Source of the DNA: Yuukianura sp. NJ FZ-2021
Taxonomy: Eukaryota
Assembly: GCA_046563655.1 (NCBI GenBank)
Contig: CM102289.1
Location: 2,170,001-2,234,000, forward strand
Length of the DNA stretch: 64,000 nucleotides
Direction of reading: 5' to 3'
This document shows, in pieces, positions 1 to 64,000 of the stretch. A model generated the notes under the pieces. The model was not told the DNA's origin and did not search any database. It saw only the letters and a list, made by a program, of their open reading frames with translations. The first letter of the stretch is position 1. The number at the start of each line of letters is the position of its first letter. Position numbers and translations under genes: made by a program.

Positions 1-777
1 TTCACAAGGAAACTGGACAGTGTTACAAAGTGTGGTCAACAGGACCTTGTGGAACCCACAGTAACATGATTTTTCTTATGGAAAATACAGAAGAAGGTGA
101 ATATTACGGGTCATGTCAATGTCAAGACTCGGACAGAGTGACAGCGTATTACCCACCTCACAAAACATGCTATTCGGTTTACGATCAGGTGAGGATGAGC
201 GATTAAGTGTTCTATCTACGTTTGTTTAAAATGAAATTGCAACAGACTGTTACTCAAATCAAAAAAAAACTTGGAAACAAATTTTATAAAATTGAGTTTC
301 CGTCCACTCATCTACTAACTTTAAAAACTTTCCACGTGACACTTTTCTTTCTCGTTTAATTCAATGAGGAAAAAAAGGGTCGGTGGGAATGTTTTTAAAG
401 TTTACATGAGTGGACAGTAACTTAATTAAAATTTAATTTAGGGATATTGCCGTCGCGGGTACATTTTGAGCCCTATGAGCAAAGGTTCGCCTGAAATTGG
501 ATGCAGGGCAAATTCCTGTTTTCAACCATTTCGCCCAGGACTGATTCGATTTGAAGATCGCTGTGTAAAAATTGGGGCAAGTTGTGACACTGGGGTTAAC
601 GATGATCATGCTGACGGAATAATACGTGTTGATGAAGATGACGGATCGACGTTGTTTTGTGGAATTCCAGCGTACTCTGGTGGTGCAGGCGCAATTACAG
701 TAAATTGCCCAAGGGGAAGTTATCGAACCAGAGCACAAACGTGTAAGCGGGTAATTTTTCGTGCCGACAATTGGTAA
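1..777 (+). CDS. 3' part of a Cys-rich DUF4789-like protein (exons <1-188 and 442-777)
   Basis: Frame HKETGQCYKVWSTGPCG...YYPPHKTCYSVYDQ ends at a GT donor (189). After the AG at 440-441 it continues in phase as GYCRRG...CPRGSYRTRAQTCKRVIFRADNW*. The repeated CY..x.GPC/QGYC pattern is typical of arthropod DUF4789 proteins. Confidence 0.7.
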
Positions 778-2568
778 ATTTCTAAACTGCGGCATAATAA
801 AAAACAATAAATTTTCGGACCTGCTTAAGTATTTTTTGGCGTATTGCCGAACAATGATTTTTCAAAAGTGACTTCCCATTTTTTTTACGTAACTTAATTC
901 TGATTTACAAGGGAATAACCTTTATAGTTGGGCTAAAGCGGTGGCTTACGTTCGTCAATATTTTTTGAAATCCAAACTCTTTGGCCGCTACAAAAACGGA
1001 TAAATCAACTCCCACCAGAAACAGGACAAATATTGTATCGCACTTTTTAGTCAGCTGTAACGGGACAGGTTGTGCCATTTCCCACTGAAATTCAAATTCT
1101 TTTTTCTCAAAATTCATTTTTCCATGGTAAGTTCTTATTTTTTCCCAGTAGTGCAGAAATCCGCCGGTAGAGAGCGCATCTACATATGGTTTGATGTAGA
1201 GGTTGTCAAAGTCCTCTTGCAGAAGTTCTATCAAGTACTGCCTACTTCCAAAATTAAGTGTTTCCATTTCTTTACTTTTTGTATTGCCGATGTATGCAGC
1301 CTTTCGGTTCAAAGTAGTTTTGAAATGAGGCCAAAACGTGTCCTCCATCGGTAAAGCGTAAGCTGTATTATCACATTGCGCAAGTTCAGTAGAAATAAGA
1401 TAATTTGGATGTGGCCTGCCGAAGTTTTTCATAAATGCGTAGTAGTCATGGATAGAATTTCTCCTCACATTAATTGGTGCTGAACAGTCGTAAGGACCAA
1501 CCGGGTTTGACGCATAAGTTGACTCAAAATGGCACGTTTCTCTTGAATTTTGTTGTTCGTGGGAATGGAGTCATATGTCGATTGATTCAGTTGAAGTATT
1601 AGTTCGAATGAAGCCTCTCATGTCGGTAGCGTATTGAACATACTTGAACTCCAGTTGCACTTGTTGGCGTACACGGCGACCAGCGGTAAGTTATACTTGG
1701 TGAGAATTGAGAAATTTGCGTTGAGCACGTCGTCAAAAGTCTCAAGCCCTTTCCACGGTGGAGCCAATGACAGTCGAGCTGTAAGGCTACCTCGGTAACT
1801 ATTAGCTAAAATTAAACTAAGTAGTATTAGAGGCATTACCACCAAGGCGTAGTGGCTGCTTTTAGAGTTTTTCAGAAATTTTAGGAGAAATTTCAAGTAG
1901 AGATGCAAAAATTATGAATCATGGAGTATCGGTTGCGTTTAGCTTACAAATGATACCCCAGGTTAGAACGTACGTGTTACAAATTGTTAAAGTAATTACG
2001 CACCACAAAGTTGCGTCGGAACTCTTAATGTACATTTCATAAGAATTCTCTGATTCAAATCTGCCGTCGCAAGTTATAAAGTTGTAATCATTTCGAAAAG
2101 TACTTGGAATTACTGTAACTGATAGAGGCATTGTAGTTTTAACATTTTCCATTACGCTGATATTTGCTGATTCAAATTCGTGTACATTTAGTAACTGGTA
2201 TGTGTATTCATGAACAGTCACATCTCGATAGAATAAGGTGTTCGCTTCCGTTAAAACTTGATTATCTTGGGAAAACAAAGGAAATTTCTTCAAACAGGTT
2301 GTGTTTCCTTGTATCATTAAATGTAGAAACGAATCCATTGAAAATGCAAACACGTAAGAAAATTTATATTTACTACTAGACAGAAAGTTTATGAGTAAGT
2401 TGGCCAAATGGTATTTTTCAAATTGAAGTTCCATGGGGTTCAAAAATATAAATGGAGGAGGGGCGTATGATACACAGTGGCGTCTAACACCCAGGACATT
2501 TTTGGACACCAGTTTGAAGATTTTGGTATTGTTGATGAAATAGTTTTTAAGTTTTTCAAGCCAAATAT

Positions 2569-2745
2569 TATTAACTAGGCAATACGTGGCGCCGCCTACG
2601 GGCGGCGCTCGAGCTAATAGGATAGAAATAGCAACTCATTCTCAGTATGAGTGCACCCTTCATAAGGAATCAGAGGAGTCAGAAATCCGACATTTAGCCA
2701 GACCCGCGGACAAACAGACATTACTTCTGCTTATGAAAAGGATAG
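2569..2745 (-). mobile_element. Short non-autonomous Helitron-like element
   Basis: Absent from the paralogs, where gccaaatat joins tctgaa directly. On the minus strand it ends with the hairpin GCGCCGCC-cgta-GGCGGCGC about 10 nt before CTAG, and it contains gtctgtttgtcc. Confidence 0.7.
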
Positions 2746-2906
2746 TCTGAACACTAGCCCTGGACAAATCTGTAAAACTGGTAATGTGTTTTCCGTACAT
2801 GAGTTTCATAATTTCGAGCTCAACGGTACCGTTGCTGTTCAATCCGACCTGTGCTACGGTACATCGGCATTGAATCTTGATGTAGGAAAAAAGGCTTGGA
2901 TGAGAT

Positions 2907-3178
2907 CAGGTGGTGGCAAAAACGTCCTAGCGACCAAAAAACTATTTTTGAAATGTAAACAAACTCTCGCAGTGACGTCATTCCGAGAAAATACAGGTTT
3001 ATCAAAGTTTTTAAGGTATGTTTTAGTTAACAGCGAAAGTTTTGAGGCTAAAATCATGAAAATGTTGAACAGCACTCACTGTAAATGAGCTAATTTCGAT
3101 GAAAAAATTCCCATAGTAACGATATTTTGAAAAAAAACAATCGTAACGGACCTTACCTCTAGTATTCTATTTACCTTG
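2907..3178. mobile_element. ~270-bp insertion with 8-9 bp target-site duplication
   Basis: Flanked by (g)gatgagat at 2898-2906 and 3179-3187 and absent from the paralogs. Terminal inversion is weak (caggt / accttg). Confidence 0.6.
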
Positions 3179-4334
3179 GGATGAGATACGTTTTGTTCAG
3201 CGATTCCAACCATGAAGCTGTTTTGAGTTTTGAATAATCGATTGTACCATGCATAGAAGGTCTTGGTTTCTTTGCGATCGGTTTCCACTGTTCAAATTTG
3301 TGTACCGATTTACACTTTCTTTAAATTGCACACCAATTTCTCGGGTTTGACTTTCAGTAGGATCAATTCCGCAGAAAATGAAAGCCAGACATTTGAATTT
3401 TAGTTGCAAGGTTTGGTTTACCTCCAAATTCGAACATCCGCACCTTTCTGAAATTGATTCCAAAGTCAAAACTAGAGGAACATCTAGTGAAGCATTGACT
3501 TGGCACAGGCCAAGACGGTCATTTCTTGCAGGATTGATCATGACGAGTTCCATCCAACTGTCACCGAAAAATGTCAAAATTTGTAGTTGAACTTGGTGTG
3601 AAGTTATTGTAAATGTGGTAGCGGCAGTAACAAGGAATGCTGAGTCCAGAAATAACGTTGCTATGATATGGAACACCTCCTTTCATTACAGAATTTCCAA
3701 CTAAAAGTTTGTTGCTTAAAAGACTCGGCTTCAGTCTTCTAGTAACGAAAATTCTTACAACTCTACTCATAGTTTTTTGTGTGATTGGAGGAAAAAAAAT
3801 TTGGTAGTTTGTTGAAAAATTCAGGCTAGAAAGATAGAGTGGAGAAAAGAAAAGAAAGTTTTGACCCTAGACCAGAGTCAAATTTTTGTTAACTAAGTAA
3901 GGGAAATCCATGTCAAAGGTCAAACGTGCTAGAAGTTTCACTGCCTAGATTTTGCAAAAAGAAAAAAAAACAAGAGTTAGGTTAGTTTTTTTTTTTTTTG
4001 CAAACGCTATGAACTTTTGGGAAAAGATAACAACTGTGAAAGTCTAGAATGAAAAAAATACGAAAGTTTCACGGTTTTACGGTTTTAGGTTTTAGGTACG
4101 GTTTTAGGGTTTTACGGTTATCACTTTTTTGACTTTCTTTTGATCAAGAGGATGCGATAGAAGGACAAGACACAAAAATTTCGAAATTTTGAACTTTTTT
4201 TTATTTGGTTTGTGCAAAACCACAGTTTTCGAAACTGAAGAGAGAGAATCTGCAAAGTGCATGCGTATTTAACTAACTAGGATTTTGCTTAGTCGAAACT
4301 ATGAAACATGTCACAAAGTTTTGGAAGTTGGGGG

Positions 4335-4600
4335 TATCGAGCAAGGTTGCTAAGCAACCAATTGTATTGCTACAAGAGGTTATTCAATACCTCCGAGGTT
4401 TATAAAAATTGAGTGAAAACAACTTTTTGGACCAATTTTGGACCAACTCCGTTACATTACATACAAATCATTAATTACCATAGTAAGGCACGGCGAAGCA
4501 AGTTTTGCAAATTATTTAACAAAATTAAAAAACGTAGAGTTAATGAATAACCTCTTGTAGCAATCAACAATCTGCTTGTTTACCCACCTTGGCATCGAGT
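4335..4600. mobile_element. Decayed MITE-like inverted repeat
   Basis: Perfect 21-bp inverted pair attgctacaagaggttattca (4366-4386) / tgaataacctcttgtagcaat (4544-4564), with weaker symmetry outside it. Confidence 0.45.
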
Positions 4601-5188
4601 AACTTCGTTAAATTAAAAGTCAGATGGGATAAGTGTTTTAAATTGCATTTTAATTGCAACCTTTATGGATGTGATTGAGCAAAAACGTTTTTGCGTCTTT
4701 GAAGCTTAGTTTTAGTTTCATTTAAGTGTGTCTTACAATTACTAAACTACTCTAAAGATTAACTTAACTACATTTTACGATGACAGAATAACACTAATGC
4801 ATCGCTTTTTACACAAAGTACTTAAACTTCATCAGACAACACTGAGAACTAAAAATTTTTAGTTTGGTGGAAATGAAAAGTGATGCCTACCTAACGGATG
4901 ATTATTAAGAAGCGAATTTATTCGGAACTTTGTTTTTGCCCGTGTCTGTCTTTCTGCCCGTCTGTCCCTATACTTCATAATCTTTTTTATATATTATATA
5001 ATATTATTCTAATATAAATATTATATCAAATATATAAGAAAAATGTTACTCTACAAGGGAGTTCTTTATAATTGATCTGACGATACCGACTTATATTATC
5101 TTTGAAAGTGAGTTTATTCTTTACTACTGTTTGACTATTAAATTTTACGACTACGTTCCAATTTGCATCATTAATAAGTGTACCACGG

Positions 5189-7951
5189 TCATAGGTCGTC
5201 GTCAATATATCCATCTCCCTTAGTACATTTAGATTTGCAGTTACAGTAACCGATGCCTTCGCTGGGTTTTCCCAGTCTCTGGAAATAGTGGTCAGGCTTA
5301 GGTTAGTTCAACAAGGTTATGTTAAAGATAATTTATTTGGTTAGACTAACTCTAGCACTACCCGATGCTTCTGAACAATACACAGAAAACAAGTTTTTCA
5401 ATTTAAAAAAAAATCTTCCTTTTAGGAAAAAAAACTACGTTTCAAAGCATCATTTTCCGTTTCCATTTAAATGAAAAGTTGCCATGTTGTCGATGACCAT
5501 TTGAAGCCCCGAATTATACTATTTTAAGTTTATGTTTGAAGAAATAGCAATTCCGAGGTTACGGATGCCACACAGTTAATTGGGAGCACGTTAGCTTCTT
5601 GTTTCGTCCAACGTAAACGTTTAAGGAAACAAATGGTGCTTTGAAATATCTTATGATTTAGAAGATAAGAAAAACATTGGGCACTTGTACCGTTAAGGTT
5701 AATATTACTCCATACGACATCCAGATAACACACACAACATTAACGTTAGCATCACGATAGACTTACGCGAACACAACAATAGACGCTCCTTGAACATTGT
5801 TTGGTTTTTTTTGCTTTCAGTTTGCATTGCAAGTTCGTGGAACACTGAAATTTGAATGAAAGTACTACAGTGGACAACTTCAAATTGGGGAACACTTTTC
5901 TACTCAGTCGCGTGCGTGACAGGGAAATACCAAAAAAGATAAATATTGCGGGGTCTATACAGAAAAAAGCTGAGTGCCAGCCAATGTATCAGTTAATACA
6001 ATTCGAGACAATGGCGTTCTGCCATTTTTTCTGAGGGGTACAATCACTAGTTCACTTGAACCCAAATTCTCACACAGCTTAAACAGGGTGTCCCAAGATT
6101 TAATGCAGCAACGCGGAGAGGAAATTTGAGAATTTTCTAAAGTGAGGAGTTTAAATTTTGAGCGGGTGTCGGCAAGAATACTTCACTGAGTTTCGTTTCC
6201 AACTGATCACATAATTTTCTCCTCAAATTCAAAGGTTTTAGTTCGCAATGAATTCTTTTACGTTTAAATTCATATCTTCTATTTTCTCAAAACCATTGTG
6301 GAATCAAACAAATCATAACCAACACATAATTGTCAAACTAATCGTTTTACTAACCTTTAAAGTTTCTGATATTCAACTGCTGACCGAAAAACAAAGTACT
6401 CAACCGAATGAGGGGGTGAGGTTATTTACACTCCACAATGCTTTTGAGAAGAAAAAGTTGTGAATTACAAGTAAAAGTTTAGTTTCCAATTAAAAGTTAA
6501 TCGAGTTTGATGAAGAGAAGATTTTGTGATCAGTTTGAAACAAAACTCAGTGAAGTGTTTTTGCCGACAACCGCTGAAAATTTGAATTCCCGCCCTCGCT
6601 CTAAAAAAAATTCTCAAATTGCCTCTCCGCGTTGCTGCATTAAATCTCCCTGTGATTGATTGCTTCCGAAAAAAAGAAGGGGAATCTATAACTTTGTTAT
6701 GTATTCAAACGCATGAGTTGTTCACTTACTAAAGTAGGCGAGTGTGAACAGTGACACTTGTTCGTTTCACTACAAATCTGGTACGGCGTCTCATGAGAGC
6801 AAAAGTCACCACATTCGTCTCCATAGTTGCACTATGAAAAAATAAAATAAAACTATACTATGACATAATTTAAGATTTCGAAATTTTGAATTAAAGAAAA
6901 AGGGCCTAACAAAGTCCATGTCCACGCAGTCGCATTGTCCCTTGTTACAAAACTTTCTCTTGTTCTTGCCTACGCAAGTTCCTTTATCATCCTCGCATTG
7001 GGCATTTTTTTTGCACTAAATATAATAATAATAGTTATAATAGTGATGAATTTATAATAACGTATTATTTAAATTGAGGTATCTAGTTAATTGAATATGA
7101 GTTTGTTCCACTTACTTCTGTTTGATAACATTCGCATTTTTCTTTGTTCTTGGGTCCACAGTAGTATAAGTGTCGGCACTGACTTTTCATTTCTGTACAA
7201 CGGTCACACTGAAAACAAAATATTTTTTAAAGGCAAACCATTGAAAATTTACGAAATTTTGCAAATAGAACTAAAGCCCGAGTCACAGTTAGCTTGAAAC
7301 TGCAAACTGCAGCAGCGCTATTGCTGTTCGTGGTTGCAGTCGCGTCTGAAAATCGACAAGCACATACTGCAAATAGCCAGACAGCGCAAATGCTGCGGCG
7401 GCAGAAAAAAAAAGTTGAACTCGAGAGACTACAATTTTTCATCTGCTGTTTGCGTTGGAAACTGCAACTGCGTAAGCGGCAAAATTTTGGTGCGAAATGT
7501 ATGAAACAACTGAAATGACGGAAATGTTCAACCAAAATAAGTACACGTTATACGCATGTGCAGTGTGCAAACCTTAAACACACTCAACATTTTAAAACTT
7601 TACCGCGCCTTCTATAAATCAGTAAAAATATACATTAATTGTATATTTAATTATTATATATATATAATAATAATTCGAATTTGTTTTTTTCTGTTGATGT
7701 CTTTTGGGTTGATGTGTTTTCATTGTTGATGGGTTTGTGTTGTTGATGTCTTTTCGTTGATGTGTTTCGTGTTGATGTATTTTCAGTTGATATCTTTTTT
7801 TACGTATTTGCATGAACCCATAATTATTATTGTTTCATAATTTTTTTTTTGGAATTGCACTTACGCCAGTAGCGTTTTGAAGTTTTGCCACTGCTGTACC
7901 ACTAAAACTTGCAAAAACCAATGCCACCATTGCCAGGGATAGCGTAGACAT
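5189..7951 (-). CDS. Secreted 153-aa protein with three tandem Cys-rich CSalpha/beta (defensin / scorpion-toxin-like) modules; exons 7951-7865, 7015-6911, 6831-6730, 5844-5767, 5278-5189
   Basis: Five phase-0 exons with GT-AG introns give MSTLSLAMVALVFASFSGTAVAKLQNATG|CKKNAQCEDDKGTCVGKNKRKFCNKGQCDCVDMDF|CNYGDECGDFCSHETPYQICSETNKCHCSHSPTL|CSTNLQCKLKAKKTKQCSRSVYCCVR|RLGKPSEGIGYCNCKSKCTKGDGYIDDDL*. It has a signal peptide, 20 Cys, and an AATAAA about 70 nt after the stop. Confidence 0.75.
6084..6652. mobile_element. MITE with ~130-bp imperfect TIRs (Tc1/mariner-like CAGGGTG end)
   Basis: cagggtgtcccaagatttaatgcagcaacgcggagag... is mirrored by ...ctctccgcgttgctgcattaaatctccctg. The inner arms also pair (cttcactgagtt / aactcagtgaag). 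It lies in intron 3 of the Cys-rich gene. Confidence 0.75.
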
Positions 7952-8013
7952 TTTTTCTTGAAACAAAACCTCAGGTTCCTAAATTCCCAGCAATGAAATT
8001 GTGTTTTATTTAA

Positions 8014-8576
8014 GGCTCGCGAATACCCTGGAAACTGGGGGTCAAAATTCCGCTGTAACTCATGAACTGAAAAATGGCGTGGTTCAGCGTAGGAAGGTCG
8101 TACAATGACATACTATATATCAAACTTTAGGGAAAGACTTAATATAGTATCCTGCCAAGAAACAATTACAAATTTTAGTTCTTACTATGCAAAAAATTTA
8201 CCCAAATTTGCCACCGGCATTTTTTCATAGTTAGCGCTAAAATTTTTTCTTGGCATGATACTAGATCATGTCTTTTCCTAAAGTTTGAAATGTTGTAGGT
8301 TATTCTACGACACTCCCACGAAGAGCCAGCGTATTTTTCAATTTCAATGTCGCTGCCTCAGAAAAGTTGTTTACAAAACCCAGACGACGGCAACCGAGCT
8401 TGAGTCAGTATTTTGTTTGTTTGAAAGTGCATACTTTTTTCATCATATTTGCACTGATCCTTTTTCAACACTCATGCTTTTTGTCGATGTCTGCATCTTT
8501 TAATAACTGCACAAGCTCGGTTATCGTGGTTACTAAATTTAACGATTATTGTTTATTAGACGCATACCACACGTCC
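8014..8576. mobile_element. Kolobok-like non-autonomous DNA transposon, copy 1
   Basis: TTAA on both sides and GG...CC termini. Homologous end to end, in inverted orientation, to 19134-19715. Confidence 0.7.
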
Positions 8577-9855
8577 TTAACTTGAAGAAAAATTTATTTG
8601 TTACCGATTTGTTTACGAACTAACCTTGCGGAGAATAATCCAAAAGGTATCTAAGAAGCAAAGGAATCAACGAGAAATTTAGTGATGTTTAAATAAAATT
8701 GTGTATTATGCACAATATATTAAAATGTACAATAATATCTATAAAATAGAATATTATGTTTTAAGTGTAATTTATTTTTTTAATCTCTGAAATATGTTTT
8801 ACGACAACACCCACCTGTTGAAACTGAGCACAGAGAGAGTCTTCGAAGAGCCTGAGCCTAATCGCAGTTTTTCTGTAACTTCCAAACTTACAAATACACT
8901 GAAATTGGGTCAATTCAAGCCAGTGTGGGCTTGTACCTGGGGATTTGATGATTCCCCGGTGATTTGGGCATTATCGGGGCTTTGGCGATGTGTTGTACAG
9001 CGCAGGCGCAGTGTCCACGAAAACCCTGACTTCAGTGTAGCTCCACCCCGAGCATTCCCACCGGCCATTTGTTTTGTTCTTTGTTGTCATCTATTGTTAC
9101 GAAACGTTTTAACGTACGTCCGATGTGGAGTATTATTCATTATTTAGAATTTATTATATTATACTATATTAATATATTATAAACGGTACTATTATACTAT
9201 TATATGAATATATTAATATATTATAAAGTCAGCATATAAGTATAATTATATTTATAATGTAATAATATGCAAATGGTTTATTATATAAATATAGTATAAT
9301 AAATACGAATGTGTCATTTGTTGATAAATAATATATATGCAATATTCAAAACCGGACTTAAAATCCCATTATTTGCGAGTTATAGTATTACTGAAAAACA
9401 AAAACTCATACATTTCATTAAAAAACGAAATTCCAACTGGCCGCCAATTCTCCACATCCGAGCCTGGAGGGGGGAACCCCAACAATCCCCATCGCCGTCC
9501 CAACTACGGTGGGTCGGAGTGTTGCCAAAACGTCTTTAAGCAGTGTTACTCTATTGCTGAATATTCCACTTTTTCGACATTTCTTCCATGGCTGGATATC
9601 CAGAAATGGAAGAAACGGATGAATAAAGAGCGAGAAATCAACTCGAAGAACAACCGTAAATCGCACCAAGGTAAGTTCTAATTAAAAAAAAAACAATTAA
9701 GCAAAGACGATTTAAATAGTTAACTAAAGTTAGTTCATAATATTTAATATTTAAATACATTTGAACGAATGGATTCTATTAACGGCCTGTTTTGGGCCCA
9801 GGCAAAAGTATGTGTATTTGAAATGACGACATGATGAAATTTTCAGGATAACTAT

Positions 9856-10825
9856 TATCTATCCCGAATAAGGTGTTCACTAGTTTGGAGTAGCAGAGGG
9901 GTGCGCCCGCGTGCAAAAAAGGGGCGCGGGGGCGGGTGCGGCATAATTAATTTAAATTTGGTAAAAAAAAATGCAAACGTGAAAAATAAATGAATGTTGA
10001 TAAAAATCATTACTTTTAATAATATAATTAATTAATTTTAATTAATATTTAAATAATTAATATGGAAAATTGTTTTTTTTTGTGTTTTTTTTTTACTTTC
10101 ACGTTATACAAACAAGTAGTTAATTAAAAATTGTTAAAACGTCTAATAATATAATATAATTAATGAAATTTAATTAATTAATGACTAATTAGCATAAACA
10201 ATTGATTTTGCTGAATTTTTTTTTTGTTTCAATTAAATGAGTAACTAGTTAAATGACAGTTCAAAACAAGTAATAATTTGATTCATTAGTTGTAGTTAGT
10301 AATTCAACAATTAATATTATACAAAATTATTGCCTGTTTTTTCCTTTGGTTTTTTTTTATGAAATAAAAAAAGAACTAATGAAACAAAACATGTGGTAAA
10401 ACATGGAGTTGTCACTAATCACTGTCATTTAACTAGTTACTCATTTAATTGAAACAAAAAAAAAATTCAGCAAAATCAATTGTTTATGCTAATTAGTCAT
10501 TAATTAATTAAATTTCATTAATTATATTATATTATTAGACGTTTTAACAATTTTTAATTAACTACTTGTTTGTATAACGTGAAAGTAAAAAAAAAACACA
10601 AAAAAAAACAATTTTCCATATTAATTATTTAAATATTAATTAAAATTAATTAATTATATTATTAAAAGTAATGATTTTTATCAACATTCATTTATTTTTC
10701 ACGTTTGCATTTTTTTTTACCAAATTTAAATTAATTATGCCGCACCCGCCCCCGCGCCCCTTTTTTGCACGCGGGCGCACCCCTCTGCTACTCCAAACTA
10801 GTGAACACCTTATTCGGGATAGATA
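9856..10825. repeat. Long perfect inverted repeat (405-bp arms, 160-bp spacer); possible foldback element
   Basis: 9856-10260 is the reverse complement of 10421-10825, including the homopolymer run lengths checked by eye. The outermost bases are TA...TA. Confidence 0.93.
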
Positions 10826-11685
10826 GTAGATGAAGGCCTGTAGAAGTCTGTGTGAAATTTATCGCCGAGTAAACTCAATCAGTTAATTTCTTTCATCCAC
10901 CGTCCAGTTAGGACCCCATTTCTTCTAGTGGATATCCAGTGGAAGTGGCATTTAAGCCACTGGACGTTTAAGTATTCGCTAACCCTGTTTTAAGTTCATT
11001 TGAAGTCAAAGACACGTTCGAGTTAGAAAAATAAAACCAAAATTTGAACTCGAAACAAAGCCAATGCCAATCAAATATTGAACCTTTCCGAAATTTATGC
11101 AACCCGAATTCGAAGCTTTCGAAAGACATAGCCCCTAGTAGTACTGTAATAATTTTTTTTTCCCAAAAAATAACATGTGATAAAACTTGAACATTGTTTG
11201 CATTTTTCAATGAACTCATAATGAATATCATCCCCTTGCGCTGCACATTACGTCGGACTAATTTTGCTTTTTCGGAGAAAAGAAGTTATGATTGGGAATT
11301 GGACAGTGTTTTTTTTTAAAAGAGTACAAGCATGGATATTCCTACTATGGACATTTGCACGAAGCCTAGTCTCCTAAGAACGCTTTAGTATTAGTTACAT
11401 GTGAGTTAAAGGAAAATTTTGAATATTTTGGAAGTGGATGTTAATAGGTAGTAAGAGTGGATGGTGGAAGTTGGGATGACCTCATGACCCTTGTGCTGCT
11501 TGTCTGAGCAGCCTTGGACTTTTCTTTTGCAGTGTGTACGAACTTTGTCCTCACCTCATAAATCCATTCTGTTCAAGACTGCGTAACGAGGAGGGAGAGA
11601 GAAAATAAATCACCCCCAGTGCCCGGTTTCTGTTTCTGTCAAACTTTCTTAGCACAAAACTCACCGCCAAACCCCACTGACTCCA

Positions 11686-11830
11686 TTATTAAGTAGCGAA
11701 GCTACTTTATACATTTACATTGTCTGTCTGTCTGATTGTCTCTCTGTCTGGCCGGCCGTCCGGCCGGCCGTGAAGGTGATCTCTGGGCCGGTGAAGGTGA
11801 TTTCACACAAACCTGACCCGTACCGATGCA
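11686..11830 (+). mobile_element. HINE/DINE-1-like fragment
   Basis: Hairpin aagtagc-gaa-gctactt followed by a (GTCT)n-like tract; same start layout as the element at 59855-60788. Confidence 0.45.
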
Positions 11831-11886
11831 AAAATATTTTAAATATGGTAAAACGAGCGTTGTTGACCAAAATCGAGTCAAGTAGG

Positions 11887-13050
11887 ACTAATTTCTAAAG
11901 TTCGATTGATGATGACAATGACTTTTGTGCTGCGGGTACAGAAGTAACTCTGACACTAAACGATTTAACTGTATGTCAGTATCTGTTTGCCGAAATATTG
12001 ACACGATAGGTTCCAAAAAAAAAGACAAGAAAAATGCTTTGGAATTTTGAGTAATAAAAATTAGCCCCAACGGAAATATTTTTGTCATTTCTTCGACCTC
12101 ATCCACGCGAAATATCGATTTCCCATGGTACGTTTTAAGTTGTTCGCAGTAGTGCAGAAGTCTGTTGTATGTATTCGGAATGAAAATTATTTAAGTGGCT
12201 GTGGCAAGGAACAAAAGACTGACCTCGCATGTGAGTGAGAATTCGGTTTTTATATTAACCTGGACGAGGAAGAGAAACAAGGAAGAGAAGGACAAGGTGA
12301 GTTAGTTTTGGAAGGTATTCACGACAAGGAAACAAGTTTTGAAGGTTAAAAGTAATTCTTAATTAGCGAAAGTATGCGGTACTTTATGTTATTCCCTGAG
12401 TCTGTTTGTCCATTTGTCGGTCTGTCCGCTGGTTAAGCTATATCTGGAACCACTGGACCGATTTTCAATTCGTTTTCGCAGATGAACTACACATGGTTCA
12501 GGGATGATTAATCGGTTTCCGGCCTGACCAGAAGTAAACAACTTCCGGGTGAAAGGTCAAGGTCAAGTAAAGTTTTTGGCAGAATTCTGGAAAATGACCT
12601 CAGCAAAAGTTGTTTATCTCATTAAACTGCACAACTTTTGTGTAAGTAACCTTGACCTACGGTAACGGAGATACAGACACAAGTCGCTAGTTTATGTTTT
12701 TTACCTGTGTCTGTCTGTCTGTTTCTCTCGCTACTTACATACGGCGTTTACATGGGTTAGATTTAGTTCAAAATAGAAGTTGGGATACGTAGGATACGTA
12801 GTCTTCTTGCTGAAAAATCCACAAATACGGTCTATTTCCAAAAATAAATTCTTCCGATTTTTTTCTTTTTATGCTTCCAATTCTTTTCTTTTTGTATAGT
12901 CGATGTATGCGGCGTTTCGGTTTTCATTTTTCAAACTATTTTTGAAATTTGGGGGAAATGTATCATCCATTGGAAGAGCGTACGCTCTTTTATCCCATAG
13001 CGCAACTTCAGCAGAAATAAGGTCATTAGGATGTGATGTATCAAACTTAC
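11887..13050 (-). pseudogene. Degenerate 3' remnant of an ionotropic-receptor-like gene, split by a repeat insertion
   Basis: Fragments HPNDLISAEVALWDKRAYALPMDDTF...KRKELEA and catggtacgttttaagttgttcgcagtagtgcagaa match the paralog C-termini. Confidence 0.75.
12358..12740 (+). mobile_element. HINE/DINE-1-like element
   Basis: Start ttaattagcgaaag, a gtctgtttgtcc tract, the accactggaccgattt core, an aaagttgt...acaacttt hairpin and a ctcgcta end. These motifs are shared with 59855-60788. Confidence 0.55.
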
Positions 13051-13436
13051 TACGTAGGAAAATAAACCTGAGTTCATTTGGTTTTTGAAATATTAATTTT
13101 AATATTTTTTTTAACAAAATCAGTTGTTTTTATTTCCACTCAATCAGAATTTCGTAAAAATTCGGTGAGAATTAGTCGCAGGTGACCTTGGGGAAGATTT
13201 TCTCCGGTCTAGTGCAATGACCTCGCTTGGGGTCAAATTGTTGATTTTCTGGACATGCATAGTTCTTTTTCGTGAAAACTCCAGTTTCATTTGGATCCGT
13301 ACAACGGAAGTACTTGTTACAGTAGCCCGGTTTGATGAATGTGCCCAATGCAGTGCAAGTGTCTAACGAATTTTCGTAAGAATTTCACAAATTGAAAAAA
13401 AAAACTTCTTAAAAACTAACCAAACCTAAATCTAAT

Positions 13437-14015
13437 CTAAATGAAGAACTTACCAGAGTCGCATTTGGCAACTGAAGAAAGTCCAGTAGAAAATCGGTGA
13501 TTGAATCCTATTCTCGCAAGATCCTTGAGGTCACTTTCATTTTCATTGGTGATTTTGACAGAGTGTCCTCTGCAGTTCATTTTTTCGTAAAGAATGATAC
13601 ATTGACTACTGCGCACAATCGACGTCGTAGTTTTGTCCCATCCAAAAGCTACGATGTTGTTGCATCCCGGGTACAAACTCAGGCCAAAACTATTGCCTTC
13701 GAATTCTTTCGCGGAAAATAAAAATATCCTCGGAATCGTGGTCACTGCATCACCTAATACGTTTCCAGCAATAAAATAATTTAAAGCCGTGAAATTTGTT
13801 TTACGTACAAAATGGGATCAGCGTTACAAGTGTTGAGTTTAGGTCTCATTGCGCATGCTCAGGCTTTATTTTTACAAGTTGAATTATAAATGCTTAGATA
13901 ATTGCCATCATACTATAATTGCAAGTGAAGTGCAACAGGAAAAGTGCTTACCAAATTTACCAAGACTGGCGAAAACTAGGAGAAATGAAAGGGTAACAAT
14001 GTGGTTGAAAGCCAT
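13437..14015 (-). CDS. Small secreted beta/gamma-crystallin-like (I36-type fold) protein; exons 14015-13952 and 13753-13437
   Basis: Signal exon MAFNHIVTLSFLLVFASLGKF G|gtaagc joins in phase 1 to DAVTTIPRIFLFSAKEFEG...GCNN...WDKTTTSI...CIILYEKMNCRG...LSSVAKC. Greek-key-like F/Y-x4-F/C-x-G motifs are present. Confidence 0.68.
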
Positions 14016-14378
14016 GTTAAAGCTCACAGAAATTATTTTCAACTGCCAGTATGCCAAGTCTGCTGAGCAACGTAATTTTGAAGCTAAATGTACCAAATTT
14101 TTAATCGACCAATTTAATTAAGGTGTGAAATTTCCAATCAATGCCTTACATTTAATTAACCGCTAACCAACTTAGTGGTACAGACATGATTTATGTCCAG
14201 AAATCCCGTAGTGTGAGCAACCGCAAGGTGCTAAGAAAATCAAAATTATAATTCTTAATTGCTAAGATATGAGCTGTTCCTAAATTAGTCGTCTTTCAAC
14301 CTTTACACGACCATGACGCAAAAGCCTGTAAACTTATTTACAATTCCTTTTTCCAGTTTGGGATCTTTTATGTTATGT

Positions 14379-15916
14379 TCAATCCAATCTGCGTCGCTTG
14401 GTGTCCTCCCAGGGCCGACTAATATACGAAGCTGGAAGTCCACCCGGGTTTTCCTCGTTTTGTCGAAGTTGATCCTGTGGTTCGGCATTTGGAGGTTGAC
14501 CCTGTGGTTCGGCATTTGGAGGTTGACCCTGTGGTTCGGCATTTGGAGGTTGACCCTGTGGTTCGGCATTTGGAGGTTGACCCTGTGGTTCGGCATTTGG
14601 AGGTAATTGTACAATGTCCTGAACTGCGTTAACGTTGCGGAAATCCTGACGACTCATGGCATCCTAAAATCAGAATTTAGATCATTGTGATTAATAATTG
14701 TGTAAGAATGCAGCATGTCTTACTAACTAATTAATGTTCTACTCAACCTCAATCTTCTTTTTTTGTCAATTATATTTATTAAAAACATTCCTCTAAACTA
14801 GGATAATATAAATATGGTCAAAATCATCAAATATGCTATGACAACAATACTTGTAAACCTTGAGTAGAAAGAAAGTCTAAAACCGTTATATGACTAAAAA
14901 AAAAAAGTTAAAGTCTAAGTCGATTGTCAAAAATGTATAATTGTTTCCCCTATCGTCTCATATTCCTCTGGATGCACAGGTTTTCCCTAAACAATTGAAA
15001 CGTATACAAGATGAAATGGGGGCTTTTGCCAAAACATGTTAGGAATCTGAGTCAGGTGAAATAGTATAGTATAAGTGATGCTAAAATCTGAACTCGCTAA
15101 AGCGTTTCACTGGAGTAAATGTTTTAAGCAAAGTTTTAGGCATCGTATCTGCTTCTTGCCTTTTAAAGTTTGAATGCAATTTACAAAGATCTGACTGTCA
15201 ATTAAGCGAGAATCGTTTATCAGGTTCTGAGAAATACTAACCATGATACCAAAATGTTTCACAGGTATAAGCAAGATTAGAGTGTAGGTTTTTTTTATAA
15301 GTAACGCCAAATTAAAAAACAAAACATTACGTGGGATGGAAGGTACTTGAACTCATTGGTGTAAGCCTTCAGCATGTTATCGAAAGTGGGAAAATCTGCG
15401 AATAAAATAAATAACATGTAAGAAGAGATTTAAGAGTACGATTTCCCTATGCTAGTACATGACAACCTACCAGCTCCGATTTCCATTTCGATCTTGTTTA
15501 TAGTTCGCTCGTTCTTATCGAAGATTCGAATGATACCCAATGATTTGAATGTGTGACCGACTTTTTGTTTTTGAGTATGGAAAACGGCTAGAAAGTCATC
15601 CAATGGATTTCCACATTCAACTTCCAAAGGTTTGGTGCCTTCTCCTGTCAAACAAAAATTAGCAGAACATAGTTAAACGTTTAGTTTAAAATAATTTCAA
15701 AGAAAACATTGTTCAAACGCCGCTGTAGACTGGATTTTTACCTGCTACTGTTGCCGGGATATCCAGGGTAAGTTTGACTTTTCGACCAGAGTGGTTCACT
15801 TCCATCCGCCATTTCACGCCGCCAATCGTTTCACGAGAATCGCCCGGAAAAACTGGACGTGTCGCTTTAATGGTAAACGGAAACTCACTCGTGTAAATCG
15901 GCTTGTACCCCTCCAT
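14379..15916 (-). CDS. Possible multi-exon gene of unknown function with a C-terminal (PPNAEPQGQ)n repeat
   Basis: Open segments near 15916-15717, 15646-15470, 15397-15332 and 14663-14379, most with plausible AG/GT boundaries. No recognisable domain, and the exon chain could not be fully closed. Confidence 0.35.
14468..14603. repeat. 27-bp tandem repeat x5
   Basis: Unit gttgaccctgtggttcggcatttggag; copies are near-identical. Confidence 0.95.
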
Positions 15917-16452
15917 TGTAAAATCACTCCAGTATTCAGCAAATCAAATGTAGGAAAACTGAAATTGACTATTGAGAAAGCGATGGTCGGTCTACGAACG
16001 CCTTTGTGTTTTGCAAGAAGTGACGGGCGGCAGTTGTAACTCAAACGGAGGTCCGGGCAACAATGACAGAGGTCAAACCAAAATCAGCTCAAACAGTCAA
16101 AAGTAACTCGTCAAGAAAAATAGTTTTGATTGTAAGGCTCTTCCCCATTGCCTATTGCTTTGCAAACGACCTCTAAAAAAGGTTAAAGGGAACACTATCA
16201 TTGCTTATCCCAAGCCGTCAACCTCACACACATTCAAGAATACTTTCAGAATGGGATTAAACATGCTAGAAAGAATAGGCGTTTATTTTAGGTTTTACAT
16301 GTAATACTCATTTTAGTTTCGAGGTTTGCTTAATCCAGAGTTTACTCCGTTTTTACAATCTTTACTATAGTTAGAAAGGTGTTTGAACTTTTAACTAAAA
16401 ATACAAGCGGGCCCAAGCTAGCAAAGGAAGTAAGTTTTGGTGCAACCTGAAA

Positions 16453-18824
16453 CTACTGTTCTTCGGGTGCGTTAAATGTAGGATCTACTGACCAATCAGA
16501 GAATCCAGAAGATCCAATCAACCATGGCCAATAAATAAGTTGAAACACGATAAACATTACTAAATACAACGGTACTAAAAACCGCTCGATTCTGCGCCCT
16601 AGCTCAACTCCGCGTAACGACTTGAAACTGCTCCACAGCTTCACCTGAACGACTTCGGAATCTACCATTACCGAATTCAGCATTTGTTGCTTTTCACGAA
16701 GTTCAATCTCATTGCCACCCTAAAAGTTAATATTTTGTATTAAAATTTAAAAAAAACACTTTTTGCTTTTGAAAAATTTTGGAAAAAGTAAATTCTCACA
16801 TTTCCTTTTTCGGTTCCTGCTTTTTCCTCTTCTTCCTTCGTTAACCCAAACCTTTTAAAATATTTTCAAAAACTTTTTTTAACGGAAAATGAATAAATTT
16901 ATGGAAACACACAAAAATTAAATACGTGAAACCTCATGCTAAAGTACTTCACAAGCTAAAAAGAGTGGTAAATTTGTTAGACATACCAAATGAGAAGAGC
17001 GAATTCCAAGAGACACAGAAAGACAAATATGACGCATGCGATCATCCAAATGTCAATGCCCTTGACATAACTGACAATCGGTGAGCTCTCACTACAGAAA
17101 TTTTTTTCAAAATTTCATTAGACATGTTTTTTTCAAAAACACAAAGACAGCACGGTAATGGTAAAAACTGACCGTACGGATGCAAACATAGCTGAAACGG
17201 AAGAAAAGTTCAAAAAATATTAGACTTACAGAAATTCTGATTTTGAATTAGCATTGCATAGTAAAAAATAACGTGGCGGGAAAACATTTAGGCTTGATGT
17301 ATGTAACCTGTAAGTGTGAGGAGCGTCGTCATTGTAATTCCAATACGACATTCTACCATGTTCGGTGGAATGAAAAAACATAGCCATGTGATTGCAATGA
17401 AAAATACGCTGGGAACGTACGTTTGTATTAAATGATAACTCATTTTTCTTCTTGCTTTGACGCTGAATGACAAGACGTAGAATGTATCATCTGCGTCAAA
17501 AATATTTCGAAAGTTAAACCGTTCAAATTTTAGCACATTTTATGATAAGCCTACTTACTTTTTTTGGGTGGTGGTTTTCCATCGGATGAACCGAAGATGT
17601 CAAATGCTATTTGCTGGGGATCAAAATCCAAACTATCTTCAACCAAAAGTTCAACTTTGGGCTCCGTTACTTGAATTTCAAAATTTGTATTTTGTCGGTC
17701 GTAAACATACAAACTTGGTTTCGGTTCTCCCCACTCTAACTCCAGTTCAGTCGCAACAAAGGAGTCTGTTAAAGGTCAAAGGTCAAAGGTCAATGACCTC
17801 AGTAATGTTTTTGGTTAGATTTTAACATATTTTTGTGCATTTGAATTGAAAGATTCCTTACAGCTTCGAATTCTAAACGGGCATTCTTGACTGTCGGCCG
17901 GGTAAAAGTGAAAATCCATGCCACAGCTCAAGGTCACAGAAATGCGGCTCTGAAGAATCAAAGTTCCGTCGGATTTGTAAACAAGTTTTATTGGTTTGCC
18001 TATAAACTCCGGGCGGGAAGTTTCAATCAAGCTTTCTAAAATTTTGAAAGAAAAAAAAATCCGTTTCAGCGACTTACTATGTTTAGTTTTGTAGAAACTA
18101 AAAATTTGAAAGAATTTTACCCATAAACAAATCTGGTTTCCAAATTTTTGCTAGGAAACTTGGATCAAGTTTTTTGCTTTTTGTTTCAGGCGTTTCGTCC
18201 AAAGAAATTACAAATCCTTCTCCTGAAGGATTAATCACTTCTTGATTTGCTTTGGAAATTTGCCCGTCAGTCCACCACAACCGTACGTCCATCACAACGC
18301 TAATTTTCTACGTTACCGTCAGTTTCAACCAAATTTGACAAAATTTTTTAAGGATTTTAGTCTATTTTCAAATTTCTTACGCCGTCTAATTCATTCAAGT
18401 CTTGAATTTCCCGCACACGCACATGCACTGCGATGATGAGAGCTGATGGATTTAATCCGAAAATTTCAGCTGTGAACGAAAAAGGTGGAATTTAAGTCAA
18501 GCAAAATTAAACTGCGCATGTGCAAAACTCATCATTTCACTCACCTTCATTTGGAATTTCAAATTTGTTGTAATCTTCTGGCAAGTACAGCTCGCCTTTC
18601 CTCAAAGTCCGATTTTTCTTAGGAATTACTGCATCACTTCCATCTTCTTCTTCAGGTGGAAGGATATTACCCGCTTCAGTTGTTGACGTTCTCACCCTCT
18701 CAGTAGAAGTGGAGATAATCAAACTATTTACAATTTAAAAAAAGTTAAGGTCAAAGTGTGTTTAAAATATTCAATAACAAAAATGATCTTACACTAAGAC
18801 AAGCAAATATGATCTGCTAAACAT
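16453..18824 (-). CDS. Cys-loop ligand-gated ion channel subunit (GABA/Gly/pHCl-type architecture, divergent)
   Basis: Signal MFSRSYLLVLVLIISTS; IWKPDLF; Cys loop CGMDFHFYPADSQEC; M1 YHLIQTYVPS; M2 RIGITMTTLLTLTAMF; M3 VSYVKGIDIWMIACVIFVFLCLLEFA; M4 RFLVPLYLVMFIVFQLIYW. About 11 exons splice in phase. Confidence 0.92.
17773..17799. promoter_or_regulatory. Compound nuclear-receptor-type element (AGGTCA DR1-DR1 plus perfect IR1)
   Basis: AGGTCA-a-AGGTCA-a-AGGTCA-a-TGACCT inside a short intron of the channel gene. Function is unproven. Confidence 0.35.
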
Positions 18825-19133
18825 CCTGATAGTTTGTCCTTCCTTCGACTCTGAATTCAACTGACGTGAATGCAAATCCTCAAGGATTTCAAAGTGCTAG
18901 AATATAATTACTGATCTAATGCGGTTTTCGCAAAAACAAGTTTTGACCACCACAAGTAAGTTAAAAAAACATAGAGCATGAGAGGGGCACGACGAAGATT
19001 TTCGTGACGCGTTAAAAACATCTTCGATTCCCTATGGAAATCTAACAAATTGAACCACAACATGAAAAGTCTAGACGTAAGATATGTCTGCAAAAAACAT
19101 TATTAAAAGCCGTCAATACTCATTGCTACTTAA

Positions 19134-19715
19134 GGACGTGTGATATGCGTCTAATAAACAATAATCGTTAAACTTAGTTACCACGATAACCGAGCTTGTT
19201 CAGTTAGTAAAAGATGCAGACATCGACAAAAAGAAACACCCTCGTGAGTGGTGAAAAAGGATCAGTGCAAAGATGATAAAAAAAAAGTATGCACTTTCAA
19301 ACAAACAAAATACTGACACAAGTTCGGTTGCCGTCGTCTGGGTTTCGTCAACAATTTTTCTGAGGCTGCGACATTGAAATTGAAAAATGATCTGGGACAG
19401 CGTAGGAATGTCGTACAGTGACCCACAGTATATCAAACTTTAGGAAAAGACTTGATCTAGTACCTCGCTAAAAAAAAATTACAAAATTTTAGTTGTAACT
19501 GTAAAAAAAATGGACCCAAACATTCCACCTCCATATTTACATAGATGGAACTAAAACTTTGTAATTTTTTTTAGCGAGGTACTAGATCAAGTCTTTTCCT
19601 AAAGTTTGATATATTGTGGGTCATTGTACGACCTTTCTACGATGTCCGAGATCATTTTTAATTTCATGTGTTACAGCGGCATTTTGACCCCCAGTTTCCA
19701 GGGTGTCCGCTCACC
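19134..19715. mobile_element. Kolobok-like non-autonomous DNA transposon, copy 2
   Basis: ttaa|ggacgtg...ctcacc|ttaa; homologous to 8014-8576; has a strong internal inverted repeat at about 19400-19640. Confidence 0.72.
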
Positions 19716-22700
19716 TTAATTAAAAAATTTTTTGGGGTAATTCTTGGTGTCACGTTTTGTTGATCAAAATTACGTCAAATGTAAACATACCACACAAACA
19801 GCTTCAGTGAAAAATTATTATCGTCACGGTATAAATAATGAAGGACTTGCTAACGTTTTTTTTTACTTTGAATATTTTATTTCCAATTTACACAACAAAT
19901 TCAATCCGAAAATCAAATATCTTTGAAATTCACAACAGCAATGGACAGCATATGTGCCTTAAACATTTTTAATTTTTGTCATCGTATTTGAAGCAATATC
20001 AGATCTGTACACTGTGAGCATTTTTTTCAACAAAAAGACTAATAAATCGGTCATATTTTCAAAATTATACGTCATATTTTCAAAATTTCAAAATATAAGG
20101 TTTTTACAACTTTACAAAAGACTGACTTGAGCTCGAAAGTTTCTAACACTCAAATGTACATTGAAATGCTCGAGAGTGCTAAGAGTGCTGTTTGAAATTG
20201 CTATTGGATAACACATAAGAGCAAGGTAAAACACTCAATTGTAGAGAAAAGCCTTTTGCACTAAAGAAAAACTGTAGTTTGTACAGTCCGGATGACTGAT
20301 GTGATTATGCTATGTATAAAAACTTGAGAATATGTAACTTGTTCTTGATAGACGGAGGTCAGAGGTCAAGTGCCGCTGCTTAGCGAAATCGTTCATAACC
20401 ACATTGGACTCCAATGTGCTCCGTAGGTTGTCTGAAAGCTCTGGATTTTGGTGATTCATCCAACCAAAAATTGTCTTCATATGCAACATTAGAAAACGTA
20501 GCTCCGCAGAGCTTTTTGCTCTTCTTCTGCACAGAGAAGCAAAAGAAAAAAATGAGTTTAAATATCCACATTAGATTTCTATTTTTAAATAGATTTTAAC
20601 TCGACATTTAATTAAGTTTTTCATCTTTTTTAACTACCTACAAATGTTTTTTCCCTTACCAATGGTTTCCTGTTGGATTCTTTTGTATGGAAAATGGATT
20701 TCCAGTGCTTTCGGCAGTATTCTGAGCCATTTCGAAGCAAAGAGGCCACTCCCGATGCACTGCCCATGATGCTGGAAATACTTTAAGTGGAGCTTTAGTG
20801 AAAGAAACTCAAAGTGTTTGTGCAGAGGTGTCTAAATTATTCAAAAATGGACTTGCGATAGATTAAAATAAGGGCTGAAAAGAGTTTCTACTAGTTTGAT
20901 TTTGAAATCTTGCAGTTAAATTCAAGTTCAACTTGAGGAATAGCTAAGCGATAGTGCTTTTTTTTTTTACAACACTCTGAATGTTTACAGTTCTACTTGC
21001 AATGACTGATAAATTTGTGCTAGATAAGCAATTCATAAAAACATTATAACTGCGTTAATGCTCAAGTACTTTCATCATTAATTCGCATTGTGTTTTAACT
21101 ACTAACAAATAATTTGAATTTCGCGTAGGTCAGGAAGTAATAAACAAAACTTTTTTATGAGTTTAGTTTGATTCGAATTTTTCAGTTTCAAAAACTCTCT
21201 ACCTAAATTTTGAAATTTTTGAACCTCCTTATGCAGTCAAAGGAAATTTTACACGACAAGAACCAAATAAATTTGAAAATTAAACAAAATAGAGGATTTT
21301 TATTAGGTACTGTGAATGACGCCATGCATTTTGTTATTCAATTTCAAAATCAAGTCTAGAGATGTGCAATCAAAAAATATGACACTTTGGAATGTCTTTT
21401 AAAATTTGTTTCTTGTATAAACAATAAACACTGGTCTTTATGACTAGACTTCTACTTTCGTTTGGAATCTCGTAACACGGCGGAAAGCGAATTTCAAAAT
21501 TGTCTTTTTGTCACTCGATGCTTCTGAAATCCGATGACAAACGGCTGGTTGAGATGAATATGCTAACCAACGCATCAAAATGACCATCCAGAGGTCAAAT
21601 GTCACCATTTTCCATTTGTCCTTCTTGCAAGCAATTACAAATCAATGACTCAGCGGTTCAGTTTAAATCTAACGTCCGAATTCAGTTTGGACTCAGTTTC
21701 TAAAGTCTTGTTGACATCTTCGGTCCAGTTTCCGTCCAAAATAAAATGGACACAAATTCGCCCCAGGCAGGATCAAGCGGACAAGTAACCTTACCTGCAC
21801 ATGTTGTAAGCCACAAACACGCAAAATATAAATACAGCGAACGTCGTTGTACTTAAAATTTGCAAAAACAAAACTAAAAAGCAACATACTAAAAATTAAT
21901 TTTAACTTTTGCATAAAATTTATAAAGCCGGATCCAATTCGTGCTGGAGCAAAGTATCTGAAAGCAATTAAGGCCTACCGCTTAGACCATTTCAAAGAAT
22001 GTGTTGTCCTGTTGAACGAATGAGGGGTTACAGCCTGTGCAACCCACCCTTAAGTCAACCAGAAGTTCATCTCCGTCTCTCTCGTCAGTCTCCGTCAGTC
22101 AGTCGGATTCCCCCCTCCAACACATCAACATCTCTGCCTGGTTCCTTTTTCTTTCAATTAAAACTTAATTCTAAATTAAAACTTAAACTTAAAACTAAAC
22201 TTTAAATAAACGGAGTATCAACTCCTTTCCCGAGCATCACCATCATCAGTTGTTCCTGCCTTTTGTTTCCTTGAGCTTTCCATTAGCTCTCAGAGTGGTG
22301 GACGATCTTCGACGCGAACAAAGGGACCGGAAGCAACTGCCAACGACCTCTCCACTGACCTTCATTGCCGGATTCAAGCAGTAACCGTCGCCGTTCAGCG
22401 AATATCGGTAAAGTAAATCATCTGATTTTTGAAATGTAGGCATTGTAGCCTGTAATTCGCCTCGTACGATTGCTGCCCCTCCCCCCTCTATCCGTTTTAT
22501 CCCGTTTTGCAGGTCAGAGGTCACGCCAGTGGCGTGGAGCTCAGTTGGTAGAGCAGTTTAGCGTTTTTTTCTGGTAAAGCAAGTTAGTTTTGGTGGATTA
22601 CGGTGGTTTATTGAGTCCCTACGAGCATCATTTCATTTGTCCTTGCCCCACCTTCCCGTTTTCCCCATTTTTAGGCAGTTTTGAGGTCAGTTTGACCCCG

Positions 22701-23149
22701 AATCATCGATTTTTAGCCACAAAAGAGGGAAAATTCAAGATGGTGGCTGGGACGCGTGGAAGGAAGGAAGCCGTCATGGACGCTCAGAGGTGGTGAGGAG
22801 GTTGAAGGAGTCAACCCCTCCTTCAGTATACACGCTAGCTGCGGATCTCCCTCTTCTTTCCCTCTTTTCCCCTCTTTTCAGCAGCGTCTCCTCTAACCAT
22901 CACGAAACACCACTACTTTTGCAATTGCAATTGCAAAATTGCAAAACGCAGTTGCACTACAGCAACGCCTGTTCCCTTGTACCCCACACTCCTATCCTTC
23001 AGTTCCTTTTAACAATTTCTTTTTTTGCAGGACGAAACTACAAAACCCTAATTAATTACAAAGTTTGGGAAATCTGATTTCACAATTATTGGTTCTTTTG
23101 CTAAAATCTTTTCTTTTGAGTTTCAGTTAATTCGATTTGATTTCCTGAG

Positions 23150-24511
23150 ATGAGTCAGCAGCCTATCTACGCAAATTCACCCAAGATGAGCTCAAATAAT
23201 CTACGTACCCCGGATGGAAGACCCATTTGCAATTTTTGCAGATTTCCTGGCCATATCAAGAGAACCTGCCCCCGCTACAGAAATCGACACCGATCTACGC
23301 AAGGAATCATGCCTGTCCCATTGATGTCTCTTCAATTCGACGCTACGCCTAGTCCAAATCAACGCCAAATTCCACTATCCAGAAGCCCGTCATGTTCTTC
23401 CTGTGGATTAGAAGATTCCCTAGCCCCGATTCTTTCCGGAATTTTGCAGATGCTGCAGGAAATCATTCGTCGTTTGCCAGCAGCAGCTCCCGATTCCCCC
23501 CAATCCACAGGAACCCCATCGAAGTCGACTTGTTCCACCCAAACCGACCACGCTCCATCGCCACCTCAAGTTGAAACTCCGTCACCTCCGATTACTCCAG
23601 AACTTCCAGAGCCTGTGATCATCCCTCCTGTCCTAAATTCGGTACCTAATCCTAACCCTATTTATGTCAGTTTGAGAGACCCCGAATCCGTTTTTGTCCC
23701 CCCTACTCCAGTCGCCATGCCCGTTCTCCCAGTTACAGGCATCTTTCCTCTTTCTCACACTTTAGGTGATCGACGTAAGATTTTCCGCCTCGGAGATATT
23801 CCTGAGAGCTGGATGAGGGAGAAGGAATGGGAGATTGCCATGGTCTACCACGAACTTGACTTCTACACTCCAATCTTCGGCAGTCTTTTGATCAATGACA
23901 TAGACCCTCCTCTCCAAAAGTATTTCCTTTCCCATGTTGATCACGGACTCCAAGTTCTTGAGAAGTTGAAGCTCCTAGATGACTTCCGTGACTCCTTGCC
24001 TAGTTTCCTTGATTGGGAAGCGCTAATGGTTCAGCGTGGATTGCCTTGCCCCGCCCGATTTAGTGACCCGGAGCCTCCAGCCCCACGTCATGATGCCATT
24101 GTACTTTCTGCACTCTCCTGTGACAAGTCCGGTTTGGTCACGGAACAAGTTCAACTTCCCCGTTTTCGCCTTTTCCAGAACTTTCGCTTCAAGAAAGACG
24201 TGACACCGAAGAAGCCCTCCTTTTCACTTGGATCAAACCCATCGAAGTTTGTTCGTTTGGCAAAACAGTACCTGGACTTCCATTTTCCCGCCAAAGTTTA
24301 CCCAGATCGAGGCCAGGATATTGTTGACCTTTTGGACCCCCAACTCCAGATCTACTTTACCCTTGGATGTGAAACCGAAGAAACTGTTCGTCGCCGTCTT
24401 CTTCTCCTGAACAGTTTCCGCCGTTCCCTTCCCAATTTTTTAGATTGGAAATCCATGATGGTCACTGAAGAATTGCCTTGCCCTCCTCCTCGCCCTGGAT
24501 TTGGTATGTAA
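23150..24511 (+). CDS. 453-aa LTR-element protein: N-terminal CCHC zinc knuckle, Pro-rich linker, duplicated unknown domain
   Basis: RTPDGRPICNFCRFPGHIKRTC (C-x2-C-x4-H-x4-C) and two copies of LDF..P...DP.LQ.YF....L.LL..FR.SLP.FLDW...MV...LPCP. Confidence 0.85.
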   Translation: MSQQPIYANSPKMSSNNLRTPDGRPICNFCRFPGHIKRTCPRYRNRHRSTQGIMPVPLMSLQFDATPSPNQRQIPLSRSPSCSSCGLEDSLAPILSGILQMLQEIIRRLPAAAPDSPQSTGTPSKSTCSTQTDHAPSPPQVETPSPPITPELPEPVIIPPVLNSVPNPNPIYVSLRDPESVFVPPTPVAMPVLPVTGIFPLSHTLGDRRKIFRLGDIPESWMREKEWEIAMVYHELDFYTPIFGSLLINDIDPPLQKYFLSHVDHGLQVLEKLKLLDDFRDSLPSFLDWEALMVQRGLPCPARFSDPEPPAPRHDAIVLSALSCDKSGLVTEQVQLPRFRLFQNFRFKKDVTPKKPSFSLGSNPSKFVRLAKQYLDFHFPAKVYPDRGQDIVDLLDPQLQIYFTLGCETEETVRRRLLLLNSFRRSLPNFLDWKSMMVTEELPCPPPRPGFGM

Positions 24512-24559
24512 GTTTCTTCAGTCCTCCCCGAATTTGGTAAGGGTATTGTGTCTTTGAAA

Positions 24560-24750
24560 TTGGGGTGAAATATGCCTCTGGTTTTGTGGTTGGTTTAATT
24601 GAAGTGAAACATGCTTCTGTTTTTGTCTTTTGATTCGTATTGAGGTGAAACATGCTTCTTATTTTGTCTTTTGTCTTTGCATTGCGGTGAAATATGCTGC
24701 TGGATTTACTTTGGTGTCTATTGGGGTGAAACATGCCTCTGGATTTGATT
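24560..24750. repeat. ~40-bp imperfect tandem repeat x5 in the 3' untranslated region of the LTR element
   Basis: Core gtgaaa(c/t)atgc(c/t)tctg recurs at about 24566, 24604, 24645, 24688 and 24726. Confidence 0.8.
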
Positions 24751-26443
24751 TTTGTGGTTTTGTGTATTTTTGGCCTTGATTTTTTGTGTATTTTGGTATT
24801 TTGTGCACTGATTTTTGATTGAATTTTGTGATTTTGCCTATATGGTTCCCCGTCCCCCCCCCCCTAATCATTTGATTTCCCAGGTTTTTAGGAGACATAG
24901 GCCTGCAGGAGATCGACGTCGCGCGCACCCCATGGATTGATACTTTGATGACTACTTTGGACACTTTTACTGGTTCTTAAACACTCTTATTGATTTATGT
25001 ACATATACTTAATACAATTTTTCCTAACCTTATCTTTCTTCCTCTTTAGAGATGTTGATTCCCTAAATTGGTTCCCTTACCCTCCATTTTGAGCCTTAGA
25101 CGAGCATTTTTCCTAAATTCTTCCCATACCCGTTTTACCCCCCGATTAGGCATAACAAATTTGCTAAATTTTCAGCCCTGAATTCGGTTTAATGTTTTCT
25201 CGTGTTTTCAGTTTCCCTCCCCGCTTTTTCCCCACCATTTTTGTTCTATTTTCAGTGATTGGACACCATTCGGCACCATTTTCAAAATTTTTCAAAATTG
25301 ACGCTCGGTCCATCTCACCCACTTGTACCCCTTGGTTTTTTCGAGCCGGGACGGCTCTGGGCTCGGCGGCGGGGTCATGAGGGGTTACAGCCTGTGCAAC
25401 CCACCCTTAAGTCAACCAGAAGTTCATCTCCGTCTCTCTCGTCAGTCTCCGTCAGTCAGTCGGATTCCCCCCTCCAACACATCAACATCTCTGCCTGGTT
25501 CCTTTTTCTTTCAATTAAAACTTAATTCTAAATTAAAACTTAAACTTAAAACTAAACTTTAAATAAACGGAGTATCAACTCCTTTCCCGAGCATCACCAT
25601 CATCAGTTGTTCCTGCCTTTTGTTTCCTTGAGCTTTCCATTAGCTCTCACGAAGCTGCGGACCTTGACAATTCCGACAACCAAATTACCGACTTCCTTCA
25701 AGTCAAAATTATTTCAATAGTTACTTAAGAATCACTTTTCAATTTGAAATTTTTTTTTTATGTTTGATGATTGTTGCAGAAAGTGAACCACTTGATTTAT
25801 TTCTTGGTCGAATCTCGGACCCATTTTTCAAAGCGGCATTACATTAGTGCCAAAAAGAACATAAAATTTTGCAAGCGGATTGTTGATGTAATACCTTTTC
25901 CAAACGTAAGTCTGGAAACACAACGTTTCTAAAAATACATATTGACATGCGCTTATCAATGACAGTGCCAAAGTCAATTCACTACGGTATTATTTCATAA
26001 CTTAACTAATTTTATTTTATTTTTGACGTCAGAAACACTTAGAGGGAAGGTTGGAGCTTAAACTGTCGCTGATTGCATTCAGAAGTGGGAAAACGTCGGA
26101 CTCTTTCAAGCACGTCACCAAAGCACTGGATTTGTATCCCACGTACGTCAATGGACTTCTGCACAGAGCTCATCTTCATAAACTCAACAAGAATTGGGAG
26201 TCAACGCTTCAAGATCTGGAGGCAAGCATTTTCAAAATTTTTAAACCTTGGGTATGGGGGAGACATTGCTGACTCCAGATTTTTAATTAATTAAATTAAA
26301 TTAATTAAAAGTAATTTATATTTGGAGTCATCAATGCCCCTCCATACTTAGAAATTCCAAGAAAAAATACAGTAATCGTTACAAAAACAAAATTTGTTAA
26401 TGTTTTTGTAAATTGTATTACAGAAGGCAAGGGACAATGATTC

Positions 26444-28903
26444 TCACCTGACGAAGAAACCGTACCAGGTTTGGATCGCGGAAGCCAAATTCCAAGTCAG
26501 GCGCAAGCGTAAATGACTTCTTGACGATTGCTCTCCAAATTTGACTACCCTAGTTTTATAATTACGGCAAGAAATTTGAGAAGCTAACTCCTTGGCGAAA
26601 GCGAAAATTGACACTCCAATTGCGAATAAAAACAAAATAAAAATCGTGCTGCATTTTTTAGTAAGCGCCAAAGGTACTGCCTTTCCCATTTCCCGCTGGA
26701 ATTCAATTTGTTCCTTTTGAAACGTTAATTTTCCATGGTAAATTCTTAGTGTTTCCCAGTAGTGCAGAAATCCACCGGTAGAAAGTGCATCTACATTGGG
26801 TTTGATGTAGAGGTTGTCATAGTCTTCCTCCAGAAGAGCTATAAAGTACTGTTTAGTTCCAAATCGAAAGTGCTCCATTTCCTTTTGTTTTGTGTTGCCT
26901 GTGTAATAAGCAGTATTCTTCGTATTGTTTTTTGTAGTGCGTTTGAAACGCTTTACAAAAATGTCCTCCGTTGGCATGGCGTACACCGTCTTGTTACATT
27001 CGGCTAGTTCATCAAGAAGAAATGCATTTGGATGCGGGTGGTCCCTATCGAACTGGTCCAGAAATAACTCCGCCTTCGAATTGAAATCTGGATCGCTTAT
27101 ATCTGGCATTTGCTGGAGTGAGCAATTGTAGTTATACCCCGTTGCCGCTCTTACTACTGGACTAAACTGATTAAAAACGGCATATTTCTCAGCTATTTTT
27201 TGAGTTGATAGATGAGGATTGGTCTGTATGGACACTAAGAATTGTTCATTAAGTTGAAAATTGATAATGGGGTTGAAGCGGGCCGATTTCGGCACGCTAC
27301 TGTTGTACCAGTTGCATTTTTCTGTGTATATAAATATAACTGGGACTTTGTACTTGTTAAGAATTGAGAAATTTGCGTTGACGACCTCGGCAAATGTTTC
27401 AAGGCCTCGCCATGGGGGAGCCAAGGTGAGTTCGGAAATGAGTGCTCCCTTGTAGCGATTGGCCAAAAATAGACTTATTATGATTAATGGAGTGGCAATA
27501 AAGAGGTAGTACTTGCTTGTACGTAACGTTTTGGACACCGTAGGAGGAATTTCTATGAGTAAAGCAAAAATTATAAACCAGGGTTTATCCTGAGTTTTTA
27601 ACTTCCAAATTATAATCCAAAAGGAACCGAAAGCGGCACAAACCGTTGCCAAAATTGTCGCCCACAGAGTTGCGCTGAAACCTTTGACGTACATTGCATA
27701 AGAATCTTCAGATTTGTAGTGCCCGTCACACGTTATGAAGTTATACTCATTCTGGTATGTACTTGGGAGCATCGTAAGTGTTATTGGTAGCCTACCTTTT
27801 GCTGTGTATACTACGTTCCCGTTATACATCCTTGTAAAAAACATATTGTGTTCCATCATGGAAGCTGGCATGTCTCGATAAAGCACGACATTTACCTCTG
27901 TTGCAATTTCGTTTCCTTTAGAAGTAAGCAAAAGAAATGGTTCCTGACAAGATTTATTTCCTTGTATGAATATCGTAGTCTTAAACTCCATTGATTCTTC
28001 AAGTATGTACGACGTTTTATATTTTCCCACAGACAAGAAATGTATTAATAAGTACGCAAAATAAATGTTTGAAAGATGGAGGTCTTTGGGATTCAGTAAG
28101 GCAGATGGTGCAGGCGCTAATGTAACGCAATGGCGTCCAACCCCTTGCTCTGTTGTAGACATGAGTTCAAACATTTTAGTGTTGTTTGTAAAGTAAGTTG
28201 TGATCTCACCCAACCAAATATCATGAATTCCAGGTACGGTAAGACGAGACAGTTCTCTAAAAGCTATAAACGTTTTTCTGTACATAAGTTTTGTAAGCTC
28301 TACTTCTACTTTACCGTTTTGATTCACTCCAACTTTGATTACAGTACAACGACATGCGCTTCTTAATTCGTAATATACTCTTTCAGTAACTTTTTGTTCT
28401 GAAATTCCAACTAAAAAACTGGATTGAGTTTTGAACAAAAGATTGTACCAGGTTACCTCGGCGTCATTTCGCAGTCTATTCCGGCCATCTAGTTTAGCAC
28501 TGTACAAATTTGAATATTTTTCCAAGTTTTTCCTGAATGTGAAAACGTGTTCCATTTTAAAACTTTCTACGTTGTCAAATCCACAGTATATGAAAGCCAT
28601 ACATTTGAATTTTAGTTTCATGGTGTTGTTAACGTCCGAATTTGAAAATCCTTGCACAGTCGGTTTAGTATCTGCACTCAAAGCTATTGGGAATTCAAGT
28701 GAAGCGTTGAATTGACAAATTCCCTGACGGTCGTTCCTTGCAGCGTTTATTATGACAAAATCTATCCAACAGTTATTGAAAAATGTCAAAATTTGTGTCT
28801 GAACTTCGTGGGAACTTATTTGAAACGTGGTGGAAATGTAGCGAATGGATAAAAATAAAATTAGACTAAAAATAGTTCTGGGTTGGCAAATCGGAAAATT
28901 CAT
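26444..28903 (-). CDS. Divergent ionotropic-receptor-like (variant iGluR) membrane protein, intronless
   Basis: 819-aa ORF with signal peptide, long ectodomain, YNFITCDG, pre-M1 KGFSATLW, M1, pore-like LLIE, M3 NRYKGALISELT, S2-like LETFAEV..NFSI, and a final TM. Confidence 0.75.
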   Translation of the reverse strand: MNFPICQPRTIFSLILFLSIRYISTTFQISSHEVQTQILTFFNNCWIDFVIINAARNDRQGICQFNASLEFPIALSADTKPTVQGFSNSDVNNTMKLKFKCMAFIYCGFDNVESFKMEHVFTFRKNLEKYSNLYSAKLDGRNRLRNDAEVTWYNLLFKTQSSFLVGISEQKVTERVYYELRSACRCTVIKVGVNQNGKVEVELTKLMYRKTFIAFRELSRLTVPGIHDIWLGEITTYFTNNTKMFELMSTTEQGVGRHCVTLAPAPSALLNPKDLHLSNIYFAYLLIHFLSVGKYKTSYILEESMEFKTTIFIQGNKSCQEPFLLLTSKGNEIATEVNVVLYRDMPASMMEHNMFFTRMYNGNVVYTAKGRLPITLTMLPSTYQNEYNFITCDGHYKSEDSYAMYVKGFSATLWATILATVCAAFGSFWIIIWKLKTQDKPWFIIFALLIEIPPTVSKTLRTSKYYLFIATPLIIISLFLANRYKGALISELTLAPPWRGLETFAEVVNANFSILNKYKVPVIFIYTEKCNWYNSSVPKSARFNPIINFQLNEQFLVSIQTNPHLSTQKIAEKYAVFNQFSPVVRAATGYNYNCSLQQMPDISDPDFNSKAELFLDQFDRDHPHPNAFLLDELAECNKTVYAMPTEDIFVKRFKRTTKNNTKNTAYYTGNTKQKEMEHFRFGTKQYFIALLEEDYDNLYIKPNVDALSTGGFLHYWETLRIYHGKLTFQKEQIEFQREMGKAVPLALTKKCSTIFILFLFAIGVSIFAFAKELASQISCRNYKTRVVKFGEQSSRSHLRLRLTWNLASAIQTWYGFFVR

Positions 28904-29693
28904 TTTTCCAGAACAATTTTTGGATGTACTCGGCTAAAGGCCAGTTTAGCTTCTCTCGAGTTAGGTTTCTTAAAAATGCTTTTCTTGAAATTTAATGATT
29001 ATTAAAATAATTTATTCATATTTAAAAATTTTCTGAAAGGTCAGGCATCAAAGAATAGCCAAACCTTAAATATTTAATAACCCGTCCATATCTTAGGCCA
29101 AGTTGTTTTTAATAGATATTCAAATGGAATAGTTGAAATAAACTTACTTACTCAACAGGTAGGCAGCGGAAACTTATCTTACGCTAAACTCTAAAGAAAA
29201 ATGGATTTATCTTGAAGTTACTAACAATGTGCAACAATGTTCGAGCTATGCGTCAAAATTTACAATTTGTCAATTTGCTCAACTGAAAGTGCTTGGAACG
29301 GGAATGACGTCGCTGGGCAAAACATTAATAATTAAGTTTTAAAGTGTTGCCGTATAATTAAATAGTAAACGAATTCTACTCATTAAATTTTTATCTTTCG
29401 CGTGTCTTACCAAAGAAAATTAAACTTTCTTCTTTTGACTGACAAAGCATGACTTTTATCAGTTCAAATTCGGTTTTAGAATCATAAAAGTATTTCTAAT
29501 CGTACATAAGGGTGTTTCTTTTATATAAATGCAATTTTTTTCAAGTTTATATGTTGTATTTTAGCTGAAGATATGGTTAAGCATAGTAAAAGTAGGAAAC
29601 GTTTTATCAAAGCCAGCCACATATGCCTATTGTTTTAAGAATTTTTATTTTATTAGATTTTTGCAGGTTATAAAAAAATCCTTTGCACACTAA

Positions 29694-32162
29694 TTATGAA
29701 TTTTGTATTTGAATCTTAGTTGACAAAAATTCTTGTCTTGAAATAACAATGACGTTTATCAGTGTCTTTGAGTTCAAATATTGACTTATCCTACACGAAA
29801 TTTTACCATATACCAACTCCTTGCCTGCCACCAAAACTGACATCGCCATTCCAATAGCAAACAGAAGAAAAATAGTGCCAAATTTTCGGGTTAGCTTCAT
29901 AGGTGCTACTTTCGACATTTCGTGCTGAAATTGACTTTCTTCCGCACGAAATGTGATTTTTCCATGGTACGTTCTAAGTTCTTCCCAGTAGTGCAGAAAT
30001 CCACCGGTAGAGAGCGCATCTACATTAGGTTTGATGTAGAGGTTGTCATAGTCTTCTTCCAGAAGGGCTATCAAGTACTGTCTACTTCCAAAGTTAAATA
30101 ATTCCATTTCTTTTTTCTTTGTATTTCCGACGTATGCAGCCTTTCTGCTTTCATTTTTCAAACCATTTTTAAAATGTGGTAAAAAAGTATCCTCCGTTGG
30201 TAGAGCGTACGCTGTTTTATCACATTGCGCAAGTTCAGCAGAAATAAGGTCATTGGGATGCGGCCTATTGAAATTTTTCATAAATGAGTCGATGTCTTGT
30301 ATGGATTTCATTTTCTCCATCAATGGTTGTGAACAGTTGTAAGGACCATGCGGTATTCGGATTTGACGTAAAAGTTGACTCAGCAATGCAAGTTTCTCTG
30401 CAATTTGGTTGCTATTTAGGTTAGAGTGATAGATTGAATCATTCAGTGGAAGTATTAGTTCAAATGAAGGCTGTAATGACGCTAGTGTTGTGAATATACT
30501 TGAATTCCAGTTGCACTTCCTGGCGTACAACGCGAGAGATGGGAAGTTGTATTTACTCAGAATTGAGTAATTTGCGTTGAGTACTTCATGGAAAGTCTCA
30601 TGTCCTTTCCAAGTCGGTGCCAATGACAGTCGAGCTGTCAGGCTACCTCGGTATCCATTGGATACAATCAGACTAAAAAGAATTAGCGGAAAAGCTACCA
30701 GGTAGTAGTGGCTGCTCTGAGTCAGTTTTATGGACACTTTGGGAGAAATTTCAAGTAGAGATCCAAAAATTATGAGCCATGGGGTATCTGTTGCGTTCCG
30801 CTTCCAAATGATAGCCCAGGTTAGAACGTACGTGGTACAAATTGTTAAAGTAATTACACCCCACAAGTTTGCGTCAAAACTTTTAACGTACATTTCATAA
30901 GAGTTCTCTGATTCATACCTGCCGTCACAAGTTACAAAGTTGTAGCCGTCTTCATAAGTACTTGGTATAACAGTAACGGTAAGAGGCATTGTAGTTTTAA
31001 CATTTTCTGCTGCGCTCAATGCCACAGACGTAAAATTGTGCACATTTAGTAACTGATACGAATATTCACGAGCAGTCATATCACGATAGAGTATGGTATT
31101 CGCTTCCGTTGAAACTTTGTCCCCTTCTGCCGAATACTGCATGAATTCCTTCAAACAGGATTTGTTTCCTTGTATCAATGATTTTAGAAACGAATCCATC
31201 GGAACTGCATATATATAAGAAGTTTTATATTTACCGCTAGACAGAAAATTTATGAACAAGTATGCGAAATGGTATTTTTCAAATTGAAGTTCCATAGGGT
31301 CTAGAAATATAAAAGGAGGCGGTGCGGATGTTACGCAGTGACGCCCAATACCCAAATCATTCATCGACGCAACTTTGAAAACTTTTGTGTTGTTGGTAAA
31401 GTAGCTTTTGAGTTTTTCAAACCAAATGTTCTGAATAGCCTGGACACTCGTAAGAGCCAAATGTCTGAAAACGCTAAAGTATTTTCCGTACATGAGTTTC
31501 GTAATTTCGAGTTCAGCGGTATCGTTGCTATTCAATCCGACCTGTATTACGGTACATCGGCATTGGATATGGATGTACGGAAAAAAGGTTCTACGAGACA
31601 CGTTTTGTTCAGCGACTCCAACTACGAAGCTGTTTTGAGTTTTGAACAATCGATTGTACCACAGAAGATGTTCGTTTCTTTCTGACCGGTCTCCATTGTT
31701 TAAATTTGCGTACCTTTTCACACTTTGGTTGAAATGGACACCGATTTCTCGACTTTGACTTTCCGTATTATCAAATCCACAGAAGATGAAAGCGAGACAT
31801 TTGAATTTCAGTTGCAATGTTTGATTTACCTCCAAATTTGAAAATCCGCGCCTTCCTGGCGTTGATCCTAAGGTCAACACTATTGGAATATCCAGTGAAG
31901 CATTGACCTGACACAGGCCAAGGCGGTCATTTCTTGCAGGATTTATCATGACAAATTCCGTCCAACAGTCACCGAAGAATGTCAAAATTTGTATTTGAAT
32001 TTGGTCAGAACTCATCGTAACTGTAAATGAAGTGAGAGAAATAAAAAAAGCTAACATGATTACAGAAACAACATTGGTATGATAAGCGACGGCTATTCTT
32101 TTTGCACACTTTGCCACTGGAGTTTGATTTATTACACAAAAACCCGACTTGTACGGATGCAT
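29694..32162 (-). CDS. Divergent ionotropic-receptor-like protein, intronless
   Basis: 822-aa ORF paralogous to 26444-28903. The true start may be the second Met, before the hydrophobic stretch. Confidence 0.75.
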   Translation of the reverse strand: MHPYKSGFCVINQTPVAKCAKRIAVAYHTNVVSVIMLAFFISLTSFTVTMSSDQIQIQILTFFGDCWTEFVMINPARNDRLGLCQVNASLDIPIVLTLGSTPGRRGFSNLEVNQTLQLKFKCLAFIFCGFDNTESQSREIGVHFNQSVKRYANLNNGDRSERNEHLLWYNRLFKTQNSFVVGVAEQNVSRRTFFPYIHIQCRCTVIQVGLNSNDTAELEITKLMYGKYFSVFRHLALTSVQAIQNIWFEKLKSYFTNNTKVFKVASMNDLGIGRHCVTSAPPPFIFLDPMELQFEKYHFAYLFINFLSSGKYKTSYIYAVPMDSFLKSLIQGNKSCLKEFMQYSAEGDKVSTEANTILYRDMTAREYSYQLLNVHNFTSVALSAAENVKTTMPLTVTVIPSTYEDGYNFVTCDGRYESENSYEMYVKSFDANLWGVITLTICTTYVLTWAIIWKRNATDTPWLIIFGSLLEISPKVSIKLTQSSHYYLVAFPLILFSLIVSNGYRGSLTARLSLAPTWKGHETFHEVLNANYSILSKYNFPSLALYARKCNWNSSIFTTLASLQPSFELILPLNDSIYHSNLNSNQIAEKLALLSQLLRQIRIPHGPYNCSQPLMEKMKSIQDIDSFMKNFNRPHPNDLISAELAQCDKTAYALPTEDTFLPHFKNGLKNESRKAAYVGNTKKKEMELFNFGSRQYLIALLEEDYDNLYIKPNVDALSTGGFLHYWEELRTYHGKITFRAEESQFQHEMSKVAPMKLTRKFGTIFLLFAIGMAMSVLVAGKELVYGKISCRISQYLNSKTLINVIVISRQEFLSTKIQIQNS

Positions 32163-32859
32163 TTAAATTAAAAAGTTATCGAAAAACGAGGGTTATTGTT
32201 GATATAACAAATTTATTTGCGTCCAATTTTTATTTTCTGTTGGTGAAGCCAATGACTTTTTTGCTGCTACCACAGAAGAATGTCTTACAATGACGGATTT
32301 TTACTAATTATGCTCCTCCTTGCCAAATACCAATATTGACATGGCAAGTCCCGCAAGAAACAAAAGAAAAATGGTTTGGGTAATTTTTGATTAAGTTCCA
32401 GCGGGATTACTTATCTATTTGCTAATGCTAATTGCATTCAGAACTAGGAAAACGGCTTTCTCTTTTAGTCACGTAACAAAAACACTGTGTTTTTGCACCA
32501 ATTATGCCAAAGGACTTGTGCGTTGAGCTTATTTTAACTAAACTAGCTAAATTAGCTTTTAACTACTAAACTTAACTAAAACTAAACAAGAATTGTGTCT
32601 GCTTTCAGCATAATACGCCGATATATGTTCCATTTTCATAGTCTAACGTTACAGTAAGGGTAAAAAATTATTTCGTTTTCGCGTTTTGAAAATTCTTGTT
32701 TTATTTCAATTTAACATGGAACAAGGTCAGTTAAACTCAAAGTTAATTCTACTTCCTAACTTTAATTTAATAGATGATTTTTTGTTCTTTTGAAATACTA
32801 ATAACTTTGATGTCTGAACTTAAACAGTGACACATACCACATGTAATTTATTTACCTGC

Positions 32860-35305
32860 CTAAATTTTTAAACTGCGTATTGCCAAATAATGGTTTTTCA
32901 TAAGTACATTCCAGCTCTTCTTTTTTACCCTAACTTGTTTCTTGATGTGGAAAGGCATAACCTTTGTAGTTCGGCTGAAACAGTAGCGTAAAAAAGTCAA
33001 TATTGTTTGAAATGGAAAGTCTCTAGCTGCTACAAAAGAAGACAAAGCCACTCCTACCAAATACAAAACAAATATGGTAGCACACTTTCTAGTTAGACGT
33101 AAAGGAACTGGCTGCGCCATTTCCCGCTGAAATTCAAATTCTTTTTTTTACAAAATTCAGTTTCCCATTGTAAATTCTTAGTGTTTCCCAGTAATGTAGA
33201 AATCCACCGGTAGAGAGCGCATCTACATTGGATTTTATGTAGATGTTGTCGTAGTCTTCCTCCAGCAAAGCTATCAAGTACTGTTTTCTTCCAAAGTTAA
33301 AGGCTTCCATTTCTTTCCTTTTTGTGTTACCGTAGTAAGCAACGTTTCCGTTTTTCACAATGTTGTGGAAATTTGAGAGAAACGTGGCCTCTGTTGGCAA
33401 TGCGTACACGGTTTTGTTACATTCCGCAAGTTCAGCATTTATAAAATCATTGGGATGTGCCCTGTCGAAGTTTTCCACAAATTTCGTCGCAGCATGCACA
33501 GAATTTAATTCCACATCCATTGGTGGTGAACAGTTGAAAAGAACCTGTGGCAACCGGAGTTGACGTTTAAGTTGATTCCACATGCTACGTTGCTCTGCAA
33601 CTTTGTTCGTTAACATAGATTGACGGATTGATTCATCCAGTCGAAATATTATTTCAAAAACGGGCTCAACTGTTTTTAGGGCTGACAACGTTGGGGAACT
33701 CCAGTTGCACATGTTGGTGTACACAGCAAGAGCAGGTAGCTCAAGTCTATTGAGAATTGAGAAATTTGAGTTCAGCACGTCGTCAAAAGTTTCAAGTCCT
33801 TTCATTGGCGGGGCCAATGACAGTCGAGCGGTCAGGCTACCTCGGTAGCCCGTAGCTAATATTAGACTACAAAGTATGAGAGGCAATGCTACAAACCAGT
33901 AGTGTTTGCTTTTTGCAAGTTTTTCAGAAAGTTTAGGACAAATTTCAAGCAGATATCTTAAAATTATTAGCCATGGGGTATCTGTTCCGTTTAGCTTTCG
34001 AATAATTCCCCAGATGAAAACGTACGCGGTACAAATTGTGAAAGTAATTACTCCCCACAAATCTGAGCCAAAACTCTTTATGTACATTTCATAAGAATTC
34101 TCTGATTCATATCTACCGTCACAACTTACAAAGTTAAAATCATTTGCAAAAGTACTTGGAATGACTGTAACGGATAGAGGCATTGTAGTTTTAATAAATT
34201 CCATTGCACTCATTTCCACAGATATAAATTGGTATACAAAGTCTAGCATAGTTGGGTAATCATAAAAAGATATATCGCGATGTAACAAGGTATTCGACTC
34301 TGTTAAAAGTTCGTTTCCTTCTGCCGAATACGCAAAGAATTCCTTCAAACAGGATTTGTTTCCATGTGCCAGTAGATTTAGATGCGAGTCCGCTGAAAAT
34401 GCATATACATAAGAGGTTTTATATTTACCAGTAGACAGAAAATTAATGAGTAAGTATGAGAAATGGATTTTTTCAAATTGAAGTTCCATCGGGTCCAAAA
34501 ATATAAATGGAGACGGCGCGGATGACACACAGTGGCGCCCAACACCCTGATTATTCACGGACAACAGTTTAAAAATTTTTGTATTGTTGATAAAGTAGTT
34601 TTTGAGTTTTTGAAGCCAAATACTCTGAATACCCTGGACACTTGTAACAGCCAAATTTCTGAAAACGGTAAAGTGTTTTCTGTACATTAGTTTCATAATT
34701 TCGAGCTCAACGGTACCGTTTCGATTCAATCCCACTTGGATTACGGTACAGCGGCATTGCATCGGAATGTAGAGAAAAAAACTTGGACGGCACACGGTTT
34801 GTTCAGCGATTCCAACGATGAAACTGTTTTGAGTTTTGAACAATCGTTTGTACCATAGGAGTTCTTGGCTTCTTTCTGCCGTACCTTGCGACCTGTCTTC
34901 ACTGATCAAATTTGTGTACCGTTTCACAGTTTCTTTTAACTCGACACGAATTTTTTCGGTTTGACCTTTCGTATTATCAATGCCACAAAAAACAATAGCG
35001 AGACATTTGAATTTTAGTTGCAATGTTTGATTTACCTCCAAATTTGAAAATCCGCGCCTTTCTGGAGTTCCTCCTAAAGTCAAAACTAGTGGAGTATCCA
35101 GTGAAGGATCGACTTGGCACAGGCCAAAACGGTCATGTCCTTCAGGACTCAAAATGACAAATTCAGTCCAGCAGTCACCGAAAAATGTCAAAATCTGTAT
35201 ATGAATTTTGTGAGAACTTATTGCAAATGCAGTAAAAGTGGAGCAAGTGGATAAAATTAAAATTAAACTAGAAATAACTTTGGTTTGATGTACTACAAAA
35301 ATCAT
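32860..35305 (-). pseudogene. Ionotropic-receptor-like gene with one frameshift in a T8 run (~33142-33149) before the last TM
   Basis: The 723-aa ORF continues in another frame as MAQPVPLRLTRKCATIFVLYLVG. Removing one base restores KKEFEFQREM. Confidence 0.7.
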
Positions 35306-36068
35306 TTTGTCGAAGCAAATTTTTGCATGTAGTCGATTTTACACTAACTTAGGTTTACTCGTGCTAGATTTTTTAAAAATACTTTTGTGGAAATTACATT
35401 AATATAAAAGTGTTCATTGAAGTGATATTAAAAAAATTCCTAAAACAAAATGCTTCAAAAAAACAGCCTACCATAAATATTTAATAACCCATTGGCCTCC
35501 TATGTCAAGGTGTTTTTAATGGATCCACAAATGGGATAATTAGAATAAACTTTCTTAGTCCAAAACAATGCTCCACGTTCATTTTATTACATATCGACAA
35601 ACCTGAAAGACAAAAAACTTAAAAATGTTTTTTTTTTGAAATTTAAGGTTATTTTTTTTCGAAGTTACTTACAATGTGCAACTACATATGAGCCACGCCT
35701 CAAAATTTGTATTACATTTGTCATAATTTGCACAACAAAAAATGGTTCGAATGGGCTTGGCGCTGACGGTCAAAACATTAATCATTTTAGTTTTAAAGTG
35801 CTGTCGTCTAATTAAATAGTCAATTCTAGTTATTAACTTTTTATATTTCGTGTGTCTTGCCCATTGCCTAAAACCATTCAACTTTCTTCTTCTCACTGAC
35901 AAAAACTCTGGGTTTTATATGTTGAAACCGAACTTTAGAATCACGAACGCTTTTCTGAAAGTACACATAACGATGTTCTCCACGTTCATTTTACCACAAA
36001 GTTATGAAAGGAATTTAAATTACTCCTGACACTAATTCTGAATTTAAATCTAAGTTGACAAAAAATAT

Positions 36069-38511
36069 TTACCGTGAAATAACAATGACTTTTGTGTTTG
36101 AGTATAAACATCGATGTATCCAAAACGAAATTTTACCAAATACGAATAACTCCTTGCATGCCACAAAAATTGACATCCCAATTCCAATAACAAACAGAAC
36201 AAAAATTGTTGAAAATTTTTGTGTTAGCCCTAAGGGAGAAACCTTACACACTTCATGCTGAAATTCGATTTGCTCTGCACGAAATGTCATTTTTCCGTGG
36301 TACGTCCTAAGCTGTTCCCAGTAGTGCAGAAATCCACCGGTAGAGAGAGCATCTACATTAGGTTTGATGTAGATGTTGTCATAGTCTTCTTCCAGAAGAG
36401 ATATCAAGTAATGTCTACTTCCAAAATTAAATGCCTCCATTTCTTTTCTTTTTCTATTACCGATGTATGCGGCTTTCCTGCTTTCATTTTTCAAAGTATT
36501 CTTGAAATTTGGTAAATGCGTGTCTTCCGTTGGTAGAGCGTAAACTGTTTTGTCACATTGCGCAAGCTCAGCTGAAATAAAGTCATTGGGATGTGGTCTG
36601 TCGAAGTTTTTCATAAATGATTCCAAGTCCTCCACTGATTTTATGTCTTCATCCAACGGTTGTGAGCAGTTGTAAGGAACATTTGGTAATCGGATTTGTC
36701 GTTCGAGTCGAATCAACCTTGCCATTTCAGGTGTAATTTTGTCTCCCGCTACATTATTTTCGTAGATTGAGTCATTGAATCTCACTAATAGTTCAATAGA
36801 AGGTGGAGTTAAACTTAGCAATGACAAAATACTACTTGAATTCCAGTTGCATTTGTTGGCGTATATAGCAGGAACTGGTACTATGTATTTAGTGAGAATT
36901 GAGAAATTTGCATCCAGCACTTCATCAAATGTTTCAAGTCCTTTCCAGGAAGGGGGCAATGACATTCTGGCTGTCAGCGTACTTCGGTAGCCATTGGACA
37001 AAATTAAACTCAGAAGCAGCAGTGGCGTGGCTACAAAATAGTAGTGACCACTTTTAGCCAATTTGTGAGAGACGTTTGGAGAAATTTCAAGTAGAGAACC
37101 AAAAATCAAGAGCCATGTGGTATCACTAGTGTTTAACTTCCAAATGAGAATCCAAGTGAGAGCAAAAGCAGTGCAAACTGTTACAGCTATAACTCCCCAC
37201 AGAGTTTTATCAAATCCTTTGATGTACATTTCATACGAGTCCTCAGATTTATATCTTCCGTCACAGGTTATGAAGTTGTATTCATATCCAAATGTACTTG
37301 GAATGACACTGACTGATTGAGGCATTGTAGTTTTAATAAGTTCTACAGAACTGTTACCTAAAGTTGTGAATTTGTGTAATTTTAACACCTGAGATGGAAA
37401 TTCGTGTACAGTTATATCTCGATGAAATATGGTATTTGATTCTGTGAGAATTTCATTTGCTTCTGCTGTAAGCAGAATGAATTGATTTAAACAAGATTTG
37501 TTTCCTTGTACTACTGCATTCATCAAAGATACATACATTGAAAATGTGTATACATACGACACTTTATATTTTCCGGTAGACAAAAAATTTACAAGCAAAT
37601 ATGCAAAATGGTATTTTTCAAATTGAAGTTCCCCGGGGTCCAAAAATATAAACGGGGGTGGCGCTGACGATATGCAATGCCGTCCAATACCCGCACCATT
37701 AATGGACACGAGTCTGAAAATTTTTGTGTTGTTGATGAAGTAGTTCTGGAGCGTTTCCAGCCAGATATTCTGAATATTCTGAACACTCGTAGTAGCCAAA
37801 TTTCTGAAAATGCTAAAGTGTTTCCTGTACATTAGTTTCATAATTTCGAGTTCAACGGTACCGTTTCGGTTCAATCCGACCTGTATTACGGTACATCGGC
37901 ATTGGAACTTTATGTCAGGAAAAATGATTCTACGAGACACGTTTTGTTCAGTGATTCCAACCATAAAGCTGTTTTGGGTTTTGAACAATCGATTGTACCA
38001 TAGTTGGTCAATGGTTCTTTGTTGCGTAGCTTGTGATCGGTTTCCATTGTTTAAATTTGTGTATCCGTTTAATATTTTCTTTAAATTGGAAACCAATTTC
38101 TTTCGTATGACTTTCCAAGTTATCAAATCCACAGAAGATGAAAGCGAGGCATTTGAATTTTAGTTGCAATGTTTGATTTACCTCCAAATTTGAAAATCCG
38201 CGCCTTCCTGGAGTTGATCCTAAAGTCAAAACTAGTGGAACATCCAGTGAAGCATTGACCTGACACAGGCCAAGACGGTCATTTCTTGCAGGATTTATCA
38301 TGACGACTTCCGTCCAACAGTCACCGAAGAATGTCAAAATTTGTATTTGAATTTGGTGTGAACTTATGGTAAATGCAGAAGTGGTAGAAATAAGAAAAGC
38401 TACCGTGATTCCAACAATAACGTTGCTTTGGTATGAAACGCCCAAATCTCCTCTTACTATATTCGAAATTTCAAACTGATTTACACACATACTGGACTTG
38501 TAGCGGTCCAT
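36069..38511 (-). pseudogene. Ionotropic-receptor-like gene with one +1 frameshift near 38064
   Basis: The 167-aa N-terminal ORF and the 687-aa ORF overlap and join at ...ENIKR / YTNLNNG... Confidence 0.72.
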
Positions 38512-38860
38512 ATCAATTCATACTTATGGGAGAATGAGCGTTGTTGACCAAAACAGATTCAAATGCTATTAATTTTATAAATTTTGCTTAGTGAAAACAA
38601 ATGACTTTTGTGTTGCTGCCAAAGAAGTAAATCTTACACTGAACAATTTTACATAAAGCCAGCATCTTTTGGCGGAATACCAATATTGACACGACAATTC
38701 CCACAAGAAACAGAAGAAAATTGGTTTAGCATTTTTTAGTAAGCCCCAAGGCGATTACTTTTCCATTCCGCGCTGAAACTCAATTTCTTAATTTTGAAAT
38801 GTAATTTTTCATACTTATTGGAGTATGAACGGTTGATGACCAAAGCAGATTAAAGTGCGA

Positions 38861-41434
38861 TTAAGTTTTTAAATTTGGGTTGGTGAGGCGAATGACTTTT
38901 GTGTTGCTGCTACAGGAGTAAGTCCCATACTGAAAGATTTTTCTAAATGCCAGCCTCTTCTTGCAAAATACCAACCTTGGCATGGCAATTCCCACCAACA
39001 TTTCCCAATTTCGCTTAATTACTCCAGTGCTGCTGTTGCAGAAGTAAGTTTTATACTGAAGGATTCTCCCAACTGTCAATCCCTTGCCGGAAAGCAGCTC
39101 CTTGACTAATACAAATACGGACACGGCAATTCCAATAAGCAACAAAAGAAAAATGGTTTGACATTTTTGAGTAAGCCCCAAGGGGATTACTTTAGCCATT
39201 TCTCGCTGAAACTCAATTTCATCATTTTCAAATGTTAGTTTTCCATGGTAAATTCTTAGTGTTTCCCAGTAGTGCAGAAATCCACCGGTAGAGAGCGCAT
39301 CTACATTGGGCTTGATGTAGACATTATCATAGTCTTCTTCCAGTAGAGATATCAAATACTGTTTACTTCCTAAGTTAAATGCTTCCATTTCCTTTTTCTT
39401 TGTGTTTCCATAGTAAACAGCTTTACCAGATCCGTTCTTCATTGAATTTTTGAAAATAAACATGTCTTCCGTTGTTATAGCGTAAACTGTTTTGTCACAT
39501 TCCGCAATGTCGGCAGGGATAAAGTCGTTTGGATGCGTTCTACTCAACGCTGTCATGTATTGTGCCCATCCCTTAAATGAATCTTTTATTACTTCTGAAG
39601 TAGAGTAGTTCAAAGTCTTCGGATCGGAACAATCGTAATTGCCTTTTGGCAGTCTCATTTGACCTTTGACCTCAATATACATCCTGCCAAGTTCTTCGAT
39701 GTTGCCAATTGGTAGATGACTTCTGTCAAAAATTGACTCATTCATGGCCTTCGTAAGTTCAAAAGCCAGCTTAAACGTCAGATCTTGCTGCTGAATTATA
39801 TTCCAGTTGCAAATTAGGTTGTACGCGACAAAGGATGGCGCTTTGAATTTGGAAAGAATTGAAAAATTTGCACTGATCACATCGTCAAAGGTTTCAAGTC
39901 CTTTCCACGGAGGAGTCAATGACAGTTCGGCGGTAAGGAATCCTTTATAGGTATTCGACAACAGTAGACTCAGAAAAATTAGTGGAGTACCAATACAATA
40001 GTAGTGACCAGAATTGATCATTTTTTCTGAAATTTTTGGTGAAATTTCAAGCAACGTTGAAAAAATTATGAGCCATGGAGTATCATTGGCCTTTAGGCTC
40101 CATATGACCATCCAAGTGAAGACATAAACTGAAGTAATCGTAAGGGCAATAACTCCCCACACAGTGGCATCGAAACTTTTAATGTACATTTTATACCACT
40201 CTTCAGACTTGAATCTTCCGTCACAAGTGATAAAGTTATAGTCGTTTCTATAAGTACTTGGTAGTATTGTAATTGACTGAGGAAACATCGGTTTTATTGG
40301 GTAAAGTGAAACCGAGTTGCTTGGATTTGAGTTCATTAGGAATCGTGGATATTCATGCACAGTGTAATCCCGATGTAGTACAGTTACTGTCTCAGCCAAA
40401 ATTTTATCAGCTTTTGGTGTAAGTAACGCAAACGGCTCGATGCAAGAGAAATTTCCTTGTACGATTGTATCAGCTTTGAAATCGGATGCAATTGTGTATG
40501 CATAAGCAGTGTTGTATTTCGATGTAGACAGGAATTTTATGAGTAAGTATGCAAAGTGATAGTTTGCAAATTGAAGTTCGGCGGGATTCAGTAAGACAAA
40601 TGGTGATGGTCCTGATGTTACACAATGGCGTGCAATTCCAGGTTCATTGTATGATACCAGCGCGAATATTTTTGTGTTGTTGATGAAGTAGTTTCTAATT
40701 TTTTCTAGCCAAATATTATGAATCGACTGTATGTCGATGTGTGCTATTTCTTTAAAAACGGTAAACTGTTTTCCGTACATGAGTTTCATAATTTCGAGTT
40801 CCACGGTACCATGTTGATTCAAACCGACTTGAATCACGGTACATCGACATTCGATTTTCAACTGGTGAAACACTACAGAATGAGAAATATTTTGTTCAGC
40901 AATTCCGACCACAAAACTATTTTGCGTCTTGAACAAGCGATTGTACCACATCAAACCAATGTCTCTTTGCTTCAACACACGGGACCTATCTTCGAAGTCC
41001 AAACTATTCAAATGTTCATACCGTTTAAAATATTGAATGAATTTCAGGCCCATTTCCATGGTCTGACTTTCCCGGTTGTCTATTCCACAGAAAATGAAAG
41101 CGAGGCATTTAAATTTGAGTTTCAGGGTTTGATTTACATCCAACTTTGAAAATCCAGGTCCAGCTTGTTTTGAATTTGAAGTTAACACTAGTGGAAAATC
41201 TAGAGAAGCATTGACTTGACAAATTCCATTGCGGTCACTTCTTGCAGCATTTAGGACGACGAACTCTGTCCAACAGTCACTGAAAAATTTCAAAATTTGG
41301 ATTTGAGCTTGGTGAGAGGTTGCTGCAAATGTAAATTTCAAAGAACTAATGAGTACAAACATAATTGCACCAGAAATAAATCTATATTGATTCACAAATT
41401 GGATTTGATTTTTCGACTCCATATTGCTTAACAT
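38861..41434 (-). CDS. Divergent ionotropic-receptor-like protein, intronless
   Basis: 857-aa ORF with the same motifs; its C-tail has an internally duplicated ~40-aa segment (…QYKTYFCNSST / …QYGTYSCSSNT). Confidence 0.75.
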   Translation of the reverse strand: MLSNMESKNQIQFVNQYRFISGAIMFVLISSLKFTFAATSHQAQIQILKFFSDCWTEFVVLNAARSDRNGICQVNASLDFPLVLTSNSKQAGPGFSKLDVNQTLKLKFKCLAFIFCGIDNRESQTMEMGLKFIQYFKRYEHLNSLDFEDRSRVLKQRDIGLMWYNRLFKTQNSFVVGIAEQNISHSVVFHQLKIECRCTVIQVGLNQHGTVELEIMKLMYGKQFTVFKEIAHIDIQSIHNIWLEKIRNYFINNTKIFALVSYNEPGIARHCVTSGPSPFVLLNPAELQFANYHFAYLLIKFLSTSKYNTAYAYTIASDFKADTIVQGNFSCIEPFALLTPKADKILAETVTVLHRDYTVHEYPRFLMNSNPSNSVSLYPIKPMFPQSITILPSTYRNDYNFITCDGRFKSEEWYKMYIKSFDATVWGVIALTITSVYVFTWMVIWSLKANDTPWLIIFSTLLEISPKISEKMINSGHYYCIGTPLIFLSLLLSNTYKGFLTAELSLTPPWKGLETFDDVISANFSILSKFKAPSFVAYNLICNWNIIQQQDLTFKLAFELTKAMNESIFDRSHLPIGNIEELGRMYIEVKGQMRLPKGNYDCSDPKTLNYSTSEVIKDSFKGWAQYMTALSRTHPNDFIPADIAECDKTVYAITTEDMFIFKNSMKNGSGKAVYYGNTKKKEMEAFNLGSKQYLISLLEEDYDNVYIKPNVDALSTGGFLHYWETLRIYHGKLTFENDEIEFQREMAKVIPLGLTQKCQTIFLLLLIGIAVSVFVLVKELLSGKGLTVGRILQYKTYFCNSSTGVIKRNWEMLVGIAMPRLVFCKKRLAFRKIFQYGTYSCSSNTKVIRLTNPNLKT

Positions 41435-42305
41435 GGTTTTCTGTTTTGGTCAGATTGAGTGAAGCTATTTATGAAAAGGAATGTTAGAACTGAGGCAAAA
41501 CTATACATTTCATTATCTAAAATTTTCTTGCATGACTTGTAGTAGCAAAATATTGCATGAATCATTCACTACGCTTACAACACCTACAAAGCATTTCTTT
41601 TCTATAAAACACTAAATGAAAAAACTTGCAGACAGTTTTACACAATTAGTTCTTAAATGCAAATGTCATAAATTCTAATTTACACAAACTTGGCGTGATA
41701 TCGTGCAAAGCAATGCTGAAGGAGACTATAAATTTTTTTAGAGACTCCGGTTTCGTAGTCCGTGTATGTTTTGGTTTTGGTTGCCAATAACAACTTGATA
41801 TATAAAAAGATATTTTTTATTTTGCATTTTCCTTAGCAGGGCTTTAAGGTATTATACTTTAACAATAATTAATTGAATTTAAAATTATAACTTTCAGTGC
41901 TAATTTTTGTATAGTACGCGCTGGTTTGTCTTTTTTTTTTTTGACATATTTCTTGTCCATTTTCTTCTGCTTCTGTTTGATTTCCAAATGTGGTTAAAAA
42001 TTGTTAAAATCGTAGTTGCTTCTGGGCCATTTAAGAACGTTATATACGAAAAAAATATAAACGTTAAGGCGTAGACTGAATCTGTATTCCTGAATACAGT
42101 ACACTTGTTTGCTCTAAGCAACTATAACGAGTATAGGATTACATACAAAATTAGATAAGAACGAAAGTAGCGTACCGGTTTCTATAACACAGTTCAGTGC
42201 TCCATAGGGCAGTGCCAATGTAGTAGAACCTTAAAAAGTTTGCAACTTTATCCCAAATCTTCACTTCAACTCAAATCTATGGTTCATGTAGAGTTGTAGC
42301 GTCTT

Positions 42306-43861
42306 TTAGTACATTTCCGTCGGAAGTTCTAAAAGCAGCGGTGGGTCTACGCATGTCTTTTTGTTTTTATGCAAAAATTTATCTTCTGGACAAGAGCATA
42401 CAAACTCCATGAGAGATTTGTCAAAATCACATTTGTCGGAACACCCTCCATTATTCCGAATGCATGTATTTGGCAAACCTGTAAACAACAAAGACTTTAA
42501 TTGATTGAACCTTGCTTTTTAAAGCTTACAACTAAGATGCCGAACCTATGTTAAGCTTACGATCGACTCCCACAGGACCAAAAAGTGTGAAATTACCAAT
42601 TTCTGTCCAATTGGATACAACGGTCTTAATACTTTCATAATTCGAATTCCCACTATTTATCCAACTAATTCGTAATGTAATTTTGTTTCCTTTTCTAAAA
42701 AAAAAAATAAAGTATTCCGTTTTAAATCTGCAGATTTACCATTAAATTTTGACATTTGTAACAGAGAATCGTATTGAACAAATATACCTGATCTTATAGA
42801 AGCTTGCAAATGCGACATCTACGTCTTCCAGTGCCTCGAGTTGTCGCTTCACGTCAGTTACTAAATTTGTAGTCATATTTTTGGTTTCGTTTTTGGATTT
42901 TGTGATCCTTTCCAAACCATTTTTGCTGTTAGGGTTACGGAGGTTAAAAACTATTTCTGCTGCGTCTGAAACTACAGTAACAAAAAAATTTAGAAACAAA
43001 GTCATTACAATTTCTTAAGAAACTTAAAAATTGGTAGACATTTTCAAATAAAACTTTTGTTTATTACCATAATCGTTCAATAATTTTTTGGACTTCTCCG
43101 TAGCATTCGGTGGAACTAGAAACGGAGTCACAGACACTTCAATGTTAGTCGCTTTAGTTGTATTGGATAAGTGTTGCTCATTTGGAATTTCAAGTCGTTT
43201 TTGCTGTAAGTTAGGAATGGGTGGTATATCAGTTTCAGAAAATGATTCCGCTTCCGTGGTATTCTCCACGTCTAGATTAGGTGCGATGATGTAATCTGCA
43301 TGCCTTTCTCCAGTTACGTCCATCATTTTCTGACTCTCAGCATTTCCATTCTCGCCATTTTCTGAAACTTCAATTTCAATTGACGATTTTCAATTTTGAC
43401 ATTTTTCATACCAAACTTTACATTAGGGCTATGTAAAGTTTGGGAAATTCATACAACTTATAACTACTACGAACCTGTCAGTAAGACGGCACCGATAATA
43501 ATTGCTAAAATTAATAATCCGCCTAACACAAAGTAAAGATGTTTCTTCAAATTTCGAGACCTTCGTCGCTTGTTCATCGTCACAAACATATTCCTTCTGT
43601 GAATGCACAGAAAAAGATATAACAAACATTTAAAAATTTTAAACTTTAAATTTTTGTAACCCTAAAATAAAGTAGTTACCCAAAACATCGAGTCTTTTGA
43701 CTGTCAAGTGTGAAGCAATGTGGAGCTGTTTCGTGCGGTCCGCAGTCTTTTTGTGATTCATCAGAAATCGTATGAATTACGTGCGTATCTTGAACAAAAT
43801 CTGGACTTGACTCGGCAACTTCCGGTGATGGCTGGGCTTGTTTTCTGCACACCGCTTCCAT
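42306..43861 (-). CDS. Extracellular protein with Cys-rich region, mucin-like linker, SEA-like region and EGF-like domain (possibly decayed)
   Basis: Exon CIRNNGGCSDKCDFDKSLMEFVCSCPEDKFLHKNKKTC is a clear EGF-like domain, and upstream open exons have GT-AG ends. The 5' and 3' limits are uncertain. Confidence 0.55.
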
Positions 43862-44304
43862 TTGGAAAGTGAGTTTAAAATAATAAAACTTATTAGTTTA
43901 CAGTATATCAATTTTTTTTTCATAAAAGTTTCTGAGTCAAGGTTATCTACTATCCGAAACTTTCCCTCTCTCTCCTGAACTTTTCTCCAATTTTTAAAAA
44001 ACACTAAAAATCAAAACTCGTCCTTTTATTCTACTTATTCTAAAAGTGTCAGCGGTCGACTTGGCACTAAAAAACCACAGGCGGTCATTTTGGAACTATT
44101 TTTTTCTGCAGTGAATTTTCGTGTACTTATCAAGTGCTCTAGAAGCACAAGCAATAGCGGAGCTCAATTTTTAATAATTGAGGATTGTAATTTCGATAAC
44201 TCCAGAAAAAAATGAGCACAATAGAACAACACTGAACTTCCGGAAACAACGCAACCAAAACTACTAGGATGAGGAGGACTGTGGTATAATTGTGTCTATC
44301 GGGT

Positions 44305-45185
44305 TGTAAGGCCGGCTAAACACTACCACTAAACAGTATCCCAAATGACTTTTTAGGGTTTTAGGACTTTAGGATTTTAGGGATTTAGGCTTTTAGGACT
44401 TTAGGGTTTTTTGTTTGACCCCAGAACCTTGACCTCTGACCTAAAACAAGAATGAATGAGAGCAACTTCCGAGACGTCCTTCCGCTAAGAGAGTGTATTT
44501 TTGACTGATGATAAACTGTACAGAAGAGAGTGACCTGACTGACTGACTGCTTACTGTTAACTGCTTCTTAAACTTAACTGCACACGGTTTTTATAGAGAA
44601 AGGGGGAGGAGTCGGAAGAAGCAAGATCTCACCACCCAACTTGATGTTGGGGGGTGACATCTTACTCTTTCCTATCCCTCAGCTGCTAAATGAAAAGACT
44701 TACCCTAGTGTGTATAACTAAGGGGAGGGCTGACAAGGGGGAAGACCGTATCTTAAGTATCCTATAGGGAGCAATGGTATACAGGGGGAATCCAACTTAT
44801 CCTATACTGCTTATAGCTAGGAGAGAACTTATACCTAGAAGAATCAACTTAGTCTATACTCTGTTAACTAACTACGGGCACGTCCATAAGGGGAGGGTAG
44901 ACGATCACTGACTGAATTTAGGATTCCGTCTTAGGTATTTCGGAATTAGGAGTTTAGGAATTTAGTATTTTAGGGTTTTCGGATTTTAGTGTTTTAGGGT
45001 TTTCCGTTTTAGGATTTTAGGATTTTCTGTTTTTAGGATTTTAGGATTTTCTGTTTTAGGATTTTAGGATTTTCTGTTTTAGGATTTTAGGGTTTTAGGA
45101 TTTTAGGGTTTTAGGATTTTCGGAATTTCGGAATTTAGGGTTTTCGGAATTTCTGAAAATCAAAAAAGAGGACATCGTCGCTACA
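44305..45185 (-). mobile_element. Probable solo LTR with TTTTAGG-rich arrays
   Basis: TGTA...TACA termini, TATAAAA on the minus strand near 44590, and degenerate TTTTAGG(G/A) arrays near both ends. No clean TSD. Confidence 0.55.
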
Positions 45186-46092
45186 AGGATCATGCAATCC
45201 CAATTTTTCTAGCGTTAGACAGATTGTGAGCTTTGACGTTCATTGTCTCAAGAGATTCCAATAAAAAAAAGTTCAGGACTATCTCACCGCAACTTCCGAG
45301 GAACTTTGCAAGTTCGCTTTTTGTGTAGTATTTATTTTCGCGAAGCTTTCCTGTCGCAAAAGTCTGCTCTTTTTAACTAGTTTGAATTTTTACAAGAAAA
45401 TTTTCCGATACGGTTTACCATCTTTACTACATTTTTTTGCAAGGAGCTATTGTAAAATGCAGAGTTGTCCATGTAACCTCAAAAAAAAAAATACAAGACA
45501 ATCCAACAATCCTTGTTACCTAACCTAATTAACATGACATGAATTACGGAGATCCAAATTCCCAACTTATCATAAAACTTTAAAACAGAATCAAAATGTT
45601 AAAATAATGTGAAATTTACGTTAAGTTCAATTTTAGGCTTAAAGCTACTTGAATTTGTCAGTGTGAAAACTTAATTTACTACAACTGAACAGTATTCAAC
45701 GACGTGAACCAAAACTTTACATGAACAGCGAGTCAGTGTTGCGTTGGCGTTTTTTCAACTGCCCATTTTCTAAGTCATTTTCGCTGAAACTATGAATACC
45801 AAAAGAATCCGGCTACCCATAATTCCCAGTTTTAACTAAATTATTTAGTGTTTCCTTGTTTTTCGTTGACGTTGGGCCTTGTGTGAACTGTTTCCTGGAG
45901 ACTGTCAGCGTCGGACGTCTGGTTACGTTAGGTATTAGGAGTTATTGGAATTGGACGCAGGAAGTGAGAGAATGAAAGTAATAAATCCCGAAACTATTCA
46001 GCTGTCTCCGAAACATGGATAAATTGGTTGTCACTATTGAATTTATGTATTACACGCATATGACAGACAACATTTGCATTGTTATTTCCCAG

Positions 46093-46100
46093 TATAAATA
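46093..46100 (+). promoter_or_regulatory. TATA box of GH81 copy 1
   Basis: TATAAATA, conserved with its flanks upstream of copy 2 (51837-51844). Confidence 0.6.
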
Positions 46101-46249
46101 CTTTGGAAATGGATCCATGTTGTATCAAAGTCTTCATGTCAACTTTCACCTCAACGTCAATCTAAACCTTCATTTTAATAATTTGTGTTAAAAACTTTTA
46201 CCTAAACTTGAAATTTATATTTAATTAAACCGCCAACTTAAAGGTTACC

Positions 46250-49200
46250 ATGTCACCTTTGTTGGTGCTTTTCTGCCTTCCAGCCTTATTGCTCCAATCG
46301 ACCAGTGGGCATCGTAAGACTTAGCATTTTGAATAAATATATTTATTTTTATTTAACTAAATGTAACTAAATTTATTTTAATTATTGTGAAATATTATAT
46401 TATAAAATTATTTAACTAATTGCTAAATGAAACTGTTAATGTTATATTTTCCGTTAAGGTGGACCGAGTCAAATACCCATATCGGTAACACCACCAAACT
46501 TTCCTGGAGGTTTTGCAGCTGTAAATGCCACTCCTGGGCCATTTCTGAGGGACTTCCGACCTCCACTGCCAACTGATTCTTGTAAAAAATATTTTTTAAA
46601 ATATCGAGAACATAATGACTTTAACGTAAAAATTAAAAATTGACCTGGAAATTTTATATTCAGGGTGGGCTGGCTTTACTGTTGCGGACTATCAAAGAAA
46701 GTAAGATTAAAATTTAATTTGTGTTTGTAAAATATTGAAATTATTGTTACATTTTGTATTTTTAATAGCGTTGCTGCTGGACCATTTCCATTTCAATCGA
46801 AAACTGCAGACGATGGATTTGAATTCGGAATTGCAACGGCTAGAGTTTCAGACGGAAGTAAACTTACAGTCCCAACAAAACTGGACTTGTCCATTAGGAT
46901 TGCAAATCTCCCAGTAGCTATTGACAACCGAAAAGCTTTAACCTGGGACACACAGACTCTGAGTCTGCGCTACATGGCAACAGATGGATCTACAATGGAC
47001 ACGACACTTGTCCCGGGCTCTCCCTACATGACTTTCACGTTCAACACAGCCAAGCCTATCATTAGGAGCATCAGCGGAAACATTACATTCCAGTGGATCA
47101 CTCTAGGTAAAAAAATTATTTAACGAACTCAAACTTTTAATATAAAGTATCTCAGCTAAATTTTCATGTCGAGTTAACATACCTAATGTTTTTACTTCGT
47201 TTATACAGGGCAAAAGGGACGTTTGACTTGCGGAGGTGGAACGTATATTCTGTACGCGCCCAGTGGACTACTGAACCAGTTCAATATATATGCAGACACA
47301 TTAAACTTCACTACGACGATCACCGGTTCAATTCGGTTGGCCAAAGTAGTCGATCCGGCTCAGGAAACAATTCTTGATACTTACTCTTCAACATATGCAA
47401 CTGGACTCACAATGGCCTATGACGCACAAGGTGACATTGGAACAACCACTTGGACGTGGGATGTTGTTGGCGATCCAACAAAACTTCTCATCATGTGCTG
47501 GCCCCATCATAGGTAATACACAATACAAACATTGCCAAACACTATAGTGGAATTCAACTATCTCCATGTCGATTTCGACTTGAATTTCAATTTGTAACGA
47601 CACGTAGATAGTTGAATTTCAATGTGCAAATTTTTAACCAATTTTTACCATTTTAGAAAAGTTCTCGTTTCTCCAACATATGTTAATATCGAATACATGA
47701 ACGTTAAGGGCCGTATGAAGGGTGTCGTAGGAAATGAGTGGATCCAGAGATACAATTTACCGCCAATCAGATGGAATGCGACACTTCCACCGCACCAGTC
47801 CTGTGTCTCTCAGCTACTGAAAACACTTCAATACGAAGTTAGCAATCTTAAGGCACATATTCCTAACGAATTTTACCGTTGGGGAGGTCGAACTGCTGCT
47901 GGAGCAACGTTGGCTATTATTGCAGACACGTTGGGCCGAACAGACCTGAGAGATAGGGTATTAAACATCACGAAACAAGCCATTGAGTTTTGGTTTACAC
48001 CGGGCAACAAACCGGCGGCTTGCTATGAAACAAAATGGGGAGGAGTAGGGGATGCAAACGACGTCAGTCAGGTAAGGAACGAAAAAAATTCATTTTAAAA
48101 TATAATTTAATCACAAATTTTATTATATACTACCTTAATAATTGCTTTACATTACACTTTATCTAACATTCTCGTACATATTTTTTAGCTACATTACAAC
48201 GACCATCATTACCTCTTTGGCTACTTCTTATATATGTCCGCTATTGTTGGAAAATATGACTCTGTTTGGCTTGCTCAACATCTTGATCTTCTAAACCAGT
48301 AAGTAACGCCAACATTAAGTCTACGATTTTAGACAACATTTCAACTTAGTTTGGTTGTGTATTGGTTTTACTATAAAAAATTTGTTTTAACATTTTTTTT
48401 TAAATTTTTTTGAAACAGCATGGCACGAGACATTGGCAATCCATGTCCAGAGGACCCGCATTACACTGTTTTCCGACACATTGACTTTTTTACTGGACAT
48501 TCTTGGGCCAGTGGACTTCAGGGTGGAGCTGGAAACCGAAATCAAGAAAGCAGTTCAGAAGCCGTCAATGCTTACTACGGACTCCTGCTGTTTGCTGATG
48601 TTACTGGAAATACTGAACTGGTCAAATGGGCTCGTCTTCTTTTAGCATTTGAAATTATGGGAACCCAAACCTACTGGCATTTGTACCCGAATGCTACAAA
48701 TCCAGATGAACCATATCCAGAAAGAAATTTCCGAGACTTGATCACTGTTGCAAACATTTACCCAGATGGAGCCAGTCGATTTTTGCACTGGGGAACACAC
48801 AAGAAAATTCAAGTGGCGGCAATTCAAATTACACCGTTGACTCCTATGGGTGAACTGACTTATGACAAAGATTGGGCCGAACAAGTTTTGCCATTTTGCG
48901 CTAGTGAACTTAATGACCCTTCTGAATCGGATGAGTGGAAAACATGTAAGTAAATTTTGATCAAAATTTGTCAACTCAAAGAATTTTTATACAATTCATT
49001 TTTGTTTTACCGAGTTTTTTAAATTTGTTTAGACGTTTACGGCGCTTATGCTAACTTCAACCCGCAACTGGCTTACAACTACTCGTCTGAATTGTCTAGC
49101 TGGGGTTCCGGCAACACCGCTTCGAATCAACTCTACTTTGTAGCTACCAAGCCTTCACCTAATGGCGGCAACATTTGTACCAACATTCTACATACACCAG

Positions 49201-49964
49201 AAGGAATTTTTACCATCCAAGATGCAACCACCGGCAAGTACGTGGGAATTTCAAACGGAAAATTGAGGGCCTATCTTGGGTCAAATCTCCTAGCAACCAA
49301 GTTCGAATTGGTATATATTCCTGGCGGAGGCGCAATTAAGTCGACCATAAACAATCTGTACGTGAACGCTGACCCAGCTGGAGTATCCGGGTTATCACCG
49401 AACCGACAAGTTCCACTGGCGCATGAAACGTTCCGTTGGACGATGGTTACCGGTGGATACCAATTGAAATCAATGGCCAGCAGCCTTATGGTCTACTCGG
49501 GTCCGAATGGAGAACTTTGGAACAATGCAACTACAGCTAGAACGTACCGCCTCACAGCAACAACACTAACTAAACCAACTGTACCGGCACAAGGAAAGTT
49601 ACAGAGCGTCCAATCCACTAAATTCGTTGTAGCGACAGCCCAAAATACAACACTTCAAGCTATTGGAGCAACTAGCAGTGCTGGAACAACATTTCGGTTT
49701 GAGCAAGTGGCTGATACAGATTCATATTCAATCTGGAGTACTGTTACTGGATTGGCGGTTACCGCGGATCCAAATGGAAATACTCCTTTGAGAGCAACCA
49801 AACCTGTTGCCAGCTCGTGGGAACGCTTCAGAATTGTTGCAGACAATGGGCAATTCATTTTCATTAGTGAGTCATCTGGACTAGCGGTAACAGTCAGATC
49901 AGATGGAATACTTTTGAACAATGATTCTACAACGGGCAATGCAGCACGTTGGAACATCGTTTGA
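46250..49964 (+). CDS. Secreted GH81 endo-beta-1,3-glucanase with C-terminal fascin-like beta-trefoil repeats, copy 1 (9 exons)
   Basis: Signal MSPLLVLFCLPALLLQSTSG; motifs [60 protein letters not shown]; tail repeats with HETF/WERF. Exons 46250-46313, 46459-46581, 46664-46700, 46769-47106, 47209-47512, 47657-48071, 48189-48298, 48419-48945, 49033-49964. AATAAA near 50010. Confidence 0.92.
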
Positions 49965-50335
49965 TTTTGGTTATTCCAAATTTCAAATTTGAAAATTTTA
50001 AAAACTTGAAATAAAACAAAACAAAAAGGTTAAAAGACTTTGGCTATTTACTATTGCCTTGAGTTTGCATATTTCTTCGGATGTTGAGGTGAACTGCAAT
50101 GTAAGAGGAATACTGCGGCATTCAAATTTTCTTTCCAAAAAACCAACTAAATCTTAAAAGAATTTGAAATGCGATATATGTAGGAAATGTATACAAAATT
50201 GAAATTAGGTATGAACAATTTAGACATTGAACCCTATTCTTGGAAGTTTACATAAAAAACAGTCAGAGCAAATATCGTCTCAGAATTCAAAAATTAAAGT
50301 AGAGATGTAGCATGCAGGCAACTAATTTTTCTTGG

Positions 50336-51090
50336 CGACCATTGGCAAATTTCTAAACTGCAGCAAAATAAAAAATAACAATCATTTTTTGGACCTGTCT
50401 TAGTTTTTGAGCAAAGGATAAAACCGATAATTGTCTTTCAAACGTTCCTTTCACCCCTAATTTTTTAACTAAACTAGTTTTTTTTTCATCTGGAAGGGCA
50501 TAAGCTTTGTAGATCGGCTGAAGTCTGAAGTAGTGACGTAAACCTCAAAAAACTCAAAAGTTTAAAATTTTTGAAATTCAAGCATTCTGGTGGCTTCAAA
50601 AACGGAGAAAGCTTATTATTTATTACTTATTACTTATTTTGACTGACAAAATACTATGAATTCTATATGTTCAAACCAGACTCTCGAATCACAAACGCTT
50701 TTGGCTTTTGTAAAAATACACAAAATAAGTATTTTTCTTTAGATGTTTTTTTAACTTATAAACCCACTTTAGTTGAACGTATGTTAAAAAAAAGTAAAAG
50801 CAGAAATTCATGTAATCGAAATCGAATGCAAGCTTACAATCGTTTTGTCGTTGCGAGAACTTTGTTTTTGTTAAACTTTACCGAAATAAGTTGTGGCAAC
50901 AATTCAAATTATTGTTCACACTAAATCTGAATTTGAATCTAAGGTCACAAACATTTTTATTCTGAGATAACAGTAATATTGACGTTTGTATTTGAATTTA
51001 AGCATTGATTGCATCAAATACAAAGTTTTACCAAATGCCAACGCCTTGCAAGCCACTAAAAATGTCATCGCATTCCAATAGCAACCGAGT
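50336..51090 (-). pseudogene. Mosaic of decayed receptor-array remnants
   Basis: 50336-50600 resembles 766-990, 50640-50720 resembles 35895-35970, and 50915-51085 resembles 36030-36200. Confidence 0.6.
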
Positions 51091-51836
51091 GAAATGCTAT
51101 AGGAGAACTAAATCTGATTTAACACAATCAAAATTCACAAAACCAACTGTATTCATTTAACCTGTGCAGAATTAAAACAGTTTGAAAGCGACATTGTAAA
51201 CAACGCTGTAGTCAAAATAGTTAAAAGTTTTTGAATATAGTTTTAATTAAAATTTAAATATTTTTTTTTAATTTAGTGTATCACAGGCATGGCACAAAGG
51301 GCTTAGGCTGAGTTTCTACATTTCAGTTCCATCAGTTAATCTCTATTGTTGAAATTACTAAATTCAAAGTACTAATTACTACTACAGAGCAGCTAAACGA
51401 CGAATATGACTGTAATTCTTCACTATTTTCATTATACGAAACTTGACAGAAATTGTAAAAATGACTTTCGGTTTTGCGCTGATGTATTTTCTATTTAATT
51501 TTGTGAGACGGAACTAAATAGACGCGTCAAAACTCTGCATTCGACTAATTTCCACGTTAAAACCACAATGTTTCCTGGATTTTGTTGACATTTGACCTTC
51601 CTTGCGTTAGTCATTGAGCGTAGTTAACATTAACCTTTGCTTGCGTTAGGCTTTAAAGGCTACAGGTGTTATACGCAGAAAACTAAAACGATGGCACTAA
51701 ATTATGAAACTGCTATTCAACTGTCACCGGAACAGCAAGGTAACTGAATAAAACATACATTGTTAATTGATCAATTGTCAGTCATAGTTCCATTTATTAA
51801 TCCAAGCATGGTGACATTCACATTGCTAATTTTGGC

Positions 51837-51844
51837 TATAAATA
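51837..51844 (+). promoter_or_regulatory. TATA box of GH81 copy 2
   Basis: TATAAATA at the position homologous to copy 1. Confidence 0.6.
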
Positions 51845-52007
51845 CTGTGCGCATTGATCCATGTAATATCCAAGTCTTCATTTATACTTTCAACGTTAAT
51901 CTAAACCTTCACTTAAATATTAATTAAACCGTTTAACTAAATATTAATTTGATTAGATTAATTAGATTTGATATTAATCTAATTGAAAGTTTCATCCAAA
52001 GGTCATC

Positions 52008-55000
52008 ATGTCACAATGGCTGATGATCTTCTGCTTTCCAGCACTCGTGATGCAATGTACCCACGGGCACCGTAAGACATTTTGTTCTGCATTAGTAGTT
52101 TAGGTTAACTTACTTGTACTTAATTTTTAATTAAATTAAATTAATTTACATAATATTTTAATTAATTTTAACTGAAACTGCGATATATTTGCATTTAGGT
52201 GGTCCAAGTCAAATACCCATATCGGTCACACCCCCTAACTTTCCTGGAGGTTTCTCTTCTGTAAATGCCACTGCCATTCCAGGACCATTTCTGAGGGACT
52301 TTCAACCTCCTCTGCCAACTGATTCTTGTAAAAAAATTATTTTTAAACATTTACATGTTAACTTTAAGTTTTAACGGTAAGTTAACTGTATTTTTTGATG
52401 TTCAGGGTGGGCTGGATTTACTGTCTTCGATAATCAAAGAAAGTGAGTTTCCAAATTCACTGATTGATTATTGCTTTGATTTTGAAATTATTGTTATACT
52501 GCGTGTTATTAATAGTGTTGCTGCTGGACCATTTCCATTTCAATCGAAAACAGCGAACGATGGATTTGAATTTGGAATTGGAACTGCCCGAAGCTCGGAT
52601 GGAAGTGAACTTACAGTTCCAACAAAACTGGATTTGTCCATTAGGATTGCAAATCTCCCTGTAGCACTTGACAACCGAAAGGCTACTGCGTGGGACACGC
52701 AGACTCTGAGTCTGCGCTACATGGCAAGTGATGGGTCTACAATGGACACGACACTGGTCCCGGGTTCTCCCTACATGACATTCAGATTCACCAACGCCAA
52801 GCCCATCATTAGAAGCATCAGCGGAAACATAGGATTCCAGTGGATCACTCAGGGTAACCAAAAAATTATTCTACTAACTAAAACTTCTAAACTAACTTCA
52901 AGCTAAATTTGCATATTAAGTTAATATAGTTAATGGTTGAACTTTATGTTTACAGGGCAGAAGGGACGTTTGACTTGCGGCGGTGGAACGTATGTGCTTT
53001 ACGTGACCAGTGGACCACTGAACCAGTTCAACGTAAATACTAACACACTAACGTTCACTACTACGTTCACCGGTTCAATTCGATTGGCCAAAGTAGTTGA
53101 TCCGCAACAAGAGACAATCCTTGATACTTACGCTTCAACGTATGCAACTGGACTGACAATGGCCTATGACGCACAAGGTGACATTGGAACAACTACTTGG
53201 ACGTGGGATGTTGTTGGAGATCCAACAAAACTTCTCATCATGTGCTGGCCTCATCATAGGTAATACACAATACAATCATTAGCAATCAATCACTATGACT
53301 TATACAAACTTAAATTTCAATGTAATGGCATGCAGAAAGTAGAATTCCAATGTTCAAATTTTTACCAAACTTTTAATATTTTAGAAAAGTTCTCGTTTCT
53401 CCAACATACGTTAACATTGAATACTTGAACGTAAAGGGCCGTATGAAGGGTGTTGTAGGGAATCAGTGGATCCAGAAATTCAATTTGCCGCCAATCAGAT
53501 GGAATGCGACTCTTCCACCACACCAGTCATGCGTCTCTCAGCTAATGAAAACGCTTGAGTTTGAAGTCACATATCGCGTTAACGTACGCATTCCAGGTGA
53601 AGTTTACCGCTGGGGAAGTAGAACTGCTGCTGGAGCAACATTAGCTATTATTGCAGATACGTTAGGTCGAACAGACCTGAGAGACAAGGTGTTGAGCATC
53701 ACCAAACAAGCTATGGAATATTTTTTTACACCGGGCAAACCAATAGCGTTGGCTTATGAAACAAAATGGGGAGGAGTATCAGATCCTAAAGATGACAGCT
53801 TCGTAAGAATCCAAAAATTGAATTTCAATTTTTATTTATAATAATATTTTTACTAATTTACTAATTTTTTTTAAACATGTATATTTAAATAATTTTTAAA
53901 GAAACATTACAACGACCATCATTTCCTCTATGGCTACTTCTTGCACATTGCCGCCATTATTGCGAAATACGACCCCGCTTGGCTGTCTCAACATCTTGAT
54001 TTTCTTAACCAGTAAGTAACACAATTTTAAATTTTAACTTGTATACATAAATTTTTTTTAGGTATTTACGTTTAGTTGTATCAGATTAACTACCAATTAC
54101 ATTCAATTAAAATCCGTCAAGATTTTATTTATTAAATTAGCATTTATTAAATTTGATTGAAACAGTATTGCGCGAGACATTGGCAATCCATGTCCAGAGG
54201 ACAAGCATTACACCGTTTTCCGACACATTGACTTTTTTACTGGACATTCTTGGGCCAGTGGACTTCAGGGTGGAGCTGGAAACCGAAATCAAGAAAGCAG
54301 TTCTGAAGCCATCAATGCTTACTACGGACTCCTTCTGTTTGCTGATGTCAGTGGAAACACTGAATTGGTCAAATGGGCTCGTCTACTTTTAGCATTTGAA
54401 ATCATAGGAGCCCAAACCTACTGGCACTTGTACCCGAAAGCTGCAAATCCAGATGAACCTTATCCAGAACAAAATTTCCGAGACTTGGTGACTGTTGCCA
54501 ACATTTACCCAGATGGAGCCAGTCGATTTCTGCACTGGGGAACACACAAGAAAATTCAAGTGGCGGCAATTCAAATTGCACCGTTGACTCCCATGGGTGA
54601 ACTGACTTATGACAAGCCTTGGGCCGAACAAGTTGTACCATTTTGCTCTAATGAACTTAACAACGCTTCTGAATCCGATGAGTGGAAAACATGTAAGTTT
54701 GATCAAAATTTGTCAAATCACGGAAATTTGTTGCCATTTTATTTATATTTAGCAACGTTGCTATTTTTTATAGACGTTTACGCCGCTTATGCCAAATACA
54801 ATCCTCAACTGGCTTACAAATACTCGTCTGAATTGAAACTTTGGGGTGATGGTAACTCCGCTTCGAATCAACTCTACTTTATATCTACCAAACCATCGCC
54901 TAATGGAGCCAACATTTGTACCAACATTCTGCACACACCAGAAGGAATTTTTACCATCCAAGATGTAACTAGCGGCAAGTATGTTGGAATTTCAAACGGA

Positions 55001-55699
55001 AAATTGACAGCCAATGTCGTGTCGAATCTCATAGCAACCAAGTTCCAGTTTTCCTATATTCCTAACGGCGGCGTAATGAAATCTACTACAAATGGACTGT
55101 ATGTAGGTGCTAACCCAGAAGGTACAAACGGATTAGTTCCGAATAAACAACTTGCAGATTTGTGGGAAACGTTTCGTTGGACTGCTGTTACCGGTGGATA
55201 CCAATTGAAAGCAATGGCAAACATGGGTATGGTGTACACTGCATCTGGTGGAGAACTATCAAATACAGCAACTACGCCTGGAAAGTACCGTTTGACGGCT
55301 ACAACCTTTACAAAACTACCGGCACAAGGAAAGTTACAAAGCGTTCAATCAAATATGTTTGTGGTAGCAACAACCTCAAATTTACCACTGATGGCTGTTG
55401 GATTAATGGCTCAAGCTGGAACGACATTTCGATTTCAGCAAGTAGGTGACACAGAGTCTTATTCAATTTGGAATACCGCAACTGGATTGGCTGTATCGGG
55501 AGATCCATCGGGCACGGTCACTTTAAAAGCAAACAAACCTGTTGCCTATGGATGGGAACGTTTCCGGGCAGTGTCGGTCAATGGCCAGTATATTTTGGTT
55601 AGTGAAGCAAGTGGGTTGGCTGTGAATGTGAGACCAGATGGAACACTTTTAAACAACGATGCAACCGCGGGAAATGTAGCACGCTGGAGAATCGTTTAA
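52008..55699 (+). CDS. Secreted GH81 endo-beta-1,3-glucanase with fascin-like repeats, copy 2 (9 exons)
   Basis: Signal [20 protein letters not shown]; same intron positions as copy 1; [10 protein letters not shown] and [12 protein letters not shown] intact; AATAAA at 55741. Confidence 0.92.
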
Positions 55700-56524
55700 C
55701 CTGGTTTTTAAATTTGGAGTTCTAAATTTTAAAACCTTGAAATAAAAATGTTTAGAAATATTGAGAAAATTTTTGGTTCTCGTTACTTTCTTTTCGTATA
55801 CGCAACAAGTCTTCTTTTTGCAAACTGATTTATTACCTTTAGCTTAGCTTTTTGATGGCAAGTTTTTTTATTTGAATTTCGAGCAATATGTAAGAGTTAA
55901 TTCAAACACGAAATTGCTTGGTTAGGTTGCGTTCTAAACCTTGTTCTAGAGTAGATAGAAGTTAAAATTGCTATACGAAATGGCGGGACAATTTGAACGT
56001 AACTTTGTAAAGTGGCATGGCAGTCGGGTGATGATAATTAAAGTACTGAAACCAGTAATGAGTGTTGTGATTTACAGAATCACAAAGTAGTCAACACTGC
56101 CAGCAACAGGTTGAACAGAATCTGATTCAAAAGTAAAGTATTCGCTGCACTCTCATCTCATGTTGATGTTATGCACTTCTGCTGTAACTGAGTTCCCATC
56201 CCAAGGTCAAATGATGTTTCCTAATACTCATATGATAAGTAAAGTTCCAAAATCCAAAGTGTTAGACTTTTTGCTCATGAAGTGACCACGATACTATTTA
56301 GTGCTATAGTCACTTGTGACTAGTCTAACATACGGATGAATTTTGACAAGTCATTTTCTATTTTAAATGACACTCACAGATAAGAGTACAATAAAACGGC
56401 AATGTACGAAACTTAACAGTTTGTTGGAACAGCAAAATCTTAGAAAACTCTGCATTTTCGAGAATTTGTGAATCATTTGTTTATTCTGCTTTCTACTTTG
56501 AATTTTAGTTTCCAAAAAGAACAA

Positions 56525-58526
56525 ATGGAGTCGGCGAAACAATGGGTACATGTTCAATTCAAATTAAATCGCTCAATTCATTTGTTTCTCAAAATTACGA
56601 CAAAAAATTAAAGAAAAAAAAAATGGTGATTTTTTTTTACAGATCGGCGTTCTTTTCACAATGTCACTTTACGTCCTCCCTCTACTAGTATCGACACCAC
56701 TTGTCCTAATTCTCTTGTTCAGTCCATTATGGTTTCTACCGGTGGCGTATTTCACATGGGCTTTTTATTTTGACAAAAATGCTTCAAAAACTGGAGGGCG
56801 AAGGTAAGCCACAATTTCTTTTCACAGGATTATGAAAAATTTAGTAGCAGGTCATTAGCACCAAAACTCTACGCGCGAAGTAGCCAAGTTGGCAACAATG
56901 CAACTAGGTGTCATTGGGCTTCAAGGTTAGGTTTAAGAAAGGTTTGGGTTATGTTTTTATGTGTATGGTTTAAGTTTATCTATCAGGTGGTGTTAGGTTT
57001 TTGAAGGGTGTGGATTGGGTATCATTGATGATACACTATGGGGCGGTTGAGCCTTAGATAAGGATAGGCGGACGGAATCGACTAATTATCATCCGGAGGC
57101 CCATCGAATATTAATGATGATACAGCTCCCAGTGTTGCCAAGTTGCTGAATTCGCCCTTATTGTTTTCGCACTAATGACTTGGAAAGAAAATTTTTCTAA
57201 GAACATTTTACTTTTAGCGAAAACAGTTTATTTTATTTCTATTTTAAAGGAGTAACTACTTTCGTCAACTCCCGGTGTTCAAATGGTACTGCGAGTACTT
57301 TCCGATCAAACTAGTTAAAACGGCTGAATTGGATCCATCAAAAAATTACATCATGGGCTATCATCCTCATGGCCAAATTAGTCTCGGTAAACTTCAGGGC
57401 TCATTTTTTCGATTAAAAAATCCATTAAATTCGTTTGTTTTTTCGGTAGGGTGCCTAGGAAATTTTGGTGGAGATGGAAATGAAATCAGCAACGTGTTCA
57501 AAGGACTGACAACAACTGTACTCACAATGGACTTTTTCTTTTGGTTTCCAATTGTCAGAGAAATGGCACTTGCTGGTGGTACGTTGTTGGAAATTTTATG
57601 TAATGTAAGAGTAACTTTGCAAATGGTAATGTATAGTCAGAATTATGAATTGAATTAAACGTGCAGAATATTTATGAAATTGTAACTTATAAAAATTTTG
57701 GTAAGGCTTGTGTAATGTGTCCAAGGAAAGCATTAACTACTTGATGGCAAAAGAATCCGGAGGAAATGCTGCAATACTGATTCCAGGAGGCGCAAGAGAA
57801 GGTTTGTGGCAAGTGTAAATTTGAGTGTCAAAATTTGAAAAAAAGTGAATTGAATTTTAAAATTTTTGGCTTGGAATAACATATTTTCATGTGTAAATCA
57901 TTATTTCAGTAATGTATGCTGAACCTGGAACTGACGTCATATACTTAAAAGACAGAAAAGGCTTTATCAAAGTCGCCATTCAAAACGGGTGAGTTATAAA
58001 AATTTTAATTTGAATTTCTCCTTAATTGCGATAATTCCTGATTGCAAAATTTTCAAGTTCTTCTCAATTTCTGATAATGAAAATTTCTTACAGCGCCTCA
58101 CTAGTGCCAATTTATAGCTTTGGAGAAACAGATCTCTACCGACAGCCAAGCAAATGGATTGTTAATATCCAAAAGTGGATATGGGATACGCTCCAATTTT
58201 TTCCGTTTATTTTGCTCGGAAGATGGAATTCCATCATGCCTCAAAAAGTACCGATCACTTCAGTTGGTGAGTCAAAATTAGTCATCATGAATTATGATTA
58301 GTAACAACTATTTAAGTTATATTTTTTATATTTTAAATATTAATAATATTATACTAACTTTTGATTTGTTTCAGTTGGGGCTCCAATTCCAGTGGAAAAG
58401 ACTCCTAATCCAACAAACGAGGAAGTTGATGCTGTTCATCAGAAATATATGGATGCACTTAAAATATTGTACTACGAACATCGTGAAAAGTACGGAAATC
58501 CAAAGTCCGAACTCATTATTACTTAA
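56525..58526 (+). CDS. DGAT2/MOGAT-family acyltransferase
   Basis: Motifs GGRR, YFPIKLVKTAELDPSKNYIMGYHPHG, IPGGARE, RKGFIKVA, ASLVPIYSFGETDLY and VGAPIPV, in about 8 exons. The first exon (MESAKQW) is tentative. Confidence 0.93.
56851..57179. mobile_element. Decayed MITE-like element in a DGAT2 intron
   Basis: Inverted ends gtcattag / ctaatgac and an inner ttggcaac / gttgccaa pair. Confidence 0.4.
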
Positions 58527-59029
58527 AATTTGTGCTAAAATTAGTTATAGATTCATTTTTAAAAAACGTGATTCATTTATTTTGATGATTTCAAACTGAG
58601 ATTCTTTTAATACTGTTCTGCTTTGTGCGTACTTTTAATTTAAAAATTTGAAAGTTTGCGCCGAATAATTTTATGCCGGCAACTACATACATGCTTAGTT
58701 TCATTGTTTTTTCATTTGAAAAGCAAAGTAAACATTTCCTTGGAAATTTAACCATTTTTTCCTTATTTTGTTCGATTCTTTCATCAATTTAGCGTTTGGA
58801 ATGACCACAAATACCGAGCAAATCCTGTTTCGGTTTTCAAAATAGAATATAAATGGTAACGGTTCGATGGAAAAACTTGTGTATAAGTTGGTGTATAAGT
58901 TGTGTATAAGTCAAATCACAAGAAGCACATTCATAAAACTGGTAAAATTAAATAGTTAGGATATAACCGTTTATTAGACTCCGTAAAACAAAATTTAAGA
59001 ATCAGATAATTTTTAGTTTTGGGCTAGAA

Positions 59030-59251
59030 ATGCGGATACTCTTGTGTTTTTTACTCTTGGTTGCCATGGCTGCCGTTTTGTTTGATTTCGCCGACGGTGG
59101 CAGCAGTATGAGCAAAACTGGGCGAATTGCATGGGCCGGCGCATCGAAAGGACGCAGTCGCGTTGGCCAAGACATTTTAAGGAATGCACAAGCCTCAAGG
59201 TCTACTACTACACGCAGACCATTTCCACGACCAAAAGCAAAAAGTGGCTGA
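59030..59251 (+). CDS. Small secreted cationic peptide (putative antimicrobial peptide)
   Basis: Signal peptide ending in ADG, then a 50-aa mature part with 12 K/R and 1 D, an RRPFPRP motif and a C-terminal Gly. AG lies just before the ATG and AATAAA near 59324. Confidence 0.62.
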   Translation: MRILLCFLLLVAMAAVLFDFADGGSSMSKTGRIAWAGASKGRSRVGQDILRNAQASRSTTTRRPFPRPKAKSG

Positions 59252-59854
59252 AATTTTAAAAACCTCGCGATTAAAAAAATTCTTGTTCAAATTCCTGCTC
59301 TTAATAATTCTCAAAATAATTGAAATAAAATTTGTAAAACTTTCACCTCTCGTCTAAAGCTAAATTCCTGAAAGCCGCTTTTTGTGTCGAATCGCATTGT
59401 GTGAAAAAATATAACAGCGTCGTGATTACAACAAGTTTTAAGCTCATGCTATTTCTATTTGAAACTGAGTTGTTAATACTTCAAATTTTATGGGTTCCAC
59501 AGGAAGTGAAATTTAATTTGTTTCTTGTTTTCCTGAACAAAAAAAAATTAAAACTAGTTTGATTGCTTTTCTAAAAATACAACTAAAGTCGTCTGCTTAA
59601 TTAGTTTCTGACCAAATACTTTTTTGAAGTTTGGTTCGCTAGATTTTGTTTATGGTTGGCTGAAAGTGACACGCCTGTGGAGATGGGCGTGTTTTGTGAC
59701 AGAAACGACCGTGTCGGAATCACAGCTATCCACTTTCACCTTTTGATTAAAACCAACCCAGGTCGAATTAACCAATTCCAGTCTAATTTTGGTCCTTGAA
59801 ACAACAAAACCATAAGTTAGGGTAAGCCAAGTCGAGCTAAACCATGCAACCTTT

Positions 59855-60703
59855 AATAAACCGGTTGTAAACCGCGCATAACGAAATAGCTCAAGCCAAT
59901 AGATGGTTTTCCCCCAGGCGGGAAATGTGGGGGGTGGGTACTCACTTTTTCTCCAGTACTCTTCCCCGTTTCCCCTACATTCCCCACCATTTTCCACACT
60001 CACACGCCTCCCCCCGGGGGAGTGCGGGTGGGTTCCCCCACTTTTTCGCTCCGCACCCCAGGGAGCGCGGGGGTGTGTTCCGCTACTTTTCCGCCCCCCC
60101 CCCGGGGGAGTGGGGTAAGTTCCCCCACTTTTCCGCCCCTCCCCGGGGGAGTGGGGGGTGCCCCCCACTTTTCCGCCCCCCCGGGGGAGTGGGGGTTCCC
60201 CCACTTTTAAGCCCCCCGGGGGAGTGGGGGGGGGTTCCCCCCACTTTTTCGACCCCCCCCCCCCCCGGGGAGTGGGGGTGGGTTCCCCCCACTTATCCAC
60301 CCCCAAAGGGGAAGTGGGGTGAGTTCCCGCATTCCACCACTCCCCAGTGTCAACTCGGCTAGCTTAGGGAATGCCATGGTCTTAGCATTGGATAGGCGGC
60401 TTCCCCTATCCAATGCACTGCGTGTTGGGAATGTTGACCTTTGATCCCGGTTTTGACCCCCTTGGAGGGGTCACAGACCCATGGTTCATATACCAAAGTT
60501 GCTCCCCTCACTGAGAGGAACAACTTTTGTTAGGGTCATTTTCCCGGTTTTATATTAAAAAGGTCAATGACCTTGACCTTTGACCCGGTAAAAGGTCACT
60601 GACCCGGGAAAAAAGATAAACTTGAACTGGCGGCCGGCATGGGATGTCGATTGGTGAAAACCCGGATCAAATCGGTCCAGTAGTTTCTGAGATCCATGAG
60701 CTG

Positions 60704-60751
<48 letters not shown>

Positions 60752-60788
60752 TGAATCAGATTATTAAATAGCTTTCGCTATTTAATAA
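59855..60788 (-). mobile_element. HINE/DINE-1-like (Helentron-associated) element carrying a G/C-rich tandem array
   Basis: Terminal 12-bp hairpin ttattaaatagc-tttc-gctatttaataa, about 11 GTCT units, an actactggaccgattt core, a distal aaatagc subterminal match, and a small stem-loop at 59862-59874. Confidence 0.65.
59925..60350. repeat. G/C-run tandem repeat (~35-40 bp unit)
   Basis: Recurring cccccgggggagtggggg...ttcccccacttttcc. Confidence 0.9.
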
Positions 60789-61487
60789 GCGAAAAGTTTC
60801 AACATTCAGACACAACAAAGCGCTTTGTAGCTTTTAGCACTTTCGTTTCTGGGTCAATGGACAATCAAAAGAAGTAGTGTATTGGTATTTTATTGACTTT
60901 GGAGATGCGGTCGACTGGCGCATTTCATTGATCCGTTGTATACTTTTCCTAGTTGTTCTTTGTGTATTATTCAAAACAGTTCCCATTTTCAGTTGTAAAC
61001 GGCTGTCCATCCAATCCAAACGCTTTTTAGTTCTTAGAAAGTTCCGTCTGGAAGGTCTCATAAAATATTTGTGCTAAAACTGCTTTAGAACGTTACCAGC
61101 ACTGCGATTCTAAAAAGTCTATGGACTTGCTTTCGATTTTTGAAAATTTTGAACAAAATTTTGTAGTTTCTTGATTAACTCGAAGGGTCAATGACATTTT
61201 GTAACCAAAAAGAAATTGCAGTCTTTCCTGAAAATTATTGCGGGTGAAAGTGAAATTTTTCTTGTTTTTTTTGTTATTTATTGAACTGCTTCAAAATTTG
61301 GGTTTAGCACGAGGCGAGCCGTCTGCTGGTGCTTTTGTCACGCAAAACGTTAATTCTGTGGACTTTTGTTTGTTTTGGAATTTTCTGTCCATTCCCAAGG
61401 ATTTGCATTGATATTTTGAAGCCTCGTGTCTAAGTGGCAGAAGAAAGCAGTTTTTTGTGTATGCAATTTCCTTGGAACTACTAGACT

Positions 61488-62590
61488 ATGCGCTCTCTAG
61501 ACAAGGAACACGCGATGTTAAATAGACGAGTTGAAGACAGAATGTTGGAGTGGAAGTGTAAGGTAGAAAATCCTCCGAGAAAGGTAAACTAAACGTCACT
61601 TAAGTAAAAGAAAATAGGACGTGTGACAATTTTTTCAAAAATCAATATTTTCTTGAAAATCTTGAAAACTTAGCAAATTTTTTGAATGTGTTTTACATCA
61701 GGAACCACTCCGCGTTACAGCCTATTCAACACCGTCGTCAAGTGTCGCAAGAGGTGACGCCGTCCGTACGTCGCAGACACTTTTGGACAAACTTCCAAAA
61801 ATTGTTGGATTTGGCAGTGTAAGTAGTTTTTACAATTAACTTCTTTCTAACAAGTTTGGTGCAGAATTACAACAAAAAATATCAAAAAATGTTTGTCTAC
61901 CAAAAAAATTTTTTTTTTACATGTTTCGAATTTTTGATTTCATAGGCGTCTGGAGGTGCCGGAGCCCCACGTCGTTCTCCTTCCGGTAAAATCCAAACTG
62001 ACATTAGAGGTCATCCGGACATCCGATTTCACCAACGTGACAACTCCGTTTTTGAGAGAAGCATGCGCTACCAACTGGACAAACAGCAAATCCGAAAGTA
62101 CAAGGAAGACTTGGACAAGCAAATGGCAGAACGCGCCAAAATTTTCAAGCCTAACGACTCAAATGAAAAAAGTTCAGATTTGGCAACGCTTATAACCGAA
62201 CAGCGACTTTCGCGTCGTTGGGAATCCTTGCCAAAATTGACCTCGACTGATGTCACCAGAAATTATGTCAAGTAAGCCTTAAAAATACTAAATTTGTGTT
62301 GTGTTTTTTCAAAATTTTGGAAAAATTTTTTTCAAAGCTCTCCCAGAACTCCGGATCCTGAAGACTACAAGCGTGGTTTGGCACTTCAGTTGCAAGACAA
62401 ACTGTCACTTCAGGCCGAAGAACATCAGCAGGAAAAAGCTCTTCACTCACTTCATTTCAGTGCCTTTGATAGTTTTTGGGGCAAACCGGGAGCGGGAGCT
62501 CCAAAAAATACAAAACGAAAGGAAAATTTATTCAACCTTCTGCACCGCAGCGTTGGTCCGTCCAGTTCCGTGTCAAGTCCAAAAACTTGA
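61488..62590 (+). CDS. Protein with two G-x-x-G-G/A-GAP motifs and coiled-coil segments (CSPP1/CCDC66-like), 4 exons
   Basis: In-phase exons give ...GFGSASGGAGAPRRSPSGK...YKEDLDKQMAER...YKRGLALQLQDK...FWGKPGAGAP. The family call is from motif resemblance only. Confidence 0.55.
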
Positions 62591-63601
62591 TTTCAAAATT
62601 TTCTATTGTTCTTTCATGAAATTTTTTTATTCCCCGCTGTGTGATTTCATTTCGTACTAATAAAAGCAGAGATGGTCTCTGTTCTGCCAGGGTGCTTTAA
62701 AAGTAGGTCAAACGCTGAAAAAGTGGATATGGGCCAGGGGTGAACTATGTTTCTAGATTATGGATAACCTATTTAATACGTTTTCGCAGAATTATTGATT
62801 TCTCCAGAGTGTAATAAATATATTCAAAACGACACAATGGCTCTCGGTCATTACAAAATTGAAACAGGTACATCTAAAAGCCAAGAGATTGAGGGCATGC
62901 TTTGTTACTTTCACTTTTATTCAATGTTGACGGAATATCAACTTGTGACAACAAAAAAAGCTTCAGTTTTTAACAAAATCAAGGTTCTTTGGCAACGAAA
63001 AGTTCATATTTTCGTTAACATGTTGGGTGTACTACCTCGCTTGTTGCAAAAAAAAAACGAAAAAAAAAATTAGAGACCAATCCAAAAAATTGGTACCAAT
63101 TCGTATGCAAAATTTAAGAAAAAATGGCTGTATTGCTTTGACTACGGTGCCCTGAAATGAAAATGTGAAACTTTTTGAAAAATCAAAAAATACGAGGTAT
63201 TACCGAACCTGTTAAAGAAAAGTAATCAATCAGCAAACTTTTTCAACGAAAGGCTACCGTAGTTCGCTTATGGGACAGAGCAGACCCGTACGATTTGGCT
63301 GAAAATTTAACCACGTGTTCTCGACACCTACAGGAACAACTTTTGTACAGGGTCCAGATGGGGCATCAAACGGTTTGACCCCCAGGGGTCACCAAAGGTC
63401 ACGAGGTCATCCTATGACAACCCCCCATAATTAAGGTGTCGTTGGAAAGGTCATGACCTTGTGGTTCAGAAAATGTATAGGTATCAATACTTTGGTGCAG
63501 GCGTTTAGCCGTAAGGGGTCACTGAAGGTCGACCATGAAAAAAGTTGCAAAGTACCAAAAAGTGAAATCGTTTCATGACAACCGACAAAATGACTTATAC
63601 A

Positions 63602-64000
63602 AAAGTTGTTCCACTCAAAAAAATAAGCAACTTTTCCCTCTTGCATTTTTTTCTACGGCGAACAGCTGATGAAATACCGACCCAGGCCAAAACTGCTAAA
63701 AGTAGATTTCAGCTAGGACTTTCGCGACAGTAAAAAGGAATCTGATTGGTTTTTTATATTTTGGACGTAAACGTCAGGATATTGTTTTAAAAAGTTAGTT
63801 TCTGCAACCATTTCCATGTTCTGGGGGAGTCTAGAGGCGTAGAACCGTCGTTCTTGTCCAATTTCCTTTTGCCGTCGCGAAAGTCCTATCTGAAATCTAC
63901 TTTTAGCAGTTTTGGCCTGGGTCGGTATTTCATCAGCTGTTCGCCGTAGAAAAAAATGCAAGAGGGAAAAGTTGCTTATTTTTTTGAGTGGAACAACTTT
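63602..64000. repeat. Inverted repeat (arms ~63602-63740 and ~63862->64000), probably the centre of a larger foldback/MITE element
   Basis: aaagttgttccactcaaaaaaataagc...ggactttcgcgac is mirrored almost perfectly up to the window end. Confidence 0.85.

Follow-up and report, generated by a model that had tools for sequence, protein, structure and literature searches.

A 64-kb stretch of animal DNA (hereafter the window) carries on its + strand a recently integrated LTR element that is a member of a multi-copy, diverged family rather than a one-off deletion. The interpretation that we favor, and to which we assign an even chance, is a non-autonomous LTR family of an animal genome that is mobilized in trans and whose protein, kept by selection, fuses a remnant of the gag knuckle to a linker and two repeats. 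The best reading of its closest kin by type is the TR-GAG elements and the Bs1-type chimeras, precedents that did not figure in the first-pass annotation of this DNA.

A recently inserted LTR element

The element is bounded by direct repeats of 272 bp that begin with TG and end with CA, the 5′ LTR at 22021..22292 and the 3′ LTR at 25378..25649, and measures 3629 bp from LTR to LTR. The LTRs are identical at 272/272 positions, in agreement with the first-pass annotation (the repeat finder reports 273 nt, one flanking A matching by chance), and their terminal inverted repeat is imperfect (5/6). A CGAA target-site duplication, also noted at first pass, was read directly on both sides (22017..22020 and 25650..25653) and is corroborated by contigs from related genomes in which the site is empty: 22015 is linked to 25649, skipping 3633 bases, equal to the 3629-base element plus 4, and the joint is ambiguous by five letters that fit either side. 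This exact joint, with CGAA in a single copy, occurs in two contigs, one from X1 and the other, 7825 nt long, from X4; an empty-site contig of X5 joins 22020 to 25681 with 27 diverged letters between them. The direct TG...CA repeats, target-site duplication and empty site elsewhere are those by which an LTR retrotransposon is defined structurally. The window holds one copy of the element and no second, and a JGI metagenome scan with a 26-nt LTR pattern returned no matches.

Candidate transcription and priming signals lie in the LTRs and next to them. A motif search found no TATAAA in the LTR; a cluster of TCAGT motifs at 22085..22103 (at 22085 and 22095 by motif search, with a third, overlapping one at 22099 seen by eye) lies in a 10-nt tandem repeat (TRF, 3.2 units at 22070-22100) and is, by the initiator consensus, a candidate TATA-less initiator. 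AATAAA at 22205..22210 is a putative polyadenylation signal, matched in the 3′ LTR at 25562..25567. A candidate primer-binding site beginning with TGG (22296..22313) starts 3 nt past the 5′ LTR, and a G-rich run containing two C (25365..25374), a weak polypurine-tract candidate, ends 3 nt before the 3′ LTR; both were read directly. ARAGORN detected no tRNA genes in the window, even with relaxed settings, and a tRNA-like stretch in the leader was rejected as a tRNA gene on that basis. Rfam gave no matches in the window at gathering thresholds and, for the element, no tRNA match at E up to 5; its four matches there (E 1.6-3.6) are at chance level, far below gathering.

The 857-nt leader (22293..23149) is poor in AUG. 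The 5′ LTR contains no ATG at all, and the interval 22086-23149 contains three, where 1000 dinucleotide-preserving shuffles average 9.2 (three or fewer in 0.5% of them); the 3′ region, analyzed as a control, has 11 against 14.8. All three upstream ATGs fall between a donor-like GTAAAG site (22409) and a T-rich, acceptor-like CAG site (23030). No special RNA fold is seen at the start of the leader (its initial 268 nt, z 0.59). The depletion of AUG, judged against these shuffles, suggests that translation matters to the element.

A single ORF that opens with a Gag nucleocapsid knuckle

The only gene is an uninterrupted ORF of 453 aa at 23150..24511 (the coordinates include the stop codon). No other ATG ORF of at least 80 aa lies on the + strand (two ORFs are listed over both strands), and when the internal region was shuffled 500 times the longest ORF averaged 95 aa and never exceeded 217 aa. 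An in-frame TGA, read directly at 23138..23140, lies three codons ahead of the start codon. The first-pass annotation had described both the open frame and the stop just upstream, and both descriptions hold. The protein begins with a Gag-type nucleocapsid segment (residues 18-53, 23201..23308) that includes a C-X2-C-X4-H-X4-C knuckle (residues 27-40, 23228-23269), followed by a linker (residues 71-200, 23360..23749) in which Pro, Ser and Thr make up 42% of residues, and by two copies of an orphan domain: repeat A (residues 199-301, 23744..24052), predicted to be helical in low-confidence models, and repeat B (residues 345-445, 24182..24484). The orphan linker and duplicated domain account for about 85% of the protein; the tandem duplication that forms its C-terminal half was absent from the earlier reading. 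Directly after the stop codon lie tandem repeats (24559..24836; TRF, a 39-nt unit in 4.9 copies at 24559-24754 and a 32-nt unit in 2.9 copies at 24745-24836), the number of which differs among copies in related-genome contigs (joints 24504>24634 and 24617>24664 and several indels). The 39-nt array shows no special RNA fold (z 0.95).

Sequence comparisons identify the knuckle as a genuine Gag nucleocapsid knuckle, placed here at the N-terminal end of the ORF and not behind a capsid. With hhalign, residues 18-53 align to columns 336-371 of 387 of Gag family A1 (a profile built from P0002 and its relatives) at 98.4% probability (E 7.5e-15, 56% identity), and the ORF keeps all ten of the columns that are invariant in this segment in A1 (R T D G C C P G H C), which bears out the N-terminal RTPDGRPIC-CCHC knuckle proposed at first pass. 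BLASTP against the protein P0005 gave 26/57 identities (E 2e-14), and this similarity begins three codons upstream of Met1, so the capsid part of Gag has been lost. When 1.84 billion proteins were searched exhaustively with phmmer, seven matched, all within residues 4-70, and two of the seven carry a Retrotrans_gag domain upstream of the knuckle. The Pfam zf-CCHC model matched neither the whole ORF nor the six-frame pieces. In the A1 Gag proteins the R-T-x-D-G-x-P-I-C CCHC knuckle is C-terminal, preceded by a Retrotrans_gag capsid and followed by only 30-65 residues, whereas the ORF lacks that domain and runs on for 400 residues.

No other part of a retroelement protein was detected. With an E cutoff of 10, Pfam matched no family in the whole ORF, and with a cutoff of 1 it matched no retroelement family in 56 six-frame pieces of at least 35 aa (three unrelated weak matches had E 0.057-0.69). 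Protease, reverse transcriptase, RNase H and integrase are thus absent from the ORF and the six-frame pieces, and the element does not classify as an autonomous Ty3/gypsy, BEL/Pao or copia retrotransposon. When 15 Gag and knuckle proteins were compared with the element by tblastn, the knuckle alone was significant and no capsid remnant was found in the leader. The first-pass annotation, which had found neither enzymes nor a capsid domain, is therefore sustained, and the identical LTRs, the CGAA duplication and the lack of pol families together support its view of a young, structurally intact, pol-less element. The 64 window ORFs scanned (10 + 54, leaving out ten minor overlapping ORFs of at least 90 aa inside 26000-41500) include no reverse transcriptase or integrase family. 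The scan also identified a Cys-loop receptor ligand-binding exon among the window ORFs, a sign that the host is an animal.

An old duplication of an orphan domain

Repeats A and B are 33% identical (BLASTP, 35/106 identities, E 5e-17). On a protein-guided alignment, which favors codon positions 1 and 2, identity by codon position is 51/109, 61/109 and 32/109, with pS of 0.78 and pN of 0.50. The saturated third positions and the excess of pS over pN indicate that the duplication is old and that both repeats stayed coding.

The domain has no relatives in the databases searched. Of the 5564 candidates from a word-indexed protein search with the ORF, none reached E 0.001; the ESM Atlas gave no usable match for residues 196-453 or 340-453; and a JGI metagenome scan with six peptide patterns yielded 216 pattern matches, none of which was confirmed. 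The first-pass annotation had called for HHpred and AlphaFold. In a profile search the repeats found nothing in the PDB below E 1.3 (one match, at E 1.3), and AlphaFold2 produced low-confidence helices both for residues 196-453 (pLDDT 37.2) and for repeat A when repeat B was supplied as the aligned sequence (pLDDT 41.7). The failure to find relatives carries little meaning, because a real host gene family next to the element is equally isolated: its paralogue b2, one of five, has no database homologues, and a PDB search with a profile of the five found nothing.

Diverged copies in related genomes

Contigs from related genomes were compared with a 5.7-kb stretch around the element in four runs (319, 436, 117 and 107 contigs), and the junctions, indels, loose ends and substitutions detailed below are drawn from 32 of about 1000 contig pieces, 12 of 176 indels, 24 of 185 loose ends and 40 of 877 substitutions. 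The contigs of these runs are spread over every identity class; X1, for instance, has 81 contigs at or above 99%, 95 at 95-99%, 100 at 90-95% and 43 below 90%. Summed depth rises about 5-10-fold from the flanks into the element (from about 44 to 200-450 in X4). Contigs from two organisms occupy each of the 30 bins at several levels of divergence, and among the 24 of 185 loose ends at least one contig (X5, loose end 22019) starts at the LTR after an unlike flank. Internal junctions of the element are bridged: leader, ATG and knuckle by a contig covering 23074-23244 with one difference, part of the inter-repeat spacer and repeat B by one covering 24186-24399, repeat B, stop codon and 3′ repeats by one covering 24278-24820, and the linker and repeat A by further contigs. 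No single contig among the pieces listed spans a whole copy, which leaves room for pol-bearing relatives that share segments.

The same contigs bear on the protein. Ten of the 12 listed indels (of 176) lie in the element and none in the ORF (p 0.009). Six listed contig pieces in the ORF have 103 substitutions and four gap letters, against 51 substitutions and seven gap letters in three listed non-coding pieces outside the tandem repeats. The comparison of dN and dS across copies that was proposed at first pass could be made crudely, from 16 listed ORF substitutions (seven synonymous, nine not), and the resulting ratio of about 0.4 (p 0.06-0.18) lends weak support to constraint. Together with the old coding duplication, the length of the ORF and the AUG-poor leader, these counts suggest that selection maintains the protein.

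Discussion

TR-GAG elements are LTR elements shorter than 4 kb with a single gag-derived ORF and without enzymes (PMC4350172). The element described here is like them in its size and LTRs, its candidate PBS/PPT-type layout, its single gag-derived ORF and presumed mobilization in trans, and apparently in being multi-copy, with one copy in the window and many diverged ones in the related-genome contigs. It differs in that TR-GAG ORFs, in that account, contain a recognizable Gag capsid with a zinc finger inside or behind it, whereas here the knuckle comes first, no capsid is detectable and similarity to Gag is limited to the nucleocapsid knuckle; TR-GAG hosts are, moreover, plants and the present host is an animal (PMC4350172). 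LARD and TRIM elements are likewise LTR-bounded and dependent on a helper but have no coding capacity, in contrast to the long and apparently constrained ORF found here (PMC4350172). The bdelloid rotifer element TelKA2n retains an env-like ORF3 together with the N-terminal portion of gag (PMC5408684); here only the C-terminal end of gag is kept and the remainder has no transmembrane or env features.

In the interpretation that we favor, the element would retain in cis the identical LTRs with their polyadenylation signal, the TGG-initiated candidate primer-binding site and the G-rich tract. Since neither a recognizable capsid nor any of the enzymes (protease, reverse transcriptase, RNase H, integrase) is encoded by the element, these would have to be supplied in trans by an autonomous element, probably Ty3/gypsy- or BEL/Pao-like because of the relatives of the knuckle and the 4-bp duplication. 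The upstream, capsid-coding part of gag would have been lost, so that the Gag-terminal spacer and CCHC knuckle now open the ORF, fused in frame to the linker and to a helical domain that was duplicated in tandem long ago. The most likely role, by inference, would be for the knuckle to bind the element's own RNA and for the repeat domain to multimerize or dock on the helper Gag, the satellite RNA thereby competing for the helper's particles. The hijacking of packaging or countering of silencing raised at first pass is likewise conjecture. A more specific and distinctly speculative proposal, which we consider rather improbable, is that of an animal satellite that dropped capsid and enzymes but evolved a dedicated knuckle-first adaptor, in which the Gag-derived knuckle would hold the satellite RNA and the new duplicated helical domain would dock it into helper particles. 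The models lend no support to the docking or multimerizing role, because their pLDDT values are 37 and 42.

An alternative, unlikely but the most serious of the three considered, is that template switching in a helper particle replaced capsid and pol with pieces of host mRNA, as in Bs1, and that the repeat domain is a captured host fragment, accidentally joined to the gag knuckle, an origin that the earlier reading did not raise. The hybrid would spread as a pseudo-LTR element, and its protein would then have no role in transposition, and may be neutral or keep a host-derived activity. Bs1 itself, an element of maize, was reportedly studied by Elrouby and Bureau. The mechanism is documented for LTR-mediated retrocopies in flies, mosquito, vertebrates, maize and yeast, in which internal ORFs are replaced and in-frame hybrids arise, and such chimeras can go on to retropose secondarily as non-autonomous elements (PMC5131818). 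The LTR-flanked layout, replaced internal ORFs, hybrid in-frame ORF and non-autonomous spread of the element match this pattern; set against the Bs1 type, the family here is diverged (copies from below 90% to above 99% alike) and its ORF looks maintained. The ORF is intronless, its homology to Gag in the profile comparison spans only 36 columns, and the old, constrained duplication could predate capture. No host parent gene emerged from the database searches, though a parent would not have been found there, since the databases lack this lineage's host genes. Composition points weakly away from capture, the GC3 of the repeats (0.48-0.50) being close to that of the rest of the element (0.41-0.48) and not to that of eight host coding stretches in the window (0.36-0.41), and no poly(A) remnant follows the stop codon. 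Copies diverged by 5-14% still have few ORF gaps, suggesting maintenance after any capture, and the AUG-poor leader likewise speaks against a protein without a role. A capture origin and a later transposition role for the ORF are not mutually exclusive.

It is improbable, and more so than the adaptor proposal, that the protein is instead a complete Gag of unconventional order, nucleocapsid then capsid-like, in which the particle shell would be built from the two helical repeats and pol alone is needed in trans. Retroelement capsids are helical, and the C-terminal half is predicted to be helical with two lobes after the knuckle; a weak tblastn match joins the capsid region of P0002 (197-262) to repeat A (ORF 237-296; E 0.063 for 15 queries against a 3.6-kb database). 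However, the repeats reach a probability of 0.3% against the Gag family profile, Pfam detects no capsid family, the PDB profile search again offers nothing below E 1.3, and the quality of the models is insufficient for a fold search. The 33% identity between the two lobes is also unlike a capsid, the N- and C-lobes of which are not known to resemble each other in sequence in this way.

Finally, an accidental open frame left by a one-off internal deletion of an autonomous element with no family of its own, the counter-case named in the first-pass annotation, accords with the single copy in the 64-kb window and the lack of a contig spanning a full copy among the pieces listed, but is very improbable: the contigs represent many diverged copies with common junctions, those of two organisms bridging the leader-knuckle, linker-repeat and repeat-3′ junctions at several divergence levels, none of the 24 of 185 loose ends is a high-depth end at a deletion breakpoint, and two deletions that happened to yield a 453-aa frame, an AUG-depleted leader and an old in-frame duplication are unlikely by chance.

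How the RNA of non-autonomous LTR elements enters helper particles is poorly understood. To our knowledge, the cases described are nearly all either non-coding (TRIM, LARD) or equipped with a whole Gag (TR-GAG), and mostly from plants. The present element keeps just the RNA-binding end of Gag, joined to an apparently constrained new domain, and, consisting of a single 453-aa protein and a single 3.6-kb RNA, it is a simple system in which to ask whether a satellite needs an RNA-binding protein of its own and how gag fragments yield new proteins. If the domain was captured from the host, the family would be an animal example of a Bs1-like chimera turned established family; if the adaptor proposal were true, it would represent molecular piracy among retrotransposons, with a logic like that of satellite viruses and a protein architecture undescribed for any retroelement.

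Structure and insertion of the element

The element at 22021–25649 is bounded by a direct repeat for which the repeat finder reports two 100% identical copies of 273 nt (22020–22292 and 25377–25649). As one flanking A matches by chance, the long terminal repeats (LTRs) proper are 272 bp (22021–22292 and 25378–25649, plus strand); they start with TG, end with CA and are identical at 272 of 272 positions. CGAA lies directly outside both LTRs, and TGG starts 3 nt downstream of the 5′ LTR, so the identical LTRs and target-site duplication described in the first-pass annotation were recovered in full, and the primer-binding site as a candidate. The G+C content of the element is 0.42–0.47, versus 0.33–0.39 in its surroundings, and BLASTN of the element against the 64-kb window confirmed the repeat pair and returned no third copy of LTR or element.

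Parts of the internal region were present in five public sequencing runs (four from one organism A sample, one from organism B), and the Logan contigs of four of these (X1, X2, X4 and X5) were aligned to 21000–26700. A 7825-nt X4 contig and one X1 contig represent the empty site, joining 22015 directly to 25649; the 3633 bases skipped equal the element together with a single CGAA. In an X5 contig, 22020 is joined to 25681 through 27 diverged letters. The empty-site contigs differ from the window flanks by ∼9% (93 other letters across 21000–22015), so their source is a haplotype, strain or species that has diverged from that of the window. The insertion, with its fully identical LTRs, is much younger than the split between the window and this empty-site lineage.

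Flank contigs of organism A are ∼4–16% off the window at 21000–22015 and 25649–26700, whereas some element pieces in these runs are 99–100% identical (1 difference in 171 nt; none in 167 nt). Two versions of 26141–26700 occur in X5, one with 2 differences in 560 and the other ∼9% diverged. The contrast between flank and element divergence possibly reflects very divergent haplotypes, or recent activity of the element across lineages.

The open reading frame begins with a Gag nucleocapsid knuckle

The only long open reading frame (ORF; 23150–24511, plus strand) encodes 453 uninterrupted residues behind an in-frame TGA three codons 5′ of its start; when the internal region was shuffled 500 times, the longest ATG-initiated ORF averaged 95 aa, with a maximum of 217 aa. 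No Pfam family matched the ORF at E ≤ 10, and no retroelement family matched at Pfam E ≤ 1 among 56 six-frame pieces of at least 35 aa (the piece containing the whole ORF was rescanned for its first 86 residues only). The single ORF with a stop just upstream, and the lack of protease, reverse transcriptase (RT), RNase H, integrase or recognizable capsid, are thus as initially described.

Searched exhaustively with phmmer, a set of 1.84 billion representative proteins gave seven hits at E ≤ 0.001 and none at 1e-10. All are zinc-knuckle proteins with their best stretches in ORF residues 4–70; in two of the seven, Retrotrans_gag precedes the knuckle, and one of these also has a weak Ty3-capsid match. 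The Gag family of the database protein P0002 comprises nine proteins at E ≤ 1e-5, and in the alignment built on it (A1, 11 sequences) R-T-x-D-G-x-P-I-C is followed by a C-terminal CCHC knuckle, behind the capsid domain. ORF residues 18–53 correspond to columns 336–371 of the 387 in A1 (hhalign probability 98.4%, E = 7.5e-15, 56% identity) and keep 10 of the 10 invariant residues of the knuckle segment; with the whole ORF as query, hhalign extended no further into A1. The first-pass contrast between an N-terminal knuckle here and a C-terminal one in Gag is borne out by this placement. BLASTP against the database protein P0005 gave 26 of 57 identities (E = 2e-14), with similarity from three codons upstream of Met1. 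The start of the ORF thus corresponds to the capsid–nucleocapsid spacer, and the present leader has taken the place of the capsid part. A tblastn comparison with 15 Gag and knuckle proteins detected no capsid remnant in the leader.

A duplicated orphan domain follows the knuckle

Behind the knuckle, proline, serine and threonine make up 42% of residues 71–200, and residues 199–301 (repeat A) and 345–445 (repeat B) are the same domain twice (35/106 identities, E = 5e-17, alignment A2). Over 109 codons, the repeats are 47%, 56% and 29% identical at codon positions 1, 2 and 3, on a protein-guided alignment that itself favors positions 1 and 2. Together with pS = 0.78 and pN = 0.50, these values indicate a duplication old enough for silent-site saturation, in which both repeats stayed open and alike as protein. 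No relatives of the domain were found in Pfam, two protein searches, the ESM Atlas, a PDB profile search or a metagenome scan, and two AlphaFold2 attempts gave helical models of low confidence (pLDDT 37 and 42). This orphan status says little, as a neighboring host gene, b2, which has clear paralogs, is likewise without matches; the host lineage is absent from the sequence libraries.

The main alternative is that the ORF is a Bs1-type chimera, formed by template switching onto a host mRNA. Such capture would explain the abrupt end of Gag homology, and PMC5131818 documents the route widely in animals; the G+C content at third codon positions (0.48–0.50 in the repeats, like the element, versus 0.36–0.41 in local host genes) argues weakly against a recent event, and we consider this explanation unlikely, if still a serious competitor. 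A captured origin would not preclude a later role in transposition. That the ORF is instead a Gag in reversed order, with the repeats forming the shell, appears quite improbable: comparison of the repeat domain with the Gag family profile gave an hhalign probability of 0.3%.

The element belongs to a multicopy family

Contigs aligned to 21000–26700 number 319, 436, 117 and 107 in the four runs, with every identity class present (in X1, 81 at ≥99%, 95 at 95–99%, 100 at 90–95% and 43 below 90%) and 30 of 30 depth bins covered in each. Summed contig depth, which is not a copy number, is ∼5–10 times higher in the element than in the flanks (X4, 200–450 versus ∼44; X5, 13–30 versus 3–5). The element is therefore a member of a family, and a one-off deletion derivative is highly improbable, being contradicted by contigs of related runs at many identity levels.

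Among the 32 contig pieces listed of about 1000, leader, start codon and knuckle are bridged at 23074–23244 with 1 difference, and three pieces bridge the junction from linker to repeat A. Some of the inter-repeat spacer is connected to repeat B at 24186–24399, and repeat B is linked past the stop codon to the tandem repeats on the 3′ side at 24278–24820. In at least one case, a loose end has the LTR start preceded by an unrelated flank, and none of the 24 loose ends listed is a high-depth breakpoint that would admit capsid or pol. As none of the contigs covers a copy from end to end, relatives that carry pol and have the same segments remain compatible with these data.

Signs of constraint on the protein

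The old in-frame duplication itself hints that the protein may matter. The 1064 nt between the putative start site and the start codon contain 3 ATGs, whereas 1000 dinucleotide-preserving shuffles averaged 9.2 and 0.5% of them had three or fewer; the reverse complement CAT occurs 16 times in the same span, and the 3′ region, as a control, shows no depletion (11 ATGs versus 14.8 expected). A donor-like GTAAAG (22409) and a T-rich CAG acceptor (23030) enclose all three upstream ATGs, none of which would remain in a putative spliced leader.

Ten of the 12 indels listed, of 176 in all, fall within the element, and the ORF, at 37.5% of the element, contains none (p = 0.009). Six ORF pieces among those listed carry 103 substitutions and 4 gap letters, and three listed noncoding pieces outside the tandem repeats carry 51 and 7. 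The 16 ORF substitutions among the 40 listed of 877 (7 synonymous, 9 nonsynonymous) give a crude dN/dS of ∼0.4 (p = 0.06–0.18), a weak count.

Cis features of the LTR, leader and 3′ region

A motif search found no TATAAA in the LTR. By consensus, the TCAGT motifs clustered within a 10-nt tandem repeat (22070–22103) are a candidate initiator, and the single AATAAA of the LTR (22205) is a candidate poly(A) signal. The tract preceding the 3′ LTR is G-rich, not purely purine. Tandem repeats (a 39-nt unit × 4.9 and a 32-nt unit × 2.9) follow the stop codon and differ in unit number among copies; neither they nor the leader fold better than shuffles.

Positions 22525–22565 (plus strand) of the leader resemble a tRNA acceptor and D-arm followed by a seven-T run; neither ARAGORN, relaxed settings included, nor Rfam called a tRNA gene. 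Separately, some X1, X2 and X5 contigs match only the 45 bases around AATAAA (25553–25597, equivalent to 22196–22240) and run on both sides into 185–255 unlike letters, indicating that a second repeat family has this LTR segment too, a candidate relative or helper LTR.

Genomic surroundings

Five tandem intronless paralogs lie at 26444–41449 on the minus strand (696–862 codons stop to stop, 47–66% identical), each containing several hydrophobic segments, and the element is ∼800 bp downstream of the 3′ end of the first one. No Pfam family matches these paralogs, their family profile has no PDB match, and b2, one of them, has no homologue in a word-indexed protein search; they constitute a lineage-specific, expanded membrane-protein family. 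Exon-sized ORFs for a neurotransmitter-gated ion-channel ligand-binding domain (17818–18150, minus), a beta/gamma-crystallin domain (13440–13817, minus) and a diacylglycerol acyltransferase domain (57248–57655, plus) indicate an animal host. The same genome, with its Cys-loop receptor exon, has a gene in two tandem copies (46731–49961 and 52295–55696, plus), each encoding glycoside hydrolase family 81 N- and C-terminal domains, then DUF7910 and ricin-type lectin domains; it may be a horizontally acquired glucanase, since duplicated.

Relation to known elements and a model for mobilization

By type, this is a non-autonomous LTR element whose ORF derives from gag. TR-GAGs are plant elements below 4 kb with a single Gag ORF, no pol and at least two copies (PMC4350172); this is the closest category, and the element works as a TR-GAG would with its gag reduced further, but it lacks the capsid similarity that defines TR-GAGs and is not classed among them. 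TelKA2n of bdelloid rotifers is an animal non-autonomous family that keeps an accessory ORF, different from the one here (PMC5408684). Searches of the open-access literature yielded no retroelement protein described as starting with a nucleocapsid knuckle and continuing with a duplicated non-capsid domain.

As the element is unable to move alone, only trans-mobilization by an autonomous element fits its fresh insertion. The satellite interpretation of the first-pass annotation is partly supported: the analysis shows the pol-less structure, fresh insertion, family and knuckle homology, with hints of constraint. No helper was found in the window, where the 64 ORFs scanned matched no RT or integrase family. 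We infer that a helper exists, that the knuckle protein would bind RNA and that, by docking, it would bring the satellite element into the particles of that helper. The chances seem about even that this family maintains a gag-derived RNA-binding protein that helps a satellite element into a helper's particles.

Follow-up and report, generated by a model that had tools for sequence, protein, structure and literature searches.

Two adjacent genes of Yuukianura sp. appear to encode GH81 endo-beta-1,3-glucanases of fungal descent. We consider it probable that an ancestral arthropod-like host gained a Mucoromycota-like GH81 gene, which then underwent tandem duplication, was held by purifying selection and now serves as a secreted glucanase, most likely in the diet. 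What is new here is the gene structure: for seven of the eight introns, including those enclosing a micro-exon of 37 nt, putative counterparts were identified in loci of the fungal clade. The genes are located in a stretch of 64,000 nt (contig CM102289.1, positions 2,170,001 to 2,234,000 of the forward strand), called the window in the following, to which all coordinates refer.

Gene structure and tandem duplication

An earlier note, written from the sequence alone, had described two tandem genes at 46250..55699, each with a signal peptide and with eight introns at common positions. Both genes proved to be intact at these coordinates. Copy 1 (46250..49964, + strand) has an open spliced frame of 949 aa in nine exons, separated by eight GT..AG introns. 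Exons 1-5 comprise 46250-46313, 46459-46581, 46664-46700 (the 37-nt micro-exon), 46769-47106 and 47209-47512, and exons 6-9 comprise 47657-48071, 48189-48298, 48419-48945 and 49033-49964 (including the stop codon). Copy 2 (52008..55699, +) codes for 950 aa, likewise in nine exons, of which exons 1-5 span 52008-52071, 52199-52327, 52406-52442, 52516-52853 and 52956-53259, and exons 6-9 span 53385-53802, 53902-54011, 54166-54692 and 54774-55699 (stop codon included). In the gene models, all 16 introns of the two copies have GT..AG borders, their lengths range from 68 to 154 nt, and each intron of copy 1 interrupts the same codon in the same phase as its partner in copy 2. The two proteins are identical in 753 of 952 aligned columns (79%). 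As for the signal peptide, the N-termini of both proteins are hydrophobic by Kyte-Doolittle hydropathy (means of 2.23 and 1.46 for residues 3-16 of the two copies). Open frames, retained splice sites and a dN/dS of 0.265 between the copies speak, indirectly, for transcription and splicing of both genes in the host, and both proteins are probably secreted.

The duplication extends beyond the coding regions. Unit 1 (46070..50016, +) takes in every exon and intron together with flanks of about 180 nt on the 5' side and about 50 nt on the 3' side, and its partner, unit 2, spans 51814-55747 (+); the two are joined in a single blastn alignment of 4032 columns with 77.5% identity. The poly(A) signals claimed for both copies were found, i.e. 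AATAAA at 50010..50015 (+), 46 nt past the stop codon of copy 1, and near 55741 (+), 42 nt past that of copy 2, at a background of 0.89 AATAAA per kb in the window. The motif of copy 1 lies within a 24-nt stretch (49993-50016) that is 95.8% identical to 55724-55747, AATAAA having been placed by eye. The claimed TATA box had to be abandoned: canonical TATAWA is absent from the 150 nt upstream of either ATG, where only AT-rich, TATA-like strings occur, in DNA that is itself AT-rich.

Between the copies, dN/dS is 0.265 at a dS of 0.49, and both appear to be kept under purifying selection. In the same comparison of copy with copy, dN is higher in the C-terminal part (0.242) than in the core (0.093). 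In base composition, the GH81 genes (GC3 of 0.40, intron GC of 21.5%) resemble the host ORFs (GC3 of 0.36-0.39), unlike the fungal-clade locus L039, which has a GC3 of 0.48 and an intron GC of 33%.

Catalytic core and C-terminal modules

Of ten ORF pieces scanned with Pfam, nine matched PF03639 or PF17652, five of these with scores that exceeded the curated cut-off; exon 9 of copy 1, the remaining piece, matched beta-trefoil families only. The N-terminal GH81 domain (PF03639) was recognised in the exon 5 pieces with 38.2 and 50.4 bits (cut-off 25.6) and, below this cut-off, in the exon 4 pieces with 16.7 and 18.4 bits. The C-terminal catalytic domain (PF17652) scored 103.4, 96.9 and 41.6 bits (cut-off 25.6).

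In copy 1, the catalytic exons 7-8 (48189..48945, +) encode YNDHH in exon 7 and QESSSE in exon 8, and they align to residues 472-502 and 510-608 of chain 4k35_A; their counterpart in copy 2 is located at 53902-54692 (+). NDHH aligns with SDHH (4k35_A 473-476) and QESSSE with QESVPE (552-557), and at the sites of D475, E553 and E557 both copies carry identical residues. The earlier description of NDHH and ESSSE as intact motifs is thus correct for both copies. We take 4k35/4k3a to be RmLam81A of Rhizomucor miehei and these three residues to be its catalytic Asp and two Glu; their catalytic role was reportedly described in Zhou et al. 2013. Umbelopsis sp. P0001, Gongronella butleri P0003 and 4k35/4k3a have the same two GH81 Pfam domains as the window genes, together with the catalytic Asp and two Glu. 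Copy 1 is collinear with annotated GH81 proteins over its full length: residues 5-842 align to 8-853 of Umbelopsis P0001 (47.9% over 852 columns) and residues 28-949 to 22-949 of Mycena P0002 (951 aa). As judged from these alignments, both copies are GH81 members with a complete core, which would be expected to cut beta-1,3-glucan.

Exon 9 of copy 1 (49033..49964, +) encodes a linker and two tandem beta-trefoil modules according to Pfam, AF2 and Foldseek, and the counterpart of this trefoil exon in copy 2 lies at 54774-55699 (+). Pfam matches of exon 9 to RicinB_lectin_2 reached 29.0 and 28.6 bits, above the cut-off of 25.6; those to DUF7910 (27.0 and 25.8 bits, cut-off 35) and Fascin (16.9, cut-off 23.1) stayed under theirs. 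The AF2 model of exon 9 has a mean pLDDT of 83.1, with ten-residue block means of 80-97 from residue 51 on, and its last ~255 residues are modelled as two beta-trefoil folds. Foldseek against the PDB gave 403 matches at E <= 0.001, with fascin first (E = 3.5e-13), followed by tandem-trefoil lectins. The likeness to fascin, HA33, Amaranthus agglutinin and ricin B is one of fold, i.e. two beta-trefoils in the modelled exon 9; sequence identity to fascin and the tandem-trefoil lectins is 11-18%, and the TM-scores of 0.3-0.5 are due to the two domains being oriented differently. As to the fascin-like trefoils proposed earlier, the fold was confirmed in the model, with fascin as best Foldseek match, but Pfam did not assign Fascin above its cut-off. 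The trefoils may serve as glucan-binding modules.

The full architecture, GH81 followed by two trefoils, is also found in fungi. Mycena sanguinolenta P0002, Sistotremastrum P0023, Auricularia P0030 and Fusarium P0026 combine GH81 with C-terminal Fascin/DUF7910 in the same end-to-end arrangement, and the metagenome model L039 (936 aa, two trefoils) has the architecture of the window genes as well. Copy identity is 38.9% to Mycena P0002 and 49.6% to L039. The window genes carry two trefoils, whereas the alignment with Umbelopsis P0001 (873 aa) ends at residue 842 of the 949.

Phylogenetic position

Horizontal transfer had been proposed in the earlier note, with a fungal phylogeny, a comparison of introns with fungal homologues and the continuity of the assembly named as checks. 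A search with exon 8 gave 1060 homologues; 37 of the best 40 are named, and all 37 are fungal, with Umbelopsis on top at 59%. There is no animal name among the 120 listed of these 1060 matches, only part of which are named, and no representative with an identity above 58% among the 150 listed of 1629 matches.

In the trees, the two window genes pair with each other (SH-aLRT 100) and fall inside a clade with Gongronella and Umbelopsis (Mucoromycota; SH-aLRT 100), i.e. the clade of Umbelopsis P0001 and Gongronella butleri P0003, in which two of 12 rows are named. The Dikarya clade is its sister, and it is there, and not in the clade of the window genes, that the Dikarya members with GH81-Fascin/DUF7910 are found. 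Trees of 60, 57 and 28 rows had the same topology, with supports that are SH-aLRT values from quick searches, and with row sets that did not include named mollusc, annelid or copepod GH81 sequences. The window genes are placed on a long stem (0.62-0.68), and long stems can mislead placement. A tree constrained to keep 16 fungal rows in one group that excludes the window genes is worse by 66.6 lnL and was rejected in the AU test (p-AU 3.8e-5), this group of 16 having been named after the tree had been seen. Two clades, P0141/P0148 and P0150/P0155, fall just outside the fungi. According to this phylogeny, the window genes nest within fungal GH81, with a Mucoromycota-like donor lineage, which is in line with the proposed transfer. 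Compared with Mucoromycota GH81, they are distinguished by their animal genome, AT-rich introns, host-like GC3 and long branch.

Introns in common with fungal homologues

Introns 2-8, including those around the micro-exon, lie at codons 63, 75, 188, 289, 428, 464 and 640 of copy 1, and each has a counterpart at the same codon and in the same phase in loci of the fungal clade. L039 has introns 2, 3, 5, 6, 7 and 8 in common with the window genes (six of eight), L019 introns 4 and 6, L042 introns 6 and 7, and L003, whose best segment has 88% identity to Umbelopsis, introns 7 and 8; introns 3 and 5 are also present in the Agaricales-like L028. In addition, the fragment ORFs P0140, P0142, P0147 and P0149 have S or G at the very residues expected from AG|Y and G|GT. 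A candidate for intron 4 in L028 was rejected, as it lies four codons upstream within an insertion, although in the same phase; the true match is that of L019. In L041, the predicted "intron" GTCATT..GGAG is probably an artefact and was excluded. For intron 1, no counterpart was found in the fungal-clade loci compared, the signal-peptide region of L028 being without an intron. Ten Ascomycota-like loci (L048, L052, L059, L005, L051, L045, L053, L054, L055 and L004) have another set of introns, with no exact match to those of the window genes. L039, L019 and L042 are metagenome contigs assigned to the clade by phylogeny alone, and they could, in principle, belong to other organisms that received this gene; in the flanks of L039, a C2H2 zinc finger is the only match.

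Introns are commonly taken as evidence for domestication of a transferred gene, and the earlier note had listed them for its candidate domesticated transfer. Here they are not evidence of domestication or long residence, since seven of eight are at the same codon and in the same phase as fungal-clade introns. These seven were most probably inherited from the donor, and since the copies retain the arrangement of introns seen in their relatives among the fungi, it was probably genomic DNA of a fungus that the host took up. We lean towards the view that a whole intron-bearing Mucoromycota gene was captured, and that the host spliceosome handles at least seven donor introns, including the 37-nt micro-exon, an ability that would have persisted through the duplication (dS ~0.5) while the introns drifted to host composition.

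Host neighbourhood and integration

The animal-type neighbours mentioned in the earlier note could be identified as a Cys-loop channel, CBM_14 and, downstream of copy 2, a DAGAT (acyltransferase) gene of several exons (56568..58523, +; PF03982 on three ORF pieces), whose best named matches are from insects and decapods (Ostrinia, Macrobrachium, Petrolisthes and Cherax). Upstream, there is a host array of orphan ORFs (26447..41449, - strand) with five intact, intronless members of 696-862 aa, and a broken sixth copy at about 900-3700. The five large ORFs had no Pfam match and no homologue in the homologue search. Between the two GH81 genes, unstranded DNA at 50323..51084 resembles the 3' ends of array ORFs and the DNA downstream of them (752-834, 962-1004, 29704-29860, 32887-32979, 35883-35954 and 35999-36193; 74-81% identity). 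The receptor-array remnants formerly proposed for this region thus hold at the DNA level; at the protein level, the likeness comes down to one tblastn match of R2 residues 793-820 (E = 0.006).

Contigs assembled separately from sequencing runs bridge the upstream DNA and copy 1 (45157-46799) as well as copy 1 and copy 2 (49195-52546), and the step from copy 2 to DAGAT is covered by X1 contig record 6 (54936-57064). X1-X4, the runs in which the stretch is best represented, are from one sample, maybe the assembly's own source, and are not fully independent. In a run from another study with a second organism label, pieces of GH81 and of the flanks were present at roughly 92-94% identity. The GH81 genes are physically integrated among host genes. 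As, in addition, their place in the trees suggests that they are foreign to animals, a horizontal transfer explains them best.

GH81 and similar transfers in other animals

The earlier view of GH81 as untypical of animals goes too far. In the portions of the articles considered here, GH81 is listed for mollusc genomes, with expression in the hepatopancreas (PMC7560691), for annelid transcriptomes (PMC11083476) and for the copepod-like "E. affinis", where it lies amid host genes and was read as a horizontal transfer by the authors (PMC12198962). All of these are likewise members of the family in invertebrates; the "E. affinis" gene is described in that portion as bacterial in origin (PMC12198962), whereas the window genes belong to the fungal clade. 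Fungus-to-arthropod transfer is exemplified by the GH45 cellulases of Phytophaga beetles (PMC6509783), where, too, an arthropod gained a secreted enzyme for carbohydrate breakdown from a fungus and the gene was duplicated afterwards. A conserved intron of beetle GH45 is stated there to be without fungal counterpart and was concluded to have been gained after the transfer, in contrast to the window genes with seven of eight introns matched. Beetle GH45 also differs in family and substrate, GH81 acting on beta-1,3-glucan. Among the papers that our literature search brought up, outside their supplementary tables, where such a case might be listed, none reports an arthropod GH81 of fungal descent.

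Origin and function

We propose that an ancestor of the arthropod-like animal acquired genomic DNA of a Mucoromycota-like fungus that contained a complete gene for a GH81 endo-beta-1,3-glucanase. The transferred piece would have comprised the signal-peptide end, the GH81 core, the two C-terminal beta-trefoils and the donor introns; it would have settled among host genes and shifted toward host base composition. Tandem duplication would have occurred later, with both copies held by purifying selection. The host spliceosome would remove the eight introns and the proteins would be secreted, the GH81 core cutting beta-1,3-glucan via the conserved Asp and two Glu while the trefoils anchor the enzyme on insoluble glucan. 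Dietary digestion of fungal walls or of other beta-1,3-glucans (laminarin) would be the most likely use, and is the least certain step of the proposal.

A chimeric assembly, in which animal DNA had been fused with the GH81 genes of a fungus in the sample, would also have fungal closest relatives and a fungal-like gene structure, and the bridging contigs of X1-X4 may come from the very sample that was assembled. Nevertheless, we regard such a chimera as extremely unlikely: these separate contigs span all three junctions, the DNA between the copies is akin to the host's orphan array, and intron GC and GC3 are host-like, unlike those of fungal-clade loci. Moreover, the best fungal match is only 48% over the full length, which is far from any sampled fungus, and the run with another organism label has GH81 and flank pieces as well.

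Vertical inheritance would mean that GH81 and its introns were present in the opisthokont ancestor, kept here and lost in most other animals. Common intron positions are typical of old vertical genes and, taken alone, would fit such ancient descent; the two clades just outside the fungi and the reports of GH81 in molluscs, annelids and a copepod, as given in the parts cited (PMC7560691, PMC11083476, PMC12198962), point the same way. What makes this scenario very unlikely is that the window genes are nested within Mucoromycota rather than sister to all fungi, that the tree holding the fungi together was rejected, and that the matches listed contain neither an animal-named protein nor a representative above the identity given. 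If the transfer is real, the proteins might alternatively act in immunity, by beta-glucan recognition or antifungal attack, or one copy might now be a non-enzymatic binding protein. Such an alternative would be in line with the beta-glucan recognition proteins known from arthropods, with the apparent secretion of both proteins, with their lectin-like trefoils and with the faster evolution of the C-terminal part compared with the core. However, the Asp and both Glu are retained in both copies, neither of which resembles a dead enzyme, and we consider such a role unlikely, though conceivable.

If the capture of a whole intron-bearing gene from a Mucoromycota-like donor is correct, it would represent a natural test of cross-kingdom intron compatibility, and it would caution against reading the introns of a foreign gene, on their own, as a sign of long residence or domestication. 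The exon-intron structure of a foreign gene may then be traceable to the donor lineage, which is the opposite of the conclusion drawn for beetle GH45 in the excerpt considered (PMC6509783). The two genes would add a beta-1,3-glucanase, with the fungal rather than the plant wall as its target, to the enzymes that small arthropods took from fungi, and this would bear on food digestion in fungus- and detritus-feeding animals.

Gene models, duplication and selection

On the plus strand between 46.2 and 55.7 kb the stop-to-stop frames fall into two parallel series, and both gene models were assembled by hand. GH81 copy 1 (46250-49964, +) encodes 949 aa and copy 2 (52008-55699, +) 950 aa, each in nine exons that include a micro-exon of 37 nt. 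All introns in the two copies (16/16, 68-154 nt) are of the GT..AG type and agree between the copies in codon and phase (22/1, 63/1, 75/2, 188/1, 289/2, 428/0, 464/2 and 640/1), so that the earlier description of two copies with eight introns at shared positions holds. The proteins are identical in 753 of 952 aligned columns. Since a single blastn alignment (4032 columns, 77.5% identity) spans 46070-50016 versus 51814-55747, the duplicated unit comprised the introns and short flanks as well; intron identity is 68.7% (547/796 aligned bases). Values of dN and dS are 0.13 and 0.49 for the whole gene, 0.093 and 0.396 for the GH81 part, and 0.242 and 0.808 for the C-terminal part, with an overall dN/dS of 0.265. 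As judged from these sequence comparisons, the duplication is old and both copies are under purifying selection.

Domains, motifs and gene ends

In the Pfam scan, nine of ten pieces matched the GH81 families PF03639/PF17652, five of them exceeding the curated threshold. The remaining piece, copy 1 exon 9, matched beta-trefoil families only: RicinB_lectin_2 reached 29.0 bits (cut-off 25.6), while DUF7910 and Fascin scored below their cut-offs. The motifs NDHH and ESSSE, noted previously as intact, are present in both copies; in the solved GH81 chain 4k35_A they align to D475, E553 and E557, reported to be the catalytic residues (Zhou et al. 2013). Both N-termini are hydrophobic, and the signal peptide ascribed to the copies is retained as a putative one. 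AATAAA, which occurs at 0.89 per kb across the window, lies 46 nt (copy 1) and 42 nt (copy 2) past the stop, in agreement with the proposed poly(A) signal; in copy 1, on reading the sequence by eye, it falls within a 24-nt stretch over which the two copies agree at 95.8%. The proposed TATA box was not recovered, as there is no canonical TATAWA in the 150 nt upstream of either ATG.

The structure of copy 1 exon 9, predicted from a 16-row alignment, is an all-strand model of two beta-trefoils with a mean pLDDT of 83.1 (ten-residue blocks of 80-97 beyond the poorly predicted first ~50 residues). Foldseek against the PDB places fascin first (E = 3.5e-13), followed by the tandem-trefoil lectins HA33, Amaranthus agglutinin and ricin B, so that the term "fascin-like trefoils" describes the fold fairly. 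By analogy, these trefoils may bind glucan; for a bacterial GH81 enzyme, a CBM56 module is reported to have increased activity on insoluble linear beta-1,3-glucans (PMC9609564).

Closest relatives and phylogeny

Of 1357 candidate proteins in a search with exon 8 (175 aa), 1060 matched at E <= 0.001. Among the best 40 of these 1060, 37 are named and all 37 are fungi, with Umbelopsis at 59%, Mycena species at 53-55% and Gongronella at 54%, besides Exidia, Auricularia and Fusarium. Green algae, euglenids, a Flavobacteriales MAG and unnamed metagenome proteins follow at no more than 43%, and none of the best 120 of the 1060 matches is an animal-named protein. A measure akin to the alien index proposed in the earlier note would amount to a difference in ln E of at least about 105 (E = 7.3e-65 versus 3.4e-19) if an animal match exists below these 120, a figure that is weakened by the unnamed matches. 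The 512-aa frame of copy 2 had 1629 matches (E <= 0.001) in the whole library of 1.84 billion representatives, with no identity above 58% among the best 150. Over 852 columns, full-length copy 1 shares 47.9% identity with the Umbelopsis sp. protein P0001. Its alignment with a protein of Mycena sanguinolenta runs from end to end (residues 22-949 of 951 aa, 38.9%), which means that the GH81-plus-trefoil architecture is itself fungal.

In a tree of 60 rows and 830 columns, the window pair (SH-aLRT 100) lies within a clade with Umbelopsis and Gongronella (support 100), the sister group being a Dikarya clade. Both named fungi of this clade are Mucoromycota. A second tree (57 x 825), with 20 distant or redundant rows removed and 12 metagenome models plus five fragments added, recovers the clade, now of 12 rows, at 100; within it Gongronella is the earliest branch, and the window pair falls into an unresolved group with Umbelopsis, the metagenome loci L003, L001, L019, L039, L041 and L042, and the protein P0142. 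Placement is unchanged in a 28-row subset of the 57 rows (28 x 825; 100 for eight rows, 95 for seven, support values from a quick search). A long stem (0.62-0.68) leads to the window pair. Constraining the 16 fungal rows to group to the exclusion of the window genes lowers the log-likelihood by 66.6 units (AU test, p-AU 3.8e-5), the fungal group having been chosen after the tree was seen, although it is the natural prior hypothesis. The phylogeny thus nests the window pair among fungal GH81.

Intron positions

We fetched 80 metagenome loci with P0001 as query and inspected 18 for introns, counting an intron as shared if it occupied the same codon and phase as in the window genes. Locus L039 of the Mucoromycota clade (936 aa with two trefoils; 57% identical to P0001, 50% to copy 1) shares introns 2, 3, 5, 6, 7 and 8, its micro-exon being 34 nt compared with 37 nt in the window genes. 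Also in this clade, L019 shares introns 4 and 6, and L042 introns 6 and 7. L003, whose best segment is 88% identical to P0001, shares introns 7 and 8, and L028, which groups with named Agaricales, introns 3 and 5. Every intron-sharing locus is without at least one of the set (L039 without 4, L003 without 6, L042 without 5). L001 and L002 each gave one uninterrupted match, and the ten Ascomycota-like loci, with a different intron set, had no exact shared intron. Hence seven of the eight introns are common to the fungal clade: two occur in a clearly Umbelopsis-like contig, two in an Agaricales-like contig, and the remaining three only in contigs assigned to the Mucoromycota clade by phylogeny alone. 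For intron 1 (22/1) no counterpart was found among the inspected fungal-clade loci.

Several short proteins from the copy 2 frame search are frames bounded exactly at the start and end of exon 8. The protein matches P0140 (nearly the same as P0001 over the region compared) and P0142 have S where the fungal proteins and the window genes have His, as an AG|Y phase-2 acceptor gives; P0140, P0142, P0147 and P0149 have G after "FKS", as a G|GT phase-1 donor gives.

The GH81 gene of L028 (3020-6045) has a phase-1 intron four codons upstream of the intron 4 site, inside a lineage-specific insertion, which may reflect intron sliding or an alignment effect.

With seven of eight introns shared, the simplest reading of these sequences is uptake of the gene as fungal genomic DNA, introns included. 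The introns themselves do not show domestication, since seven of them match fungal-clade introns. The beetle GH45 case differs, in that a conserved intron lacking a fungal counterpart was, according to the authors, gained after transfer (PMC6509783).

Integration and host setting

A chimeric join would be one alternative to genes residing in the host genome. Four runs of one sample (X1-X4) contain 40-89% of the window's words, and X5, a run under another organism label from another study, 9%. Separately assembled run contigs were compared over 41000-60000. Records 2, 4 and 6 of X1 bridge, in this order, upstream DNA to copy 1 (45157-46799), copy 1 through the spacer to copy 2 (49195-52546, seven differing letters) and copy 2 to the DAGAT acyltransferase gene (54936-57064); because X1-X3 may be the window's own assembly data, these bridges test the assembler and not the sample. 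X5 contains pieces of both GH81 copies (45961-46799, 47172-47528 and 54669-55175, with 29-61 differing letters each) and a DAGAT-side piece (56418-56800). The spacer gives a check that does not depend on reads: 50323-51084 matches 3' ends of the upstream array ORFs and the DNA downstream of them at 74-81% identity, so that array remnants between the copies are real at the DNA level; at the protein level the match is weak (E = 0.006). No support was found here for the "receptor" identity given to the array. GC3 is 0.40 and 0.39 in the window GH81 genes, 0.36-0.39 in host ORFs and 0.48 in the fungal-clade locus L039; intron GC is 21.5% in the window genes and 33% in L039. What does show domestication is host-like composition, the host DNA lying between copy 1 and copy 2, the purifying selection that followed an old duplication, and presence under a second organism label.

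Contig word depth in the four runs is several-fold to ~50-fold over neighbouring bins at 44170-45437, 56850-57483 and 59386-60000, with many joints and loose ends; these stretches, one of which sits within a DAGAT intron, are probably dispersed repeats. At 42583-42979 a variant form common to X1, X2 and X5 has 89 other letters in place of 92 window letters, with 11 and 17 differing letters on its sides; it is a diverged haplotype or allele, present under the second organism label too.

The Pfam scan covered 19 selected ORFs and, in the two outer thirds of the window, frames of at least 45 aa; in the middle third (19.7-38.0 kb) it covered large ORFs only. It found DUF4789 (3-203), CBM_14 (13175-13384), a beta/gamma-crystallin piece, a Cys-loop channel with ligand-binding and membrane domains (16980-18150), an EGF-like domain (42309-42518) and, directly downstream of copy 2, the DAGAT gene (57248-58523). 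A DAGAT exon frame matched 16 proteins, those named being from an insect (Ostrinia, 42%), three decapods, an annelid and two fishes. The neighbours are thus of animal type, as stated before, and we take the host to be an animal and probably a pancrustacean arthropod of a poorly sampled lineage. In the array, five ORFs (26447-41449, -; 696-862 aa) are intact and intronless; a broken sixth copy (900-3700, -) and further fragments near 11900-13050 lie elsewhere in the window. The array ORFs are 47-55% identical to one another and have a hydrophobic start; with no Pfam match, and no homologue in a search of 5.8 billion proteins, they are an orphan family.

A GC-rich island (21970-25560; 42-47% versus 37% for the window) contains an ORF of 456 aa (23141-24508, +) with a CCHC-like motif and without a Pfam match. 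The same ~35-residue peptide is encoded on either side of this ORF (21972-22202 and 25302-25559), a pattern expected of retroelement direct terminal repeats. At 14306-14663 (-), a 27-nt minisatellite encodes five or more copies of a peptide unit (read as "NHRVNLQMP" in one frame and "PNAEPQGQP" in another).

GH81 in animals and possible function

The premise that GH81 is untypical of animals needs correction. For mollusc genomes, hepatopancreas-expressed GH81 genes are reported at 0-1 per species (PMC7560691), and the family is recorded in annelid transcriptomes (PMC11083476) and in "E. affinis", where it is described as lying among host genes and as of bacterial origin and recently transferred (PMC12198962). 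The literature searched, supplementary tables aside, yielded no account of an arthropod GH81 derived from fungi. Horizontal transfer of the window genes, as proposed earlier, is well supported and can be narrowed to a donor among Mucoromycota-like fungi, with the whole gene structure carried over. The intron positions shared with the fungal clade are the main addition to the earlier reading. Judging from its sequence, the protein would be a secreted endo-beta-1,3-glucanase, whose role is most likely the digestion of fungal or algal glucan.
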